Of a stretch of DNA of 64,000 nt, positions 1-64,000 are shown one piece after another; position 1 is the stretch's first letter, and each line of letters starts with the position of its first letter. A model generated the notes under the pieces. That model was not told where the DNA came from and ran no database searches. It saw nothing but the letters and a program-made list of their open reading frames with translations. Origin of the DNA: a virus. The stretch lies in the IMG/VR virus record IMGVR_UViG_3300027418_000370. One strand, 5' to 3'. Made by a program: the position numbers and the translations under genes.

Positions 1-2
1 TG

Positions 3-104
3 ATTGCAGTAGATGAGGTAACTAAATACCTTGAAGAGGTTCTAATGCCCAATCCTTTTGGTCAGTACTGGCAAGAGGTGAGAAAAGAAATAGAAAACCT
101 TTAA
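3..104 (+). CDS. C-terminal end of small phage protein (truncated by window)
   Basis: Reads IAVDEVTKYLEEVLMPNPFGQYWQEVRKEIENL*; open from the window edge to TAA 102-104. Confidence 0.6.
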   Translation: MAVDEVTKYLEEVLMPNPFGQYWQEVRKEIENL

Positions 105-208
105 CACCAATCAAGAAAATCTACCAGATAGTACGAATGGTTATACCTATTACCCGCAGGAACACAAAACAATCTTTAACACTAAAGAGAAATAAAGTTT
201 CCAGAATA

Positions 209-240
209 GTTGCTAGTCTGAACTTTAGTTCTTATATTTA
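209..240 (+). promoter_or_regulatory. Early promoter, Bacteroidota -33/-7 type
   Basis: GTTG(209-212)-N20-TATATTTA(233-240); same architecture recurs 5 more times. Confidence 0.7.
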
Positions 241-263
241 GATATCAATAAAAAGAAAAGGTT

Positions 264-431
264 ATGACAACATTGGAAATCGCAATGAAGTACGCTTCAG
301 CAACAGGTAAGCTTCTCGGCACTATGAACTTCCTAGCAACTTACGACTCACTCACTGCTGATGAGATCCGAGCTGATCTAAAAAAGAAGATCGCTGAAGT
401 AGAAGCAGAGTTAGGAGAAATAGAGGACTAA
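264..431 (+). CDS. Small hypothetical protein, 55 aa (not in ORF track)
   Basis: MTTLEIAMKYASATGKLLGTMNF...AELGEIED*; follows a promoter and AAAAGGTTATG, and is followed by a terminator. Confidence 0.75.
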   Translation: MTTLEIAMKYASATGKLLGTMNFLATYDSLTADEIRADLKKKIAEVEAELGEIED

Positions 432-433
432 GA

Positions 434-465
434 GTTGGTCCTTCGGGACCTTTTTCTTATCTTTA
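434..465 (+). promoter_or_regulatory. Early promoter
   Basis: GTTG(434-437)-N20-TATCTTTA(458-465). Confidence 0.65.
437..455 (+). terminator. Intrinsic terminator (UUCG hairpin)
   Basis: GGTCC-TTCG-GGACC-TTTTT. Confidence 0.7.
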
Positions 466-488
466 AGTATCAATAAAAAATAAAGGTT

Positions 489-1004
489 ATGTCAAAAGTT
501 TTAGATTACAAGTACAGCACAGAAGCAATCGCTAACTTCTCTCAGTCAGAACTAGCTCGTCAAGAAAAGAACGACTGTGTAGTACGTGCTGTAGCAGCCG
601 CTTCTGGATCTGCTTACGAGCCTGCTCACCAATTTGTTAAAGAGGTCTTTGGCCGTAATAACAACGAAGGCACGTTTGGTGTTGGTGTGACGATTGAAAA
701 GATCGCTGGTGTGACTCAGACGATTGGTAAGTCTCAGACTACGTTTGAAGTTCTGCCTGAGGATAAGAAGATGAACTACTACAAGCTTCATGGTCAGGTT
801 ATTAAGCGACAGAAGACAGTCAAGTCTTTTATCCAGGACAATCCTAAAGGTACGTTCATGGTCCTAGTATCAAAGCACGCCTTTGTAATTAAGGATGGAG
901 TGTTGATTGATAATCGCGGAGAGGAGTTCCGCCCCACTCGTAAGGTACAAGATGCCTTCAAAGTAGTGGCCTCAGTAGAAACAGGACAGCTATCACTCTT
1001 CTAA
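489..1004 (+). CDS. Hypothetical protein, possible papain-like Cys/His/Asp fold
   Basis: NDCVVRAVAAA ... KHAFVIKDGVLID motifs. Confidence 0.45.
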   Translation: MSKVLDYKYSTEAIANFSQSELARQEKNDCVVRAVAAASGSAYEPAHQFVKEVFGRNNNEGTFGVGVTIEKIAGVTQTIGKSQTTFEVLPEDKKMNYYKLHGQVIKRQKTVKSFIQDNPKGTFMVLVSKHAFVIKDGVLIDNRGEEFRPTRKVQDAFKVVASVETGQLSLF

Positions 1005-1029
1005 TACACATAGTAAGAGATATCATAGA

Positions 1030-1052
1030 GAGGGCTATATAGGCCCTTTCCT
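1030..1052 (+). terminator. Probable terminator hairpin
   Basis: AGGGC-TATATAG-GCCCT followed by TTCCTT, just after the ORF stop. Confidence 0.45.
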
Positions 1053-1253
1053 TGTATATAAGAGTAAGAGCCTCTGGAGTGCATCTGGATAGCAAGGTGA
1101 TGGCAAGGTGACAGAAAACTGCCAGTATATTTCACTAGACGGTTTGCTGGACGGTTATCTAGCCCAGACCTATTCGCATATTTCTGATCAAATTTTAAGA
1201 TATAGTAATATATATTTATATATGTAAAGAGAAGGTACTACGTTCTCTAACGA

Positions 1254-1631
1254 TTAATAATTAATTTTTTCTTTATAACCTCGTTCTACCCTAGAGATTT
1301 CTTTCTCTAATTGTTTTATTTGCTGTCCAATATTATAGTCCAGCTTATCTGTCTTACTATCAACATACCCGTAGAGCTTATTCATCTCATCTTGGACATT
1401 GTTATTGAGTAGATCAGTATAGTTAATGAGCTCAGTTTGTAATTTTTCTCGAGCTTCTACGTGTTTTTCTAACTGTCTATAGAGGTCTTCAGAGCTTCTC
1501 TCCATATCCATTGTTAGATCTTTAATTTCCTTTCTCAGGACTTTAATTGTCATGTGATTCACAGACGTACCCACGATCATCAATAAGACGATGACCGCAC
1601 ATACACCTAAAATAAATGATGTAATTTCCAT
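1254..1631 (-). CDS. Membrane-anchored coiled-coil protein
   Basis: N-terminal hydrophobic helix followed by a heptad-rich region; has its own minus-strand promoter. Confidence 0.75.
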   Translation of the reverse strand: MEITSFILGVCAVIVLLMIVGTSVNHMTIKVLRKEIKDLTMDMERSSEDLYRQLEKHVEAREKLQTELINYTDLLNNNVQDEMNKLYGYVDSKTDKLDYNIGQQIKQLEKEISRVERGYKEKINY

Positions 1632-1684
1632 AGTTTTTCTTTTTTTATTTCAAAGGACGTATAGTACCAATTCTCTACTTAGTT

Positions 1685-1716
1685 TTAAGATATGAACTTT
1701 TTGGTAAAGAAGCAAG
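1685..1716 (-). promoter_or_regulatory. Early promoter for 1254..1631
   Basis: Minus strand CTTG-N20-TATCTTAA, with TTCA before the -7 box (the + copies have TTCG/TTCT). Confidence 0.6.
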
Positions 1717-1810
1717 AAAACCCGAGGAAATTTTTCGGAAGAAATTTTTACTATAGTAAACCTTATATAGAGATATATTTATATATGTAAAGTAAGGTAT
1801 ATTTATATTC

Positions 1811-2245
1811 ATGAAGCCATTAGATCCTTCTTTCTTTGATATGTTCGATTACTCGGACGAAAAAGACCTCGAGAGAGCCGGGGCTATTGAAGCTTTGTCC
1901 GATTACTTAGAGCATCCTTACATTATCTTCGGTTCAGTCATACGAGGTGTAGAGAATTACTATATCGTGAGAGAGATGTTTAGTAGAAAATATAAGGAGC
2001 AATTTAAATCAATTGAGGAGAGCTTGCAGAAGAAGTACTTTGATAGATTGTATACTATGCTAGAAAGATTTGATGAAAGCAATTCTAATCATATCTTAGA
2101 GGCAATGAGATTTGAGAGACATGAGAGCGGTTGGGCATTATTAGAATTAAGACAATACTTTGAGAAGGTGGAAGAATATGAGAAGTGTGCTAAAGTACAA
2201 TCAGTATTAACTACACTTTATTTACTAGAAGAGTTGCCTATATGA
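1811..2245 (+). CDS. Hypothetical protein with C-terminal UVR-like helical motif
   Basis: YFEKVEEYEKCAKVQSVL resembles the UvrB/UvrC (E-x-YE-x-AA) motif. Confidence 0.55.
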   Translation: MKPLDPSFFDMFDYSDEKDLERAGAIEALSDYLEHPYIIFGSVIRGVENYYIVREMFSRKYKEQFKSIEESLQKKYFDRLYTMLERFDESNSNHILEAMRFERHESGWALLELRQYFEKVEEYEKCAKVQSVLTTLYLLEELPI

Positions 2246-2264
2246 AATATAGTTCGTATATTTA
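2233..2264 (+). promoter_or_regulatory. Early promoter
   Basis: GTTG(2233-2236)-N20-TATATTTA(2257-2264). Confidence 0.7.
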
Positions 2265-2288
2265 AGTATAATAAAAAAAATAACGGTT

Positions 2289-2483
2289 ATGATTTCAAAT
2301 GTGATTACTTACTTGATTATCGGAGTTGCTTTTAACTTCGTATTTGATCTACTTGTTAACGTTTCGGGAGAAGAAGGTCACCGCTTTACTATCAAAGAGC
2401 GTATTACTATGACTCTTATCTGGCCTGTAGGCGTGGGTATGTTTGTTATTCAATTCCTTAAGGAGTTCTTCTCTAAGAAATAA
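2289..2483 (+). CDS. Small two-TM membrane protein
   Basis: Two hydrophobic helices, LIWP motif. Confidence 0.7.
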   Translation: MISNVITYLIIGVAFNFVFDLLVNVSGEEGHRFTIKERITMTLIWPVGVGMFVIQFLKEFFSKK

Positions 2484-2486
2484 GTT

Positions 2487-3113
2487 ATGCGTCGAGATCG
2501 AATTACATTAGAAGAGGCTTTGAAGTTAGAATCTGAGTCTCTCTTGACTATATACTACCCCAGTACATCCCTTATTGATCTACCCAGTATACCCTATATT
2601 GAGAGATATACTCAGAACTTCATTGATGCTACAGGTAAATACCGTAAAGTAGAAATCGGTAAACTACTCTCATACATTGATCCTGAATACCAGATTGAGA
2701 TCGAAGTTCTTGCAGATACTCAAGGTGGCTTCTTTGAATGGGCTTATCTCTACGGTAAGTCTCGTAAGGCTCAAGAGATTCATGATCAAGCTCTAGAAAA
2801 AGGACAGTACGTTTACGTACTTATTAATCCGGCCTATGACTTTGTTAAGATAGGAAAAGCGGTTAATCCTCAATCCCGCGTTAGACAGATTAACGGAGCA
2901 GGTACCGTTTCCGAATGGAAACTCTATTGGGCTATGCCGGTTACGGATGATTACCGTGTAGAATATCTAGTACACCAACACTTTGCCGATAAGCGATTAG
3001 GTTCCGATCAAGGTTCGGACCGTGAGTTCTTTCAAGTTACGAAAGAGGAGGCTATCGAGGCGATTATGTTTATCGCCGAAGATTATGATAATGGAGAACC
3101 TACGTTCTACTAA
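2487..3113 (+). CDS. GIY-YIG superfamily protein (T5orf172/MUG113-like)
   Basis: GQYVYVLIN...VKIGKA..P..RVRQIN...E..VH..F...R...REFF. Confidence 0.8.
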   Translation: MRRDRITLEEALKLESESLLTIYYPSTSLIDLPSIPYIERYTQNFIDATGKYRKVEIGKLLSYIDPEYQIEIEVLADTQGGFFEWAYLYGKSRKAQEIHDQALEKGQYVYVLINPAYDFVKIGKAVNPQSRVRQINGAGTVSEWKLYWAMPVTDDYRVEYLVHQHFADKRLGSDQGSDREFFQVTKEEAIEAIMFIAEDYDNGEPTFY

Positions 3114-3171
3114 AATCTGCGTGGCAACTTCGTGCGCGTGCGCGGCGCGGGTTAAACTTTTTTATAAAACA

Positions 3172-3203
3172 GTTGGTTCGTGTTGATTTATTTCGTATAT
3201 TAC
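3172..3203 (+). promoter_or_regulatory. Early/middle promoter
   Basis: GTTG(3172-3175)-N20-TATATTAC(3196-3203). Confidence 0.6.
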
Positions 3204-3317
3204 CAATGAAGGAGGGAGAAAAAAAGGAGAGAGAAAATTAAATTAAATATATTATATAGTATATATTAAATAATAATATTATATATTATATATAAAGAAT
3301 AATAATTAGTACAAGTT

Positions 3318-3497
3318 ATGAGAAACAAAAATCTATTTCAAGAAAAAATTACCCGATTAGAGTCTATGTTAAATACTATTGGACGATCGGTGTCTTTAAA
3401 TGATCACGACCAAGCTTACCAACATATCGAAAAAGCTAAAGATGTTCTTTCGGATATGCAAGCTATGGTTAACCGTGAAGAAGAATCTTACAACTAA
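3318..3497 (+). CDS. Small helical hypothetical protein, 59 aa (not in ORF track)
   Basis: MRNKNLFQEKITRLESML...MVNREEESYN*; GTTATG start; stop 3 nt before the HD gene. Confidence 0.75.
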   Translation: MRNKNLFQEKITRLESMLNTIGRSVSLNDHDQAYQHIEKAKDVLSDMQAMVNREEESYN

Positions 3498-3500
3498 TAT

Positions 3501-4232
3501 ATGTTACAAGCAGAACAGATCCTCGAAAACTTCGACTTGCACCAACAAATTATCAAGTCCGAACTTGGTAATCGTGCCGATCAAGTACTTTCTATGCTTG
3601 AATCACTTGGAGAAAACTATATCATGTCTCCTGCTAGCGGTAAATCATGGTACCATAATGCATTCCCTGGTGGGTATGTAGATCATGTTAACCGAGTAGT
3701 AGAATGTGCCATTAAAACTATGAGATTCTGGGAGTCAATGGGTGCTACTATTGATTTTACCCGTGAGGAACTTGTTTTTGCTGCTCTTTTCCACGATTTA
3801 GGTAAGATTGGTGACGGAGAAGGGGTAGGTTACTTAGAGCAAATGGATAATTGGCGTAGAGATAAGCTAAATGAAATGTATGTCCCTAATCCCGACCTTG
3901 ATTTCATGCTTATCCCCGATCGATCACTGTTTATACTTCAGAAATTCGGAATTTCCATGAGTCAGAAAGAGTTTTTAGGTATCAGACTACATGATGGTGT
4001 GTTTGATGATGCAAACAAAGCATACTTCTTTAGTCACAACCCAGACTCTCGTATGAAGACTAACATTATCAATATTCTACACTCAGCCGACTTCATGGCA
4101 TCTAAGGTAGAGTACGATATTTGGAAGCGTAACGGTGGATCCACTAAAGCAAGCACACAGAAAACTAAATCTTCAACAGGCCAGTCGGTAAAATCTTCGG
4201 AAGGTCTATCAAACTTTGTTAAAAATCTATAA
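3501..4232 (+). CDS. HD-domain phosphohydrolase
   Basis: PAS..YHNAFPGGYVDH, LFHDLGK, LHDG, HSAD motifs. Confidence 0.85.
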   Translation: MLQAEQILENFDLHQQIIKSELGNRADQVLSMLESLGENYIMSPASGKSWYHNAFPGGYVDHVNRVVECAIKTMRFWESMGATIDFTREELVFAALFHDLGKIGDGEGVGYLEQMDNWRRDKLNEMYVPNPDLDFMLIPDRSLFILQKFGISMSQKEFLGIRLHDGVFDDANKAYFFSHNPDSRMKTNIINILHSADFMASKVEYDIWKRNGGSTKASTQKTKSSTGQSVKSSEGLSNFVKNL

Positions 4233-4234
4233 AA

Positions 4235-4504
4235 ATGTTGGTTACCTGCATAATTTTAGCTATATTGATAATTATCTTTGGGTTCTTTACTTGGAACTTA
4301 TTACGAAAAGTAGAGAAGCTAGAAGATATTGGTGAATATCAACAAAACTACATCGATAATCTCTCCACTATTATAGGAGAATCTTCAAAAAGGTTACGTG
4401 AAATTGATGAAAAAGGAACCTTCCAGTCGGACGACGAAGTTGGATTCTTCTTTAACAATATTAAAGAGATTCAGAGAGTGCTTGACGAGTTTAACATAAA
4501 CTAA
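4235..4504 (+). CDS. Small membrane protein
   Basis: N-terminal TM helix followed by a coiled coil. Confidence 0.7.
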   Translation: MLVTCIILAILIIIFGFFTWNLLRKVEKLEDIGEYQQNYIDNLSTIIGESSKRLREIDEKGTFQSDDEVGFFFNNIKEIQRVLDEFNIN

Positions 4505-4507
4505 ACT

Positions 4508-5212
4508 ATGGGCAGAAAAAAAAGTAAAGCAAATTACTTTACACAGGATACAGAAGATGCAATAGTAGCGTATAATAATTCAACTGATTCAGACTTTAGA
4601 AATAAGATCTTCACAGATAGAATCTATTTCCCCTTCTATAAACTTGTTGAGAACATAATTCATACCTTTAAATTCTATTACACAGACGTTGACGATCTCG
4701 AAGATTTAAAACTTGAGGTCGTTTCCCTGTTAGTAGAAGAGAAAATACATATGTTTGACCCCACTCGAGGAGCAAAAGCATATTCCTACTTTGGGACTAT
4801 TGTAAAAAGGCACTTAATTAACTACAATAATAAGAACTACAAGCGTTTAAAACAATTAACAGGTGTTGAAGTGTACGAAGGATCTTACGATCTAGACACA
4901 CCGGAGGTTCGTCCTTATGCAATTAGCCTGAAAGAGGTATTTAATCTATATATTGAACGTACTTACGAAAAATTAGATACTCTTTTCCCTAAAGAAGCAG
5001 ATCGTCAAATTGCTGACGCTGTATTAACTTTATTTGAAAAGCGATATGACCTGGAGATCTTTAAGAAAAAAGCTCTCTATATCTACATACGTGAGATGAC
5101 TGGAACAGAAACTCCGTACCTCACTAAGGTAATTAATATATTGAAAGAAGAGTTCTACCTACTATACAACGATTTATACGAAAAAGGTTTTATTGACCTA
5201 AAAAAATACTGA
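4508..5212 (+). CDS. Late-transcription sigma factor (T4 gp55-like)
   Basis: Sigma region 2-like FDPTRGAKAYSYFGTIVKRHLI; position before late genes. Confidence 0.7.
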   Translation: MGRKKSKANYFTQDTEDAIVAYNNSTDSDFRNKIFTDRIYFPFYKLVENIIHTFKFYYTDVDDLEDLKLEVVSLLVEEKIHMFDPTRGAKAYSYFGTIVKRHLINYNNKNYKRLKQLTGVEVYEGSYDLDTPEVRPYAISLKEVFNLYIERTYEKLDTLFPKEADRQIADAVLTLFEKRYDLEIFKKKALYIYIREMTGTETPYLTKVINILKEEFYLLYNDLYEKGFIDLKKY

Positions 5213-5234
5213 TTCTATTTATAAAAGAAAAGGT

Positions 5235-5585
5235 ATGGGTCTAGATAAAAAACTATTTCAAGATAAGACCTTCTCCGATGTACTAGAAGAGATCTACAGT
5301 AATTCTAAAAAGAAAGAAAGGCAGATCAATGCTCTAATCGGAGAACTAAAACCCCTTATGGAAAATATTGGGGATGCTACTCTCATTGTTCCTATGATCG
5401 CTAACTACCTTGAAATTGGTGTTAAGAACGATAAACACCTAATTGACATGTTAGCTGTTGTACAACGTATGGAGAATGCATCTAAGAGCGGCGACGCTGC
5501 CGGATTTGAATTAGGAGCTGAAGAGCTTGCTCAAATCCTAGAACAGATGGACGACGCTATTGAAGAACCTAACAAAGGGAAGTAA
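5235..5585 (+). CDS. Hypothetical helical protein, possibly terminase small subunit
   Basis: Size, helical pattern and late promoter at 5216-5223; no diagnostic motif. Confidence 0.35.
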   Translation: MGLDKKLFQDKTFSDVLEEIYSNSKKKERQINALIGELKPLMENIGDATLIVPMIANYLEIGVKNDKHLIDMLAVVQRMENASKSGDAAGFELGAEELAQILEQMDDAIEEPNKGK

Positions 5586-6664
5586 TGCGCTTATTTGATC
5601 TTACTAAGACTGCAAACAGTCCTATAAATGAAGTTCGTAAAATATCTTACGGTAAGGTCGTAAGCGTAAACTATAATATCGAAACTCCCGATGATATTGG
5701 ATCAATAGAGTATCAATTCTTAACTGATATAGAAGGGATTATAAGAGGACAAGCCTTTCCTCTTTTCCCGTTCTTAAAACAACCCCCGTTAATAGATGAA
5801 ACAGTAGTACTTCTATCAGCACCTTCCGAGGTAACTACAGAAGAAAATCACTACGTTAAGACCTACTATATTACATCCGTTAACATGTGGAACCATCCGC
5901 ACCATGGAGCTATTACAGAAACTAAGCAAGCTGTTACCCTTGGAGCAGATTTTCCTGAAGTAGCAGATGTTAACCCTATGTTACCTTTTGAAGGAGATAC
6001 CATACTAGAGGGTAGATTAGGACAGAGCATTAGATTCTCTCAGACAGTACCAGGTAAGACCCCATGGACTGGTAGCGCTTCAGGTACACCTATTATTGCA
6101 ATTACAAACGGACAAGTTAACGTAGGAAATGGATTTGAATTTGTATCTGAAGAGATTAATACAGACTACGCTTCAATATACCTGACATCTAACCAGCAAA
6201 TACCTCTTCAACAGTCTTATACAAAAACAACCTCTTTTGATACCCCGCCTACTACTGTACCTAATTATAACAACAACCAGGTCTTAATAAGTAGCGGAAG
6301 AGTGTATTTAAATGCAAGTACAGAGAGAGTTTTAATTAATGGAGCAGAAGGAGTAGGATTAGCAGGACAGACTCTTAACCTAGATGCAACAAAAAGCATT
6401 ACCCTAGATGCTCCAGAAATATACCTCCTTGCAAACGCTAAAGACCAATCTCAACACGCAGTACTAGGAGACTCTCTAGTAAATGAAATTGACAACCTCT
6501 ACAGCGATTTACAGAACGTACTAAGTGAATTAGGAGTACTAGCAAGCGCAGTAAACTACTTACCGATGGTAGAAGCAGCAAGTACAGCTTTAGCTAATCT
6601 AGAAGGACGTCAAAAGAAGTTGCGCAACAAACTACTAAGTAAAAGAATATACCTAAGTAAATAA
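5585..6664 (+). CDS. Baseplate spike/hub protein (gp5/gpV-like)
   Basis: N-terminal OB-like PLIDETVVLL, EGDTILEGRLGQSIRF, beta-helix-like C-half; upstream of gp25 and gp6. Confidence 0.6.
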   Translation: MRLFDLTKTANSPINEVRKISYGKVVSVNYNIETPDDIGSIEYQFLTDIEGIIRGQAFPLFPFLKQPPLIDETVVLLSAPSEVTTEENHYVKTYYITSVNMWNHPHHGAITETKQAVTLGADFPEVADVNPMLPFEGDTILEGRLGQSIRFSQTVPGKTPWTGSASGTPIIAITNGQVNVGNGFEFVSEEINTDYASIYLTSNQQIPLQQSYTKTTSFDTPPTTVPNYNNNQVLISSGRVYLNASTERVLINGAEGVGLAGQTLNLDATKSITLDAPEIYLLANAKDQSQHAVLGDSLVNEIDNLYSDLQNVLSELGVLASAVNYLPMVEAASTALANLEGRQKKLRNKLLSKRIYLSK

Positions 6665-7740
6665 TGCCTAACTTCTTTCAATCTATAGCTAGTGTAGAAC
6701 CCTGTGACGGTAGAGACCTGTTACAGAAACTCACCTACCTAGTAGTTTCAGAAGTAGCTAAGAAGAAAGCAGAGATGTGTACAAACCTAGAAGAGTCTTT
6801 TGCAGACTTTGGGTTAGAAAACTTTTCTCCATGTCAGCTACTAAACCAGACTACTCTCGATAAGCTATTAGGAGGCGATACAGACGGTGCTATAAACTAC
6901 ATACTATCAACTCGAAAACTACCCCCACATTCTTTTAAGATACTTAAATCAGGTTATAACTCTCTAGAAGATAAAGAGAAAGAGGAAGTAGAGAAGTATC
7001 TAAGAACTCTTGGAACAAACTACGTTAGAGGGCAGATTGAACCTATCATACAGGAAAAGATTGCTGAAATTATAAAATGTCCTGATGAAGCGGTAATTAA
7101 TAAGCTTCTAACTAAACTTGAGAATACAGTTAGAACTGTAAATAACCTCACCGATAAAGTAAACCGACTAGACAGTTATACTGCACCAACTTCGGCAGTT
7201 GTAAATGTACTCAACCAAGCATTTAAAGCTGCAGACATAGCCATACTCGCATTAGACGTAACACTCCCAGCAGTTGCTGCTACCCCAACCGGAGCATCCG
7301 GTATTATTGCCAGAGTTATAGGTAAGGTAGAACGGTTTATAGATAACAATAAAGATGATGTACAGAAACTAGACGATAATCTGTGTAATGCTGCTAAGGC
7401 AATCCGATTTGCAAAAACACAGTTACTTATTATACAGACGTTACTTCAGGTATTAGACGTACTTCTTAGAGCATGCCTAATCAAAAAAGGTCAAGACCCA
7501 CAGGCGTTAGCCACCTTTACACCGATTGCATTCGAGCGCTCTAGACAGTCTATCGAGTACAGAGGTTATACTCTAGAAATTCGAACAGATAACAATGATA
7601 GCGGAATAGCACCACGCCGCTTTGCTGTAGCTCTAGATCCGGCAGGGGTAGTTGTATTACAAGGCGTATCGTCTTTTAGTTCTAATACCGAAATACTTTT
7701 AGAAGAACTTAAGTTTAGAATTGACAACCAATTAGGTTAA
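6664..7740 (+). CDS. Hypothetical protein in baseplate module
   Basis: Long ORF coupled by TAATG overlap. Confidence 0.5.
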   Translation: MPNFFQSIASVEPCDGRDLLQKLTYLVVSEVAKKKAEMCTNLEESFADFGLENFSPCQLLNQTTLDKLLGGDTDGAINYILSTRKLPPHSFKILKSGYNSLEDKEKEEVEKYLRTLGTNYVRGQIEPIIQEKIAEIIKCPDEAVINKLLTKLENTVRTVNNLTDKVNRLDSYTAPTSAVVNVLNQAFKAADIAILALDVTLPAVAATPTGASGIIARVIGKVERFIDNNKDDVQKLDDNLCNAAKAIRFAKTQLLIIQTLLQVLDVLLRACLIKKGQDPQALATFTPIAFERSRQSIEYRGYTLEIRTDNNDSGIAPRRFAVALDPAGVVVLQGVSSFSSNTEILLEELKFRIDNQLG

Positions 7741-7754
7741 ATCTATTTATTATT

Positions 7755-8183
7755 ATGAAAGCTAGTGAATTTAAAAAATTAATTAAGGAAGCGGTTAAAG
7801 AAGCCATCAGGGAGGAGCTAACAGAAGTTAATGTACCTTCACCTGCTCCGCTTCAAGAGCGAGCACAACCAGTAGTATACCAACCTACAGGTAATCCTGT
7901 GACCGATGCTTTAAACGAAACCAGATCTAGTATGGCTACAGAAGAGTATAGAAACGTCGGCGGCGGTACATTACGAGCATCTTTAGCACAAAATTTTGAT
8001 AGGAGTATGTTTATGCCAAAAGGCAACTACTCTCCGTCTTCAACAGATCCTCAAGCTGTAGCTCAATCTATTGCCGCTGCACCAAAAGCAGGGCTAGACT
8101 TAACACAGCTAGGGTTTGTGAGTAAAGCCGCCGCCATTGTTGACGGCGCTAAGCAGAAAGATAAGCAAAGGTTTGGAGGATAA
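7755..8183 (+). CDS. Hypothetical virion protein with LIKE/IREE-type leader
   Basis: MKASEFKKLIKEAVKEAIREELTE; late promoter at 7744-7750. Confidence 0.55.
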   Translation: MKASEFKKLIKEAVKEAIREELTEVNVPSPAPLQERAQPVVYQPTGNPVTDALNETRSSMATEEYRNVGGGTLRASLAQNFDRSMFMPKGNYSPSSTDPQAVAQSIAAAPKAGLDLTQLGFVSKAAAIVDGAKQKDKQRFGG

Positions 8184-8593
8184 TGGCATATAAAGTTCAA
8201 AGGATTAACCCATTAGATCTACAGCCAAGAAAGGCCGTGGGAGTAGCTTTACCGTTATCCGGTAGAGCTGTCTTTAATTCTACGTACACTACTAAAGATG
8301 CTACTAAGGCAAACTTAATTAACTTTTTTCTCACTGGAAAGAATGAACGTATATTAAATGTAGATTTTGGAGCAGGACTTAGAAATTTTCTTTTTGAGAA
8401 CCTAACCCAAGACACAGTAGACTCTACCAGAGAACTTATAAACCAGTCCTTAGAGCTATACTTCCCACAAGTAGTAGTAAATAACCTTGAACTAAAAGCA
8501 TACCCAGATCAGAATCTAGTGACATTTGCACTGAAGTATTCTGTAAAGGAAACTAATATTACAGATGAAATCGTAATTAACTTTGAGCAATAA
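8183..8593 (+). CDS. Baseplate wedge protein gp25/GPW-like
   Basis: NLINFFLTGKNERILNVDFGAGLRNFLFE motif. Confidence 0.85.
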   Translation: MAYKVQRINPLDLQPRKAVGVALPLSGRAVFNSTYTTKDATKANLINFFLTGKNERILNVDFGAGLRNFLFENLTQDTVDSTRELINQSLELYFPQVVVNNLELKAYPDQNLVTFALKYSVKETNITDEIVINFEQ

Positions 8594-10434
8594 TGGCACA
8601 AGAGAGAGACATAAAATACGTTGATAGAACCTTTAGTGACTTCCGTCAACAGCTAATAGACTATACAAAGAACTACTTCCCGGATACCTATAACGACTTC
8701 TCTCCAACATCACCAGGTATGATGTTCATGGAGATGGCTGCATATGTAGGAGACGTCCTTTCTTTCTACCAGGATATTCAACTACAGGAGACATTCTTAC
8801 AGTATGCCCAAGAACCGGGTAATCTTTACAACATGGCTTACATGATGGGGTACCGTCCTAGGATTACAAGCCCCTCCACAGTTGATTTAGACGTATATCA
8901 GAGAGTACCCGCTACCTCTGTTGCTGGTCAAAATGTACCTAACTATGATTACGCTCTAGTACTAAGTGAAAATATTGAATTACAATCTACTACTGGAACC
9001 CCAGTAAAATTCCTAACACAGAATAAAGTTAATTTTGCTTACTCTAGTTCTTACGATCCTACAACAGTATCAGTATACGCTACAGCAGGCGGCACAGTCA
9101 CTGAATTCTTACTTACTAAGAAGGTAAAAGCAATCTCTGCTGAAGTAAAAACCACTACTGTTGAGGTTGCTTCCTTAGAACGCTTTAAAACTGTTACATT
9201 ATCTGAAGATAACATTATAGGAGTAGTGAGTATCTCCGACGGTACTAATACCTGGTACGAAGTACCTTATTTAGCCCAGGATACAATCTTCACAGAAGTT
9301 GCTAATACAGGCGCAGATAAATCAACATCTCCATATGTAATGCAACTACAGAAGGTACCTTACAGGTACGTAACTAGGTTTACATCCGGAGGCGCTCTAC
9401 AGATACAATTCGGTGCCGGTACATCAGGTACAGATGATTCTGTTATAACTCCAAACCCAACTAACGTGGGATTGGGGGATATTACCACCGGTGTCTCTGC
9501 TATAGATAAAGCATACGATCCTTCAAACTTTATGTTTACAGGAGCTTACGGCCACGCCCCACTGGGTACGCTAACAATTCAGTACCTAGTAGGAGGAGGA
9601 GTGGAAGCAAACACCCCAGCAGATACTATCACTACAATTCTAAATAACCAAAGCCCAGCCTATTATGGTGTTGGAGCATCAGGAACTACCTACTTAAACT
9701 CCCTAGCATTCAATAACCCAGAACCGGCTACAGGAGGTAAAGACGGAGATACTATTGAAGAGTTAAGGCAGAATTCAACAAAAGCTTTTAATGAGCAACT
9801 AAGAACAGTAACAAAAGAAGACTATACCGTAAGAGCTCTTTCACTACCTTCTAAGTTTGGAACAGTAGCCAAAGTCTTTGTTACCCAAGATCAAATATCC
9901 TCTACCCAATCTACTACCGATGCAATTATAGACAGTAATCCTTTGGCTTTATCAATGTACGTATTAGCGTATAATGGACAGAAGCAACTTACTGTAGCAG
10001 GAACTACTCTAAAACAGAACCTTAAGACATACCTTAACCAGTATAGATTAGTAACAGACGCAGTTAATATTAAAGATGCTTTTATTGTTAATATCGGTAT
10101 TAAATACGAAATAGTTATTCGACCTTCTGCATCTGCCCGTGAGGTATTATTAGGATGTACAGAAGCACTCAAAGACTACTTTGCAGTTGATAAGTGGAGT
10201 ATTAATCAACCTATTAACATCTCTAAATTATATACCGTACTAGATAAAGTGAAAGGAGTGCAGACTGTTCAAAAGATTGAAATAGACAATAAGACAGGTG
10301 GAGAATACTCTCAGTATGCGTACGATATTAAAGGAGCGACCAAAGGTAACATCCTTTATCCTTCTTATGATCCATGTATTTTTGAAGTTAAGTACCCGAA
10401 CATTGATATTGAAGGTCGCATAACTACATTATAA
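8593..10434 (+). CDS. Baseplate wedge protein gp6 / baseplate J-like
   Basis: YFPDTYNDF..SPGMMFME..AYVGDVLSFY; IQFGAG; ATGGKDGDTIEELR; RTVTKEDY. Confidence 0.88.
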   Translation: MAQERDIKYVDRTFSDFRQQLIDYTKNYFPDTYNDFSPTSPGMMFMEMAAYVGDVLSFYQDIQLQETFLQYAQEPGNLYNMAYMMGYRPRITSPSTVDLDVYQRVPATSVAGQNVPNYDYALVLSENIELQSTTGTPVKFLTQNKVNFAYSSSYDPTTVSVYATAGGTVTEFLLTKKVKAISAEVKTTTVEVASLERFKTVTLSEDNIIGVVSISDGTNTWYEVPYLAQDTIFTEVANTGADKSTSPYVMQLQKVPYRYVTRFTSGGALQIQFGAGTSGTDDSVITPNPTNVGLGDITTGVSAIDKAYDPSNFMFTGAYGHAPLGTLTIQYLVGGGVEANTPADTITTILNNQSPAYYGVGASGTTYLNSLAFNNPEPATGGKDGDTIEELRQNSTKAFNEQLRTVTKEDYTVRALSLPSKFGTVAKVFVTQDQISSTQSTTDAIIDSNPLALSMYVLAYNGQKQLTVAGTTLKQNLKTYLNQYRLVTDAVNIKDAFIVNIGIKYEIVIRPSASAREVLLGCTEALKDYFAVDKWSINQPINISKLYTVLDKVKGVQTVQKIEIDNKTGGEYSQYAYDIKGATKGNILYPSYDPCIFEVKYPNIDIEGRITTL

Positions 10435-10452
10435 AATATTTATTAAGAAACC

Positions 10453-11571
10453 ATGGCTGTTTACAAAATATTTCCTGAAAAGACTGCTACACTCTATTCC
10501 GAGTTCGCAAATATGAACACCGGTAGGGATGAGATCTTAGAACTTGCATCCTACTACAAGGGTACAGATTCCTATGTAAACAGAACTCTCATTCAATTTA
10601 ACTCTACGGAATTAGCTGAAGTACTTGAAACACACGTACTAGCTTCCACAGGAGATGCAACAGCATTTAGCGCATCACTTAAGTTATTTTTAGCTAGTGC
10701 TAACGAACTTCCAATTGGATATACATTAGAAGCTCTACCAGTATACACCGGCGCTTATGGTACATGGGTTGCAGGTAACGGTAAATATGGAGACCTTCCA
10801 CGTAACAGTAGCGGAGTTACCTGGGACAGTATAGAGGGTACAGGATCAGATAACTGGGGCACTATCTCTAACGTAACTTCATCCTACGACCTAGTGGAAG
10901 GCGGCGGATCCTGGTACACAGCGCTACCTGGCTACAACATTACAGCAACTCAAACACACGCTGTGAACTCAACTCATGACGTTAATATAGACGTTACCGG
11001 TGGCACAAAAGCACACTATAACGGAGCAATTAACAACGCAGGATTTTTATTAAAACTAACAGGTAGTCTAGAGTTTCAAACAACTCGCCAGCTATACCTA
11101 AGATACTACTCCGCTAACTCCCATACCATCTACCCTCCGTGCTTAGAAGTAAAATGGGATGACTTTGCAACTGCATCTGGACTAAACGAAATTACAGATA
11201 CAAACGCAGTCATTAAGATAAAAAACAACAGAGGAGAGTATACAGACGAAGGTAAACAGAGATTTGAGCTACACGTAAGAGCTAAAAACCCTGTTAGAAC
11301 CTTCTCAACTTCTTCTAATTACCTCCAAAATTATTTCTTACCTCTTACTTCATACTGGGGTCTCCGAGATGAAAACACAGAGGAAATGGTAATTGACTTC
11401 GATACAACCTATACAAAATTAAGTCGAGCAAGTACTGGTAACTACTTTGATGTGTATATGGGAGGTTTAGAACCTGAACGCTATTACAGAGTACTAATCA
11501 AAACAACAATATCTGGTACTACTTCTATCATAGATGAAGACCTAGTTTTTAAAGTTGTAAGAAATGGCTGA
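10453..11571 (+). CDS. Virion structural protein with DNRLRE-like domain
   Basis: ATLYS..NTG..EILE..RTLIQFN..NAGFLLK..YYSANS..P.LEVKWDD pattern. Confidence 0.55.
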   Translation: MAVYKIFPEKTATLYSEFANMNTGRDEILELASYYKGTDSYVNRTLIQFNSTELAEVLETHVLASTGDATAFSASLKLFLASANELPIGYTLEALPVYTGAYGTWVAGNGKYGDLPRNSSGVTWDSIEGTGSDNWGTISNVTSSYDLVEGGGSWYTALPGYNITATQTHAVNSTHDVNIDVTGGTKAHYNGAINNAGFLLKLTGSLEFQTTRQLYLRYYSANSHTIYPPCLEVKWDDFATASGLNEITDTNAVIKIKNNRGEYTDEGKQRFELHVRAKNPVRTFSTSSNYLQNYFLPLTSYWGLRDENTEEMVIDFDTTYTKLSRASTGNYFDVYMGGLEPERYYRVLIKTTISGTTSIIDEDLVFKVVRNG

Positions 11572-11905
11572 GAAAATCACATTAAATAAGACATACCTCA
11601 ACAACAAGAACTTTAAAGATACTGTAGACACCTCTTTTAAGTTTTTTGCAGAACCGGTACCCGTCATCGACCCAGACACCATTGAAGAGCTTTTTAGACT
11701 ATACAATAAACTCTTCTACCAGATACCGGTGAACGGACCAAACTCCCACCAGTATATTGTAACAAAGAGCTCAGAACTATATACTGCACCGCAGGTTAGT
11801 GAAGAGATACAGCCACTCCTAGACGAAGTAGCAGATTTAAGAGCAAGACTTTTGCAAGCAAACGAACAGATTCTTCAACTATCACAGCAGGTAAATAATG
11901 GCTGA
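11564..11905 (+). CDS. Small baseplate-module protein
   Basis: Overlaps both neighbours; C-terminal coiled coil. Confidence 0.55.
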   Translation: MAEKITLNKTYLNNKNFKDTVDTSFKFFAEPVPVIDPDTIEELFRLYNKLFYQIPVNGPNSHQYIVTKSSELYTAPQVSEEIQPLLDEVADLRARLLQANEQILQLSQQVNNG

Positions 11906-14900
11906 TATTAAATACAATCTAACTCCTACTGCGCCAACTGGGTACAGAGACTTCACTCCTCAGGATATTAACTTGAGCACAGAAGTATTACTGCCTGCAG
12001 AGTTTAACAGGTCACAGCATATAATTCAACTACACATCTACAATCCAATAGGAGAAAGATTGTTCTCTGTAGCAGATTACCGGAACGCAAAAGAGCTATC
12101 AGATTCTGCAAGCGCAGGAAAGACAGGCACAGATGCACTCTATATAGACCCTATTGAAGATAGTAAGGCTTACGGCTTTACTACTGGCAATGTAAATCTA
12201 AACTACCTCTTCTTAAAGCCTTTACTACCAGTTGGACTAGCTATAAAAGAACTTTCTTCTGATCGTACTGAATTAAAAGTAACCCCTACAGGGACTGTAG
12301 ATAACCTGCAACAGGTTGTGCAGGACCTTAAAACTAGGTTTACCTCTGATGTGTACTTTGATGAACTTAGGTTAGACTTTGGAAACAACGTACAACTGAT
12401 CGGTATTAATATAGATCAAGATAATACAGGTAATATACTTATAAAGCTTTATGAACCGCTTCCAAGTACTATTCAACTCAAAACTGTATTTCGTCTACTA
12501 GAAGAAGTCGCCAACCCGGTAGCGTATTACGTAACAGCCACCGTTACTCCGACCGTACCCACCGTTAACTTTTTAAAAGGACCTAACTTTAATATTGAAG
12601 TAGACGGATCTCCTTCTATCTCTACAGAGTACCTCGACTACAATGAACTATACAGTTACCCGGTAACAAGTTCTTATCACCAAGCTCTCACGCTACTTTC
12701 AGGCAGCGATGTACGTATTAATGTTGATTATACAGACTATACAAATTTTGTACATTTCTCCTCTGCTTACGAGCGCCTGGTTAATTTTAAGTATAAGCTA
12801 GATCTTGTAGCCAACTACGAAGATCAGAAAGCTGCTACAGGAAGCCTTTCAAACACCCAGACTGCTGTAACTCAATCTAACTTAAAATACGATAACCTTA
12901 TTACAGGTATTATTTCTAAGTTCGATGGATATGAGAAATATCTGTACTTTGAAAGTAGTAGTAAATCTTGGCCTAAATCTAGTTCAACTCGCCCGTACTT
13001 AAATCTACCTAGCACAGACGCTGCTGCAACAGCATGGTTTGTAGCTCAAGCAGAATCAGCATCTCTATATGATGAGTTAAATGAAAGTAGGTTAGTAAGT
13101 TCTATCCCTGAGTTTATTAGACAGGATAGCGAAAATGCACCGTACAGCCTATTCTTAGACATGGTAGGTCAGCATTTTGATAACCTATGGATTTATGCTA
13201 AAGGAGTAACAGATAAGTACGATGCAGATAACCGATTAGACTACGGAGTTTCTAGAGACTTTATAGAAGCTACTCTAAAATCTTTCGGAGTAAAACTATA
13301 CAGCTCTAACTTCTCTACCGGTAATTTAGCTTCAATGCTGATTGGAGAATGGTACGATAGCGGTTCAGAGTACATAAGTACCTTTGTTACTGCTTCAAAC
13401 GAACCTACACCAGACAGTAACATACTACACGAAACCTATAAAAGACTTTACCATAACCTACCCTACCTCTTAAAAACAAAAGGTACTGAGAGAGGATTAA
13501 GAGCACTTATAAACAGCTTCGGTATTCCAAGTGGCTCATTAGAAGTTAAAGCATACGGGGGTGTAGAAAGACCAGGAGCTACTCCATACTTTGCTTCAGG
13601 ATTACCAGAAGGAGATAAGCTTAGGCTTAATAATACAGGTAGCATAGTTCCTGGAGAAACTCTTTCTCAATACGTTTCTATTCAAAAAGACGACAATAAG
13701 TTTACACAAGACTTACACACAGTTGAAGTAGGTTTTTCCCCAAGCTATAATGTTGATAACTTTATAAGCGGTGGCATCACAGGAAGCTTTAACATAGACC
13801 AGTATATAGGAGATCCTCGTTACCTATACTCTAAAAGCTACAGTAACGATACTAACGGCAACTTATATAAAGTAGCAGAGACACTTCTATCGGGGTCAAA
13901 TTCCTACGACGTATTTGACTTTATTAGGTTAATTAAATTCTTCGACAACCAGTTGTTTAAAATGGTAGGAGACTTTCTACCAGCTAGAGACGTTGTTACT
14001 TCCGGAGTTATTATAAAACCACACGTACTAAATCGCAGTAAAATACAATCTGCACAGACAAGCTACACTCGTCCAGAATATACTGCTTCTATTGATACGT
14101 TATTCGTAACAGGATCAGATGGCGGTGTGATAGATGAATACTCTACCGCACATACTGCTAGCATACAGACGTTAGTTGGTGAACTTACACAAATCAGAAA
14201 CACGGAAGTTGAAAAGATAAACGGGGAACTCGGAGGAAGTACTCTAGATCTATACAGTGGAAGCTTAAACGAAGCTAATGTATTTAAGCAGTTTAATGCT
14301 CAAGAGATCACCTACGACTATATAGAGTACTTAGAAGGCGATTCTCCTACTATAACAGAAGATGATTTCTTAACACAGCTTCCAGTATCAGTCGGTAAGA
14401 TGTATACCTTCCGTGCTTATCAGCCTAAAGGAGGGTACCACTACCTAAAGTATATCTTATTTAGAAATATCAGTGCAAATGGAGTGGACGTAAAAGAAGC
14501 TGTACGAGTTCTTGAAGAAATATACGTCAACGGAGTTAAGTACAGCTTTGCAGAAAAAAATGTAACTGGAGCAACTACGCTACTTACATTAGCAGATCCA
14601 GGAGGAGGCTTCTTTGCAAATCCTGCTGCTTTCCCAACTAGCCAGGTAACAGTTCCTGTAATACTATCACCATTCTTTACTGCAAGATTCGACAACTCAG
14701 ACTACAACGCATTATTTAACAATGCATCTTTAGTTGCAAATACAGGTATTGTACAGAAGGTAGACTACTCCGACAATCCTTTAATACCTATTAACCTTGC
14801 TGGACTTTTGACTAACACAGCGGAAAAGTCTGATATGCAAGAGTATGTACACAATAGTACAGGGTACGTAAGAGGTAGGTATAAAGGGCACCAACTTAAC

Positions 14901-16280
14901 GCTGTAGCGATAAATAAGTATACCGTAGGAGATAGTTCATACGGTACAACTCCTGTACTAGAATCAACAACTCCGTACTTCTGTATCTTTGATTATATCT
15001 CAGGATTCTCTCCTGAGCATAATAAAGCTAATGCAATTGTAATTGGTTACATTGTTGACGAAGAAGGTAACCTTACAACTCCTGACGCTACTGTAGCATT
15101 GAACCTTCTCAAGCAAGGATTCCCGGCAAATAGTGAATTCGAAGTATCTATTAAGAACGCTAATATTGGCGGTAGTGAAGCTACATTACTAGGTAACCAT
15201 TCAGTACTTAGATCTGGAACTCGTTTAGAACCGCTACTCTTCTCCTATACAGCACCAACATACTTAAACCCTGTATTTAGTACAGGCAACAAGTTAGAGT
15301 TTAGAGCAGATCCAACACTTGCTACTTATAATGCACGTGCTACTGGATCTAACCAATCTATTACTAATCTTAACATTGAAGATGTTACTAAGGTTACATT
15401 TGGGAAAGAACTACAGGACGATGCAGGGTACTACAACCCAGGAACTTCTATATATACATTCGGATCTGATACAGAACAGCAAGTTAAGTTTAATGCATCC
15501 TTTTTAGTATCAGGAGACGGATGGCCAAATCCATATGGCGGTGACCCCGGCTTAGCAGAAGTTCGTCTAGAAGTAGCCACAGATGGAGGTACTTTTGACC
15601 CTGCCTTTACTACGACTTTAGCAAGCAAACAATTCACATATATAAATTACATTCTAACCCCGGTAGCACTTACTGCTCCATTTAGAAACTTTAACAGTGG
15701 GGAAGCAGTAAGAACGGTAGTAGAGATTTTAGATAGAACAGCTGATTTAACTTTTATCTCAAGCATACTAACAGTAGGCAGCTATGAATCAGGCTCTACC
15801 TACATAGGAACAGGAAGTGACGGGTATTTCTTCTCAACAGGTAGCTTAAGTTCTCCTACGGTACTAACAGGAAGTACAGACCTATCCAGTAAGTACGGAA
15901 ACTACTTCGAAGGAGTCTCAGGATCTGCTTCTCAAGGCTTCAACGGAGTAAACCTTCAATTTACTTTACAACGCGGGGATGAAATTAAGTTTAACAACAG
16001 CGAAACTCAAGCATATATGGTTACAGATGTATTAACACCTTCGGAAACTACGACCGGACGTTTATACGTAACATTAGATAAGACAATGAGTACTGCAGTT
16101 AATAAAGATTTCTTCGCCCTGCGACGCTATGTTGATAGCAGTAACATGATACTGATGAACATAGACAGAGTCGCTGGTACTCAAAATACAGGAATACTTT
16201 ACCCTAAGTACCCATCACCACGTCTTAAAGCAAACTACGAAAAAATTATATCTGATTTAAAAACAAAGGGTATTTTATAA
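11898..16280 (+). CDS. Large baseplate wedge protein (gp7/P2 gpI-like motif)
   Basis: FLDMVGQHFD ... LPYLLKTKGTERGLRALINSFGI. Confidence 0.65.
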   Translation: MADIKYNLTPTAPTGYRDFTPQDINLSTEVLLPAEFNRSQHIIQLHIYNPIGERLFSVADYRNAKELSDSASAGKTGTDALYIDPIEDSKAYGFTTGNVNLNYLFLKPLLPVGLAIKELSSDRTELKVTPTGTVDNLQQVVQDLKTRFTSDVYFDELRLDFGNNVQLIGINIDQDNTGNILIKLYEPLPSTIQLKTVFRLLEEVANPVAYYVTATVTPTVPTVNFLKGPNFNIEVDGSPSISTEYLDYNELYSYPVTSSYHQALTLLSGSDVRINVDYTDYTNFVHFSSAYERLVNFKYKLDLVANYEDQKAATGSLSNTQTAVTQSNLKYDNLITGIISKFDGYEKYLYFESSSKSWPKSSSTRPYLNLPSTDAAATAWFVAQAESASLYDELNESRLVSSIPEFIRQDSENAPYSLFLDMVGQHFDNLWIYAKGVTDKYDADNRLDYGVSRDFIEATLKSFGVKLYSSNFSTGNLASMLIGEWYDSGSEYISTFVTASNEPTPDSNILHETYKRLYHNLPYLLKTKGTERGLRALINSFGIPSGSLEVKAYGGVERPGATPYFASGLPEGDKLRLNNTGSIVPGETLSQYVSIQKDDNKFTQDLHTVEVGFSPSYNVDNFISGGITGSFNIDQYIGDPRYLYSKSYSNDTNGNLYKVAETLLSGSNSYDVFDFIRLIKFFDNQLFKMVGDFLPARDVVTSGVIIKPHVLNRSKIQSAQTSYTRPEYTASIDTLFVTGSDGGVIDEYSTAHTASIQTLVGELTQIRNTEVEKINGELGGSTLDLYSGSLNEANVFKQFNAQEITYDYIEYLEGDSPTITEDDFLTQLPVSVGKMYTFRAYQPKGGYHYLKYILFRNISANGVDVKEAVRVLEEIYVNGVKYSFAEKNVTGATTLLTLADPGGGFFANPAAFPTSQVTVPVILSPFFTARFDNSDYNALFNNASLVANTGIVQKVDYSDNPLIPINLAGLLTNTAEKSDMQEYVHNSTGYVRGRYKGHQLNAVAINKYTVGDSSYGTTPVLESTTPYFCIFDYISGFSPEHNKANAIVIGYIVDEEGNLTTPDATVALNLLKQGFPANSEFEVSIKNANIGGSEATLLGNHSVLRSGTRLEPLLFSYTAPTYLNPVFSTGNKLEFRADPTLATYNARATGSNQSITNLNIEDVTKVTFGKELQDDAGYYNPGTSIYTFGSDTEQQVKFNASFLVSGDGWPNPYGGDPGLAEVRLEVATDGGTFDPAFTTTLASKQFTYINYILTPVALTAPFRNFNSGEAVRTVVEILDRTADLTFISSILTVGSYESGSTYIGTGSDGYFFSTGSLSSPTVLTGSTDLSSKYGNYFEGVSGSASQGFNGVNLQFTLQRGDEIKFNNSETQAYMVTDVLTPSETTTGRLYVTLDKTMSTAVNKDFFALRRYVDSSNMILMNIDRVAGTQNTGILYPKYPSPRLKANYEKIISDLKTKGIL

Positions 16281-16312
16281 AAGACATATTTATTAGTATA
16301 AACCACTGAAAC

Positions 16313-16969
16313 ATGGCATATTTAAACAACTCGGTAGTCACAGTTGACGCTATCTTAACAAAGAAAGGTAGAGAGCTTCTAGCAAGAGGTGACGGTTCTT
16401 TCCGCATCACTCAATTCGCTCTTTCCGATGACGAAATTGATTACACTCTTTACAACACTTCACATCCATCTGGATCTTCTTACTACGGTGAGGCAATTGA
16501 AAGTATGCCACTATTAGAAGCCTTCCCTGACGAGACTCAGATCATGAAGTACAAACTTGCAACTCTCCCTAGAGGTACTGCTAGATTACCGATCCTAGAT
16601 ATTGGGTATTCTGCTATTACATTAAAGCAGGGCGCTTCATTAGCAATCACCCCTCAGACGTTAAACTATCTAGGAGCTAATCAGACTTTCGAAACAAGCG
16701 GATATACTGCTACAATTGCTGACGCTAGAATACTTTCAACGTACAACGGAGTAGGTGTTAATACTGACGAAGCTATTAGGTTGAATTCTACAACGACATT
16801 AGGTACTAACGTCTCTAAGACTGTAATCGGAACTTCAATTAACCTTACTGCAACAACAACGAATACCTTATTCGGTACTGCAACACAATTACAGACAACA
16901 ATTACGGTAATTGGTAGAGACTCTGGAGCTAGATTGACTATCCCGGTAACCATCACTAAAATAAACTAA
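16313..16969 (+). CDS. Baseplate/tail-fibre attachment protein
   Basis: AILTKKGRELLA..FRITQFALSD, like tail-collar fibre N-termini; late promoter at 16287. Confidence 0.55.
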   Translation: MAYLNNSVVTVDAILTKKGRELLARGDGSFRITQFALSDDEIDYTLYNTSHPSGSSYYGEAIESMPLLEAFPDETQIMKYKLATLPRGTARLPILDIGYSAITLKQGASLAITPQTLNYLGANQTFETSGYTATIADARILSTYNGVGVNTDEAIRLNSTTTLGTNVSKTVIGTSINLTATTTNTLFGTATQLQTTITVIGRDSGARLTIPVTITKIN

Positions 16970-16975
16970 TAAGAT

Positions 16976-17986
16976 ATGTCATTTAAGAGATTCGAAGCTG
17001 ACGATCTAGTAGTAAGCGCTGAACCAGTATCAGCTCCAGTATGGAGTACCGGTACACCTATTTTAACAGCCTTTTACACATCATCTACTCAACCTGCATC
17101 AACATCGGGAAACTACTACCTAGATGTATACCACACAGCATCATCTGTAGACGGTGCTGCCGTTCAGCTCGCAATCGCATACGCTGACGCCGCTGGATCA
17201 GGATCAAGCCCGTACAACTCTGCTGTTGTGGGTAAGAGTTACTCTTCTACGATCTACGGTCAATATAGATCTTTAGTATTAGGAGATGAAGATTCAAGCT
17301 TTAACTTTGGTGGAACTACTGTAGATTATTTCTATGCAATTTCAATTGATAGAGATAGATTTAAAGAATCACTACTTCCAGCATCCTTTAACTTAGCATT
17401 AAGCGGAAGTGAAGGTACAATTCACCTAACAGATAATAGCGTAGACACTACAACACTGTCCTTTAACGATGCAGGTAGAGTATATCAGATTGTAAGCGGA
17501 TCAAATGGCGCAGCATATAGTGGCACCGGTTATACACCAGCATCTGGATCATACGGATACTTCTTACCAGACATTGGAGTAGTGTTATTAAGCGGACTAG
17601 CATTAAGTGGTAGTGCAGCAGCAGGAGGTATTGGACTCTCTATTACAAGAGGCTCTACTACACCATCTCCAACAAATATGGCTAAGCTTTACAATGCTCT
17701 CGTACTTGGAGGCTCTTTCCAACTAAACTATAAAGAAACTGTATCTTCACAGTTTGTATTTGCTAGAGTACGCAATAGTGAGTTTAACTACTCAACTAAC
17801 CCGTCATACATCACTGGATCAGGTGACCTAAGAATCTCCAACATGGTAGATGCACCTCAGACGTATATAACTACCGTGGGTATGTATAACGACAATAACG
17901 AGCTTCTCGCCGTAGCAAAACTTTCAAGACCACTATTAAAAGACTTTACTAAAGAAGCCTTAGTTAGAATCAAGCTTGACTTCTAA
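16976..17986 (+). CDS. Baseplate/tail structural protein
   Basis: C-terminal YITTVGMYNDNNELLAVAKLSRPLLK. Confidence 0.6.
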   Translation: MSFKRFEADDLVVSAEPVSAPVWSTGTPILTAFYTSSTQPASTSGNYYLDVYHTASSVDGAAVQLAIAYADAAGSGSSPYNSAVVGKSYSSTIYGQYRSLVLGDEDSSFNFGGTTVDYFYAISIDRDRFKESLLPASFNLALSGSEGTIHLTDNSVDTTTLSFNDAGRVYQIVSGSNGAAYSGTGYTPASGSYGYFLPDIGVVLLSGLALSGSAAAGGIGLSITRGSTTPSPTNMAKLYNALVLGGSFQLNYKETVSSQFVFARVRNSEFNYSTNPSYITGSGDLRISNMVDAPQTYITTVGMYNDNNELLAVAKLSRPLLKDFTKEALVRIKLDF

Positions 17987-17990
17987 ATGA

Positions 17991-18866
17991 ATGAGTGCGT
18001 TTATAAAACTAAACAAACAGGATGCATACATAACATCCTACACTGCGCATAAGACTTGGATCGTTTCTAAAAGCGATCTAAGCTCTTACGGCATTACTGT
18101 TTACTCTGCACTTTCAAGCTCTGGGGACGTATACGTTAACCAGGCTACATCTACAGAAGATAGTCAGTACGCCGAACTAGTATACAAGAACCTCCACCAC
18201 CTATATTACTCTAGATTTACAACAGGAAGTGCAGTAAGCAGTTCATACTTTACGTACGATCAGACTACTTTACATGAGAGTGCTTCTAGAGAAATCTATA
18301 CAACCGCTGCCCTAATCTCTATACCAAAAGAGGTATACGGACATGCTATCAAACCAGGAAGCTTTAGCATGGCAGCAGGAGAAAACTCTGGAAGGTATGT
18401 ATCTTCTAGTTTTGTATCCGGAGGGTATATTATAGAGACTGAAAGAGACGGATTTAGGTTATACGATGACGGTGAAGGAGTATTGAGAGATGCTGATAAA
18501 GCTGGCATGAAAGTAGGAGATATTATCTACACTCACGGGAACGTAATTATCACAGATGAGACTACAGTTGCTGAATTGCAAGATAACTACACAGTAGCAT
18601 GGCAAGCTTCTCATATAGTGTATACGCATAACTACCGCTGTAAAGCTAATGAAGCTCAACTAAACTACTCCCAGAATCCTTCTATTAAATCAGGAAGTAA
18701 TGGGTACGTTTATGACTACGCAACCGGTAGCTACTTCCAGCCCTACATTACAACAGTAGGGTTATATAACGATGCAAATGAGCTAGTAGCCGTAGGTAAG
18801 CTAGCACAACCGGTACCTAAATCAAGGTACACAGATATGACCTTCGTAGTGAATTTTGATATTTAA
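17991..18866 (+). CDS. Baseplate/tail structural protein, paralogue of 16976..17986
   Basis: C-terminal YITTVGLYNDANELVAVGKLAQPVPK; shared NYS.NPS motif. Confidence 0.6.
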   Translation: MSAFIKLNKQDAYITSYTAHKTWIVSKSDLSSYGITVYSALSSSGDVYVNQATSTEDSQYAELVYKNLHHLYYSRFTTGSAVSSSYFTYDQTTLHESASREIYTTAALISIPKEVYGHAIKPGSFSMAAGENSGRYVSSSFVSGGYIIETERDGFRLYDDGEGVLRDADKAGMKVGDIIYTHGNVIITDETTVAELQDNYTVAWQASHIVYTHNYRCKANEAQLNYSQNPSIKSGSNGYVYDYATGSYFQPYITTVGLYNDANELVAVGKLAQPVPKSRYTDMTFVVNFDI

Positions 18867-18878
18867 TATAAAAGAGCA

Positions 18879-20765
18879 ATGGCAATCACGTTAAGATATA
18901 CAGGAACTGATACAGGTGGTAAGACAAGCGAGCTTACCTATCAGGAAATGAACGACAATTTAAAGTCGTATTACTATTCTAGCTCTTTATCTGGGAGTAC
19001 ACTTCAAATGTATACTACTGGAAGCGTTAGCCACTCTATCGACCTCTCTTCGTTTCTAGATAATACCAACACTAATATATACAACACAGACGGTACACTA
19101 ACGGGTAACCGAACAGTTGCAGGAGATGGAAGTAGCTTAACATTTGACTTCCAGAGCGCCAACTTTACAATTCAAACCGCCGAAGAACAGAGTGTTACTA
19201 TAACCGGATTACCTCAAGCAAACTCTGCACAAATACTAGGTATCGACGGAAGCGGCAATCTCTCATTAATGCTTACCAGTTCAATCCCAGGACAAGGTGG
19301 AACTGATACAAACTTATACAACACTAACGGTACTCTTACAGCAGCTAGAACAGTCACAGCAAACGCTAACAACCTTACTTTTAGTTTTGCTGACGCTAAC
19401 TTTACTATCGGATCCGGCGGCGGTACTGGAGGAGACGTAATCATCTCAGACCTAAGACAAGCTAGTACAGATAGCATGATGATGATCAATGCTGGTACTG
19501 GGGTAGTATCCTGGATGGCTACTAGCTCATTAGGGTTAGGAGGATCAACATCTCCTGGAGGCTCAGATACTCAAGTACAGTTCAACGACAGCGGTAACTT
19601 TGGAGGTGATAGCGGGCTTACTTACAACAAAACATCTAACAGGCTAACCATCACTGCTCCTTCTAGCCCAACTAGAACAGCACCCAACCTACTCCTTAAT
19701 AGTGAACTTGCGAACGTTACTGCTGGAGAAGTATTCGGTGTTATTGCAGCAAATAACGCTACCGATCAGTACAACCCCGCTAGCTATCCTGCATCTATTC
19801 AGTTTGTTGCAGATACTAACTTTGCACCAGGTAACTACGATGCTAGAATCGGCTTATTTGTAAATAATAATGCTACAGAAACAGAAGCATTAAGATTAAA
19901 AAGCTCAGGACAAGCTAGCCTTCCACAATACGGTTCAGGCACGTTTACTGGTACAAATGCATACTACTTAGCAGTATCTGCCTCTGGCGAGGTAATTGAA
20001 ACAGCTCCTCCAGGAGGATTTACAAGACCAGGCTCAGATACATCTATAACATATGATACGTACCTACAAACAATAAATACGTACTCTGTTAACGCTGTTG
20101 GCACAAGCCCAGCTGCACCAAGCTCAAACGGAGATGTATCAATCAGATACGCAGTAAGTAATATTGGATCTAATGTAGATAGAATTGATGTATACGATTC
20201 AGACGGTACTGACCGTAGTGCTACTTTATTAAACTTAGCAATAAGCGGTTCAATTACCATTGCTCAAGTAGGAGCAGGAGCACATACAGAAGTCTATAGA
20301 ATTATCTCAGTTACGGACAACACCAGCTATGTTAGCTACGCCGTATCTTGGGTAAGCGGAGATGATGCAGCAATGTCAACTATAACCACAGATACATTTA
20401 CATTTAACGCTGACTACGAATACACACTTAGTACAGGTTACAATAGACTGCTAGTTACAAATAACTCAAATAGCGCTGCTAACCAGTTTAGACTAGCACC
20501 TCCAGCAGGAGCATCAGCTGGAGATGAAGTTATAGTTGAATTAAAAATCAACACCAGCGGTGTAAATGTAAGACCTACATACTACGTCAGAACCGGAACT
20601 CCTACCTTTATGATCGCAAACAGAGTTTCGCAGATTGATGGAGGTACAATAACTGGGATGGAACTAGATACTAACGACATTGCTATTATGAGATTCCAAG
20701 TTAACGATATTGGCTCGATAGAAGGTCTGATGTTACTTGGAGCAGTTCAAATGGTGAACGCTTAA
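18879..20765 (+). CDS. Tail fibre protein
   Basis: N-terminal ITLR...K.SELTYQEMNDN, PGGSDTQVQFND.G.FGG, Thr/Ser/Gly-rich. Confidence 0.75.
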   Translation: MAITLRYTGTDTGGKTSELTYQEMNDNLKSYYYSSSLSGSTLQMYTTGSVSHSIDLSSFLDNTNTNIYNTDGTLTGNRTVAGDGSSLTFDFQSANFTIQTAEEQSVTITGLPQANSAQILGIDGSGNLSLMLTSSIPGQGGTDTNLYNTNGTLTAARTVTANANNLTFSFADANFTIGSGGGTGGDVIISDLRQASTDSMMMINAGTGVVSWMATSSLGLGGSTSPGGSDTQVQFNDSGNFGGDSGLTYNKTSNRLTITAPSSPTRTAPNLLLNSELANVTAGEVFGVIAANNATDQYNPASYPASIQFVADTNFAPGNYDARIGLFVNNNATETEALRLKSSGQASLPQYGSGTFTGTNAYYLAVSASGEVIETAPPGGFTRPGSDTSITYDTYLQTINTYSVNAVGTSPAAPSSNGDVSIRYAVSNIGSNVDRIDVYDSDGTDRSATLLNLAISGSITIAQVGAGAHTEVYRIISVTDNTSYVSYAVSWVSGDDAAMSTITTDTFTFNADYEYTLSTGYNRLLVTNNSNSAANQFRLAPPAGASAGDEVIVELKINTSGVNVRPTYYVRTGTPTFMIANRVSQIDGGTITGMELDTNDIAIMRFQVNDIGSIEGLMLLGAVQMVNA

Positions 20766-20776
20766 AATATTGAATT

Positions 20777-21244
20777 ATGACACAACCTACCTGGGAATAT
20801 AAAGGTAGGCTTATAACCGAGATCTCAGACATGCCTGAAGGTACGTTTGGTTTCATTTATAAGATTACTCATATTCCATCTAACAAGAAATATATCGGTA
20901 AGAAGGTTCTCTATAATAATAGAAAAAAGCCTTTAACTAAAGCCGAGATTGCTGAACAGACCGGACCTGGTCGTAAGCCAACTCATAAGATTGTTACAAC
21001 TGAGAGTGACTGGAAGAAGTATTGGGGCTCTAATAAAGAGTTTCAAAAAATAGTAAAGATCTACCCATCCACTGAATTCTCAAAAGAGATTATTGAATTC
21101 GCACCAGGAAAGAAACTTCTTACGTATTACGAATGTAAGTACCTATTTGCATTAGGAGTCTTAGAAGACCCTGATATGTACTTTAACGATAATATTTTAG
21201 GAAAGTTCTATACAAAGGACTTTTTAGTTGGAGATAAGAAATAA
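20777..21244 (+). CDS. GIY-YIG endonuclease (Seg/EndoII-like)
   Basis: GFIYKITH..KKYIGKK ... WKKYWGS ... YFNDNI. Confidence 0.75.
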   Translation: MTQPTWEYKGRLITEISDMPEGTFGFIYKITHIPSNKKYIGKKVLYNNRKKPLTKAEIAEQTGPGRKPTHKIVTTESDWKKYWGSNKEFQKIVKIYPSTEFSKEIIEFAPGKKLLTYYECKYLFALGVLEDPDMYFNDNILGKFYTKDFLVGDKK

Positions 21245-21258
21245 TATTCGTATATTAG
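21227..21258 (+). promoter_or_regulatory. Early/middle promoter for primase operon
   Basis: GTTG(21227-21230)-N20-TATATTAG(21251-21258). Confidence 0.65.
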
Positions 21259-21281
21259 GATATTAACTAGTTATACCCTAT

Positions 21282-22208
21282 ATGGAGAATACTCTACTGC
21301 TCAATGCACTAGAAGGTGTTTTAGGTAAGTCACATAAGCGAGCAAGAGACAATCATGCGTTTCATTGCCCGTTCTGTAATCACCGTAAACCTAAGCTTGA
21401 GATTAAGATGGTTCCTGATGAAAAGGGACATAATCCTTGGGAGTGCTGGGTATGTAATACACGTGGACGTACTGTAAAGTCTTTACTCCGCCAGATGAAT
21501 ATTGGCAAGGAAGAGGCTATTGAAGTTCTTAAGTACGTTAGAAAAGGAGAAAAGATTACCTACCACGATCTAGAAGTAGTAGAACTTCCTAAAGAATTCC
21601 AACCACTCTCCTCAGCCTCAACAACTTCGGTGATTGCTAATAAGATCCGCAATTACCTATCTAAAAGAGGTATGACTGAGAATGATTACATTAAATACAA
21701 CATCGGCTACTGTCTTACAGGAGAGTATGCCGGCCGTATTATTATTCCATCTTACGATGAGAGTAACCGATTAAACTTCTTTGTAGGTAGAACGTTCGAA
21801 AATGCTTTTATGAAGTATAAGAACCCTTCTGCTTCTAAAGATGTTATCGTATTTGAAAACATGATTAACTGGGATCAGCCTATTGTTCTAGTCGAAGGAG
21901 TCTTTGATGCAATGGCTGTTAAACGTAATGCCGTTCCGATCTTAGGTAAAACCTTATCTAAGAGTTTAATGCAGAAATTAGTTTCTAACAAGGTCGAAGA
22001 CATTTATGTAGCGTTAGATAGGGATGCACTAAAAAGTGCGCTAAGTTATTGTGAGCAATTTCTATCCCTGGGCAAACGTGTATTCTTGGTCGACATGTTA
22101 GATAAGGATCCCTCAGAGATGGGTTTTTCTAGTTTCACTCATCACGTACAACAGGCACAGGAGCTAACCTTCAGCGACTTACTGCGCCACAAACTACAAC
22201 TAGCATGA
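21282..22208 (+). CDS. DNA primase (Zn finger + TOPRIM)
   Basis: CPFCNH..WECWVC; RIIIPSYD; LVEGVFDA; ALDRDA; KDPSE. Confidence 0.9.
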   Translation: MENTLLLNALEGVLGKSHKRARDNHAFHCPFCNHRKPKLEIKMVPDEKGHNPWECWVCNTRGRTVKSLLRQMNIGKEEAIEVLKYVRKGEKITYHDLEVVELPKEFQPLSSASTTSVIANKIRNYLSKRGMTENDYIKYNIGYCLTGEYAGRIIIPSYDESNRLNFFVGRTFENAFMKYKNPSASKDVIVFENMINWDQPIVLVEGVFDAMAVKRNAVPILGKTLSKSLMQKLVSNKVEDIYVALDRDALKSALSYCEQFLSLGKRVFLVDMLDKDPSEMGFSSFTHHVQQAQELTFSDLLRHKLQLA

Positions 22209-22987
22209 TCTATAAAGGTGCTAACGTTCTCTATGAACATAAGAGAAAAAACTTAATGTTCGACGGAGAATTAGAACAGATTACTTTCTTAGATAAACGA
22301 GTCTATAAGAAAGAAGAAGGAGTATATTACCCGTCCGTTACTACAGTTCTCCAGTACATGCCTAAGAATAAGTTCTTTGACAACTGGTTAAAAGACGTAG
22401 GTCACAACGCTGACCTTATCATGCGCAAAGCTGCAGAAGAAGGTACAGCAGTACACAATGCAGTAGAGGATCTTATCGCCGGTAAAGAGATTACCTGGAT
22501 GGATGAATTTGGTAATGCTAAGTACAATCTTAGAGTTTGGCAGATGATTCTTAAAGCAGTCGACTTTTTTACCGTACATAAACCAGAAGTTATTGCAACA
22601 GAAGAATTTACGTTCTCCGACAAGCATCAGTACGCAGGTACTGCTGACTTGATTGTTAAGATGGATGGGCAGATTTGGCTATTAGACGTTAAAACCTCCA
22701 ACAACCTACACCGTTCATACGACCTTCAGTTAGCAGCTTACGCTAAGGCCTGGGAAGAGATGTTTGGTCAGAAGATCGAAAGAACAGGTATCTTATGGTT
22801 AAAGTCTAGTAAGCGTAGTGCTTCCAAGAAAGACGGAGTATACCAGGGGAATGGATGGGAAATTAAAGAAGCTCACAACATCGATGATAACTTCGAACTC
22901 TTTAAGACTATCTACAGCTTATACAAACTTGATAACCCTACGACGGAACCTATTTATAATAGTTACCCAACTCGTATCAAGCTATGA
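22205..22987 (+). CDS. PD-(D/E)XK exonuclease
   Basis: YPSVTTVL, GTAVH, YAGTADL, LLDVKTS, QLAAY. Confidence 0.85.
   Translation: MIYKGANVLYEHKRKNLMFDGELEQITFLDKRVYKKEEGVYYPSVTTVLQYMPKNKFFDNWLKDVGHNADLIMRKAAEEGTAVHNAVEDLIAGKEITWMDEFGNAKYNLRVWQMILKAVDFFTVHKPEVIATEEFTFSDKHQYAGTADLIVKMDGQIWLLDVKTSNNLHRSYDLQLAAYAKAWEEMFGQKIERTGILWLKSSKRSASKKDGVYQGNGWEIKEAHNIDDNFELFKTIYSLYKLDNPTTEPIYNSYPTRIKL
22951..22958 (+). promoter_or_regulatory. Late promoter (TATTTATA) inside the nuclease gene end, driving the cargo cluster
   Basis: CTATTTATA 25 nt upstream of ATG 22984. Confidence 0.55.
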
Positions 22988-23922
22988 AATTAATGGAAGC
23001 TCTTTTATCTGAAGCAAAAGCCCGACCAAAGGCGTTGATTATGGCCGGCGGTGCTGGTACCGGAAAGACTCATATGGTCAATACTTTGAAGAAAGCTGGT
23101 GCTATTCCTGAAGATATTACGATCTTTAATCCTGATCAGTATGTAGAGGACAAAAAGAGTCCTGCATACAATAATCTGTCTATGGCTACGTCCATGACCG
23201 ATAAAGCAGCTTCCGACCATGCTTACGAAGGTCAGCCATTTGTATGGGATACAACAGCTAACAACCCAGACAAGACTGTAAACGATATCAGAGCAAAAGG
23301 CTACGACGTGATGATGATTATGATGATCACTCACCCGGCTATCTCTCTTCTTAAGAATTTTGAAAGAGAGCGTAACATTCCTAAGATCGCAGTATTTGAT
23401 ACTTGGATGAGAAGCTTTGAACTAATTAACTACTATCACAAGCTTTTGAAAGATAACTTCGTTATCGTACCGAATATGATGGGCGGTACTTATGATGCTG
23501 AGGTTCGTAAGTTTAACCATGCAGCTAAGAGAGGTGGAGAAGGTATCTTAGAATACATTGACTCGCTAGGAGAACTAAAATCATCCTTCAGAAAAGACTT
23601 TGAGATTGAAGATGAAGCTGCTTTAGTTGCTTACCAAGAGTTAGTAAAACCTCTTCGATTAGACGATAGCGACGAAGATATGACTAAGAATCTTAAGAAG
23701 CACTTTATGGCTACTTGGGAGAAGAAAGGTCAAGGCCCTACGTTTGACTCAATGAAAAAGAAGGTTGCCTCCATTGAACGTAATAGAGACTCAGCTGAGA
23801 AGAAATACAAGGAGGTACTTGATAGAATCGCTAAAGTTATCAATAGCGATCAATACGACTTAGTAACTAAAGGTACAACAGACGCTCAAGTAATTTCCAA
23901 AACTAAGAAGTTCTTTGCATGA
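22984..23922 (+). CDS. P-loop kinase (zeta-toxin/AAA_33-like)
   Basis: IMAGGAGTGKT Walker A, FNPD, VWDTT, NFERERNIP. Confidence 0.75.
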   Translation: MKLMEALLSEAKARPKALIMAGGAGTGKTHMVNTLKKAGAIPEDITIFNPDQYVEDKKSPAYNNLSMATSMTDKAASDHAYEGQPFVWDTTANNPDKTVNDIRAKGYDVMMIMMITHPAISLLKNFERERNIPKIAVFDTWMRSFELINYYHKLLKDNFVIVPNMMGGTYDAEVRKFNHAAKRGGEGILEYIDSLGELKSSFRKDFEIEDEAALVAYQELVKPLRLDDSDEDMTKNLKKHFMATWEKKGQGPTFDSMKKKVASIERNRDSAEKKYKEVLDRIAKVINSDQYDLVTKGTTDAQVISKTKKFFA

Positions 23923-25970
23923 AAGTAGCAGTATTTGGAGGAGGATTTAAACCACCAACCGCAGGACATTTTGGTGTAGTTGAAACAGCTACCAACCAAG
24001 TTCCTGATGCGGACAAATACATTGTATTCGTAGGTAAAGAAGTAAGAGACGGTATTGATCAAGATACTTCTTACGAAATTTGGAAAGTATATCAAAAGTA
24101 CCTCCCGGGTAATGTTGAGATTGTAAAAGCATCTAAACCACCTATTGGAGAGATTTACTCATATGCTTCTAAGAACCCAGACGATCAAGTAGTTTGGATT
24201 TTAGGCGCTAGAGAAGGTAGAGAAGACGATCTAGGAGATATCCAAGACCGTACCTCATACTTCAGAAAAAATCAAGCAAAGTACCCGAATTTAGAGGTCA
24301 AGGTTATTCAAACAGCAGATGGCGGGATGAGCGGTACAAACGCTCGTAAGGCTATTCTAGCAGGAAACAAAGAAGAATTTTTTAAGTATCTTCCTGCGGT
24401 AGTTAAGCAGAAAGATCATATATTTGATATTCTATCTAAAGCGATGAATAACACACCAGAAAAGAAAATGGCTGATGCCATCGATGAAGTATTTGCAAAC
24501 TTCTTTTATACTGAAGAGGATAAAGAATGGATGAACGCTCCAATGGGACCTATTAAAGAAGTCACAAAAGGCTCTCCGGCAGCACCAATTGCTGTACTCC
24601 CATCTAAAGAGAGACAGCGCCTGCAGGACTACACTGAACTAATCCGTAACGTTATATCTTCGGACTTTAATGTAGAGTTTAGAGGAGATCACATCTCAGT
24701 ATCTCTACCTTACTTTGATAAAGAAAAAGACGGACGTAACTACGACGGAACTCCAAATCAAAGACTCCTCCCAGAAGAGACTATAGGTCAGTTTGAATTT
24801 GCTCCTCATATCGCTTCTATCTTAGAATACTGTATGGAGCAAGGCATGACAGTAGTGCCTATCCCTGATATTAAAATCAGACATGACGAAGAAAATGCTG
24901 CGAACCTCTTTGGTAAGACAGCATATTATCAGCCCGATACGCAAGAGATTGTACTCTATGTAACAGGTCGCCACCCTAAGGATGTTCTACGCTCTTTCTG
25001 TCATGAGCTTATCCATCACCAGCAAAATTTAGAAGATCGCTTACCAGTCTTTACCACTCAGAATACTGAAGAAGATGACGTATTAAGAGAGATTGAGCAG
25101 GAAGCTCACATGGGCGGTAGCATGCTATTCCGTCAATGGGAAGATAGATGCAAGATGTCTGAAGCTAATGATCCTCAAGACGGCAAAGCTGCTCCTTACG
25201 GTTCAGGCTACAACCCGGTTAAAGAAGGTACTAAGTATCGTTCAATTGTAGTCGATGTTAGAAAGGCAGTAAATGCGGCTATTAACACACTTCTATCAGG
25301 CGAAAAACTAAAAGGGTACAACGTTAAGACTAAAAGAGAGCCTTCAGATAAGGATAAAGAGATGGCTAAAAAATATGGCTTCTCTCCATTAGGTTTAATG
25401 CTCAATCTAGAAAAGCAGTATGCTAACTTAGGAACATTTCAAAGCAAGAGCGAGAAAGGAACTTCAACTGAAGTAGAAGTGAACCTTAAGTTTGCTCTTT
25501 CAGACGAAGTTAAACCTGGTAAGTTTTATGTTGACGGAGAAGCTTCTTCTGATGAAGGTTCAATAGACATTATACTAGCCTTCAACCCAGAAGACGGAAC
25601 TAATATGCTTCAGTCTATTCAACCAACACTAACTGATCTTATCCGTCACGAGACTGAGCATCTAACTCAAAGTGGAGTTGAAGAGAAGCCTGGTAAATGG
25701 ATGAGAGCTGATCAAGCTAGAAGAGCTAAGATTAGACAGAACCCTGAACTCTTTTATAAGTACTTCTTATTACCTAAAGAGATTGATGCCAACATTCAAG
25801 GGCTTTACGCTAAGGCTAAGTACGAAAAGAAAGATTTTCAATCTACAGTAGATGAATACTTAGCTACTCTAGTAGGGGATGGAATCATTACTCAAGCTAA
25901 TAGTAAGCAAGTATACAACAAGTGGAAATCAAGAATACCGCAACTAGGTGGAATACCGGAATTAAAATAA
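23919..25970 (+). CDS. Multidomain protein: HxGH nucleotidyltransferase + two zincin-like HExxH domains
   Basis: FGGGFKPPTAGH, MSGTNARK; SFCHELIHHQQ; LIRHETEHLTQ. Confidence 0.75.
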   Translation: MKVAVFGGGFKPPTAGHFGVVETATNQVPDADKYIVFVGKEVRDGIDQDTSYEIWKVYQKYLPGNVEIVKASKPPIGEIYSYASKNPDDQVVWILGAREGREDDLGDIQDRTSYFRKNQAKYPNLEVKVIQTADGGMSGTNARKAILAGNKEEFFKYLPAVVKQKDHIFDILSKAMNNTPEKKMADAIDEVFANFFYTEEDKEWMNAPMGPIKEVTKGSPAAPIAVLPSKERQRLQDYTELIRNVISSDFNVEFRGDHISVSLPYFDKEKDGRNYDGTPNQRLLPEETIGQFEFAPHIASILEYCMEQGMTVVPIPDIKIRHDEENAANLFGKTAYYQPDTQEIVLYVTGRHPKDVLRSFCHELIHHQQNLEDRLPVFTTQNTEEDDVLREIEQEAHMGGSMLFRQWEDRCKMSEANDPQDGKAAPYGSGYNPVKEGTKYRSIVVDVRKAVNAAINTLLSGEKLKGYNVKTKREPSDKDKEMAKKYGFSPLGLMLNLEKQYANLGTFQSKSEKGTSTEVEVNLKFALSDEVKPGKFYVDGEASSDEGSIDIILAFNPEDGTNMLQSIQPTLTDLIRHETEHLTQSGVEEKPGKWMRADQARRAKIRQNPELFYKYFLLPKEIDANIQGLYAKAKYEKKDFQSTVDEYLATLVGDGIITQANSKQVYNKWKSRIPQLGGIPELK

Positions 25971-25972
25971 AA

Positions 25973-26602
25973 ATGGGAAAGTTAGCAGATTTACTACTTA
26001 CAGAAGAAGAGCAGAACCCCACTGTTAAATTTAAGCTATACTGCGATATGGACGGAGTCCTTTGTGACTTTGATCAGCAGTTTATGAAGCTTCTCAACGA
26101 CAGTAACTACGGCGGAAAGCACTATAGAACCGAAGAACTAGAGGGCATTAATACCCCTAGTGAGTTTGAATCTAAGTTCGGAGGACCTGAATTTTGGAAG
26201 TTTATTGATGAGATTTGCGGCAAGAAGTTCTGGGCAGAAATGGAATTCACACCAGGAGGTCAACAATTATGGAATGTAATTAGCGAATATAAACCAACTC
26301 TACTTACATCTCCATCCAGAAATATGATCTCAAGAATCGGTAAAAGATCTTGGGTTAAATCACATTTGACTCCTTCACCGCAAGGTATTATATTTAAGTA
26401 TTCATCCTACAAGCAACAAGTAGCAGAAGAAGACGTATCAAAAGGATTAGAACCTATCTTAATTGACGATAGAAGAGATATTATTGACCGCTGGCAGGAT
26501 GCAGGCGGAATTGGTATTCACCACCCTAAGAACGGAGATCCATCGGAAGTTATAAAAAGAATAAAAAAGTTATATGGAAAGTCAACTGAAGAAGGAATTT
26601 GA
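25973..26602 (+). CDS. HAD 5'(3')-nucleotidase-like phosphatase
   Basis: YCDMDGVLCDF, LLTSP, GK..W, ILIDDR, W..AGGIGI; start reassigned to ATG 25973. Confidence 0.8.
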   Translation: MGKLADLLLTEEEQNPTVKFKLYCDMDGVLCDFDQQFMKLLNDSNYGGKHYRTEELEGINTPSEFESKFGGPEFWKFIDEICGKKFWAEMEFTPGGQQLWNVISEYKPTLLTSPSRNMISRIGKRSWVKSHLTPSPQGIIFKYSSYKQQVAEEDVSKGLEPILIDDRRDIIDRWQDAGGIGIHHPKNGDPSEVIKRIKKLYGKSTEEGI

Positions 26603-27143
26603 TTCTAAAGCAGTAAACCGAGTTAGAAACCTTGTAAATAAGGATTACACCTCTCGTACCGTAACTGGAACAGGTTATGAGAAAAAGAGAGAGAAGCATA
26701 GCGAAGGCGATATCTGGGAAGAAGATGGTAGAACGTGGACTATCAAGAACGGTGTTAAACAAAATATAACTAAGTTAGATGCCGCTAAGAAAGCTGCTCA
26801 AACTCCTCTAACTTGCCCACAATGTGCTGGATCAATGAAGCACCATCTAGCTCAAAAGATGTACAAAATACATAAAATGTGCTTTGATTGCGTAGTAGAT
26901 ATGGAAGCTAACCTACGTAAGGCTGGCTTGTATGAGCAGTATGAAAAGCAGATGATGCAAGGAAATATGCAAGCCTGGGCAGCAGGATTAGAACAATGGG
27001 TACAAGATCAGATTAATGAATCTATGTCGTTTGTTACCGAAGACGGAGTAATGGAAGACTGGAACAGTAATGACAATCAGAACCAGAAACTACTTAAAGG
27101 AATGGCAGACTACCTAAAGCATCTTAAGGAGCACATGGAATAG
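26574..27143 (+). CDS. Hypothetical protein with Zn-ribbon
   Basis: GDIWEEDGRTWTIKNG; CPQC...CFDC. Confidence 0.6.
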   Translation: MESQLKKEFDSKAVNRVRNLVNKDYTSRTVTGTGYEKKREKHSEGDIWEEDGRTWTIKNGVKQNITKLDAAKKAAQTPLTCPQCAGSMKHHLAQKMYKIHKMCFDCVVDMEANLRKAGLYEQYEKQMMQGNMQAWAAGLEQWVQDQINESMSFVTEDGVMEDWNSNDNQNQKLLKGMADYLKHLKEHME

Positions 27144-27163
27144 CTATTTATAAAGAAATACCT

Positions 27164-28291
27164 ATGCTTCTAACAGAATCTAAGCTTACCGGAGTATTAA
27201 CAGAAGGTCTCAAATATCATTTAGAGACTAAGACTCCCCTCTACAAAAACGTATTCCGCCCAGGTTCAGAAGAATACTTCAAAACCATTAATCAGGCTCG
27301 TCTTTTAATGAATGAAGGCATGCTTACTGATTTATGTTTGGAGGACATGGAGCTTCTATTTGAAACAGAAGTAGGTACGTACGGCGAATATAACGGTCGA
27401 ATGGTACCTTTAGATTTTCCAATGTTAAATGAGATTGCAATGGTGATTCCTTCCCCTGCTACCTCTTGGAGAGAAGCTTCACAGGAGCCTCTAGTAATGA
27501 AGATGGGGGAAGAGAGATGGATGGATTTAGCTGGTAAAGCTAAAGCAGCCGGTGGACTAGGATACCAGACTAAATACTCAGATATTAAGACATTCTTAGG
27601 AGAACTACCAGCCGGTACTGTAACCTTCTCAGATACTGATCAAGTACAGATGCCCACAGCATTAAAGTATATGGACGGTAATCAAGTCAATTATAAGCTT
27701 ATAGCAGGTTCAGACGTACTAGCCTCTATCCTACCAGAAGATCCAGACCCAGACATGTGGGCAGTAGACATTACAGGTGAAGCTCAAGATACTCCTCTAC
27801 AGGAGATTATTAACATGATCGATGAAGCAGGTCTTAAAGACTTTGAAAAGCAGGCTTTAATCATGAAGATTAAAAAAGCAGCTCAAGGAGCAGGATCCAC
27901 CAAACATCTAGAGCGAATCGTTGACGACCTTATTAAGAGACTAGAGCAACCAAAAGCTACCGGAGTAAAGTATGCTTACGGTAAAAGAGTTGACGAAGCT
28001 AAATACAAAGGTAAAGAGGTTAAACTTAACAAACCAATGAGAAGCTCAGGACCTAAAAAATATAAAGTATACACTAAGAACGCTAAGGGTAACGTTATTG
28101 TAGTTAACTTTGGTGATGCTAAAGGAGGATTGACAGCTAAGATTAATAACGCTAAAGCTCGTAAAGCATTCTCAGATAGACATAACTGTCCTACTAAAAA
28201 GGATAAGACTAAAGCAGGTTATTGGTCATGCAGACTTCCTCGTTATGCAAAACTCCTTGGACTCAAATCAAGCTTTGGAGGATTCTGGTAA
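27164..28291 (+). CDS. Modular hypothetical protein with basic C-terminal domain
   Basis: Late promoter at 27145; C-terminal KKYKVY..VNFGD..ARKAFSDRHNC..AGYWSC. Confidence 0.65.
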   Translation: MLLTESKLTGVLTEGLKYHLETKTPLYKNVFRPGSEEYFKTINQARLLMNEGMLTDLCLEDMELLFETEVGTYGEYNGRMVPLDFPMLNEIAMVIPSPATSWREASQEPLVMKMGEERWMDLAGKAKAAGGLGYQTKYSDIKTFLGELPAGTVTFSDTDQVQMPTALKYMDGNQVNYKLIAGSDVLASILPEDPDPDMWAVDITGEAQDTPLQEIINMIDEAGLKDFEKQALIMKIKKAAQGAGSTKHLERIVDDLIKRLEQPKATGVKYAYGKRVDEAKYKGKEVKLNKPMRSSGPKKYKVYTKNAKGNVIVVNFGDAKGGLTAKINNAKARKAFSDRHNCPTKKDKTKAGYWSCRLPRYAKLLGLKSSFGGFW

Positions 28292-28297
28292 GAAAGT

Positions 28298-28510
28298 ATG
28301 ACCGAAGAGAGACATAGAATCGTTTTAAGTATTGTTATTGTGCTGTGCTTTGCACTTGTAGTGCATGGCATTCTTATCTCTATGCATACAGGCTCTGCTG
28401 TTGGTGATGAATGGAAAGAACTACTTTTATTGTTATTAGGCGCACTAATCGGCAATTTCGGTAAAGTTGTAGATTATTGGTTTAATAATAAAAAAGAAAA
28501 AGATGAGTGA
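28298..28510 (+). CDS. Two-TM membrane protein (holin-like)
   Basis: Two hydrophobic helices, VVDYWF, charged C-terminal tail. Confidence 0.55.
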   Translation: MTEERHRIVLSIVIVLCFALVVHGILISMHTGSAVGDEWKELLLLLLGALIGNFGKVVDYWFNNKKEKDE

Positions 28511-29330
28511 AGTAAACAAATCGGTAGGTAACGATAACGCCGGAGCATCAGCAGGAGCATCTGCAGGTACTGAAGTTACAAACACATCAGTAAGTGCTGG
28601 TGTAGAAGCAAATGCAGAAGTACATGCTGGAGTAGAAAATACAAACCAAATCGGTGATGTAACCATCTCACAAGAAGCCCATGCAGAAGCTGAAGTTCAT
28701 GCTGAAGCAACAACTGAAGCTGGATGGGATGGTAGAAACGCATATGTTGATGCACATGCAGAAGTAGGTGCCTCTGCCGAAGTTGGAGCATCTAACTCAG
28801 TAGAGTATGGCGGAGTAACTAACACAACCGAAGTACACGCAGGAGCAGAAGCTAAAGCATATGTTGGAGCTAGTGGTCAAGTAGGTGCCGATGGTGCTGA
28901 AGGACACGCCGGAGCAATGGCTGGAGCATCAGTAGGTGTAGGAGCATCTAATAGCACATACGATGAGAATGGTAATGGTGCTGAAGCAGGTGCCGGTGTA
29001 TCCGTTGGAGCACAAGTAGGTGCTGAAGTAGGTGGTGGAGCTACGATGGATGATGGTGTTGCAACCATTGGAGTAGAAGGTGAAGTTGCCCTACTAGTCG
29101 GAGTAGACGTTGATCTCTCAGTCAGCGTTGATACTAAACCAGCTCAAGAAGCAGTCGTTGATACAGCAAACACCGTAGCTAAAGAAACTACCAAGGTAGT
29201 AGATAAAGTAGCAGAACCTGTAAACAATGCCGGTAAGGCAGCTGTAGGAGGAGCTAAAGATGCCGGTAATGCAGCAGTTGGCGGAGCTAAGAATGCAGGT
29301 AAGAAAGTAAAAAAAGCGTTTAAGTTCTAA
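28503..29330 (+). CDS. Gly/Ala/Val-rich beta-repeat protein
   Basis: Alternating AEVHAEA/AGASVGVG strands; C-terminal AGxAAVGGAK repeats. Confidence 0.7.
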   Translation: MSEVNKSVGNDNAGASAGASAGTEVTNTSVSAGVEANAEVHAGVENTNQIGDVTISQEAHAEAEVHAEATTEAGWDGRNAYVDAHAEVGASAEVGASNSVEYGGVTNTTEVHAGAEAKAYVGASGQVGADGAEGHAGAMAGASVGVGASNSTYDENGNGAEAGAGVSVGAQVGAEVGGGATMDDGVATIGVEGEVALLVGVDVDLSVSVDTKPAQEAVVDTANTVAKETTKVVDKVAEPVNNAGKAAVGGAKDAGNAAVGGAKNAGKKVKKAFKF

Positions 29331-29624
29331 ATGAGCCGACCTTACACCGATATACAAATCGACGACTACTGCGTTCAACGTAAGTTCGATACTAATGTAG
29401 ACTCTCAGGAGCTATACTGGCATAGAGACGACGAAGATCGAATCGTAGAAGTAATGAAATGCGGCGAAGGATGGAAGTTTCAAACTGACAATGAACTCCC
29501 TATTAACTTAGAAGAGGGTGTAACGATATTTATTTTAAGGCACGAATGGCACCGTGTCATCAAAGGTTCTGGAGACTTACTTATAAAAATTTACAAATAT
29601 GGCAAAGAAGAAACAGTCCGATAA
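29331..29624 (+). CDS. Cupin-fold protein
   Basis: ELYWHRDDEDR ... GWKFQ.DNELP ... WHRVIKG. Confidence 0.7.
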   Translation: MSRPYTDIQIDDYCVQRKFDTNVDSQELYWHRDDEDRIVEVMKCGEGWKFQTDNELPINLEEGVTIFILRHEWHRVIKGSGDLLIKIYKYGKEETVR

Positions 29625-29886
29625 TGAGATTATCGATGAAGTAATCGCACAATCAGCACCAGCTATTGAATCACTTCCAGAAGAAGTAATCGATGAAATT
29701 ATTGCTGCCCCAGTAATTGAAGTAGTAAAAGAGAAAGCTGCCAAAGTAGCAACTAAAGCACCAGGTATGTACCACAATGGTCGTCTGATCGAGAAAGTTA
29801 TCTCTAGATTAGGAAGAACATGGGCAGTTGCTATCGACGGTAAGAGAGAGAAAGTACTTAGATCTGAAATTGAGATTATCAAGTAA
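29599..29886 (+). CDS. Hypothetical protein
   Basis: Coupled ORF, 95 aa. Confidence 0.6.
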   Translation: MAKKKQSDNEIIDEVIAQSAPAIESLPEEVIDEIIAAPVIEVVKEKAAKVATKAPGMYHNGRLIEKVISRLGRTWAVAIDGKREKVLRSEIEIIK

Positions 29887-30029
29887 TGGCTAAGATTAAG
29901 TCTCAATCCGCATCTATAGCTTACGAAAAACCAAACGTAAGCCGTCCAGGTGTACATTCTAAGACTCAAACTTCTCATTTAAAGAGTAGCAAGAACTATA
30001 AAAAGAAGTACCGTGGCCAAGGCAGATAA
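29886..30029 (+). CDS. Small basic protein, 47 aa (not in ORF track)
   Basis: MAKIKSQSASIAYEKPNVSRPGVHSKTQTSHLKSSKNYKKKYRGQGR*; TAATG coupling. Confidence 0.75.
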   Translation: MAKIKSQSASIAYEKPNVSRPGVHSKTQTSHLKSSKNYKKKYRGQGR

Positions 30030-30036
30030 AGCAGCA

Positions 30037-30207
30037 ATGCACGCTTTTATGAGAGACCTTATTAGAGAAGTTCTCACTGAAGAGAAACCTGGCCTATGGG
30101 CTAATATTAGAGCTAAGAGAGCTAGGGGGGAGAAATCCTCTCACCCTAACTCCAAGGCTTTCAAAGATGCAGTTAAAGCAGGCAAAGAAATCAATAAAAA
30201 TAGCTGA
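30037..30207 (+). CDS. Small basic protein with LIREVLTE leader
   Basis: MHAFMRDLIREVLTEEKPGLWANIRAKRARGEK; start reassigned to ATG 30037. Confidence 0.65.
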   Translation: MHAFMRDLIREVLTEEKPGLWANIRAKRARGEKSSHPNSKAFKDAVKAGKEINKNS

Positions 30208-30296
30208 TAAGCTTCCTACCTCAGAAATCCGAAGAAGAACTACGTCAGGGAGATTAGGAGGTGAAATATAATGTTTTTGTAGTTTCCATTATACAG
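30204..30296 (+). ncRNA. Candidate structured cis-regulatory RNA
   Basis: Two stems plus loop-loop pairing; G-U pairs favour the + strand; see findings. Confidence 0.45.
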
Positions 30297-30301
30297 TAAT
30301 T

Positions 30302-31093
30302 ATGAAGAAGAGTAAATTAACAGAGATTATTAGAGAAATGATCCGCAAGCAAGACGGCAAATATGTTGTCTATCCTAAGCACGGCGGTAAAAGACTCGGT
30401 ACTCATGATACTAAAGCAGCAGCTGAAAAACAGTTAGCTGCTATTCATATTAATAAAGAAGTTGTAGAACCTGCTGCTGAATCGGATGTTAATATGCTAC
30501 AGCTTGCTACCGGTATTGGGGTAGAGTTAGAACATACTGATGATAGAGAAGAAGCTAAGAGGATTGCACTACAGCATTTAGCTGAAGATCCTCACTACTA
30601 TAGCAAACTTTTAAAAGTAGGTTTAGAGGAGCAGGAAGAAACTATTGATTTTAATATTCAGGATATCAACGGAACCAAAGTAGTATTAGCTACATACGGT
30701 AAAGATAAGGTAGGAGCATTAAGACTAAAACCATACATGCAATCATACCAAGTAGACTCAGTGATTGTAAAACCAGAATACAGAGGATACGGAATCGGTA
30801 AAGAGATGTACAGATTAGCTCATGAAAAGCTAGGACCGCTTTACTCCGATGCTCATCAAACCGCTGATGCTGCTGCATTATGGCAGAGCCTAATTAAAAG
30901 CGGTGAAGCTAAAAAAGACAGAGACCTTTTTGTAATGACCGAAGGTATTGACGATCCAATGAACCCGGGCATACTAAAAAAAAGACTAGGAAGCCTGTCG
31001 TGTACCAAAGTTAAGGTTGCTAAAGGCAAGCTTAAAGACAAAGGAACCACATACGCTAAAGCCCTGCAAAGGTATTTAAACTACCACTGTTAA
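30302..31093 (+). CDS. Modular protein with GNAT acetyltransferase domain
   Basis: VIVKPEYRGYGIGKEMY motif A; also GVELEHTDD..IALQHL.EDPHYY module. Confidence 0.75.
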   Translation: MKKSKLTEIIREMIRKQDGKYVVYPKHGGKRLGTHDTKAAAEKQLAAIHINKEVVEPAAESDVNMLQLATGIGVELEHTDDREEAKRIALQHLAEDPHYYSKLLKVGLEEQEETIDFNIQDINGTKVVLATYGKDKVGALRLKPYMQSYQVDSVIVKPEYRGYGIGKEMYRLAHEKLGPLYSDAHQTADAAALWQSLIKSGEAKKDRDLFVMTEGIDDPMNPGILKKRLGSLSCTKVKVAKGKLKDKGTTYAKALQRYLNYHC

Positions 31094-31121
31094 GCGCTAT
31101 TTATAAAGAAATAACATTATC

Positions 31122-31649
31122 ATGGCCATATCCTTTAAGAAAGAAATTATCTTAGAAGCTATTCAGCAAGTATTAGCAGAAGCTGAAACAGTAAAGAAAG
31201 TAATCGGACCAAAAGGCGGATCTATTGCTCAAGCAGTATCCCCGGAAGAAGAAATCGAGCTTAAGAAAGCTGGTGCTAAGATTGAGCCGATGGAGGAGGA
31301 TCATAACGAGAATCCAAACGACGAATCAGATATGGCTAAGATACAGCTTCACAATACTGCTAAGTACTGTATCGAACTCTTAAAGATGATTCAAGACGGT
31401 CAGCAGTTAGACGCCTGGGTTCAAAGCAAACTTACTGTAGCTTTCGAGCATATTGATACAGTTAAGCATTACCTAGAAGGTGAAGAATATTTAGATTCTA
31501 CTGAAGCTCCTTCCGAAGAAGAGCCAGAAGCCTTATACGAAGGTGCTACCTGCTGCGGTAGATGCGGCAGAGTTCACGAAAGCTCTCAAGAGTGTAAGAA
31601 GCCTTACATTTCAAAAAGTAGTCCTAAGCATTGCAGCAATAAGAAGTAA
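31122..31649 (+). CDS. Hypothetical head-associated protein
   Basis: Late promoter at 31098; LDAWVQSKLT motif; C-terminal CCGRCGRVH. Confidence 0.6.
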   Translation: MAISFKKEIILEAIQQVLAEAETVKKVIGPKGGSIAQAVSPEEEIELKKAGAKIEPMEEDHNENPNDESDMAKIQLHNTAKYCIELLKMIQDGQQLDAWVQSKLTVAFEHIDTVKHYLEGEEYLDSTEAPSEEEPEALYEGATCCGRCGRVHESSQECKKPYISKSSPKHCSNKK

Positions 31650-32518
31650 TGAAGATTCAAGATCTAAAAAATATTATTGAAGAAGCTTACTACGAGCTTT
31701 TAGCCGAGCAGGGAATGATCTCTACTCCAGCACAAGCTATGTACGAGAAAGCTTGCAAGATGAGTGAAGCTCAACTTAAAACTCTGCTTAACGAACTAGA
31801 GACTCAAGAGTTCCTAGATGCTGTTGAAGATGAATTTGATCTAGAGACTCTAGAACTTATGAAAGGAGTACTTCAAAAACGAATTAACTTCTTAAATAAA
31901 ACTCTAGATATCGCTAATCCTAGAAACGTAGTTAAAGGTTATGCTGGACACCTAACAGAAGCTGAAGGCGACGAGGAAGAAGTACCAGCTGAAGAAGAAA
32001 CACCTGAGACGGAATTTCCTGATGCAGGAGAGGTAGAAGGTGAAGAAGAAGCTCCTGATGCTACTGCAGATATCTTAGCTAAGTTTCCTACTCTTAAGAA
32101 GACGTTAGTTCATTTAATGACTCCTGAATTTGAGGAGTTTGTTGAGAAGGTAGGTTGGATGTCTCCTAAACCATCTACATTTAAAGTAGAGTTTAAGAAT
32201 GGACAAGACATACTACTAAAGTGGATGGGCAAAGGCTTTGAAGCTACAGTAGAAGGTAAAAGGTATTTCCTACAGAATCTAGCCGAATATCAGCAATGCC
32301 TGGATAAGATTACAGACATGCTTGCTTCCGGCCCAATTCAAAGTGGAATGGATGCCGTTAGCGGTGAAGATATCTTCGGGGGAGTAGAAGGCGGTGGCGG
32401 AGAGTTTCCTGGAGAAGAAGGAGGCGCCGCAGGAGCTGAAGCTGGAGCTGAAGCCGGTACTGAAGCAGGAGCTGAAGAAACACCAACAGGTGAAGAAGAT
32501 GTATTTGCAGGAGTGTAA
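31649..32518 (+). CDS. Acidic hypothetical protein (head core-like)
   Basis: MKIQDLKNIIEE leader, Glu-rich linkers. Confidence 0.6.
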   Translation: MKIQDLKNIIEEAYYELLAEQGMISTPAQAMYEKACKMSEAQLKTLLNELETQEFLDAVEDEFDLETLELMKGVLQKRINFLNKTLDIANPRNVVKGYAGHLTEAEGDEEEVPAEEETPETEFPDAGEVEGEEEAPDATADILAKFPTLKKTLVHLMTPEFEEFVEKVGWMSPKPSTFKVEFKNGQDILLKWMGKGFEATVEGKRYFLQNLAEYQQCLDKITDMLASGPIQSGMDAVSGEDIFGGVEGGGGEFPGEEGGAAGAEAGAEAGTEAGAEETPTGEEDVFAGV

Positions 32519-33579
32519 TGAACTTGATAGATAAAATAATCACAGAATGGTCATGGAGAACCGCTAAAGGGTACCCTGACATTAATTCTTTAGAAGATAT
32601 TCAAATACTTAGAGAATTTTTAGGAGAAGAGTTATACGAGGCAGCGTTTAAGCAACTGTCTTTCGGAGATTTAAAAAAATATGGCGGACCCCGTTTAAAA
32701 GTTTTACACGATAAAATCGAAAAAGGAGAGTCTTTTCTTGGAATGAACGATAAAGAATACGTACTCTCTTTTGTTAACGACGAGTATGCTACTTTATTTG
32801 CAAATCAAGATATTGATGGAATTGCTCAAATAGGAGCTCCAAGAATAAACAGTTTTCCTTTTTTTGAAGATGAAAACGGAAACTCTGTCACTATTGGGGA
32901 CTTACTTAAAGCACCTGAATTTGGTGGAAAAGGGCAAGGATCAGGAACTACAAAAGAGGATTTAGCATTAGCAGGTATTAATAGCGCCTTACAGGAGTTA
33001 GGAGCTATCGATCTAAAGTTATCTCCAAATGGAAATGTCTATAAAGGTATTGTTAAAGCTTCAACAGTACCCGGAACTCCTAAGGCTGATTTTACATTAG
33101 ATACGGAAAAAGGACCTGTGATCTTTATCTCACATAAAGACGGTTCTAAGCCAACTGACTTTCAACAGTACGGAGGATTTACCGGATTAATGGAAGAACC
33201 TGAAATTAAAGCTTTTATTGAAGATGTTAGTAAACTTACTAACGGATCATTAGAACCTAAACAGAGTTTTAAAAGAGCATTAAAAGGAGAAGAGATTAAA
33301 TTAAAAGCTATTTACGGGCTAGAACAGAGCACGGAAAATTTTAATATTAATAACTGCCAGGTAGTATACCAAGGAAACGTTAAATTTGTTAAACAACCCG
33401 ACAACAGTTATTTAGTAGAAAGTAACCACACATTATTAAACCCAGAACTCCCAACAGGAGGCTACGAACCTATCTTGTATGTAAGCTACAGAAAAGGAAG
33501 AAATTCAGCTGGGTTATTAAACTGTAGGTTTGGAATTTACCCAACTGCTAAAGCAGCATCAACGGTTACAGAAATTTAA
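32518..33579 (+). CDS. Putative PD-(D/E)XK-fold nuclease
   Basis: TKEDLAL...TPKADF...FISHKDG...FQQY. Confidence 0.45.
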   Translation: MNLIDKIITEWSWRTAKGYPDINSLEDIQILREFLGEELYEAAFKQLSFGDLKKYGGPRLKVLHDKIEKGESFLGMNDKEYVLSFVNDEYATLFANQDIDGIAQIGAPRINSFPFFEDENGNSVTIGDLLKAPEFGGKGQGSGTTKEDLALAGINSALQELGAIDLKLSPNGNVYKGIVKASTVPGTPKADFTLDTEKGPVIFISHKDGSKPTDFQQYGGFTGLMEEPEIKAFIEDVSKLTNGSLEPKQSFKRALKGEEIKLKAIYGLEQSTENFNINNCQVVYQGNVKFVKQPDNSYLVESNHTLLNPELPTGGYEPILYVSYRKGRNSAGLLNCRFGIYPTAKAASTVTEI

Positions 33580-33603
33580 ACATTATATATTTATATAAAA
33601 GTT

Positions 33604-33945
33604 ATGAATAAACTACCGTACTTAATCGCCCTCATTGCAATCGTAATTGCAGCAATGTATGCTACGGGACTACACAACCCGTATAAGGCAGCTTACCTAC
33701 AGGAATTAAAAGACCAGAAAGAAGCTAGCCAGGCTAGAGAACTACAATTAGTAAAACGTATTGACTCATTAGCTTTTGCAGCCGGCTTACTACAAGCACA
33801 GGCTGACTCTATTGAGAACGCTTTAGATATCGAGGAAGCAAAACGTAAAAGAGAAAGAGATGCATACAATAAAAAAATTGCTGAGCTTAGCAGGCTTTCT
33901 GTTGATAGCCTTCCCGGCTACTTCGCAAAGCGTTACAATCGTTAA
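33604..33945 (+). CDS. Membrane-anchored coiled-coil protein (i-spanin-like)
   Basis: N-terminal TM plus coiled coil; late promoter at 33588. Confidence 0.5.
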   Translation: MNKLPYLIALIAIVIAAMYATGLHNPYKAAYLQELKDQKEASQARELQLVKRIDSLAFAAGLLQAQADSIENALDIEEAKRKRERDAYNKKIAELSRLSVDSLPGYFAKRYNR

Positions 33946-34279
33946 CGGAGACACTTTAGTTTGTTTTCCTGATCATATGGTTAGGCAGATTATTGCCGAC
34001 CTAGAAGCTGGTGACTTCTGTAAAGAAGAAAAGATTAGCTTAGAAAAGAGCATTGAAGACTATAAGAAGCTTGTAGAGACTAATAAAGCTCAAATTGCTA
34101 ACCTACAGCAGAGACTAGTCACTTATGACGATATCTTTATTGAAAAAGAAAGTCAGATTGCCATTAGAGATAAAGAAATAACAGTACTGGGTAAAGAAAA
34201 GAAAGCTAAATTCTGGACCGGACTTACCTTCGGTGCATCTGGAGGAGCTCTAGCAACGGTACTTCTTCTACTATTATGA
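33860..34279 (+). CDS. Signal-peptide coiled-coil protein with C-terminal TM (spanin partner candidate)
   Basis: Overlaps upstream gene by 86 nt; signal peptide; C-terminal FWTGLTFGASGGALATVLLLLL. Confidence 0.45.
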   Translation: MHTIKKLLSLAGFLLIAFPATSQSVTIVNGDTLVCFPDHMVRQIIADLEAGDFCKEEKISLEKSIEDYKKLVETNKAQIANLQQRLVTYDDIFIEKESQIAIRDKEITVLGKEKKAKFWTGLTFGASGGALATVLLLLL

Positions 34280-35850
34280 GTGAACAGCAGAATGTTAAGC
34301 AGATAGTAATACAAGAATACGCTAAATGTGCCAAAGACCCGGCATATTTTATGCGTAAGTACTGTTATATTCAGCACCCTCAAAGAGGACGTATACTATT
34401 CAACCTTTACCCATTCCAGGACAAAGTACTTTACTTATTCAGAGATCATCAGTACCTTATTACTCTTAAATCAAGACAGTTAGGTATCTCAACTTTAGCA
34501 GCAGGCTATTCACTATGGCTGATGCTCTTTCATAAAGACAAAAACGTACTAGCTCTTGCAACCACACAATCTACTGCACGTAACCTTGTAACTAAGGTAC
34601 AGTTTATGTACGATCAGCTTCCTAGCTGGTTAAAATTAAAAGCAGTAGAGAAGAATAAACTCTCACTAAGACTTACTAACGGTTCTAGAATAGCAGCTAA
34701 ATCATCTAACTCAGATGCTGCTCGTTCAGAAGCTGTATCTCTACTCTTAATTGATGAGGCTGCGTTCATTGATAATATTGATGAAACGTTTGCAGCCGCT
34801 CAACAGACCCTTGCAACCGGTGGTCAATGTATGGCTCTATCAACTCCTAACGGGATTGGTAACTGGTTCCACCAGACTTGGGAAAAAGCAGAAACAGGTG
34901 AAAACTCCTTTGTACCTATTAAGTTACCTTGGACCGTACACCCTGAAAGAAGTCAATCCTGGAGAGATCAACAAGACAATGACCTAGGACCTAGAATGGC
35001 AGCACAGGAATGTGACTGTGACTTCTTATCATCAGGTGATACAGTATTTGAACCAGAAGATCTAATCTTCTATGAAACTACAGCACAGCAAGACCCTTTA
35101 GAGAAAAGAGGAGTATCGGGCGATTACTGGATATGGGAATACCCAGACTATATGAAATCATATATGGTTGTAGCTGACGTTGCCAGAGGGGACGGACAAG
35201 ACTATTCTACCTTTCACATATTTGATGTTGAAGCAGCCACTCAAGTAGCAGAATTTAAAAGCAAAGTACCTCCTAAGGAATTTGGTAACATGTTAGTAGG
35301 AGTAGCAACTGAGTATAACAATGCAATGCTAGTAGTAGAAAATGCTAACATCGGATGGTCTACGATTGAACAGATTATTGAAAGAGAGTACGCTAACCTC
35401 TACTACTCATCAAGATCAGAACAGGATACTGTAGAGACTTATATGAATAAGATGGAACGAGGAAACTTAGTTCCTGGCTTTACAATGTCTATGCGCACTC
35501 GTCCTTTAGTTATTGCTAAGATGATGGACTACGTAAGAGAAAGATCTGTAACCATTAAATCTCAGAGACTCTTAAAAGAGATGAGAGTATTTGTATGGAA
35601 GAACGGTAAAGCACAAGCACAGACTAGCTATAATGATGACTTAGTAATGGCCTTTGCTACCGGACTATACGTCAGAGATACAGCATTAAGATTAAGACAG
35701 CAAGGAATAGATCTATCAAGAGCATCCTTATCTGCCATGGGAAACCTAAATCAAAGACAAGGAGCCGCGTATTCAGTTGGAAATATGCAAAATAATCCGT
35801 ATACTATAGATACTCCACATGGCCAAGAGGATATATCTTGGTTACTGTAG
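34276..35850 (+). CDS. terL: Terminase large subunit (T4 gp17-like)
   Basis: LYPFQ, LKSRQLGIST, LLIDEAAFI, STPNG, VADVARGDGQDYS, NDDLVMA. Confidence 0.95.
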   Translation: MSEQQNVKQIVIQEYAKCAKDPAYFMRKYCYIQHPQRGRILFNLYPFQDKVLYLFRDHQYLITLKSRQLGISTLAAGYSLWLMLFHKDKNVLALATTQSTARNLVTKVQFMYDQLPSWLKLKAVEKNKLSLRLTNGSRIAAKSSNSDAARSEAVSLLLIDEAAFIDNIDETFAAAQQTLATGGQCMALSTPNGIGNWFHQTWEKAETGENSFVPIKLPWTVHPERSQSWRDQQDNDLGPRMAAQECDCDFLSSGDTVFEPEDLIFYETTAQQDPLEKRGVSGDYWIWEYPDYMKSYMVVADVARGDGQDYSTFHIFDVEAATQVAEFKSKVPPKEFGNMLVGVATEYNNAMLVVENANIGWSTIEQIIEREYANLYYSSRSEQDTVETYMNKMERGNLVPGFTMSMRTRPLVIAKMMDYVRERSVTIKSQRLLKEMRVFVWKNGKAQAQTSYNDDLVMAFATGLYVRDTALRLRQQGIDLSRASLSAMGNLNQRQGAAYSVGNMQNNPYTIDTPHGQEDISWLL

Positions 35851-35880
35851 TAGTACTATTTATAATTAAACTCTCCTTAA

Positions 35881-37764
35881 ATGGCTGATACTTCTTTATT
35901 TGGTAGATTACAGAGACTTTTCTCTACCGACGTAGTAATTCGTAACGTGGGCGGCAATCAGCTGAAAATCGCCGATGTTAACCATATTCAGAGCACCGGT
36001 CGCTATGAGACAAACTCATTGGTAGATCGCTTCTCTCGTTTATACATCTACAATAATAAGAATATCTTCAATCCGAACCTTAACTATCAGACGTTAAGAA
36101 TTCAATTATATTCGGATTATGAAGCAATGGATACAGATCCAATTATCGCTTCTGCATTAGATATTCTAGCCGACGAAGCATGTCTTAAAAACGATGTAGG
36201 AGATATTCTTACCATTAAGACATCAGATGAGAATATTAAAAAGATTCTAACTAACTTATTTTACGACGTCCTTAACATCGAGTTTAACCTCTGGTCTTGG
36301 ACTCGTAATATGGTTAAGTACGGTGACTTCTTTTTGAAGCTAGAGATTGCTGAGAAGTTCGGTGTATACAACGTACTACCTTATACTGTGTACAGTATGG
36401 TACGTCATGAAAGCCAGGATCCAGACAATCCTGCTAAAGTACAATTTACTATTGACCCAGACGGAATTGCCTCCTCTACCGATCCAAACTATATCCCTAG
36501 ACATAAGGACAAAGTAATACTATTGGATAACTACGAGGTAGCGCATTTCCGTTTATTATCAGATACTAACTACCTACCTTACGGACGTTCTTATATTGAG
36601 CCTGCTAGAAAGATCTTCAAGCAGTTAACTCTGATGGAAGATGCGATGTTAATTCACCGTATCATGAGAGCTCCTGAGAAGAGAGTATTCTATGTTAACG
36701 TAGGTCAGATCCCACCAGCCGAAGTTGAGCAGTTCATGCAAAAGACTATCAACGGTATGAAAAAGACTCCTTACGTTGATCCTCAAACAGGTCAATACAA
36801 TCTGCGTTTTAATATGCAGAACATGATGGAGGATTTCTACATCCCTGTTAGAGGTGGAGATGCTACTACTCGTATCGATACTACAAAAGGTCTAGAGTAC
36901 GACGGTACAAATGACGTGGAATACCTTAGAGACAAAATGTTTGCCGCACTTAAAGTACCTAAAGCATACTTCGGGTATGAAGGAGATTTGCAAGGTAAAG
37001 CGACATTGGCTGCGGAAGACATTCGTTTTGCTAGAACAGTAGAACGCATCCAACGCATACTTGAATCAGAGTTAACTAAGATCGCTTTAGTACACCTTTA
37101 TACTCAAGGCTATAAGAATGAAAGTTTAACTAATTTTGAGCTTAAACTAACTACTCCTTCTATCATTTATGAGCAAGAGAAAATTGCTCTTATGAAAGAA
37201 AAGATTGATCTAGCCTCTCAGATGGTAGAAAGCAAGATGTTCTCTACAGACTATATCTACGAAAGTATCTTTAACTTATCAGAAGATCAGTACAACGAAC
37301 AGAGAGATCTAATTAGAGAAGATAGTAAGAGAGCCTTTAGAGTTGCTCAGATTGAAAACGAAGGTAATGACCCAGCTAAATCTGGAGTTACTTACGGTAC
37401 ACCTCACGACCTTGCTTCTATGTACGGTAGAAGAGGAATGGATACTCCTAAGATGCCTGTAGGATATGATGAAGGGAATCCCGAAGGAAGACCTCAAATC
37501 CATGCTTCTACTTATGGAACTCAAAATAGCCCATTTGGTAGAGATGCTCTAGGTCAACATGATATGCATGGTGGCTACGATAATGAGGAAGATTCTACTA
37601 TTAATGTAACTGAAGACACACAAGCTAGCAGTGTTATAACTAAATCAGTGTTCTACCAAAACCAAGATATCTTCAAACCTAAGAAGAGCTTAATCTTTGA
37701 GAAAAAAGAAGAACCGCAATCAAGTTTGCTTGATGAAAGCAATATTAAAGATTTAGGGCAGTAA
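35881..37764 (+). CDS. Portal protein (T4 gp20-like)
   Basis: YGRSYIEPARKIFKQLTLMEDAMLIHRIMRAPEKRVFY, EDFYIPVRGG, EDIRF. Confidence 0.95.
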   Translation: MADTSLFGRLQRLFSTDVVIRNVGGNQLKIADVNHIQSTGRYETNSLVDRFSRLYIYNNKNIFNPNLNYQTLRIQLYSDYEAMDTDPIIASALDILADEACLKNDVGDILTIKTSDENIKKILTNLFYDVLNIEFNLWSWTRNMVKYGDFFLKLEIAEKFGVYNVLPYTVYSMVRHESQDPDNPAKVQFTIDPDGIASSTDPNYIPRHKDKVILLDNYEVAHFRLLSDTNYLPYGRSYIEPARKIFKQLTLMEDAMLIHRIMRAPEKRVFYVNVGQIPPAEVEQFMQKTINGMKKTPYVDPQTGQYNLRFNMQNMMEDFYIPVRGGDATTRIDTTKGLEYDGTNDVEYLRDKMFAALKVPKAYFGYEGDLQGKATLAAEDIRFARTVERIQRILESELTKIALVHLYTQGYKNESLTNFELKLTTPSIIYEQEKIALMKEKIDLASQMVESKMFSTDYIYESIFNLSEDQYNEQRDLIREDSKRAFRVAQIENEGNDPAKSGVTYGTPHDLASMYGRRGMDTPKMPVGYDEGNPEGRPQIHASTYGTQNSPFGRDALGQHDMHGGYDNEEDSTINVTEDTQASSVITKSVFYQNQDIFKPKKSLIFEKKEEPQSSLLDESNIKDLGQ

Positions 37765-37795
37765 CATATATTTATATTAGTAGAATAGCATACTC

Positions 37796-38647
37796 ATGAA
37801 AATAAAGCATTCGAAGTACAAAAACACTGGATTGATCTTTGAGCTGCTGGTAAAGCAGATCGCTGCCGATACTCTGTCCCGTAAAGACTCGCCGGCCGTT
37901 AAGATCATGAAGAAGTTTTACACCGGTAAGACTTCCTTAGTCCGTGAATTTAAATTGTACGAATACATCCTTAAGAATAAAGGAGTAAGTCAATCCAAAG
38001 GAGAGACTATCGTTTCCACTATTATCGAAATTTCTCGTAAGTTAGAAAGAGAGACAATCAAGAAGCAGAAGTACGATCTTATCGCTGAGATTAAAAACAG
38101 CTACGACCTCGATGAGTTCTTCTCAATGAAGGTAAGAGACTATAAAGCTCTAGCTGCCCTATATTGCTTAATGGAAGCACAGAATGCTGACTTAGCCGAT
38201 CCACAGACTTTAGTGGATAATAAAATGACTGTATTAGAGCATTTAACTGAATCTAAGCAAAACGAAGAGGACGTTAAAGATGCTTTAGTTGAAGAATATG
38301 CAAAGTATGATAAGGATCTTAGAATGCTTACATACAAGATTTTACTTGAGAAGTTTAACGGTGAATATGCCAACCTACTTCCAGAACAGAAAGCTATCTT
38401 AAGAGAGTTTATTACTGCTTCCGAATCTCAAGTAAAACTTAGAACAATGATTAACGAGGAGCTTGAAAAAATTGGCCTTGCTGTCGAGAAGATGAAGACT
38501 AAGGTTAGTAACGATATCGCTAGAATTAAACTAGACGAGGTTGCTAAGACTATCAAGCCCCTTTCAAAACAAACTCGTATTAACGATACCCACATCGTAA
38601 ACCTACTACAGTATTACGACTTAGTTAACGAGCTTAATACCTTATGA
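37796..38647 (+). CDS. Head-module hypothetical protein
   Basis: Between portal and protease; late promoter at 37769. Confidence 0.6.
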   Translation: MKIKHSKYKNTGLIFELLVKQIAADTLSRKDSPAVKIMKKFYTGKTSLVREFKLYEYILKNKGVSQSKGETIVSTIIEISRKLERETIKKQKYDLIAEIKNSYDLDEFFSMKVRDYKALAALYCLMEAQNADLADPQTLVDNKMTVLEHLTESKQNEEDVKDALVEEYAKYDKDLRMLTYKILLEKFNGEYANLLPEQKAILREFITASESQVKLRTMINEELEKIGLAVEKMKTKVSNDIARIKLDEVAKTIKPLSKQTRINDTHIVNLLQYYDLVNELNTL

Positions 38648-38865
38648 AAAGAAGTGAAGTAGCAGAACTATTAAGAGAGTATGTTAGAGAACAACTCTCA
38701 GAAATGAACACTACTGGTGCAGTAGGAGCATATCAAACTCCTAATGCTTTTTCAAAAGACGATCGCGATAACTTAGCCACTAAGTTTATGGCTAAAATGG
38801 GTTTCAAGAAGACACAACGACCAAACAGACCTTCTAGCACTAAAATGGTAGACTACAGACAATGA
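38644..38865 (+). CDS. Small head-module protein
   Basis: LLREYVREQLSEM leader followed by TGAVGAYQTPNAF. Confidence 0.6.
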   Translation: MKRSEVAELLREYVREQLSEMNTTGAVGAYQTPNAFSKDDRDNLATKFMAKMGFKKTQRPNRPSSTKMVDYRQ

Positions 38866-39854
38866 AAACATTACAAGAGAAATACAACGCTGTCGCCGAA
38901 GGTAGCTTCGCGAAATCCCAATTTGTTAGAGATGCTAGTATGCAACTACCTAACCTTATCTCTAAGGTTAATAGCTACGATGATACTGTAAATATTCTCA
39001 AGAATAGAGGTATGATTGCTGAAGCTAAGATGCAAGAACCTAAGTACTCTACAGCTAAGCCTGAGGATGCAATTGCTCCTGATGTATTAGATACAGGTAT
39101 CAAATTTGAGCTTGATAACAAATACGGTACTTTAGACGTTACTCCAGAGCAATATGAGAAATGTAAAGCAATGGCTGTTAGTAACCTAGCTAAAGACGTA
39201 CTCTACTACGTTAAGCAAGATAGCATTCAGCTAGAGACTCCAGGAGAGAAAATGGAGAAGGTAGTAGTTAAGGAAGAAGTTAGCGAGATGGGTAATGAGC
39301 CTGTAATACTAAACAAAGCTTTAATTACCGGCTTACTTAAAGACTTTTTAGCTGATGCTGATCCTAGAGACGAAGTTGCTAAAGCTTATGTAGCTTCCGT
39401 AATGAGAGACTTTAAATCAGGAGATCCTTCTAGAACAACTCAGTATGCTACTTGGCAGTCAATGGACGATCTAGAGGACGACTTCAATGATTATATGGGT
39501 CAAAGAATGGATGAGAAGAAAGACGGCCCTGTATACCCTGAAGATAAGCATACATTAACTCCTGACGAGCTTGGATATGATGTAGACGAAGGAACTACAC
39601 TTGAGCTTTCTGACGAAGAGATGGAAAAACTTCATAAAGACGGTAAAGTAACATTAGCCAACGGAAGCGTACTACACTATGTAGGTAAAGTAGCCGAATA
39701 CGAAGCACCTAAATACTCAGAAGAGGAACTAGCTCAGATCTCTAAAGATCAAGAAGAGCACGATGAGGAAACTTTACGTCGTGAACGTGGTCTAGAAGAA
39801 CAACAGCTTAAAGAGTTATTCAAGAAGATCATTACTAAAGTAATTACAGAGTAA
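38862..39854 (+). CDS. Acidic prohead core/internal protein candidate
   Basis: Many [LIVM]xE sites; directly upstream of the protease. Confidence 0.55.
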   Translation: MKTLQEKYNAVAEGSFAKSQFVRDASMQLPNLISKVNSYDDTVNILKNRGMIAEAKMQEPKYSTAKPEDAIAPDVLDTGIKFELDNKYGTLDVTPEQYEKCKAMAVSNLAKDVLYYVKQDSIQLETPGEKMEKVVVKEEVSEMGNEPVILNKALITGLLKDFLADADPRDEVAKAYVASVMRDFKSGDPSRTTQYATWQSMDDLEDDFNDYMGQRMDEKKDGPVYPEDKHTLTPDELGYDVDEGTTLELSDEEMEKLHKDGKVTLANGSVLHYVGKVAEYEAPKYSEEELAQISKDQEEHDEETLRRERGLEEQQLKELFKKIITKVITE

Positions 39855-39856
39855 CC

Positions 39857-40435
39857 ATGGCAAACGTATTAGTAGAATATACCCCATTTAAATCTGTTCT
39901 TAGAGAATCTAAGGAAAGACCGGGCGTTTTTGAAGTCGAAGGCGTAATGCAAAGAGCAGGAGCTCAAAACCAAAACGGCAGAGTATACGATAAGAAAGTT
40001 CTACTTAGAGAAGTTAACAACTACCTAGAAAACTTTGTTAAAGTAGGTAATGCCTATGGTGAATTAGATCACCCAGAGTCTCCAATTGTATCTCTAAAGA
40101 ACGCCTCTCACGTAGTTAAAGATCTATGGTGGGACGGCGACGATTTATGCGGTAGAGTAGAGTTACTTAATACTCCAGCCGGGAATATTGTAAAAGAAAT
40201 TATTAAAGGTGGACACACCATCGGTATCTCTTCTAGAGGTACTGGATCTGTTAAACCTACAAACGAAGGATATTTAGAAGTTCAAGATGACTTCGAGCTA
40301 GTGTGTTGGGACTTTGTTTCCAATCCATCTACTCACGGAGCATTTATGAACCCTATTTCATTGAACGAAGGAGCTGTAAAGCAAGATAAGTATGGTAAAT
40401 TAGATTCCATTCTTAACGACATCTTAAGAGCTTAA
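39857..40435 (+). CDS. Prohead protease (T4 gp21-like)
   Basis: NQNGRVY, GELDHP, TPAGNI, GISSRGTGS, DFVSNPSTHGA. Confidence 0.95.
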   Translation: MANVLVEYTPFKSVLRESKERPGVFEVEGVMQRAGAQNQNGRVYDKKVLLREVNNYLENFVKVGNAYGELDHPESPIVSLKNASHVVKDLWWDGDDLCGRVELLNTPAGNIVKEIIKGGHTIGISSRGTGSVKPTNEGYLEVQDDFELVCWDFVSNPSTHGAFMNPISLNEGAVKQDKYGKLDSILNDILRA

Positions 40436-40453
40436 TTTTTAAATTTATTTGTT

Positions 40454-40624
40454 ATGACATCACAAGAACTATTTGACAGGATTGCTGAACATTTCACAAC
40501 CCTAGAAGCCGAACACGGAAAACCAACTAAAGCTGCTCACTCTAGAGCTAGAAAGGCAGCCGGAGAGATTAAAAAGCTTATTACAGAGTATAGAAAAGCT
40601 TCAACAGCTGAAGATAAAGCCTAA
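40454..40624 (+). CDS. Histone H1-like Hc1-family protein, 56 aa (not in ORF track)
   Basis: MTSQELFDRIAEHFTTLEAEHGKPTKAAHSRARKAAGEIKKLITEYRKASTAEDKA*; KAAxxRARK...LxxExRK motif. Confidence 0.75.
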   Translation: MTSQELFDRIAEHFTTLEAEHGKPTKAAHSRARKAAGEIKKLITEYRKASTAEDKA

Positions 40625-40626
40625 TC

Positions 40627-40743
40627 ATGGGTAAGTATCAGAAAGAGAATCAAAAGCCTCTTAGCAGAGCTTCTAAGATGAAGAGAAGCAAGAGAATGCA
40701 AGCCAATCATCAAGTGATGAAAAAATTGGAACAAAGCATTTAA
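40627..40743 (+). CDS. Small basic protein, 38 aa (not in ORF track)
   Basis: MGKYQKENQKPLSRASKMKRSKRMQANHQVMKKLEQSI*; between Hc1-like gene and terminator. Confidence 0.55.
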   Translation: MGKYQKENQKPLSRASKMKRSKRMQANHQVMKKLEQSI

Positions 40744-40762
40744 GAAGCCTGCTACCTTAGGC

Positions 40763-40789
40763 GCCCCGCTCCGGCGGGGTTTTTTTTTT
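40763..40789 (+). terminator. Intrinsic terminator
   Basis: GCCCCGC-TCCG-GCGGGGT followed by a T run. Confidence 0.9.
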
Positions 40790-40808
40790 GTTTTTTAGTT
40801 TCCGGATG

Positions 40809-40816
40809 TATTTATA
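40809..40816 (+). promoter_or_regulatory. Late promoter of scaffold-capsid operon
   Basis: TATTTATA, one of about 18 copies upstream of late genes. Confidence 0.7.
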
Positions 40817-40913
40817 TATGAATATATCGTCCGATACGATATCTATATTATAAAAATTTTATTACGTTTGACCGCTCGGTCACAATTAAACGTAGAAATC
40901 ACAAGTTAACATT

Positions 40914-42095
40914 ATGGCTAACAAAGATTTATTCAAGCAGGCTATTGCTGATGCTAAATCTATTCGTGAAGCTGCTATCACTAACGCAAAACTTGCTTTA
41001 GAGGAGTCGTTAACTCCACAGTTAAAAGAGCTTTTAGCTCAACGTTTAGCTGAGATGGAAGAAGAAGCAGAGAACCAAGAGGTTCTTGCTGAAGCTGAAG
41101 TTGAAGAGACTGAAACTATGGAAGAAGGCGACTACAAAGAAGAAGTAGCGGAGGCTGAAGAAGCTGAAGAAAAAGAGGAAGAAGAAGGTGAAGAAGCTGG
41201 TGAAGAAGAAGCTGAGGGTGACTCTGAAGAATCAGAGGACGAAGCTGAAGAAGATCTAGAGGTTGAAGACATGACTGTCGATGACCTTAAAGACCTAATC
41301 CGTGATATCCTTTCTCAGGAAATGGGTGACATGGAAGCGCCTGAAGGTGAAGAAGGTGATGAGGAAGCTGAAGATATGGTAGGCATGGATATGACTGCTG
41401 AACCTGAGGCTGAAGCCGGAGAGGAAGAAATTAACCTCGACGAACTCATGGCTGAACTCGCTGAAATGGCTAAAGACGAAGATACTGTTGAAGAGACTAT
41501 CAACGATCCAGAGACTGAAACTGCTCACGGTAACGTCGCAGAAGAAGAAGAGACTATGGAAGAAGGACCTATGGATAAGATCAAGCAATTAGTTGCTAAG
41601 ATGCAGCAAAACGCTAAAGAGGGTAAACCACTTATCGATGACGAATTCTTCAAGTTTGCTGAGAAAATGGATATCTTAGATCCAGGTACAGTTACAGCCG
41701 GTATGGCTAAGTCTGGTTCTGGTAAGACATCCTCTATCGGTGAAGAACTCGCTGAAGCTATGGAGACTATCGAAGCTCTTCGCAAAGATCTTAATGAAGT
41801 AAACTTACTAAATGCTAAGTTACTTTACGTTAATAAGGTATTCAAGGCTAACGCCCTTACTGAATCACAGAAAGCTACAGTTATTGCTGCTTTCGACAAA
41901 GCTGAGACAGTTAAAGAAGTTAAGCTTGTTTTTGAAACGGTTAGCGAAAACATTCCTTCTGGTAAAAAAGAAGTAGTTAAGGAAGCCAAGGGCTTTGCTT
42001 CAGCTGCTGTAGGAACATCTGACAAACCAGAAGTAATTGCTGAAGCTAATCAGGCTGTATTACGCATGCAAAAACTTGCAGGAATTATTAAATAA
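40914..42095 (+). CDS. Prohead scaffolding protein
   Basis: Very acidic coiled coil between protease and major capsid gene; C-terminal RMQKLAGI. Confidence 0.85.
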   Translation: MANKDLFKQAIADAKSIREAAITNAKLALEESLTPQLKELLAQRLAEMEEEAENQEVLAEAEVEETETMEEGDYKEEVAEAEEAEEKEEEEGEEAGEEEAEGDSEESEDEAEEDLEVEDMTVDDLKDLIRDILSQEMGDMEAPEGEEGDEEAEDMVGMDMTAEPEAEAGEEEINLDELMAELAEMAKDEDTVEETINDPETETAHGNVAEEEETMEEGPMDKIKQLVAKMQQNAKEGKPLIDDEFFKFAEKMDILDPGTVTAGMAKSGSGKTSSIGEELAEAMETIEALRKDLNEVNLLNAKLLYVNKVFKANALTESQKATVIAAFDKAETVKEVKLVFETVSENIPSGKKEVVKEAKGFASAAVGTSDKPEVIAEANQAVLRMQKLAGIIK

Positions 42096-42115
42096 CTTTA
42101 AATCCAAAATTTATC

Positions 42116-43723
42116 ATGGAATTAAATTCTCTATTAAACGAGTCAGCTCAAGGCTTCAAGAGCTTACAAGCTGACGCAACTCGTTTAGCTGATAAGTGGT
42201 CTGCTACAGGCTTACTTGAGGGCTTAAACAACGAGATCGAGAAAAATAGCATGGCTATGATCCTCGAAAACCAAGCTAAGCAGCTTGTAAACGAAATGAA
42301 CTCTACTGGTGGCGGTGCTATCGGTACTGCTACAGCTAACGCTGAGCAATGGGCTGGTGTTGCTTTACCACTTGTGCGTAAAGTATTCGCTCAGATCTCT
42401 GCTAAAGATTTCGTTTCTGTTCAACCAATGAACCTTCCTTCTGGCCTAGTATTCTATCTTGACTTCAAGTATGGTAACGGTGTTAACGGTCGTACTCTAG
42501 GTGACAACCTTTACGGTAACGTTTCTACTGCTAACAGCAAAATGACTGTTGATCTAGAAGTTGCTGGTGGTCTTTACGGTGCTGGACAATTCGGTTACAC
42601 AATCAACCCAGTTGCTACTGCATCTCTAGCTATCACAGCTGGTACTGCTACTTCAGCTTCTGTTGGCTACCAAGATGGTGTTAACCCAAGCGACTATAAG
42701 ACTTACGCAATCACTTTTGCTCAAGCTATTGATACTAAAGGTGTTCGTGCTTTCCGTCTTTCTTCTGGCTCTGCCGCTTACGGTGCCGCTAGCGACATCA
42801 CAACTAACCCAGAATTCACTACTGTATCTGGTAACACAGTTACTTTCGTAGTTGCTGCTTCTGCGGTTACTGCTGCTAACTTAACTGACGCTGCTGCTGT
42901 ATTCCACCTTCAGCCATCTGACAACACTCGTGGTGATTTCGAATTCACTGACGGTGTAGGTGATACAACTCCAGTTATCCCTGAGATCAACGTATCTCTT
43001 GCTTCTGAAGCTATCGTTGCTAAGACTCGTAAGTTAAAAGCACAATGGTCTCCAGAATTCGCTCAAGATCTTAACGCTTACCACAGCATCGACGCTGAGG
43101 CTGAGTTAACTTCTCTTCTTTCTGAGTATATCTCTATGGAAATCGATCTCGAGATCCTTGATATGCTTATCCAAGATGCAGTTACTACTGAGAAGTGGTC
43201 TGCTGAGAACAACAAGATCTGGGCTAACGGTGCATGGCAGACTACTGCTGTAGCTGATTTCTACAACACTCAAGGTCAGTGGTTCCAAACTCTTGGTACT
43301 AAGATCCAGAAAGTGTCTAACAAGATCCACCAGAAGACTTTACGTGGCGGTGCAAACTTCCTAGTAGTTTCTCCTTCTGTTGCTACTATCCTTGAGTCAA
43401 TTCCTGGATATGCTGCCGAGACTAACGGTGACAAGATGGACTTCGCAATGGGTGTTCAGAAAGTAGGTTCACTTAACTCACGCTTCCGTGTTTATAAGAA
43501 CCCTTACATGACTGAGAACGTTATCCTTATGGGTTACAGAGGTAGCCAGTTCCTAGAGACAGGTGCTGTTTATGCTCCATATGTACCATTAATGATGACT
43601 CCATTAGTATACGATCCTAAGAACTTCACTCCAACGAAGGGTATTATGACTCGTTACGCTAAGAAGATGATCCGTCCTGAATTCTACGGTAAGATCTGGG
43701 TTTCTGACCTAGCTACTGTTTAA
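42116..43723 (+). CDS. Major capsid protein (T4 gp23-like)
   Basis: VQPMNLPSGLVFYL, AKTRKLKAQWSPEFAQDLNAYH.IDAEAEL, YAPYVPL, GIMTRY. Confidence 0.96.
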   Translation: MELNSLLNESAQGFKSLQADATRLADKWSATGLLEGLNNEIEKNSMAMILENQAKQLVNEMNSTGGGAIGTATANAEQWAGVALPLVRKVFAQISAKDFVSVQPMNLPSGLVFYLDFKYGNGVNGRTLGDNLYGNVSTANSKMTVDLEVAGGLYGAGQFGYTINPVATASLAITAGTATSASVGYQDGVNPSDYKTYAITFAQAIDTKGVRAFRLSSGSAAYGAASDITTNPEFTTVSGNTVTFVVAASAVTAANLTDAAAVFHLQPSDNTRGDFEFTDGVGDTTPVIPEINVSLASEAIVAKTRKLKAQWSPEFAQDLNAYHSIDAEAELTSLLSEYISMEIDLEILDMLIQDAVTTEKWSAENNKIWANGAWQTTAVADFYNTQGQWFQTLGTKIQKVSNKIHQKTLRGGANFLVVSPSVATILESIPGYAAETNGDKMDFAMGVQKVGSLNSRFRVYKNPYMTENVILMGYRGSQFLETGAVYAPYVPLMMTPLVYDPKNFTPTKGIMTRYAKKMIRPEFYGKIWVSDLATV

Positions 43724-43746
43724 TTCATCCTTACATAGGAAAATTT

Positions 43747-43775
43747 GAGGGGGCCTTCGGGCCCCTTCTTTTTTT
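43747..43775 (+). terminator. Intrinsic terminator after capsid gene
   Basis: GAGGGGGCC-TTCG-GGCCCCTTC followed by T7. Confidence 0.9.
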
Positions 43776-43829
43776 ATCGTATATTAGTTATAAATCTATT
43801 TATACAATATAAACCAACGTTACGAATAT

Positions 43830-44516
43830 ATGAGTTCGAATCACCACGAAGACGAGATCTTCAAAGCTAAGAGACGACCAAAGAACCCTATTAAGTTTAA
43901 TATTTCTCTCAACGATGAACAGAAAGCTGCGAAGGAAGTTATACTCACTAATCCCATCACCGTTCTACGTGGTATGGCTGGAAGTGGTAAGACTCTGGTG
44001 GCAGTTCAATGTGCGCTTGACCTCTTATTCACGAAACAGGTCAACAAGATTATCATCACGCGACCAACAGTGGCTAAAGAAGACATTGGCTTCCTCCCAG
44101 GAGACATCCGCGAAAAAATGGACCCCTGGCTTGCGCCGATTTATCACAACCTATACCTCTTATATTCAAAAGAAAAAATCGACAGGGAAGTAGAAGAAGG
44201 TAATATTGAAATCCTTCCATTCGCTTTTATGAGAGGACGTACTTTCGTTAACACATTTGTTATTGTTGATGAAGCACAAAACGTTACTCATACCCAGATG
44301 GAAATGGTCTTAGGTAGACTGGGTATGAATAGCTGGATGGCTATCTGTGGAGACATAGCTCAGATTGATTTACGAGATAAAAGACAGACTGGTTTTTCAT
44401 TCTTAAATCGCTTAGAGGAGAACGTTAAAGGCTTTAGGGTTGTAACGTTATTACAAAATCATAGACACCCTATCGTCGAACCTATACTTAATGTATACCA
44501 AACATTCAGGGATTAA
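43830..44516 (+). CDS. phoH: PhoH-family ATPase
   Basis: GMAGSGKT, ITRP, IGFLPGD..EKMDPW, FMRGRTF, DEAQN, GDIAQID. Confidence 0.93.
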   Translation: MSSNHHEDEIFKAKRRPKNPIKFNISLNDEQKAAKEVILTNPITVLRGMAGSGKTLVAVQCALDLLFTKQVNKIIITRPTVAKEDIGFLPGDIREKMDPWLAPIYHNLYLLYSKEKIDREVEEGNIEILPFAFMRGRTFVNTFVIVDEAQNVTHTQMEMVLGRLGMNSWMAICGDIAQIDLRDKRQTGFSFLNRLEENVKGFRVVTLLQNHRHPIVEPILNVYQTFRD

Positions 44517-44550
44517 AAGCAGAGTTACTATTTATATATAAACTCGAACT

Positions 44551-45693
44551 ATGGCTGATATCGCAATCTGGGAAGGCTCATCTCAATTTCAAGCCGGACA
44601 GACTCCATTCGCATTCTATGACACAGATGCTGACTTTATAGCTGATGCTGATAAGGTAGCTAAGTTTTGTGCACAGAGATTGGGGTATCCATTGATGGAT
44701 GTAGAACTACAATCTGGTTCTATCTATGCTTGCTTTGAAGAAGCAGTAACCACTTACGGTAACGAAGTATTTCAGTACAAGATTAGAGAGAATTACCTAT
44801 CTATGGAGGGTGATTCATCAGCTACATCGTATAATAGTAAGTTAATAGAAGGATCTTTAGGGAGAGTTATTGAAATTGCTGAAAATTACGGTACAGAAGC
44901 AGAAGTAGGAGGTAATGTTACTAAATACTCAGGATCTATCACAGTAACTGCCGGCACTCAGAGTTACGATTTAGATGCCTGGGCTACTGCACAAGGAATC
45001 ACCGGAGGAATTGAGATTAGAAAGGTATTTTACGAGTCTCCACCGGCGATCTTACGTTATTTTGACCCATATGCAGGTACTGGTACAGGTATTCAGTCAT
45101 TAATGGACGCTTTTGACTTTGGATCATACAGTCCAGGTGTAAACTTCCTGTTAATGCCTGCTTCTTACGACATTTTAAAGGTTCAAGCCATCGAATTTAA
45201 CGATCAGATCAGAAGATCGGCATATTCCTTTGAAGTAGTCAATAATCAGCTTAAATTATTCCCTGTACCTAAGCAAGACGGTGCTATGTGGTTCGAATAC
45301 TACAAGAAAAGCGACAAAAAAGGTGCAGTTAAGGATAGTTCCTCTGGATTAATTACCAATGTAGGTGAGGTACCTTATGATAATGTTACTTATAGCACTG
45401 TAAACTCAGTAGGAAGACAGTGGATCTACCGTTATACGTTAGCTCTTACTAAAGAACTCCTAGGATACATTAGAGGTAAGTACCAACAGATACCTGTACC
45501 GGGTTCAAACACAGGATTAAACCAAGCAGACCTGCTTACAGATGCAAGATCTGAGAAGATATCCTTACTTACTGAGCTAAGAGAGATGTTAGACCAAACG
45601 TCTAAGAAGGCTCAACTAGAAAGAAAGGCTGACGAATCAGATAATCTTAAGAGAATCACTACTCAAGTACCAATGACAATCTTTATAGGATGA
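44551..45693 (+). CDS. Neck/head-tail adaptor (gp13-like)
   Basis: RLGYPLMDVEL, WIYRYTLALTKELLGYIRGKY; position after capsid gene. Confidence 0.75.
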   Translation: MADIAIWEGSSQFQAGQTPFAFYDTDADFIADADKVAKFCAQRLGYPLMDVELQSGSIYACFEEAVTTYGNEVFQYKIRENYLSMEGDSSATSYNSKLIEGSLGRVIEIAENYGTEAEVGGNVTKYSGSITVTAGTQSYDLDAWATAQGITGGIEIRKVFYESPPAILRYFDPYAGTGTGIQSLMDAFDFGSYSPGVNFLLMPASYDILKVQAIEFNDQIRRSAYSFEVVNNQLKLFPVPKQDGAMWFEYYKKSDKKGAVKDSSSGLITNVGEVPYDNVTYSTVNSVGRQWIYRYTLALTKELLGYIRGKYQQIPVPGSNTGLNQADLLTDARSEKISLLTELREMLDQTSKKAQLERKADESDNLKRITTQVPMTIFIG

Positions 45694-46007
45694 TGAAGCT
45701 AGGTAACATACTACTTGAAGAGACGTATAAGATGTTTAGAACTTATATGTACCTTGAATTTGACGATACCGATATGGATGTATCGACACTAGCTAATATT
45801 GTACGCGGTCTACCACAGGTAGCTGTAGTAAATAACAAATCAGATAAAGAAGATCCTAGGCCTAGAGCTTTATTCCAAGTAAAAATTGCAACTACCAAAC
45901 CACCTACTGAAGCATTTCAGATACTACAGAAGGATGTGATGACTAGAGTTTCAGAAGTAAAGAAATGTCAAATTTCAGAACGCCACGTAGAGGAGGTTAA
46001 CTTATGA
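45690..46007 (+). CDS. Hypothetical protein with MKLGNILLEE leader
   Basis: Coupled ORF. Confidence 0.6.
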   Translation: MMKLGNILLEETYKMFRTYMYLEFDDTDMDVSTLANIVRGLPQVAVVNNKSDKEDPRPRALFQVKIATTKPPTEAFQILQKDVMTRVSEVKKCQISERHVEEVNL

Positions 46008-46492
46008 GTATATTCGGTAGTCAAAGAGATTTCGGTTTAATTAAAAAGATGAACCGTGCTCTGCTCAGAGATATTATCGAGCAGGAGATTGGCTATTATA
46101 AAATCTCACTTAACGAGACTCAAGCTAACATCTACGGAGAGTCTAGCGAAAAGATGTACTACAGCCCTGTATTAATGCAGTGTTTGATTACTAGAGGAGA
46201 TCAAGTATATACTGTAGATGATTTTGGACCTGATCTTACTCGTACTTTATCATTTGCATTTTTAAGAGATGATTTAGTTGATCAGAACTTAGTACCTGAA
46301 GTAGGAGACATTATCATGCTAAATGAAAACTACTACGAAGTAGACATAGTAAGAGAGAATCAATTCTTCTTCGGTAAAGATAATAATTACAACTACGGAA
46401 GAACAGGTGAACACGGAGCTAGTATTTCAATTGTCTGTGATGCTCACTTAACGAGAACAGACAAACTAAACATTACACAAGTTAGACCGTAA
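46004..46492 (+). CDS. Neck/head-closure protein (gp14-like)
   Basis: NIYGES..K.Y, PEVGDII..NENYYEV. Confidence 0.7.
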   Translation: MSIFGSQRDFGLIKKMNRALLRDIIEQEIGYYKISLNETQANIYGESSEKMYYSPVLMQCLITRGDQVYTVDDFGPDLTRTLSFAFLRDDLVDQNLVPEVGDIIMLNENYYEVDIVRENQFFFGKDNNYNYGRTGEHGASISIVCDAHLTRTDKLNITQVRP

Positions 46493-47727
46493 TGGCGCAG
46501 TATAAAAGAAAAAAACCGACACCGAAAACTCAATCGGAGTTAGCACGTGAGCAAATACAAGCTTATGATGCTACCAGAGGTACTGTGCCTGCTTCTACAA
46601 AACTAAACAGAGAGAATCAGCTTTCACTTAAAGACGATACGGTAAAACTTCCTGTTGTAAGTTTAAAAGACATCGATGAAGCAATCGTATACTACTTTAA
46701 GAATATAATTAAACCATCAGTTGTACAGAATGGCAGTAAGCTTGACGTACCAATTCTCTACGGATCACCAGAAAGATGGGCAGCTGTACAAAAGGACGGC
46801 TTCTATAGAGACAAAGACGGTAAGCTTCAAGTGCCGTTAATCATGTTCCGTAAAAGTAACATTGAGAAGAATAGATCATTAGGTAATAAGCTAGACGGTA
46901 ACGAAGTTAGTAACTTTGTTATTTACGAAAAGAAGTATTCCAAGAGAAACATCTACGATAGATTTTCCTTAATTTCTAATCGTCAACCATCCAAAGAACT
47001 CTACGGAGTTGTAATACCAGATTACGTTACAGTAACCTACCAATGTATTATCTATACCGATTATGTAGAGCAATGTGACAAGCTAATTGAAGCATTAAAC
47101 TTTGCTTCTGATTCATACTGGGGGGATAAAGAACGCTACCGCTTTAGAGCTAGAATTGATTCCTATACTCCTACCATTGAGATGGCTCAAGGAAGTGATA
47201 GAGCAGTAAAGGCTACATTTAGCTTAGTGCTCCACGGGTATATTATCACAGATACTTACAACCGCGATAAAGCTAACCTTAAGAAATTCTACTCTAAGGC
47301 TCAGGTTAACTTTGGATTCGAGACTGTAGGAGATTTAGAAACGTTAACAGCAGCATCTAGAACACCTCAAGAAGCAGCTCCGGCTAGATTCTTTGACAGT
47401 CAGATTGGTGCATTCCAACCACCACCAGGAACAGGAGGTATGACAGGAGCAGAGATTACATTTATTAGCTTGAACACAACAGCTATAGCGGATACAGTCA
47501 TCAGTAATAAAGCTACGTTTAACAACCGTACTATTGCCACAGCACCTTCAGGCTTTACTATCGATGAATCAAGCTTCCAGGTATACGTTAACGGTATCTT
47601 AATCCCATCTACTCAGAGAACAACATCTCAAGTAGGAGCTAATATTGAAGTACTCTTTGATACCAACGCAATTCAGTACGAAATGCTACCGGACTTTGAA
47701 GTTATATTAGCAGGTAAGTTTACATAA
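46492..47727 (+). CDS. Tail terminator/sheath stabiliser (gp15-like) with C-terminal extension
   Basis: VPILYGSPERW, PLIMF, PDYVTVTY; position after neck genes. Confidence 0.65.
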   Translation: MAQYKRKKPTPKTQSELAREQIQAYDATRGTVPASTKLNRENQLSLKDDTVKLPVVSLKDIDEAIVYYFKNIIKPSVVQNGSKLDVPILYGSPERWAAVQKDGFYRDKDGKLQVPLIMFRKSNIEKNRSLGNKLDGNEVSNFVIYEKKYSKRNIYDRFSLISNRQPSKELYGVVIPDYVTVTYQCIIYTDYVEQCDKLIEALNFASDSYWGDKERYRFRARIDSYTPTIEMAQGSDRAVKATFSLVLHGYIITDTYNRDKANLKKFYSKAQVNFGFETVGDLETLTAASRTPQEAAPARFFDSQIGAFQPPPGTGGMTGAEITFISLNTTAIADTVISNKATFNNRTIATAPSGFTIDESSFQVYVNGILIPSTQRTTSQVGANIEVLFDTNAIQYEMLPDFEVILAGKFT

Positions 47728-47728
47728 T

Positions 47729-47986
47729 ATGGCACGAGTTCACCTATCACAACTAAACCCTTCTGGTTCGCTAAATATCACAGGTAGCTTTAGCGTAGCT
47801 GGTCAATCTGTATTCTATCAGACCGATAGTACAATAGCAGCATTAATAGTATCAGGAGCCATGGAGATTGTTAAATCTACTCTAGCAGCACAAGCTGTTT
47901 CTGGTTCACTTTCGATTCAAGGCCTCGGCACTCTTGCAGATACTGGATCAAGAGAGACCATCGATCTCGGTACAGATGACTTTTAA
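47729..47986 (+). CDS. Small virion protein
   Basis: Four SGS/TGS motifs in 85 aa. Confidence 0.55.
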   Translation: MARVHLSQLNPSGSLNITGSFSVAGQSVFYQTDSTIAALIVSGAMEIVKSTLAAQAVSGSLSIQGLGTLADTGSRETIDLGTDDF

Positions 47987-48004
47987 TTAAAATACATATA
48001 AGGT

Positions 48005-48033
48005 TAGGAGCCGGCTTATCGCCGGCTTTCCTA
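48005..48033 (+). terminator. Hairpin/terminator abutting a late promoter
   Basis: TAGGAGCCGGC-TTATC-GCCGGCTTTCCTA, followed by TATTTAT. Confidence 0.6.
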
Positions 48034-48091
48034 TTTATTATAGTCCTATATAGGGCAACCCGGTATATACCTTCAAAACGTTACCATACAT

Positions 48092-49924
48092 ATGGCTCAA
48101 ACATTAAGACTGAAGCGATCCTCCGTTCCAGGAAGAGTGCCAACCACGGCCACTCTGCAGACTGGTGAGATCGCGATAAATACAGCCGACGGCTTAGTGT
48201 ACATCCGTAAGGATGACGACACTATTATTCCGTTATTGGGAGCCAATACAACCATCACCGGATCAATCACTTTACTAGGTAGCGTAGAAGCAACATCATT
48301 TACTGGATCCTTCTCAGGATCAGCTGAAGGGCTTAGAGGAGTAGTATTAGATTACTCTGCATCTGCTGGTGACGGTATGCTAGCCTTTACGTACAACGGG
48401 TCTGCCGATGCTATTATTAGCTTAGATACAGGATCGAATCATTTTGTTAACGCTGTAGTCGACTTAATCGGTACTACCCCACCGAATATTATAGCTCAAG
48501 ATACAACTGGAGCAGGAGGTATAGATTTATCTTATAACTCAACCACAGGAGTACTTAGCGGTTCACTTCTCTACTCAGACATACAGCTGGGTTCTACCTC
48601 TATACAACTTGGTAACTCTGCTGCTTCAGTAACAAACTTTAATCTCGAGAATACAAAATCTACCGGATCCTTCTCAGGATCATTTGTAGGAGACCTTACC
48701 GGTACCTTATCAACCTCTGCTTCAGCAGGACCGGGTATACTGCCGTTTACTTTTGATGGTACGTCCAACGCAACTGTTGGAATCGATTCAGCTTCGTATG
48801 AATTTAGGAAAGCAGTACACGATTCAATTATAATCGTGGATACTTATACCTCATCAGGTATTAATTTAGAGTTTAATGAGATAGGTCAGAGCTTCTACTT
48901 ATCTGCACACCTACAGAGTCCGTTTATGACCGTAGGTAGCTCGTACTTACAACTATCAGGTATTTACGAAAGCCTTAGCGATTTAACCTTAATTAACACT
49001 ACCGCATCAGGATCATTTACAGGATCGTTCACCGGTAATTTAGAAGGTACTTCTAGCTGGGCAGAAAATGCAGCAACAGCTTCTTCAGCTGACGATTTTC
49101 TAGTAAGAGGAGATCTAAATGTAAATGGTACTGTAACAGCGAGAGAATTTCATACAACGTTTGTTTCTGCTTCAATAGTATACTCTTCCGGTTCAACAAA
49201 ATTCGGTGATACAGCAGATGATATACATCAATTTACAGGTTCTGTAACTGTTGACGGAAACACCAAATCAGATGACGTTACAATTAACGACTGGGGATCA
49301 ATATCTGCTTCTCTCTCTAGTATCTCTACTAGTGCATCCGGTCAAACGTTACAGCAGGTAACTACTAATGGAAACTCTACTACTTTAGTAATTAGTGCTT
49401 CTAATTTAAACATTACAGACTTTCCAGATGTATCTGCTTCTTTAGCTAGTTTAGGAAACTACAACCTGCAGAACATCACAGATAAAGGAAACTCTACTAC
49501 TTTAGTAATTAGTGCTTCTAATTTAAATATTACAGGATTTCCTGATGTATCTGCTTCTCTAGCAGACCTATACGGTACTTCAGCGAGCTTTGCAAGCGAG
49601 TTAACTCTCGTATCTGCAACAGCTTCAGCAGCATATAATTTTACATTACAGGATATCACAGATAATGGAAACAGTACTACCTTAGTAGTATCAGCTTCCA
49701 ACTTAAATATCACAGGCTTCCCAGACGTTTCTGCTTCTTTAGCAGCAATAAGCGGCAGTACCGTAACTGCAAATGCACTAACGTTACAGGAAGTAACTGA
49801 CAATGGAAACCAGACAACAAATCACGTATCAATCAGCAGTAGCTTAAACGTACAAGATTCTATATACTCTAAAGGAGAGGAAGTATTAGATTTTGCAGTA
49901 GCTATGGCAATAGCATTAGGATAA
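48092..49924 (+). CDS. Tail fibre protein
   Basis: N-terminal LRLKRSSVPGRVPT...GEIAINTADG; C-terminal AVAMAIALG; internal repeats. Confidence 0.8.
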   Translation: MAQTLRLKRSSVPGRVPTTATLQTGEIAINTADGLVYIRKDDDTIIPLLGANTTITGSITLLGSVEATSFTGSFSGSAEGLRGVVLDYSASAGDGMLAFTYNGSADAIISLDTGSNHFVNAVVDLIGTTPPNIIAQDTTGAGGIDLSYNSTTGVLSGSLLYSDIQLGSTSIQLGNSAASVTNFNLENTKSTGSFSGSFVGDLTGTLSTSASAGPGILPFTFDGTSNATVGIDSASYEFRKAVHDSIIIVDTYTSSGINLEFNEIGQSFYLSAHLQSPFMTVGSSYLQLSGIYESLSDLTLINTTASGSFTGSFTGNLEGTSSWAENAATASSADDFLVRGDLNVNGTVTAREFHTTFVSASIVYSSGSTKFGDTADDIHQFTGSVTVDGNTKSDDVTINDWGSISASLSSISTSASGQTLQQVTTNGNSTTLVISASNLNITDFPDVSASLASLGNYNLQNITDKGNSTTLVISASNLNITGFPDVSASLADLYGTSASFASELTLVSATASAAYNFTLQDITDNGNSTTLVVSASNLNITGFPDVSASLAAISGSTVTANALTLQEVTDNGNQTTNHVSISSSLNVQDSIYSKGEEVLDFAVAMAIALG

Positions 49925-49925
49925 G

Positions 49926-50255
49926 ATGGCAAACACATTCAAAAACAAAGTAATAGCAGCAATAGGTCCAGTAGCCGAAGGTTATACTGTTCCTGCTTCT
50001 ACAACTACAACTGTAATCGGTATGGCAATTGCTAACCGTACTGCAGCTACTATCACAGTAGATGCTGAGGTAGTAGATACTTCTGCAGGTGTTACCGCAT
50101 ACTTACTTAAAGACGGTATTATTGCAGCAGGAGGAAGTTTAGTTGTTGTAGGAGGAGATCAAAAAGTAGTACTAGAAACTACAGATGTTTTACAAGTGGC
50201 TTCTAACGTATCTTCTTCAGCAGATGTAGTTATATCAATGATGGAAACAACCTAA
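49926..50255 (+). CDS. Small fibre-associated protein
   Basis: MANTFKN..YTVPASTTTTVIG..KVVLETTDVL; follows an AMAIALG-ending fibre. Confidence 0.7.
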   Translation: MANTFKNKVIAAIGPVAEGYTVPASTTTTVIGMAIANRTAATITVDAEVVDTSAGVTAYLLKDGIIAAGGSLVVVGGDQKVVLETTDVLQVASNVSSSADVVISMMETT

Positions 50256-50260
50256 GATAG

Positions 50261-53200
50261 ATGAGCAATAAAACGTACATAGGTTTACATCCTAACAACC
50301 TTAACCGTACAGAGTACGGGCAAGTCGTTCTCTACGTTGAAGGAGAACCGGTTGCCTTTTTCTCCGGATCTCAGGATGTTATAATTAGCGGAAGCCTTGC
50401 TATTGAAGGTATTACAAACGTATCTGCTTCTATTGCAGCAGCATTAAGTCTGGATACCGGTAGCTTTATGATCACAGGCTCTGTAAACAACGATACTATT
50501 ACGTTTACTCAAGGAGACGGCACTACATTTGATATTATTATCACTAGTGTTACATCTTCTATAAGTGCATCATTTGCTCAAAATACATTAAGCGCATCTT
50601 ATGCTGCGACAGCATCGTCTGCTGATGCATTTTTAGTAAGACAGGACCTTACAGTACAAGGAATAGTAACAGCTAAGGAGTTTCATACAGAATTTGTAAG
50701 TGCATCAATTATTTATCAGTCTGGCTCTACTAAATTTGGCGATACTTCAGACGATACTCATGCATTCACAGGATCAGTAACTGTAACAGAAACCATATCA
50801 TCTTCAGACGCATACATTAACGACTGGGGATCGATATCAGCTTCTTTATCTACTATTCAAGATGCATCAAGCGGTATATCACTAGAACAAGCAGCTGCTA
50901 TTGGTAATACAATCACAGGTTCGAGCATCGGTATTGGAACAAGCTCTCCAACTAATACTCTACATGTAGCAGCTAACAGTGATTACCCTGTTAAGATACA
51001 GTCTTTAAATCTTACAGGAGATCCCTACCTAGAAGTAGGCGGTCAATCATTAAGAATTATCGACCCAGACGGAGGTATTTTCAGTATATGGTTTGACAGT
51101 AACTCAGGAGCATCCCCAACTAGAATAATAACTTTTGGAGAAAATTCCTTTAACGTTACAGGCAGTGTTTCTGTAGGTCAAGATCTTAGCATTGGAACAA
51201 TTACAAACGCTACAGTAGACACAGATAAATTCTTAGTATCTAACGGAGGTACTGTTGAATATAGAACAGGAGCACAGTTAGCTTCTGATATTGGAGCACA
51301 GATCGCAGTTCCTACTCTAGCACAGGTACTATCCTCAGGTAACACCTCTGCGCTAGGTATGTCCGTAGGACCTATCACAGGTTCAACACTTTCAATACAA
51401 GGACAGGGGCTAGTAAGTAGTAACTTTTTTGTAGGAAGTAGACTAAGCATTAACGTTGTAGATAACTACGGTACCGATCCTGACAAGTTTTTAGTAATAG
51501 ATACTACAGGTAGTGTAAAGTATAGAACAGGAGCTCAAGTACGCTCGGATATCGGTGCAATTGGCTCTGGAGATCCTACACTAGATTCTGTAACAGATAA
51601 CGGCAGTATCACCACTAACAGTATACAGGTAGGAACCATCAGTGGATCTGACTTAAGACTGAGTAACGTACTGCAGAGCGGACTTGATACAGATAAATTT
51701 CTAGTACACGGCAGTACAGGTGATGTACTTTACAGAACAGGAGCTCAAGTACTATCAGATATTGGTGCAGCCAGCTCTACATTAAACTTACAGCAAGTTA
51801 CTGTAAACGGAAACTCTACAAGCACAGCTATTACAGCTTCTGCTCTACGTATCAACGGTTCGGGAGAGTTTACCGGTAACCTAACTGTAGGAGGAACTAT
51901 AACAGCGCAGGAATTTCATACAGAGTATGTAACCGCTGCAGTGATATACGAATCCGGTTCAACAAAATTCGGTGACACTGTTGATGATACACATACCTTC
52001 ACCGGGTCTCTTAATGTACTGGGTAACCTAGATTCAACAGATTCGTATATTGACGATTGGGGGTCTATTTCTGCTTCTTTAGCAAGCCTATCCTCTTCAG
52101 CAACACCTAGTACCTTTGACGGAGATAGGCCAATCACACAACCTTTACTTCCTACCTTAGTTAACTATAATCCAGGTACTACCACAGTCTCTCAATTCCT
52201 TGAGCAGGTATTCTACCCAGATCCAGGCTTTGGTATTGAGATCTTAACTAACGAACCTTTCTATATCTTAGAAAGTGAATTAAGCGGTTCTCATGTTAGA
52301 GGAGCTACTACAACTAATACTCCCGTAGGTAACTACTACAATGTATTTGAATCAGCATCATTTACAGCTAATACGTCAGTAACATGGTCCATACAGACTA
52401 ACTCAGTATTAGATATTGAACCTCTAACAGGTAAGCTCTTTATTAAGATTAATCTTAGCGGTAGTGCTACATACCAAGCACCTAAAGTTATTTCAGGTAC
52501 AGTAACAGCAAATGCTACTTCTGGAGGATATAAGACAAGAGACTTTACAGTAACCGTACTTGACAATACAGGTCCAACCATTAGTACATCAGATATAACT
52601 AACTATTCCCCAAAAGCAGCTAGCTTTGTTACTGCTTCTGGTGCTTATATTGGAGAAGTTTACATTAACGAACAAGCAGATCCTGCAGGACCTCCTACTA
52701 TTCATACATTTGGGGGAACTAATCCTTCTTTCTTCTCTTCTTCTCTGTATAATCAACTTGCAGGAGTAAGTTACTACAAGATCTATACTACTCAAGCTCT
52801 AAACAGTGGAAGCTACGTACTAAACTTTACCGGCAGTGACCTATACGGCAACGAAGCATCAGCCTCTTCTACATTAGTAATTGATGCTAACACAGCACCA
52901 GTCTTAACAGTGTTCTTACCATTTAGTGGGCAGATACAAAACTACTCATCAGGGTCTATCTACGGCAGTATTACTGTAACAGATAACGCTGGTGATGCTA
53001 TTGATACATTTACTCTGTCAGGACCTGATGCCAGTTACTTTGCAGTAAATAGAATATCTTCCAATATGGGAGGACTGAGTGCTAGAGGTCAAGGATCAGG
53101 AACAGGTAATGAGAAGTGGGCTGTTAACTTTAATACAACACCTCCATTTACAGGTACATACAATATTACAGCTTCTGCAACAGATAATTTTGCATTCACA

Positions 53201-56200
53201 GGATCTTTAGCAATTCCTAACACACTATCTGCTACTACTCCTTCACTGCCTTCTCCTAACGGTACATTCTATGTTATAGAAAGTGCATTAACTGGAGCTA
53301 GTGTAACTACAGCAACAAGCGGAATTGCAGGAACAGTAGCCACAATGACTACTAACCAGCCCGTTAGCTGGTCCTTATCAGATGACTTAAGTGGAAAGCT
53401 AGCAATCTCAGGTAGTGCAGTTGGGTACATTACTCTAAAAGATAATCTAAGTGGCTCAGCCTACCAAAATGGTAGCGTACTCTCAGGAGTAGTAAGAGCT
53501 ACTAACACCTACGGTCTCTATAAAGAGAATAATATAAGTGTAACTATAACAGATAACGTTGGAGCATCGATCTCTCCGAATTTAAGCTTCCTTAACAACT
53601 ACTACACTAAAGATGGAGCAGCAGGCTTTGGAAACATCTTAGTTTTTGATCCTCAATCAATTGAAAACGTACAACTTGTAGGTATTGGCGGCCCCGATGG
53701 GGATAAATTTATATTCGTAAGCCAGTCAGCAGGACAGAGTGTACTGTATCCATTCTCTTCTTCTCAAGCTTTAAATAGCGGAAGCTATATAGTAGGAGTT
53801 ACAGCTAGCGACTCTTACGGACAATTTACCTCTCAAAGCTTTACAGTATCGGTCTTTGCTAATAATCCTCCAGTCATTGGACTATATAGTGGATCCTCCA
53901 CAGTTACATCCTATCAACCGGACATTGCTCAAGCAGTTTCTGGATCTACGTTAGGTTACGTACAAGTTAACGATGGAGATAGCGGAATAGACGGCATCGC
54001 ATCCTTCAACTTTACCGGTACTGATGCTGCTAAATTTGATGCTGTACCTAACGGACAGGTTGGAAACGAGTACGTATATCTTATCAAGACTGCAGAAAGC
54101 CTAACATCAGGTACATATAATCTAACAGGATCAGCTGTAGATGGATTTGGATTCACAACAATTAAACCTATCCCGGTAACAGCTACAGTACAGGCTCCTT
54201 CTATTCCTGACTCAAACGATCCATTTTACATCATCGAAAGTGCTGTAAGTGGCGCTTTTGTATACAATAGTACCACCGGATTCTCAGGCACACAAGCACA
54301 GTTTACAACAAACCAAGCTGTAACATGGAGCTTAACAAATGGAACATATTTAGCTATTGATTCTAACGGTAAGTTATCAGCTAAAGTACACATCAGCGGC
54401 TCTGCCAAGCAGGCTGGTAATACAATTACCGATGAAGTAGTAGCAACTAACACCTTTGGTGCTTCTAGATCTCTTCCCTTTAGTGTGGCAGTAGTAGATG
54501 ATTTAGATCCTGTTATTACGAATACTTTAGCAGGTAAAAATAATAATAAAACTACTACAGCTACAGGCTTTGGAACCATCACAATTTCTGATCCGCAATC
54601 TCTGGGCAACGTTTCGTTAACAGACTTTAACGGACCAGACGTAGGTAGCTTTACATTCTCAGCAGGAACTGCAGGCTCTACCAGAGTGTATACAGTTTCC
54701 TCTTCTGCAGCATTAAACAGCGGAAGCTACTCATTTAGTGTTACCGGTAGTGATGCTTACAATCAAATTGCTAAAGCAGCATTTACTATTGCAGTAGCTG
54801 AAAACCTACCTCCTACAGTTAGCTTAACAGGTTTTACTAAGGATGTATCTGATGCTGAAAACAATGAAGTAATCGGATCTGCTTCAATCGCTGATCCTCA
54901 AGATGATAGCATTGTATCCTTCACATTATCCGGTACTGATGCTAGTAAGTTTTCTGCTTCACTAGCAAGCTCTACAGCCACCACAGCACTGTATGCAGTA
55001 CATACAACACAGAATCTAACATCAGGATCTTATAACCTAACAGGTTCTGCTACAGATTCATTCGGACTTACAACAGTTACTCCAATCCCAGTTAATATTA
55101 CTTTAGCAGCACCGGACGTACCTATTAAAAATGCCGTTAACTTCTATATTATTGAAAGTGCACTCAGCGCCTCTCAGGTGGTAGTTAATAGTGACGGATA
55201 TACCGGAGTACAAGCCGATATGAATACTAACCAAGATGTAACCTGGAGTATTAAATCACCTAGTACGTACTTAGCCATCGATAGTAATGGAGGATTATCA
55301 GTTAAAGCTAATATCAGCGGTTCTGCTAAGAACGCCTCAGGTGCTCCTTATAACTTAATTCAGGAGTACGTTGTAGCTACCAACGCTTACGGGGTATCTT
55401 CTGAAGTACTGGTACCAGTTCAAGTTACTGCTAATGCAGCTCCTACCTTATCTTACACAGGTTTATCAGTAGTATCAGGATCGGCAAACGTAGGAAATAC
55501 TGTAGGTACAGTAACAGCCACAGACCCACAATCTCTTGATTCAATCCTATCTATTACTATAACAGGAGGAGCTAACTCTGGCAGTTTTGCATTAGTACAG
55601 ACAGGAGCTACATCTTACACTAAGACCTATAATATTAATGTAGATGGAGCAGGATTAGGAGCTGGAAGCTATGAAGTAGAACTTACTGCTAGAGATAGTT
55701 TCAATAAAACAACAACAGAAACTAAAACAGTTACCGTGCAAAGTACAGGAACAACACCAGTCTACATCTATATTAATACAATTAATAGATCTAACCTCGA
55801 TAATACAGAGGCGCAAGCACTTGCAGCTATCGGAGCTCAATTCTACGAACAGTACGACTATGCGAACCCGGACTATCCGTTAGCTGAATGGATTGCTGGT
55901 AATATCGGAGATCCAATCACAGTATCGGGGCAAGGTACAGCAACACCGAAAACAGACGGTACTGTAGCAGACCTATTAGAAATTAAGACATTAGGAACTA
56001 TAACACAAGATGCAGCCGGTAGCCAACCTCTATTCCTATTCCCATCTTCTTCTGCACTCCCAAGCTTACCTAACACAATGTACTTAGGATCAGACTTCAG
56101 TACTATGCCTGCAGGACAGCATGCATTAATCACTTATGCAACCACACCACCTGCTGTAACAACAGCCGGAGTGTTATATTTTACTACAGATGTAGCAGTA

Positions 56201-56296
56201 GACGGACATACGGAATGGGGTGTTGTTTACGGTTTAACTGGAGCAACTGGTACTAATGAATGGACAATCGCAGCAAGCGGGGATACACTACCTTAA
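50261..56296 (+). CDS. Giant fibre/adhesin with tandem Ig/cadherin-like domains
   Basis: 2011 aa; repeats such as GTDA.KF, LNSGSY, TASDSYG, N.PP. Confidence 0.75.
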   Translation: MSNKTYIGLHPNNLNRTEYGQVVLYVEGEPVAFFSGSQDVIISGSLAIEGITNVSASIAAALSLDTGSFMITGSVNNDTITFTQGDGTTFDIIITSVTSSISASFAQNTLSASYAATASSADAFLVRQDLTVQGIVTAKEFHTEFVSASIIYQSGSTKFGDTSDDTHAFTGSVTVTETISSSDAYINDWGSISASLSTIQDASSGISLEQAAAIGNTITGSSIGIGTSSPTNTLHVAANSDYPVKIQSLNLTGDPYLEVGGQSLRIIDPDGGIFSIWFDSNSGASPTRIITFGENSFNVTGSVSVGQDLSIGTITNATVDTDKFLVSNGGTVEYRTGAQLASDIGAQIAVPTLAQVLSSGNTSALGMSVGPITGSTLSIQGQGLVSSNFFVGSRLSINVVDNYGTDPDKFLVIDTTGSVKYRTGAQVRSDIGAIGSGDPTLDSVTDNGSITTNSIQVGTISGSDLRLSNVLQSGLDTDKFLVHGSTGDVLYRTGAQVLSDIGAASSTLNLQQVTVNGNSTSTAITASALRINGSGEFTGNLTVGGTITAQEFHTEYVTAAVIYESGSTKFGDTVDDTHTFTGSLNVLGNLDSTDSYIDDWGSISASLASLSSSATPSTFDGDRPITQPLLPTLVNYNPGTTTVSQFLEQVFYPDPGFGIEILTNEPFYILESELSGSHVRGATTTNTPVGNYYNVFESASFTANTSVTWSIQTNSVLDIEPLTGKLFIKINLSGSATYQAPKVISGTVTANATSGGYKTRDFTVTVLDNTGPTISTSDITNYSPKAASFVTASGAYIGEVYINEQADPAGPPTIHTFGGTNPSFFSSSLYNQLAGVSYYKIYTTQALNSGSYVLNFTGSDLYGNEASASSTLVIDANTAPVLTVFLPFSGQIQNYSSGSIYGSITVTDNAGDAIDTFTLSGPDASYFAVNRISSNMGGLSARGQGSGTGNEKWAVNFNTTPPFTGTYNITASATDNFAFTGSLAIPNTLSATTPSLPSPNGTFYVIESALTGASVTTATSGIAGTVATMTTNQPVSWSLSDDLSGKLAISGSAVGYITLKDNLSGSAYQNGSVLSGVVRATNTYGLYKENNISVTITDNVGASISPNLSFLNNYYTKDGAAGFGNILVFDPQSIENVQLVGIGGPDGDKFIFVSQSAGQSVLYPFSSSQALNSGSYIVGVTASDSYGQFTSQSFTVSVFANNPPVIGLYSGSSTVTSYQPDIAQAVSGSTLGYVQVNDGDSGIDGIASFNFTGTDAAKFDAVPNGQVGNEYVYLIKTAESLTSGTYNLTGSAVDGFGFTTIKPIPVTATVQAPSIPDSNDPFYIIESAVSGAFVYNSTTGFSGTQAQFTTNQAVTWSLTNGTYLAIDSNGKLSAKVHISGSAKQAGNTITDEVVATNTFGASRSLPFSVAVVDDLDPVITNTLAGKNNNKTTTATGFGTITISDPQSLGNVSLTDFNGPDVGSFTFSAGTAGSTRVYTVSSSAALNSGSYSFSVTGSDAYNQIAKAAFTIAVAENLPPTVSLTGFTKDVSDAENNEVIGSASIADPQDDSIVSFTLSGTDASKFSASLASSTATTALYAVHTTQNLTSGSYNLTGSATDSFGLTTVTPIPVNITLAAPDVPIKNAVNFYIIESALSASQVVVNSDGYTGVQADMNTNQDVTWSIKSPSTYLAIDSNGGLSVKANISGSAKNASGAPYNLIQEYVVATNAYGVSSEVLVPVQVTANAAPTLSYTGLSVVSGSANVGNTVGTVTATDPQSLDSILSITITGGANSGSFALVQTGATSYTKTYNINVDGAGLGAGSYEVELTARDSFNKTTTETKTVTVQSTGTTPVYIYINTINRSNLDNTEAQALAAIGAQFYEQYDYANPDYPLAEWIAGNIGDPITVSGQGTATPKTDGTVADLLEIKTLGTITQDAAGSQPLFLFPSSSALPSLPNTMYLGSDFSTMPAGQHALITYATTPPAVTTAGVLYFTTDVAVDGHTEWGVVYGLTGATGTNEWTIAASGDTLP

Positions 56297-56310
56297 ACAA
56301 TTTATAAGAT

Positions 56311-59300
56311 ATGGCAATTACAGTTAGTGACGTATATATTAGACCGGGGGATACTAATGATCCATTCGGGTATATAGAGCAGATTAGAGGTGGCTGGATT
56401 ACAGTTGCTGATTCTGCTTCTATGGCTGCTATTCCTTTTGAAAGAGCAAAAGATGGGCAGATTGCGTATCTACAAGATGAAAAACTGTTTTACATTGCCA
56501 CTAAGGTTGCTGCATCTCAAACATTTGACCCAGGTCCACCTCCTAGCGTAGTATCAACACCAGCTAGCCTTACATGGAAAGTACTTCCATTCTCTGGTTC
56601 ATTCAGTGGTTCATTCCAAGGTGATGGCTCAGGCTTAACAGGAGTAGGTGGAGTACCAGGCGGTGATATAACACAGCTTCAATTCTACAGCTCATCTACA
56701 GATGGAGCAGCTTTTGGAGGAGCAGAAGTATATTATATTAGCTCAAGTGGTAACTTAGGTATTGGTATAAGCAATCCAACTGCTAAATTACATGTAGACG
56801 GTGATGCAATTATTACCGGTACATTAACTGCACAGGAATTTCATACCGAGTTCGTTTCTGCTTCCATTATATACCAATCGGGATCTACAAAATTCGGTGA
56901 CTCTGCTGATGATAACCATGCATTCACAGGGTCTATCAACATATCAGGCTCCATAACAGCAACAAGTAAAATCACATCTCCTGAATTCTCAGGATCCTTC
57001 TCAGGCTCTTTCCAAGGTGATGGATCTAACTTAACTGGAATCGCTTCTACATTAGCTCTGTCAGGATCTACAGGTAACGATTTAGTTAACTTGAAAACTG
57101 ATGCCTTAAAGATAACAGGCTCGGTCAATAACGTAGATGTAGCTGTTACAAACAATCAAGCTGCTATTAGCGTATCACAGAATCTAACCTTATCTAATGT
57201 TAACTTAACAGGTTCATTCAAAGGAGACGGTTCTAACTTAACTGGAATTGCTTCTACATTAGCTTTATCAGGATCTACAGGTAACGATTTAGTTAACCTC
57301 AAAACTGATGCGTTAACTATCACAGGTTCAGCTAGGAACATAGACGTAGCAATTACCGATAATAAAGCTGCAATCACAGTAGCAGACAACCTACAGTTAG
57401 GTAACGTAGAACTAACAGGTTCATTTAAAGGTAACTTTAGTGGCTCCATTACTGCTGTAATTGAAAATGCCGTAACAGCATCTTATGTATTAAATGCAGT
57501 AAGTGCTTCTTATGCTTCAAGTGCTACTAGCTCTTCTTATGCCCTTACTGCTTCATATGTACCGGGTTATGTTAGAGATAGTGGAGGTCAGACAGATGAG
57601 ATAGCAATCTGGAGTTCTACAGATCAAATCTCAGGCTCTCAAGGATTCTTTGTAAGTAGGTCCTACGGAGGTAATGTCTCTACTATCCTAGACGGATACT
57701 ATTACGCAGAGAATAACGGAGGTTTCGTAGCCCACAGTGTTGCAGACGATTCAGGATCTAAATCTACCATTGGAATGTACGATCCAGGGACCGGTACTGC
57801 AATTATTTATGCAGGCTCAGGTTCAGGTCAGGTAGTAGGAGCAATTAAGTTTGCTGTTAACGCTTTAGACCAAGCATACGCTATTGGTGTTAACATCTCT
57901 CCTAACAAAGCTAATACTTTACGTATTGAACCTACAGTAGAGCTACTAGCCGGTATGTCTGGATCATTCAGTGGTTCGTTCTACGGTCAGTTTGTGGGAT
58001 TAATTGATAGCGCTTCTTATGCAGTCTATGCAGTTAATGCAACAACAGCATCTTACTCACTTACATCTACTTCAGCATCTTACGCTCTTACAGCTACTAG
58101 TGCTTCGCATGCAGTTAATGCATTGAGCGCTTCTTACGCTGCAACAAGCACCTCGGCTTCTCATGCACTCTTTGCTAATAGCGCTACTACTGCCTCATTT
58201 GCTGCCTCATCGTTAACTGCCTCCTACTTTACAGGCTCGCATATAGACTTTACACCTCGAGTAGCAGGATCAGAACCAGCTCATCGAGCAGGTAGAGTAT
58301 TTTACGATGCTACCGAAGGAGCATTAGCAGTCTATAACGATGTTGCTGATGTAACAATGCAAGTAGGTCAGGAGTTCTGGATTAGAGCAATTAATAAGTC
58401 AGGAAACCCTATCTTAAATGGAACACCGGTGCGTATCTCAGGCTCCACAGGAGACAGGCCTAATATCTGGCCAGCAGTAGCTGAAAACCACATAGTCTCA
58501 CAGTTTGGAAGGGAGAATCATATTATAGGTGTTGCTACAAACGATATTGCTGATAATGCTACAGGATACATAACCGCACAAGGTATTGTACGTAAATTAA
58601 ATACAACAGCATTTACTGCCGGAGATACTCTATACCTCCAGACAGGATCGGCAGGGTTTAGAAACACACCACCTCCTTTCCCTTATGATGTAGTAAGAGT
58701 AGGCTGGGTAACAAAGGTAAATGCCGGTAATGGTCTGATTTTTGTAGAACCTAAATCACCAGTACACCTTAGAGATATAGCCGTAATCTCAGGATCAGAA
58801 AACACAGTAACATATGACGTTCTAGTTAAGAATGCAAACGGAGGATTCGCACCACGTCATAATAATATGATTCTCTCAGGCTCTTTCTCAGGTAGCTTTG
58901 CTGGTACTATTGATAGAGCTGTTTCATCCTCTCATGCAATCCAGGCTGATAGTGCTAGCTTTGCAGTAACATCCTCTTATGCTTTGAAAGCTGAGAGCGT
59001 AGGACAGCTAAATCAAGACGTTGTTATTACTGGAGATTTAACAGTTTTCGGTTCTTCATCATTCTACCACGTTACTTCCTCGCAATTAGACGTTGATTCT
59101 GCTTTCATTAGCGTTAACGTATTTGAACCTATAGAGAGATTTGGAGGCTTAAGAGTATACGACTCAGGATCAAGTGATGCTACAGCATCTTTTGCTTGGG
59201 ATTCCCTACACGATCACTGGGTATATCAGAACGTTAGTGGATCTACATACTCAGGAGCTATGTTTATGTCTGGTCCTAGAAATACAGGATCATTAGGAGA

Positions 59301-61152
59301 AGAACCCACACTAACTAAGTGGTATGTAGCAAGATCAGACGGCGGAGACCATTTGGAGAACTCACAAATCTGGTCAAGCGGCTCAGATCATATCGTATAC
59401 GGAGATTTATTTACCACAGGAACTACTTCTGGTTCATTTGTAGGTGACGGTTCAGGATTATTTGGTGTAGCTGCCAACCCAGCCGGACTGGATAAATCAG
59501 TACAGTTTAAGAGCGGATCAGTAACAGGAGGAGCTAGTAACTTCTTCTACGACCACACAAGTGCAAAAGTAGGTATCGGTACTGCTTCACCAACTACTAC
59601 ATTAGAAGTTGCAGGAATAGTGACAACTAAAGGGCATACGCTTGTTGGCAACTACGCAAACTTTACTTCCTTACCAGGAGCCGGTATTTACTCCTCTAAT
59701 GTATCATTTGATTCAGGAATAGGAGCTTTACTTCTAGCATCTAGAACAGATGCCGAAAACGTAATTGCCTTTGGCACCAATAACGGTACGTCAATGGGTG
59801 AGAGAATGCGTATTACCGGGGTAGGCAGAGTAGGGATAGGCACAACCTCACCAGCTGCTCTACTAACAGTAAGTAATACTACAGATAACGGAGCAGCAGT
59901 AAGAGTACAGAGAACAAATGCACTGTCTGGTTCTTATACAGAACTAGGAACAGTAGGAGGATCTGGTAGAATTGAATCTTTCAACGGTAACTTAACCATT
60001 GGAGCTGATGCTTCTAATACAGATAGCAGTAGTGTTATTCAGTTTAAAGTTGATAACTCTGAAAAAGTACGCATCACTAGTACTGGCAATGTAGGTCTCG
60101 GCACCACTACTCCTACCTCAGGCAGTTTACAGATTTACAACACTACCGGTACAAACCATATAGTATTTGACGGAGGTGCCAGCACCGCAAATTCATATAT
60201 AGGAGCTTTCGCAGGCGGTATGTACTTGTCTACCAACTACTATTACGATAGCGGACATAGAAATGATATAGGATCTCTAAGAAGTATGGAGATTTTTATG
60301 GGTGACGACCTACTTCAAATCGCCACTATGCCATCAGGATCGCCCGGCACCCGAACTAGAGTGATGGTAATCTCAGGCTCTCAGGGATACGTAGGTGTAG
60401 GTACAACAGCTCCTTCAGCTCAATTACACGTCTACTCTACAGGTAACGGTGAGCTTGAAGTTCAAAGAGCATCCGGAGCATTATTTAATGTTCAAGCACA
60501 ATCTTCTTTAGCAGCTATTGGTACTGATTCTAATCATCCACTATACCTTAAGACTAACGCAGGTACTAGAGCACAGATATCAACAGGAGGTGCTTTAAGA
60601 CTTAATAACTACGGTTCAGGAACTCAGACAGGCACTGCTACCAAATCACTAGCCGTAGATTCATCCGGTAACGTAATTGAGATTGATGTATCATCAAACG
60701 GTACTGGTGTAGCCAATGAAGTAGCATTCTGGAAAGATACAGATACAGTATCAGGATCTCAGGCATTGACTTGGGACGGTACTACCCTATCCATCAACGG
60801 TATCTTAGAAGCAAATGAGAAATCATTTGTGATTGATCATCCTACTCAACCAGGTAAGAAACTTGTGTACGGAGTCTTAGAAGGACCAGAACACGCAGTG
60901 TACTGTAGAGGAAAGATTAACGGTAACGTAATCGAATTACCGGAAGAATGGACGGGATTAGTACATGAAGATAGCATCACTGTGCAATTAACTTCAATTG
61001 GTAAGCATCAAAACCTTTATGTAGTAGATGTTAGAGATAACAGAGTATTTATTAAAAACGGAGACCTACTAACTAGTAAGATCAATGCTTACTACTACAT
61101 ACAAGGCACCCGTAAAGACACTAAACCTTTACAAACCGTTAGAGATAAGTAA
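56311..61152 (+). CDS. Long tail fibre with C-terminal chaperone-like domain
   Basis: GNVGIGTT.P repeats; C-terminal KSFVIDHP..GKKL.YG.LEGPE..VY.RG..IELPE.W. Confidence 0.8.
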   Translation: MAITVSDVYIRPGDTNDPFGYIEQIRGGWITVADSASMAAIPFERAKDGQIAYLQDEKLFYIATKVAASQTFDPGPPPSVVSTPASLTWKVLPFSGSFSGSFQGDGSGLTGVGGVPGGDITQLQFYSSSTDGAAFGGAEVYYISSSGNLGIGISNPTAKLHVDGDAIITGTLTAQEFHTEFVSASIIYQSGSTKFGDSADDNHAFTGSINISGSITATSKITSPEFSGSFSGSFQGDGSNLTGIASTLALSGSTGNDLVNLKTDALKITGSVNNVDVAVTNNQAAISVSQNLTLSNVNLTGSFKGDGSNLTGIASTLALSGSTGNDLVNLKTDALTITGSARNIDVAITDNKAAITVADNLQLGNVELTGSFKGNFSGSITAVIENAVTASYVLNAVSASYASSATSSSYALTASYVPGYVRDSGGQTDEIAIWSSTDQISGSQGFFVSRSYGGNVSTILDGYYYAENNGGFVAHSVADDSGSKSTIGMYDPGTGTAIIYAGSGSGQVVGAIKFAVNALDQAYAIGVNISPNKANTLRIEPTVELLAGMSGSFSGSFYGQFVGLIDSASYAVYAVNATTASYSLTSTSASYALTATSASHAVNALSASYAATSTSASHALFANSATTASFAASSLTASYFTGSHIDFTPRVAGSEPAHRAGRVFYDATEGALAVYNDVADVTMQVGQEFWIRAINKSGNPILNGTPVRISGSTGDRPNIWPAVAENHIVSQFGRENHIIGVATNDIADNATGYITAQGIVRKLNTTAFTAGDTLYLQTGSAGFRNTPPPFPYDVVRVGWVTKVNAGNGLIFVEPKSPVHLRDIAVISGSENTVTYDVLVKNANGGFAPRHNNMILSGSFSGSFAGTIDRAVSSSHAIQADSASFAVTSSYALKAESVGQLNQDVVITGDLTVFGSSSFYHVTSSQLDVDSAFISVNVFEPIERFGGLRVYDSGSSDATASFAWDSLHDHWVYQNVSGSTYSGAMFMSGPRNTGSLGEEPTLTKWYVARSDGGDHLENSQIWSSGSDHIVYGDLFTTGTTSGSFVGDGSGLFGVAANPAGLDKSVQFKSGSVTGGASNFFYDHTSAKVGIGTASPTTTLEVAGIVTTKGHTLVGNYANFTSLPGAGIYSSNVSFDSGIGALLLASRTDAENVIAFGTNNGTSMGERMRITGVGRVGIGTTSPAALLTVSNTTDNGAAVRVQRTNALSGSYTELGTVGGSGRIESFNGNLTIGADASNTDSSSVIQFKVDNSEKVRITSTGNVGLGTTTPTSGSLQIYNTTGTNHIVFDGGASTANSYIGAFAGGMYLSTNYYYDSGHRNDIGSLRSMEIFMGDDLLQIATMPSGSPGTRTRVMVISGSQGYVGVGTTAPSAQLHVYSTGNGELEVQRASGALFNVQAQSSLAAIGTDSNHPLYLKTNAGTRAQISTGGALRLNNYGSGTQTGTATKSLAVDSSGNVIEIDVSSNGTGVANEVAFWKDTDTVSGSQALTWDGTTLSINGILEANEKSFVIDHPTQPGKKLVYGVLEGPEHAVYCRGKINGNVIELPEEWTGLVHEDSITVQLTSIGKHQNLYVVDVRDNRVFIKNGDLLTSKINAYYYIQGTRKDTKPLQTVRDK

Positions 61153-61155
61153 GTT

Positions 61156-62322
61156 ATGGCTCATCATCATTCACCAAAAGCAGTAGTAGATAACCTCGAG
61201 GTATTTTACGACGCAACTAATACATTCAGGTCGTATAAAGGAGAACCTACAACTAATATCGTCACTACCACTCCGTCTCAAGGAGGATGGGGTGGAACTT
61301 ACTCTACACTAAGTAGTGAAGAGAAAAGTTTTAGGTTTATTATTACTAGCTGGTCTGGAACTCCTGGTGCTGCCTGGAGAAGCTACCTATGGGATGTATC
61401 AGCCTATACCGGACAAAATGTAACTATTTCTGCTACTTTTGAATCTGCAAATGAAGCTACAGCAGATTTTAGCTGGATAATGGTTGGACAAACCACCGGC
61501 ACCCAGACATACCTAGGTTACTCAGCAGGGAGTCAGAGAAACATTAAATACGGTAATACTAGAGAACGTATTAGCTGGAGTGGCACAGTAGGGGATGGAC
61601 AGAAAGTAGGATTTACAGTCTGGGCAGATAACGGAACAGGAACATTCTCAGTGGATGTTTCTAATGTACAGATTGAGATTGGTAAATCACACCCTACTCC
61701 GTTTGTAAACGGTACTCGAGCTTCAACAGCAGCACTACTGGATATGACCGGTAACCGTACTCTTGAACTTTCAGGTGTTAGTTTTAATGCAAATGCAGAA
61801 CCAGAGTTTGACGGCAGTAATGATTTAATTACCTTTGGAGGTTCCGCTAATATTGTTAATAAGTCTTATACCATTGAAGCAGTATTTAATAGATACTCTA
61901 CAAATAGAGTAGACGGTATCATAGGAGACGCACAGTACCACTGGTTTAGCTTCTACGTTAATTCTAGTAATCAATTATACCTATTTCATAGACGAAACTC
62001 ACCATATACAGATAACGGAGCAATTAGTGCAACAGGATTAGTAGGTACAGGGTACCATCATGCTATTGGAGTATTTGATATAAATGCCGGTATGAGAGTG
62101 TATTTAAATGGACAGCTCGTTGCAAGTAATACCAACACCACAGCATTTGATTTAGCAGGGAGAGGTCCACAGTATATTGGACAGCATCGAGGAGGAGCTC
62201 CTTCAAGCCCTTCTGTAATGTCAGGTCAAATTCCGTTACTAAAAATTCACCTAAATAAAGCATTTACTCCTATGGAAGTAGAGCAGAGTTATTTAGCAGT
62301 AAAATCAAGATTTGGAATATGA
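61156..62322 (+). CDS. Virion protein with C-terminal LamG/ConA-like domain
   Basis: FDGSND, YTIEAVF, YHH..GVFD, VYLNGQLV, EVEQSY.A.KSRFG. Confidence 0.8.
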   Translation: MAHHHSPKAVVDNLEVFYDATNTFRSYKGEPTTNIVTTTPSQGGWGGTYSTLSSEEKSFRFIITSWSGTPGAAWRSYLWDVSAYTGQNVTISATFESANEATADFSWIMVGQTTGTQTYLGYSAGSQRNIKYGNTRERISWSGTVGDGQKVGFTVWADNGTGTFSVDVSNVQIEIGKSHPTPFVNGTRASTAALLDMTGNRTLELSGVSFNANAEPEFDGSNDLITFGGSANIVNKSYTIEAVFNRYSTNRVDGIIGDAQYHWFSFYVNSSNQLYLFHRRNSPYTDNGAISATGLVGTGYHHAIGVFDINAGMRVYLNGQLVASNTNTTAFDLAGRGPQYIGQHRGGAPSSPSVMSGQIPLLKIHLNKAFTPMEVEQSYLAVKSRFGI

Positions 62323-62534
62323 GAATAGAAGAAGAAATTATTGGTGGAGTTGTGTATAAGAAGTACATCATAGAAGAATCTGATTTAGCTACTCAAGAGC
62401 AGAGAGATACTTGGGAGGTTGTATGTCAGTCTTGCGAGCATGTACAGGAAGACGGAACATGTGGAGCCTGTGGATGTATAAGAGAAGCTTTAATGAACTT
62501 AGTAACTTCAACTTGCCCGGAAGGCAAATGGTAA
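62319..62534 (+). CDS. Small Cys-rich metal-binding protein
   Basis: CxxC..CxxCGC..CPxGKW. Confidence 0.7.
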   Translation: MRIEEEIIGGVVYKKYIIEESDLATQEQRDTWEVVCQSCEHVQEDGTCGACGCIREALMNLVTSTCPEGKW

Positions 62535-62535
62535 G

Positions 62536-63099
62536 ATGGCAACAGGATACGGCATACGATCAACATTAGTAACATCAAACCAAGTCTGGTCAGTAGCTCT
62601 TGGTAGCTACGATAGTATTGTTACTGCTGAGACCGGTAATGTAGGTCCTAATGGAGGATATCAAATAAAGACCACATACACCGGTTACGGATGTTCTTCG
62701 TCCGGTATTTACATAGAGTTGAGTGACTCTATTCCGTGGACAAACATTACTTACGAATTAATATTAGAAGGTAATTCTGCTTGCTGGACATTTAACGAAA
62801 ATGCGTATGCTCCCGGGAGTGCACTAGGAAACCTCCTAACCTACGATGAGAGTGCCGGAGATAGAATCAGCCGTCCGCTTAATAGCTGGGAAATACCAGC
62901 ATTTCAATCTCATGCAAAAACTTCCGCTTGTGATAACAACTCCAATAACTTTTACCACGGAAGCTTCAATACCAATAACCCAAAAACTTTCTTCATACAA
63001 AGAAGAAGAAACGTTAACGGATCAAAAGCAGGACCTCAGATAGGTAGAGCATGTACAGGTACAGGTACAACAATCATACGTAATATAAGAATCTGGTAA
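62536..63099 (+). CDS. Hypothetical virion-associated protein
   Basis: Coupled ORF in LamG cluster; four Cys. Confidence 0.55.
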   Translation: MATGYGIRSTLVTSNQVWSVALGSYDSIVTAETGNVGPNGGYQIKTTYTGYGCSSSGIYIELSDSIPWTNITYELILEGNSACWTFNENAYAPGSALGNLLTYDESAGDRISRPLNSWEIPAFQSHAKTSACDNNSNNFYHGSFNTNNPKTFFIQRRRNVNGSKAGPQIGRACTGTGTTIIRNIRIW

Positions 63100-63100
63100 C

Positions 63101-63748
63101 ATGGGAGCATACGGAGGACCAGACGTACCAACAGACGGATTAGTGATGCATGTAGATGCAGCTAATACAAAATCCTACCCCGGAGGTAGCACTTGGTACG
63201 ATCTATCAGGTAACGGACATAATATTTCCTTAGGAACTTCAGTAGCAGCATCCGCCTTTAACGATATACAGGTGCTGCACTTCCCTCAAGACGGAAACGG
63301 GTATGGAAGAAATAGCAGCATGAATTTAGCTTCAAGCAACTTTACAGTTATAAGCTGGGTACGAAAGCTTTCCACAGGAAACAGTGGGAGAACTATTACT
63401 GCCTGGAATAACAACTGGCTACTTGCCCACCACGATACAACTTACGGGGATTATTATGCAGAAGGATGGGTAAACGATGTAGGTTCACCATCATCCGATG
63501 CTACTTGGAGAATGTTTACCGGTCAAGGTCATATTTCTAACGATCAGTACAGCTTATATATCAACACTACCCTGACAGTTAGTAACAGCAACGCAGGATC
63601 TCAAGGTCCTAACGGATGGAATCTAAACAACCAGTATAGCCAGTATTCAAACTGTGAGATTGCAAATCTTATTTGCTACAACAGGGTATTAACAGACAGA
63701 GAAGTTACTCAAATTTATAATGCCCACCGTACAAGGTTTGGATTATAA
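63101..63748 (+). CDS. LamG/ConA-like domain virion protein
   Basis: GLVMHVDAANTKSYPG.STWYDLSGNG ... YNRVLTD.EV.QIYNA..RFG. Confidence 0.85.
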   Translation: MGAYGGPDVPTDGLVMHVDAANTKSYPGGSTWYDLSGNGHNISLGTSVAASAFNDIQVLHFPQDGNGYGRNSSMNLASSNFTVISWVRKLSTGNSGRTITAWNNNWLLAHHDTTYGDYYAEGWVNDVGSPSSDATWRMFTGQGHISNDQYSLYINTTLTVSNSNAGSQGPNGWNLNNQYSQYSNCEIANLICYNRVLTDREVTQIYNAHRTRFGL

Positions 63749-63787
63749 CAATAGGTAGTAAGTTCTATTTATACTTAAAGATAGTTC

Positions 63788-64000
63788 ATGGCCGACATCA
63801 GGATTATACCCGCCTTAGGGGCGATCAACGTTACAGGTAGTGCAGATTTCAAAGGAACCGGTAATTCCTCTGTTTTATTTGTATCAGGATCCGGTAATGT
63901 CGGAGTAGGAACAACTAATCCTACTTCTAAACTTCATGTAGCAGGTGCTATTAAAGCAACTTCGGTAACTGGCCATGTTTTAGGTACAAGTACCGATACT
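63788..64000 (+). CDS. Tail fibre-like protein (truncated by window)
   Basis: MADIRIIP...LFVSGSGNVGVGTTNPTSKLHVAG; late promoter at 63766. Confidence 0.7.
   Translation, partial: MADIRIIPALGAINVTGSADFKGTGNSSVLFVSGSGNVGVGTTNPTSKLHVAGAIKATSVTGHVLGTSTDT

Follow-up and report, generated by a model that had tools for sequence, protein, structure and literature searches.

A proposed late accessory cassette with candidate capsid-targeting leaders in an uncultured T4-like Flavobacterium-type phage

[quoted passage not shown] Giant phages process their head ejection proteins with gp21-like proteases (phiKZ gp175, SPN3US gp245): before the DNA is packaged, a T4-like protease cleaves many of the non-shell proteins of the head on the C-terminal side of Glu. 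The domains listed for the polyvalent proteins of phages and conjugative elements by Iyer, Burroughs, Anand, de Souza and Aravind (2017, PMC5512222) include a zeta-like kinase, and such a kinase is present in the locus described here.

The locus lies in a 64,000-nucleotide stretch of viral DNA (the window, meaning the whole stretch that was analysed). The stretch belongs to an uncultured, T4-like phage of Flavobacterium type that is related to Flavobacterium phage immuto. Both immuto and its host have been cultured, and 593 terminase relatives are found in IMG/VR. The window contains a T4-type head module, with a gp20 portal, an S77/gp21 protease and a gp23 capsid protein. In the sites given below, a slash marks the bond after Glu at which cleavage would occur.

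38644..38865, + strand: small protein at the gp67/gp68 position by T4 synteny, leader MKRSEVAELLRE/YVREQLSE/M; its orthologues are matched by the leader HMM
39857..40435, + strand: T4 gp21-type prohead protease, S77 (PF03420, 1e-33; phrog_207, 1.8e-52)
40914..42095, + strand: acidic protein at the scaffold (gp22) position, by position and composition, with C-terminal RMQKLAGIIK
42116..43723, + strand: gp23-type major capsid protein (PF07068, 1e-80)

The first-pass annotation of this DNA had taken gene 39857 for the prohead protease, and the profile match identifies it as T4-type S77; in profile searches, portal (PF07230) and major capsid protein (PF07068) genes flank it. Its product is the presumed processing enzyme for the leaders discussed below. 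The N-terminal prodomain of the capsid protein contains LLE/G, ILE/N and LNE/S, the last being the leader-type site already pointed out there, and the LLEG and I[FL]ENQ sequences align with T4 gp23 prodomain sites. The RMQKLAGIIK tail of the scaffold-position protein is conserved in 22 relatives and is invariant. The interval between the protease and scaffold genes is a variable slot, and leader-bearing genes occupy it in relatives.

Directly upstream of the terminase, behind late-type motifs, are the following features.

22950..22958, + strand: CTATTTATA, head of unit 1 (kinase to 26574), by exact-motif statistics
22984..23922, + strand: zeta-toxin-like P-loop kinase (PF06414, 2.5e-13), 10-residue leader MKLMEALLSE/A
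23919..25970, + strand: NMNAT/PPAT-like nucleotidyltransferase with two HExxH (zincin-like) modules (phrog_3041, NCBIfam and PDB profile matches)
25973..26602, + strand: NT5C-type HAD 5'-nucleotidase (PF06941, phrog_2643), leader MGKLADLLLTE/E
26574..27143, + strand: Cys-rich (Zn-ribbon-like) protein, no leader, 57-63% identity across relatives
27144..27152, + strand: CTATTTATA, head of unit 2, by exact-motif statistics
27164..28291, + strand: modular protein, N-terminus MLLTESKLTGVLTE/G, 185-residue insert, basic C-terminal module (phrog_7595)
28298..29330, + strand: small membrane protein and Ala/Gly-rich protein (28503), 85% nucleotide identity to immuto gene 83
29886..30207, + strand: two very basic small proteins
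30302..31093, + strand: leader MKKSKLTEIIRE/M, KYVVYP module, DUF5661, GNAT, conserved C-terminal tail (PF18905, PF13508)
31097..31105, + strand: CTATTTATA, head of unit 3, by exact-motif statistics
31122..31649, + strand: class-1 leader MAISFKKEIILEAIQQVLAE/A (leader HMM E=2.8e-10), helical module, CxxC ribbon
31649..32518, + strand: class-1 leader MKIQDLKNIIEEAYYELLAE/Q, helical region, acidic linker, alpha/beta module, Gly/Glu/Ala tail (AF2 model)
32518..33579, + strand: two-helix N-terminal adaptor, linker with LYE/A, restriction-endonuclease-like cargo (AF2 pLDDT 88)

We propose, as a reading that could fall either way, that 22950-33579 is a late accessory cassette, most of whose proteins bear an N-terminal address peptide acting like the T4 CTS. 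The leaders probably mark their bearers as head-packaged proteins that enter the host together with the DNA. The domain calls made at first sight hold: a Zeta-type kinase, an NMNAT-like nucleotidyltransferase with two invariant HExxH motifs, an NT5C phosphatase, a GNAT, a putative restriction-endonuclease-like fold and basic peptides.

Late promoters had been suggested for this block, and the distribution of CTATTTATA agrees, as all three units begin with this motif and share it with portal, tail and other virion genes. Its eight copies in the window all lie on the + strand, each 15-35 nt upstream of an ATG, and 0 of 100 shuffles reach that number. Outside the cassette, the copies stand upstream of structural-block genes, the portal gene among them, and immuto has the motif upstream of the terminase, portal, sheath, tube and tape-measure genes. 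Because all the genes are on one strand, early read-through transcription of the cassette may occur.

The N-terminal leaders quoted in the first-pass annotation are all present at the genes named, except at 30037. There, the open reading frame actually reads MHAFMRDLIREVLTE, although the orthologues begin at an inner Met; the second basic protein of the 29886..30207 pair has the leader (MHAF)MRDLIREVLTE/E, followed by KPGLWANIRAKRARGEK. Leaders were defined as helical and ending in hydrophobic-[LI]-x-E, and region genes as those in the 10 kb upstream of the terminase. The pattern [LI][LI]xE falls in the first 15 residues of 9 of 15 region genes versus 5 of 49 genes elsewhere (Fisher p=2e-4), and in about 2% of internal 15-residue windows. 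Among 80 related loci and immuto, leaders are borne by 17 of 81 cassette families versus 12 of 265 others (p=2e-5), the patterns having been defined post hoc on the same data and the related sequences not being independent. Leaders are, as had been anticipated, commoner in the cassette than in other genes. The pattern scan of region genes found no leader in 23919, 26574, 28298, 28503 or 29331, and the start of 23919 overlaps the kinase stop.

At the leader sites, synonymous change is near saturation (pS 0.5-0.7) while pN stays low (0.09-0.25), so the leaders are conserved at the protein level. Orthologues of the kinase retain the leader ends LLQE/A and LILE/A, and in the NT5C clade of 25973 an [LI]xE lies 11-18 residues upstream of DMDG in 14 of 14 distinct N-termini. 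Outside the cassette, an HMM trained on its leaders matches nothing but the gp67-position protein and 7755; similar leaders had been noted earlier at 38644 and 7755. From the sequences, we propose three kinds of address: a leader of 10-12 residues of the form M-x-K-L-x-x-L-L-x-E; a two-part helix of about 20 residues ending in VLAE; and an adaptor of 36 residues in two helices, joined to a flexible linker that contains L-x-E. That they all convey a single signal is an assumption, since the sequences differ among themselves and from the T4 CTS.

Could such N-termini be an effect of composition and translation starts? Genes of an AT-rich phage whose host lacks Shine-Dalgarno sequences would start with helices rich in K, E, L and I, and [LI]xE would arise by chance. 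Plain [LI]xE is indeed common, being found in 10-25% of windows and near the N-terminus in 33% of structural families, and its internal density in the modular proteins equals that expected from composition (for 23919, 7 seen and 7.3 expected). Against this stand the four- to five-fold enrichment over other genes of the same genomes, the retention of the leader protein sequence despite saturated synonymous sites, the fixation of L and E beside variable residues, and the stand-alone NT5Cs, which carry either a 10-residue leader or none. We consider a compositional origin very unlikely.

Comparison of the window with locus L007 and 29 other loci shows that the cargo varies behind constant leaders. 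The TerL of L007 is identical to that of the window, yet its nuclease cargo has been replaced precisely after codon 27 (32597-33577), and the segment 30600-30941, comprising the end of the DUF5661 match and the GNAT domain, is absent from it. Orthologues of 30302 range from 76 to 263 residues, with a constant leader and tail and a variable middle. Across relatives, fusion and splitting of genes coincide exactly with leader-like peptides. The product of 31122 is homologous to residues 528-633 of an 841-residue immuto protein, in which the 31649 leader is internal (residues 674-693), exactly at the joint where 31649 starts. Fused NT5C forms have LFE/N or LNE/D at the joint, and [LI]xE is retained in 60 of 74 fused and 31 of 49 stand-alone NT5C representatives. 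The immuto homologue of 27164 lacks residues 91-275, with the break at LNE/I, and the VLTE/G of the 27164 leader was absent from it on sequence comparison. The middle module of 27164 and the GLWANI module of the basic pair both recur as inserts in 23919 homologues.

The conserved alpha/beta module of 31649, 'KFPT...PKPSTFKV', is fused to a 32518-type nuclease in other phages. The 32518 adaptor comprises residues 1-36 and contains ...KGYPD...; the first leader site, ITE/W, is absent from the wider family, which reads FFKKFSY there. Among 32518 homologues, [LI]xE lies 4-6 residues upstream of the cargo in about 50 of 54, in a linker of low predicted order. The predicted cargo fold may be of the PD-(D/E)XK type: it resembles MspI (Z 7.5), HhaI (7.4) and HinP1I (6.4) over 147-163 residues, the next match being at 4.2, while the Foldseek E was only 0.04 and domain and profile searches found no sequence-level match to restriction endonucleases. 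Residues E147, D191, S205 and K207 (S205-x-K207) are invariant in the family.

Sites of the protease type had also been placed at internal domain joints. About 5-6 of some 10 homology break points coincide with them, namely at LNE/I (residue 90 of 27164), LEE/Q and MTE/G (30302), LYE/G (31122) and LYE/A (32518), but such matches come easily because the linkers are acidic, and the density of sites is that expected by chance. The fission and fusion at leader-like joints fit head targeting and processing; the internal polyprotein sites of the window's own proteins do not exceed chance. The CKMSEA string is shared by two unrelated proteins, as reported. Conservation of the string is lacking within the 23919 family, however, and the two copies use different Ser codons; the sharing looks like a coincidence.

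The modularity of these proteins lends itself to another explanation, in which the cassette is a shuffled pool of polyvalent-protein domains that work in the cytoplasm or enter the particle in some other way. The helices and [LI]xE joints would then be linker or oligomerization elements, and any cutting would be done by the cassette's own HExxH modules. The 23919 family numbers over 3000 proteins, some with inserts near residues 200 and 412 and some split or fused. Its residues H362/E363/H366 and H577/E578/H581 are invariant, and Iyer et al. (2017, PMC5512222) predict metallopeptidase-domain autoproteolysis in such proteins. Homologues combine these modules in varied order, the longest chain having 1547 residues; the 1547-residue protein P0290 joins a kinase homologous to 22984 with SOD and NT5C. 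Fused NT5C forms also occur on three contigs in which no S77 protease is seen, though these are only 36-63% complete. Four observations tell against this explanation. The small protein at the gp67 position is headed by the same leader class as the cassette proteins. In immuto, the unrelated proteins 111675 and 25061 both start with a copy of the scaffold's C-terminal RMQKLAGII, followed by TE/S, so that a scaffold-tail copy serves as leader. Leader-bearing NT5C and the S77 protease occur together in 7 of 7 long viral contigs, the leaderless NT5C controls being all on incomplete contigs (18-53% complete). Finally, the site pattern agrees with the cleavage rule of T4 gp21 and with the prodomain of the capsid protein. 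We judge the domain-pool explanation unlikely, though it deserves serious weight.

The leaders might instead be a tag for a target other than the capsid, such as a modifying enzyme, a chaperone, the tail or baseplate lumen, or a late multi-enzyme complex. The best non-cassette HMM match, 7755, sits among baseplate genes, and the replacement of the 32518 adaptor by a KFPT-module fusion elsewhere hints at docking to a carrier protein. However, no constantly linked candidate modifying enzyme is found at these loci, the tag obeys the rule of a protease encoded here, and the links to the head module (the gp67-position leader, the scaffold-tail copy and the co-occurrence with S77) apply here too. 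Such a tag is decidedly improbable.

We return to the capsid-targeting reading. The leaders, late-type promoters, protease and cargo swapping fit the cassette of head-packaged cargo that had been proposed, except that at least three to four genes look otherwise. The Zn-ribbon-like protein 26574 is probably not cargo, and the proteins of 28298..29330 are probably linked to lysis instead; immuto gene 83 adjoins chitinase, holin and YneF. For the other proteins, we infer capsid targeting, cleavage, retention and injection. The leader would recruit its protein to the scaffold core of the assembling prohead, where the gp21-type protease (39857) would cleave after the Glu of [LI]-x-E. The leader would be removed and, in fused forms, modules perhaps separated. 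The trimmed proteins would remain in the head and reach the next host along with the DNA. Candidate cargo includes the kinase, the NMNAT-like/HExxH protein, the nucleotidase, the acetyltransferase, the restriction-endonuclease-like nuclease and the basic peptides.

It is tempting to go further and to imagine a large aquatic T4-like clade with plug-in cargo and interchangeable addresses, among them a two-helix adaptor docking an exchangeable nuclease onto a constant carrier and a copy of the scaffold's capsid-binding tail. Head loading, cutting at [LI]-x-E and injection would follow. On arrival, the nuclease would turn on the DNA of the host, and the phage DNA, modified with deazaguanine, would be spared. 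This full scheme is speculative and, taken whole, unlikely. If the leaders do address the capsid, the injected, first-minute proteins could be predicted from metagenomes by a short tag, one that would serve widespread Bacteroidota phages, about whose host takeover almost nothing is known. The T4 capsid-targeting mechanism would then be an ancient one, general to the T4 superfamily and not confined to T-even phages, and natural leaders would be available for packaging foreign proteins. The exchanged cargo identifies an arms-race locus, a good place to look for anti-defence functions.

The likeness to the T4 CTS system is manifold. Here too the genes for portal and capsid have a gp21-family protease gene beside them; leaders of about 10 residues start with M-K, end in hydrophobic-hydrophobic-x-Glu and head otherwise unrelated proteins, some very basic. 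Likewise, the cargo is hypervariable among close relatives behind a constant leader, and expression is presumably late, here from late-type motifs. Homology of the window leaders to MKTYQEFIAE was not found, only agreement in length and pattern; the closest string is MKTLQE, a six-residue match at the start of 38862. A sequence check of T4 gp24 (MAKINELLRE/S) and gp67 (MEGLIE/A) shows N-termini like the window leaders in length and pattern. Unlike T4, several leader classes exist here (10 residues, about 20 residues and the 36-residue adaptor), the cargo is mostly enzymes and modular proteins rather than small inhibitors, and the genes form one 10-kb block upstream of the terminase, with putative targeting and cleavage.

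As in the polyvalent proteins (Iyer et al. 2017, PMC5512222), unrelated effector-type domains adjoin late or virion genes and domain orders vary, with homologues of up to 1547 residues. The shared effector types are zeta-like kinase, GNAT, metallopeptidase-like, nucleotidyltransferase and nuclease domains, and multi-domain polypeptides occur here in 23919 (nucleotidyltransferase plus two HExxH modules) and 30302 (DUF5661 plus GNAT). No Pfam match at E<0.1 to hallmark domains of the class, such as MuF, ART, MPTase-PolyVal or DarB-type helicase, was found in the window; there are only weak metallopeptidase-like matches to DUF6782/DUF6647, and precomputed annotation places PF20573 on the 23919-family homologues P0222 and P0224. 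In contrast to polyvalent proteins, the pool here is mostly separate genes, each with its own leader, and the joints follow the prohead-protease rule, not the predicted autoprotease rule.

Giant-phage motifs have small residues at P3, unlike the window leaders, and the proteins cut are conserved inner-body or ejection proteins, whereas a hypervariable enzyme cassette is found here. Encapsulin cargo-loading peptides and the C-terminal coat-binding tails of scaffolds are short peptides that bind the interior of an HK97-fold shell and address unrelated cargo. Similarly, immuto (not the window phage) reuses the scaffold tail as a leader, with putative binding, but the immuto peptide is N-terminal, not C-terminal, and is followed by a protease site. 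We read the cassette as a variant of the T4 capsid-targeting and internal-protein system that has merged with polyvalent-protein domain pools.

All genes of the window lie on the + strand. A primase and a PD-(D/E)XK exonuclease are encoded upstream of the cassette (22950-33579), and profile matches place a T4-type head module from 34276 onward, as follows. Genes are named by their start coordinates, and a slash within a peptide marks a predicted cut.

34276 onward, + strand: large terminase
Head module, + strand: portal, gp20-type (PF07230, 2e-73)
Between portal and protease, + strand: three unnamed ORFs
39857-40435, + strand: prohead protease, S77/gp21-type (PF03420, 1e-33)
40454-40624, + strand: histone H1-like Hc1 protein, 56 aa (PF07432, 2e-9), between the prohead protease and the scaffold gene
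Between protease and capsid gene, + strand: acidic protein at the scaffold position
Head module, + strand: capsid protein, gp23-type (PF07068, 1e-80)

The premise of the first-pass annotation, that the phage has a T4-like prohead protease, is therefore correct. The closest cultured relative is Flavobacterium phage vB_FspM_immuto (hereafter immuto; host, Flavobacterium sp. LMO8), with a capsid protein identity of 76%. The T4 record gives the gp23 prodomain sites as LLE/G, IFE/N and LTE/A. Because LLEG and ILENQ of the window's capsid prodomain align with T4 sites, the [LI]-x-E cleavage rule plausibly holds for the window's protease as well. No small terminase was recognised in the window. Immediately 5′ of the terminase are two small overlapping genes (33604-33945 and 33860-34279). 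Both products have a coiled coil; one combines it with an N-terminal membrane helix, the other with a signal-peptide-like start and a hydrophobic C-terminal end. Either spanin-like proteins or a packaging accessory may be encoded here.

The leaders are short N-terminal helical peptides ending in [LI]-x-E. Those quoted in the first-pass annotation were all located in the sequence, and leaders are commoner in the cassette than in other genes. That is, [LI][LI]-x-E is found in the first 15 residues of 9 of 15 region genes and 5 of 49 genes elsewhere in the window (nominal Fisher p = 2e-4), with a background of about 2% of internal 15-residue windows. Among the hits outside the region are, as reported in the first pass, the capsid protein, 38644 (the small gp67-position protein) and the products of 7755 and 45690. 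To lessen non-independence, 80 loci were fetched around relatives of the terminase (593 in IMG/VR), and their proteins were clustered on the sequence past residue 30. The motif is present in 17 of 81 cassette families and 12 of 265 structural and other families (p = 2e-5); both p-values are indicative only, because the pattern was chosen post hoc, on data already inspected. The proposed check with a leader HMM gave a concordant picture: trained on the cassette and searched against 1086 proteins (E < 0.01), the model matched only cassette N-termini, two internal joints, the 38644 orthologues (MKISELRKLVQEVLQE/A) and 7755, and none of the 166 early or other proteins. Leaders are also found on cargo families absent from the window, e.g., MKLIDLLLEE, MRKLTNILLEA and MIKLIDLIKEI. 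Tandem paralogues that all start MNNFDLRKFLTENKLT make up another leader class, which the window lacks (2505-4120 of locus L073; 6631-8519 of locus L074; 117631, 118632 and 125241 of immuto). These paralogues occur 5′ of terminase and, in immuto, between protease and scaffold.

The late promoters claimed for the region find a counterpart in the exact sequence CTATTTATA. Eight copies are present in the window, all on the + strand and all 15-35 nt upstream of a start codon, a number attained in 0 of 100 shuffles. The copies at 22950, 27144 and 31097 head the region's three units, and the remaining copies stand before structural-block genes, that for the portal among them. In immuto, the genes with the sequence about 25 nt 5′ of them encode the terminase, portal, sheath, tube, hub and tape measure; some leader-bearing non-structural genes are likewise preceded by it. 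It is this association with virion genes that suggests late expression of the region. The T4 late promoter, TATAAATA, was not found in the window. A distinct second motif, TTCnTATATTwrGwTAT, is found 5′ of the primase and left-end genes (229-245, 2253-2269 and 21247-21263) and may represent an early or middle promoter class of the phage, though three sites, where chance would give about 1.2, are not significant by themselves.

The leaders stay constant while the sequence behind them is exchanged. Locus L007 encodes a terminase protein identical to that of the window and has about 95% nucleotide identity across the head genes; there, 1.1 kb of unrelated sequence takes the exact place of the 32518 cargo, codon 27 through the stop codon (32597-33577). 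L007 also lacks 30600-30941, the GNAT-bearing stretch of 30302, and has a 300-nt insert in its 31122 homologue. Among 30 loci, the terminase-adjacent gene keeps some 36-45 N-terminal residues as its product varies in length from 340 to 507 aa, and in the 30302 family leader and C-terminal tail are constant around a middle that may be missing altogether (76 aa) or comprise as much as DUF5661 and GNAT (263 aa). Constant ends of this kind might be mere DNA recombination handles. However, leader codons differ chiefly at synonymous sites (pS 0.5-0.7, pN 0.09-0.25, in a test biased by the choice of members by protein pattern), and so conservation is at the level of the protein; since synonymous sites are saturated, we reject the handle reading, subject to that same bias.

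The same modules are found fused in one phage and separate in another, with leader-like sites at the joints. The window's 31122 and 31649 are parts of a single 841-aa immuto protein, which has an internal SELKEIMLEAYIEVLQE exactly at the joint where 31649 starts with MKIQDLKNIIEEAYYELLAE; this internal site was detected by a leader HMM trained on relatives alone (E = 2e-5). The family of 23919, a protein with a nucleotidyltransferase-like region and two HExxH modules, has more than 3000 members, with insertions near residues 200 and 412 and with split forms; in some homologues the modules of 27164 and 30037 are inserted at residue 412. The HAD 5′-nucleotidase NT5C (25973 in the window) is fused to the C-terminus of 23919-type proteins through a joint reading LFE/N or LNE/D. 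Cluster representatives were searched exhaustively for NT5C relatives, and the DMDG motif could be placed in 123 of the best 150. Among these, 74 are C-terminal modules of larger proteins of up to 1547 aa, 60 of the 74 having [LI]-x-E 6-20 residues upstream of DMDG. Of the 49 stand-alone forms, 31 bear a leader some 10 residues long, e.g., MIKLTDLLKE/V, and most of the leaderless ones begin right at the first strand. The longest chain, the 1547-aa metagenomic protein P0290, has an NT5C at its C-terminus along with an Fe/Mn superoxide dismutase and a zeta-type kinase, and shares its module pool with the first unit of the window. Judged by the NT5C fusions and P0290, that unit looks like a chain of this kind divided into separate genes.

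The internal cut sites proposed within the modular proteins fare less well. Several homology break points fall on them, but the density of [LI]-x-E in these proteins equals the expectation from composition, and acidic linkers after hydrophobic domain ends easily yield such strings. We reject the hexamer CKMSEA, seen in two proteins, as a processing site common to them: the 23919 family does not conserve it, the two copies use different Ser codons, and a single shared hexamer is marginal. Of the two metallopeptidases counted in the first pass, what remains is a pair of invariant HExxH motifs in 23919 with weak family hits. A sequence search of 23919 against solved structures gave nothing significant, its family profile gave only weak NaMN/NMN adenylyltransferase matches over the first 40-150 residues, and for the HExxH modules the profile matched no solved structure. 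Nor does the whole of the 10-kb span look like cargo, the exceptions being the leaderless 26574 and the genes 28298 and 28503, which resemble an immuto pair beside holin and chitinase.

26574-27143, + strand: Zn-ribbon-like protein, 189 aa, CxxC...CxxC; strongly conserved, no leader
28503-29330, + strand: Ala/Gly-rich protein, 275 aa; 85% DNA identity to immuto gene 83

The first of these genes is present in all relatives, and its first 29 nt overlap the NT5C gene. The identity of the second to immuto gene 83, which lies elsewhere in that genome and adjoins chitinase, holin and YneF, far exceeds that of its neighbours; it looks like a recently exchanged gene and is possibly lysis-linked.

The nuclease-like character ascribed to 32518 is likely from its predicted structure. 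In the model (pLDDT 88), a pair of N-terminal helices leads through a linker of low confidence (residues 37-42) to the cargo domain, whose fold matches monomeric restriction enzymes (MspI, Z 7.5; HhaI, 7.4; HinP1I, 6.4; over 147-163 residues), the next row scoring 4.2. E147, D191, S205 and K207 are invariant in the family. Sequence searches against solved structures gave nothing significant for 32518, and because Foldseek alone gave a weak match, the modelled cargo is likely, but not certain, to be a nuclease. The first ITE/W is not conserved in the wider family, which has FFKKFSY there; about 50 of 54 homologues have [LI]-x-E 4-6 residues before the cargo, the middle and next residues varying. 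In other phages, the conserved 31649 module occurs as a fusion in place of the 32518 adaptor, and because of this replacement we propose that the adaptor may dock on the 31649 protein. In phage phiM12, a homologue of the 32518 cargo sits among small hypothetical genes. The conserved alpha/beta module of 31649 (KFPT module, residues 136-240) is carried among cultured phages by immuto alone. Fold searches with 31649 returned only generic helical-hairpin matches (best Z 7.3), and the Z of 6.2 that this module scored to frataxin-like folds was not taken as a relationship. The protein atlas gave unnamed viral clusters only.

Several observations connect the leaders with the head. The S77 protease is encoded in 7 of 7 long viral contigs with a leader-bearing stand-alone NT5C, four of them complete genomes, and in 0 of 5 contigs with a leaderless NT5C, all of which are fragments, 18-53% complete. 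What lies between protease and scaffold differs among relatives: the window has the Hc1 protein, L047 and L050 a 181-aa protein with a leader, and immuto another small gene. The Hc1 protein, which starts MTSQELFDRIAE/H, is a candidate DNA-condensing internal head protein. The C-terminus of the scaffold-position protein (gene 40914; 42069-42095) reads RMQKLAGII(K), invariant in 22 relatives. In immuto, two unrelated proteins (111675-112139 and 25061-25456), one within the cassette and the other behind the late-type motif, begin with RMQKLAGII followed by TE/S, a leader that looks like a copy of the shell-binding end of the scaffold put to use as an address. The head-module protein encoded at 38862-39854 starts MKTLQE (compare MKTYQE of T4); only its first 59 residues are kept between window and immuto, the stretch 39533-39798 varies even against the near-identical L007, and the product may be further internal-protein-like cargo.

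Thus, the observation made in the first pass is mostly confirmed, and its interpretation as head cargo is plausible but unproven, a reading to which we give an even chance. In T4, the capsid-targeting sequence, MKTYQEFIAE, is removed by a single cut and the cargo stays in the head. The T4 record also gives gp24 as starting MAKINELLRE/S, gp67 MEGLIE/A, and gp22 MLKE/QLIAE/A. The window's leaders share the length and pattern of the T4 targeting sequence but no homology with it. The cassette is thus like the T4 internal-protein system in its working. In content, it is like the polyvalent proteins of Iyer et al. 2017 (PMC5512222), which include zeta-like kinases, GNATs and metallopeptidases encoded beside late genes, and for which packaging was predicted. 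The window differs from these known systems in having several leader classes, in the breaking of the domain pool into separate tagged genes, and in joints that obey the prohead-protease rule.
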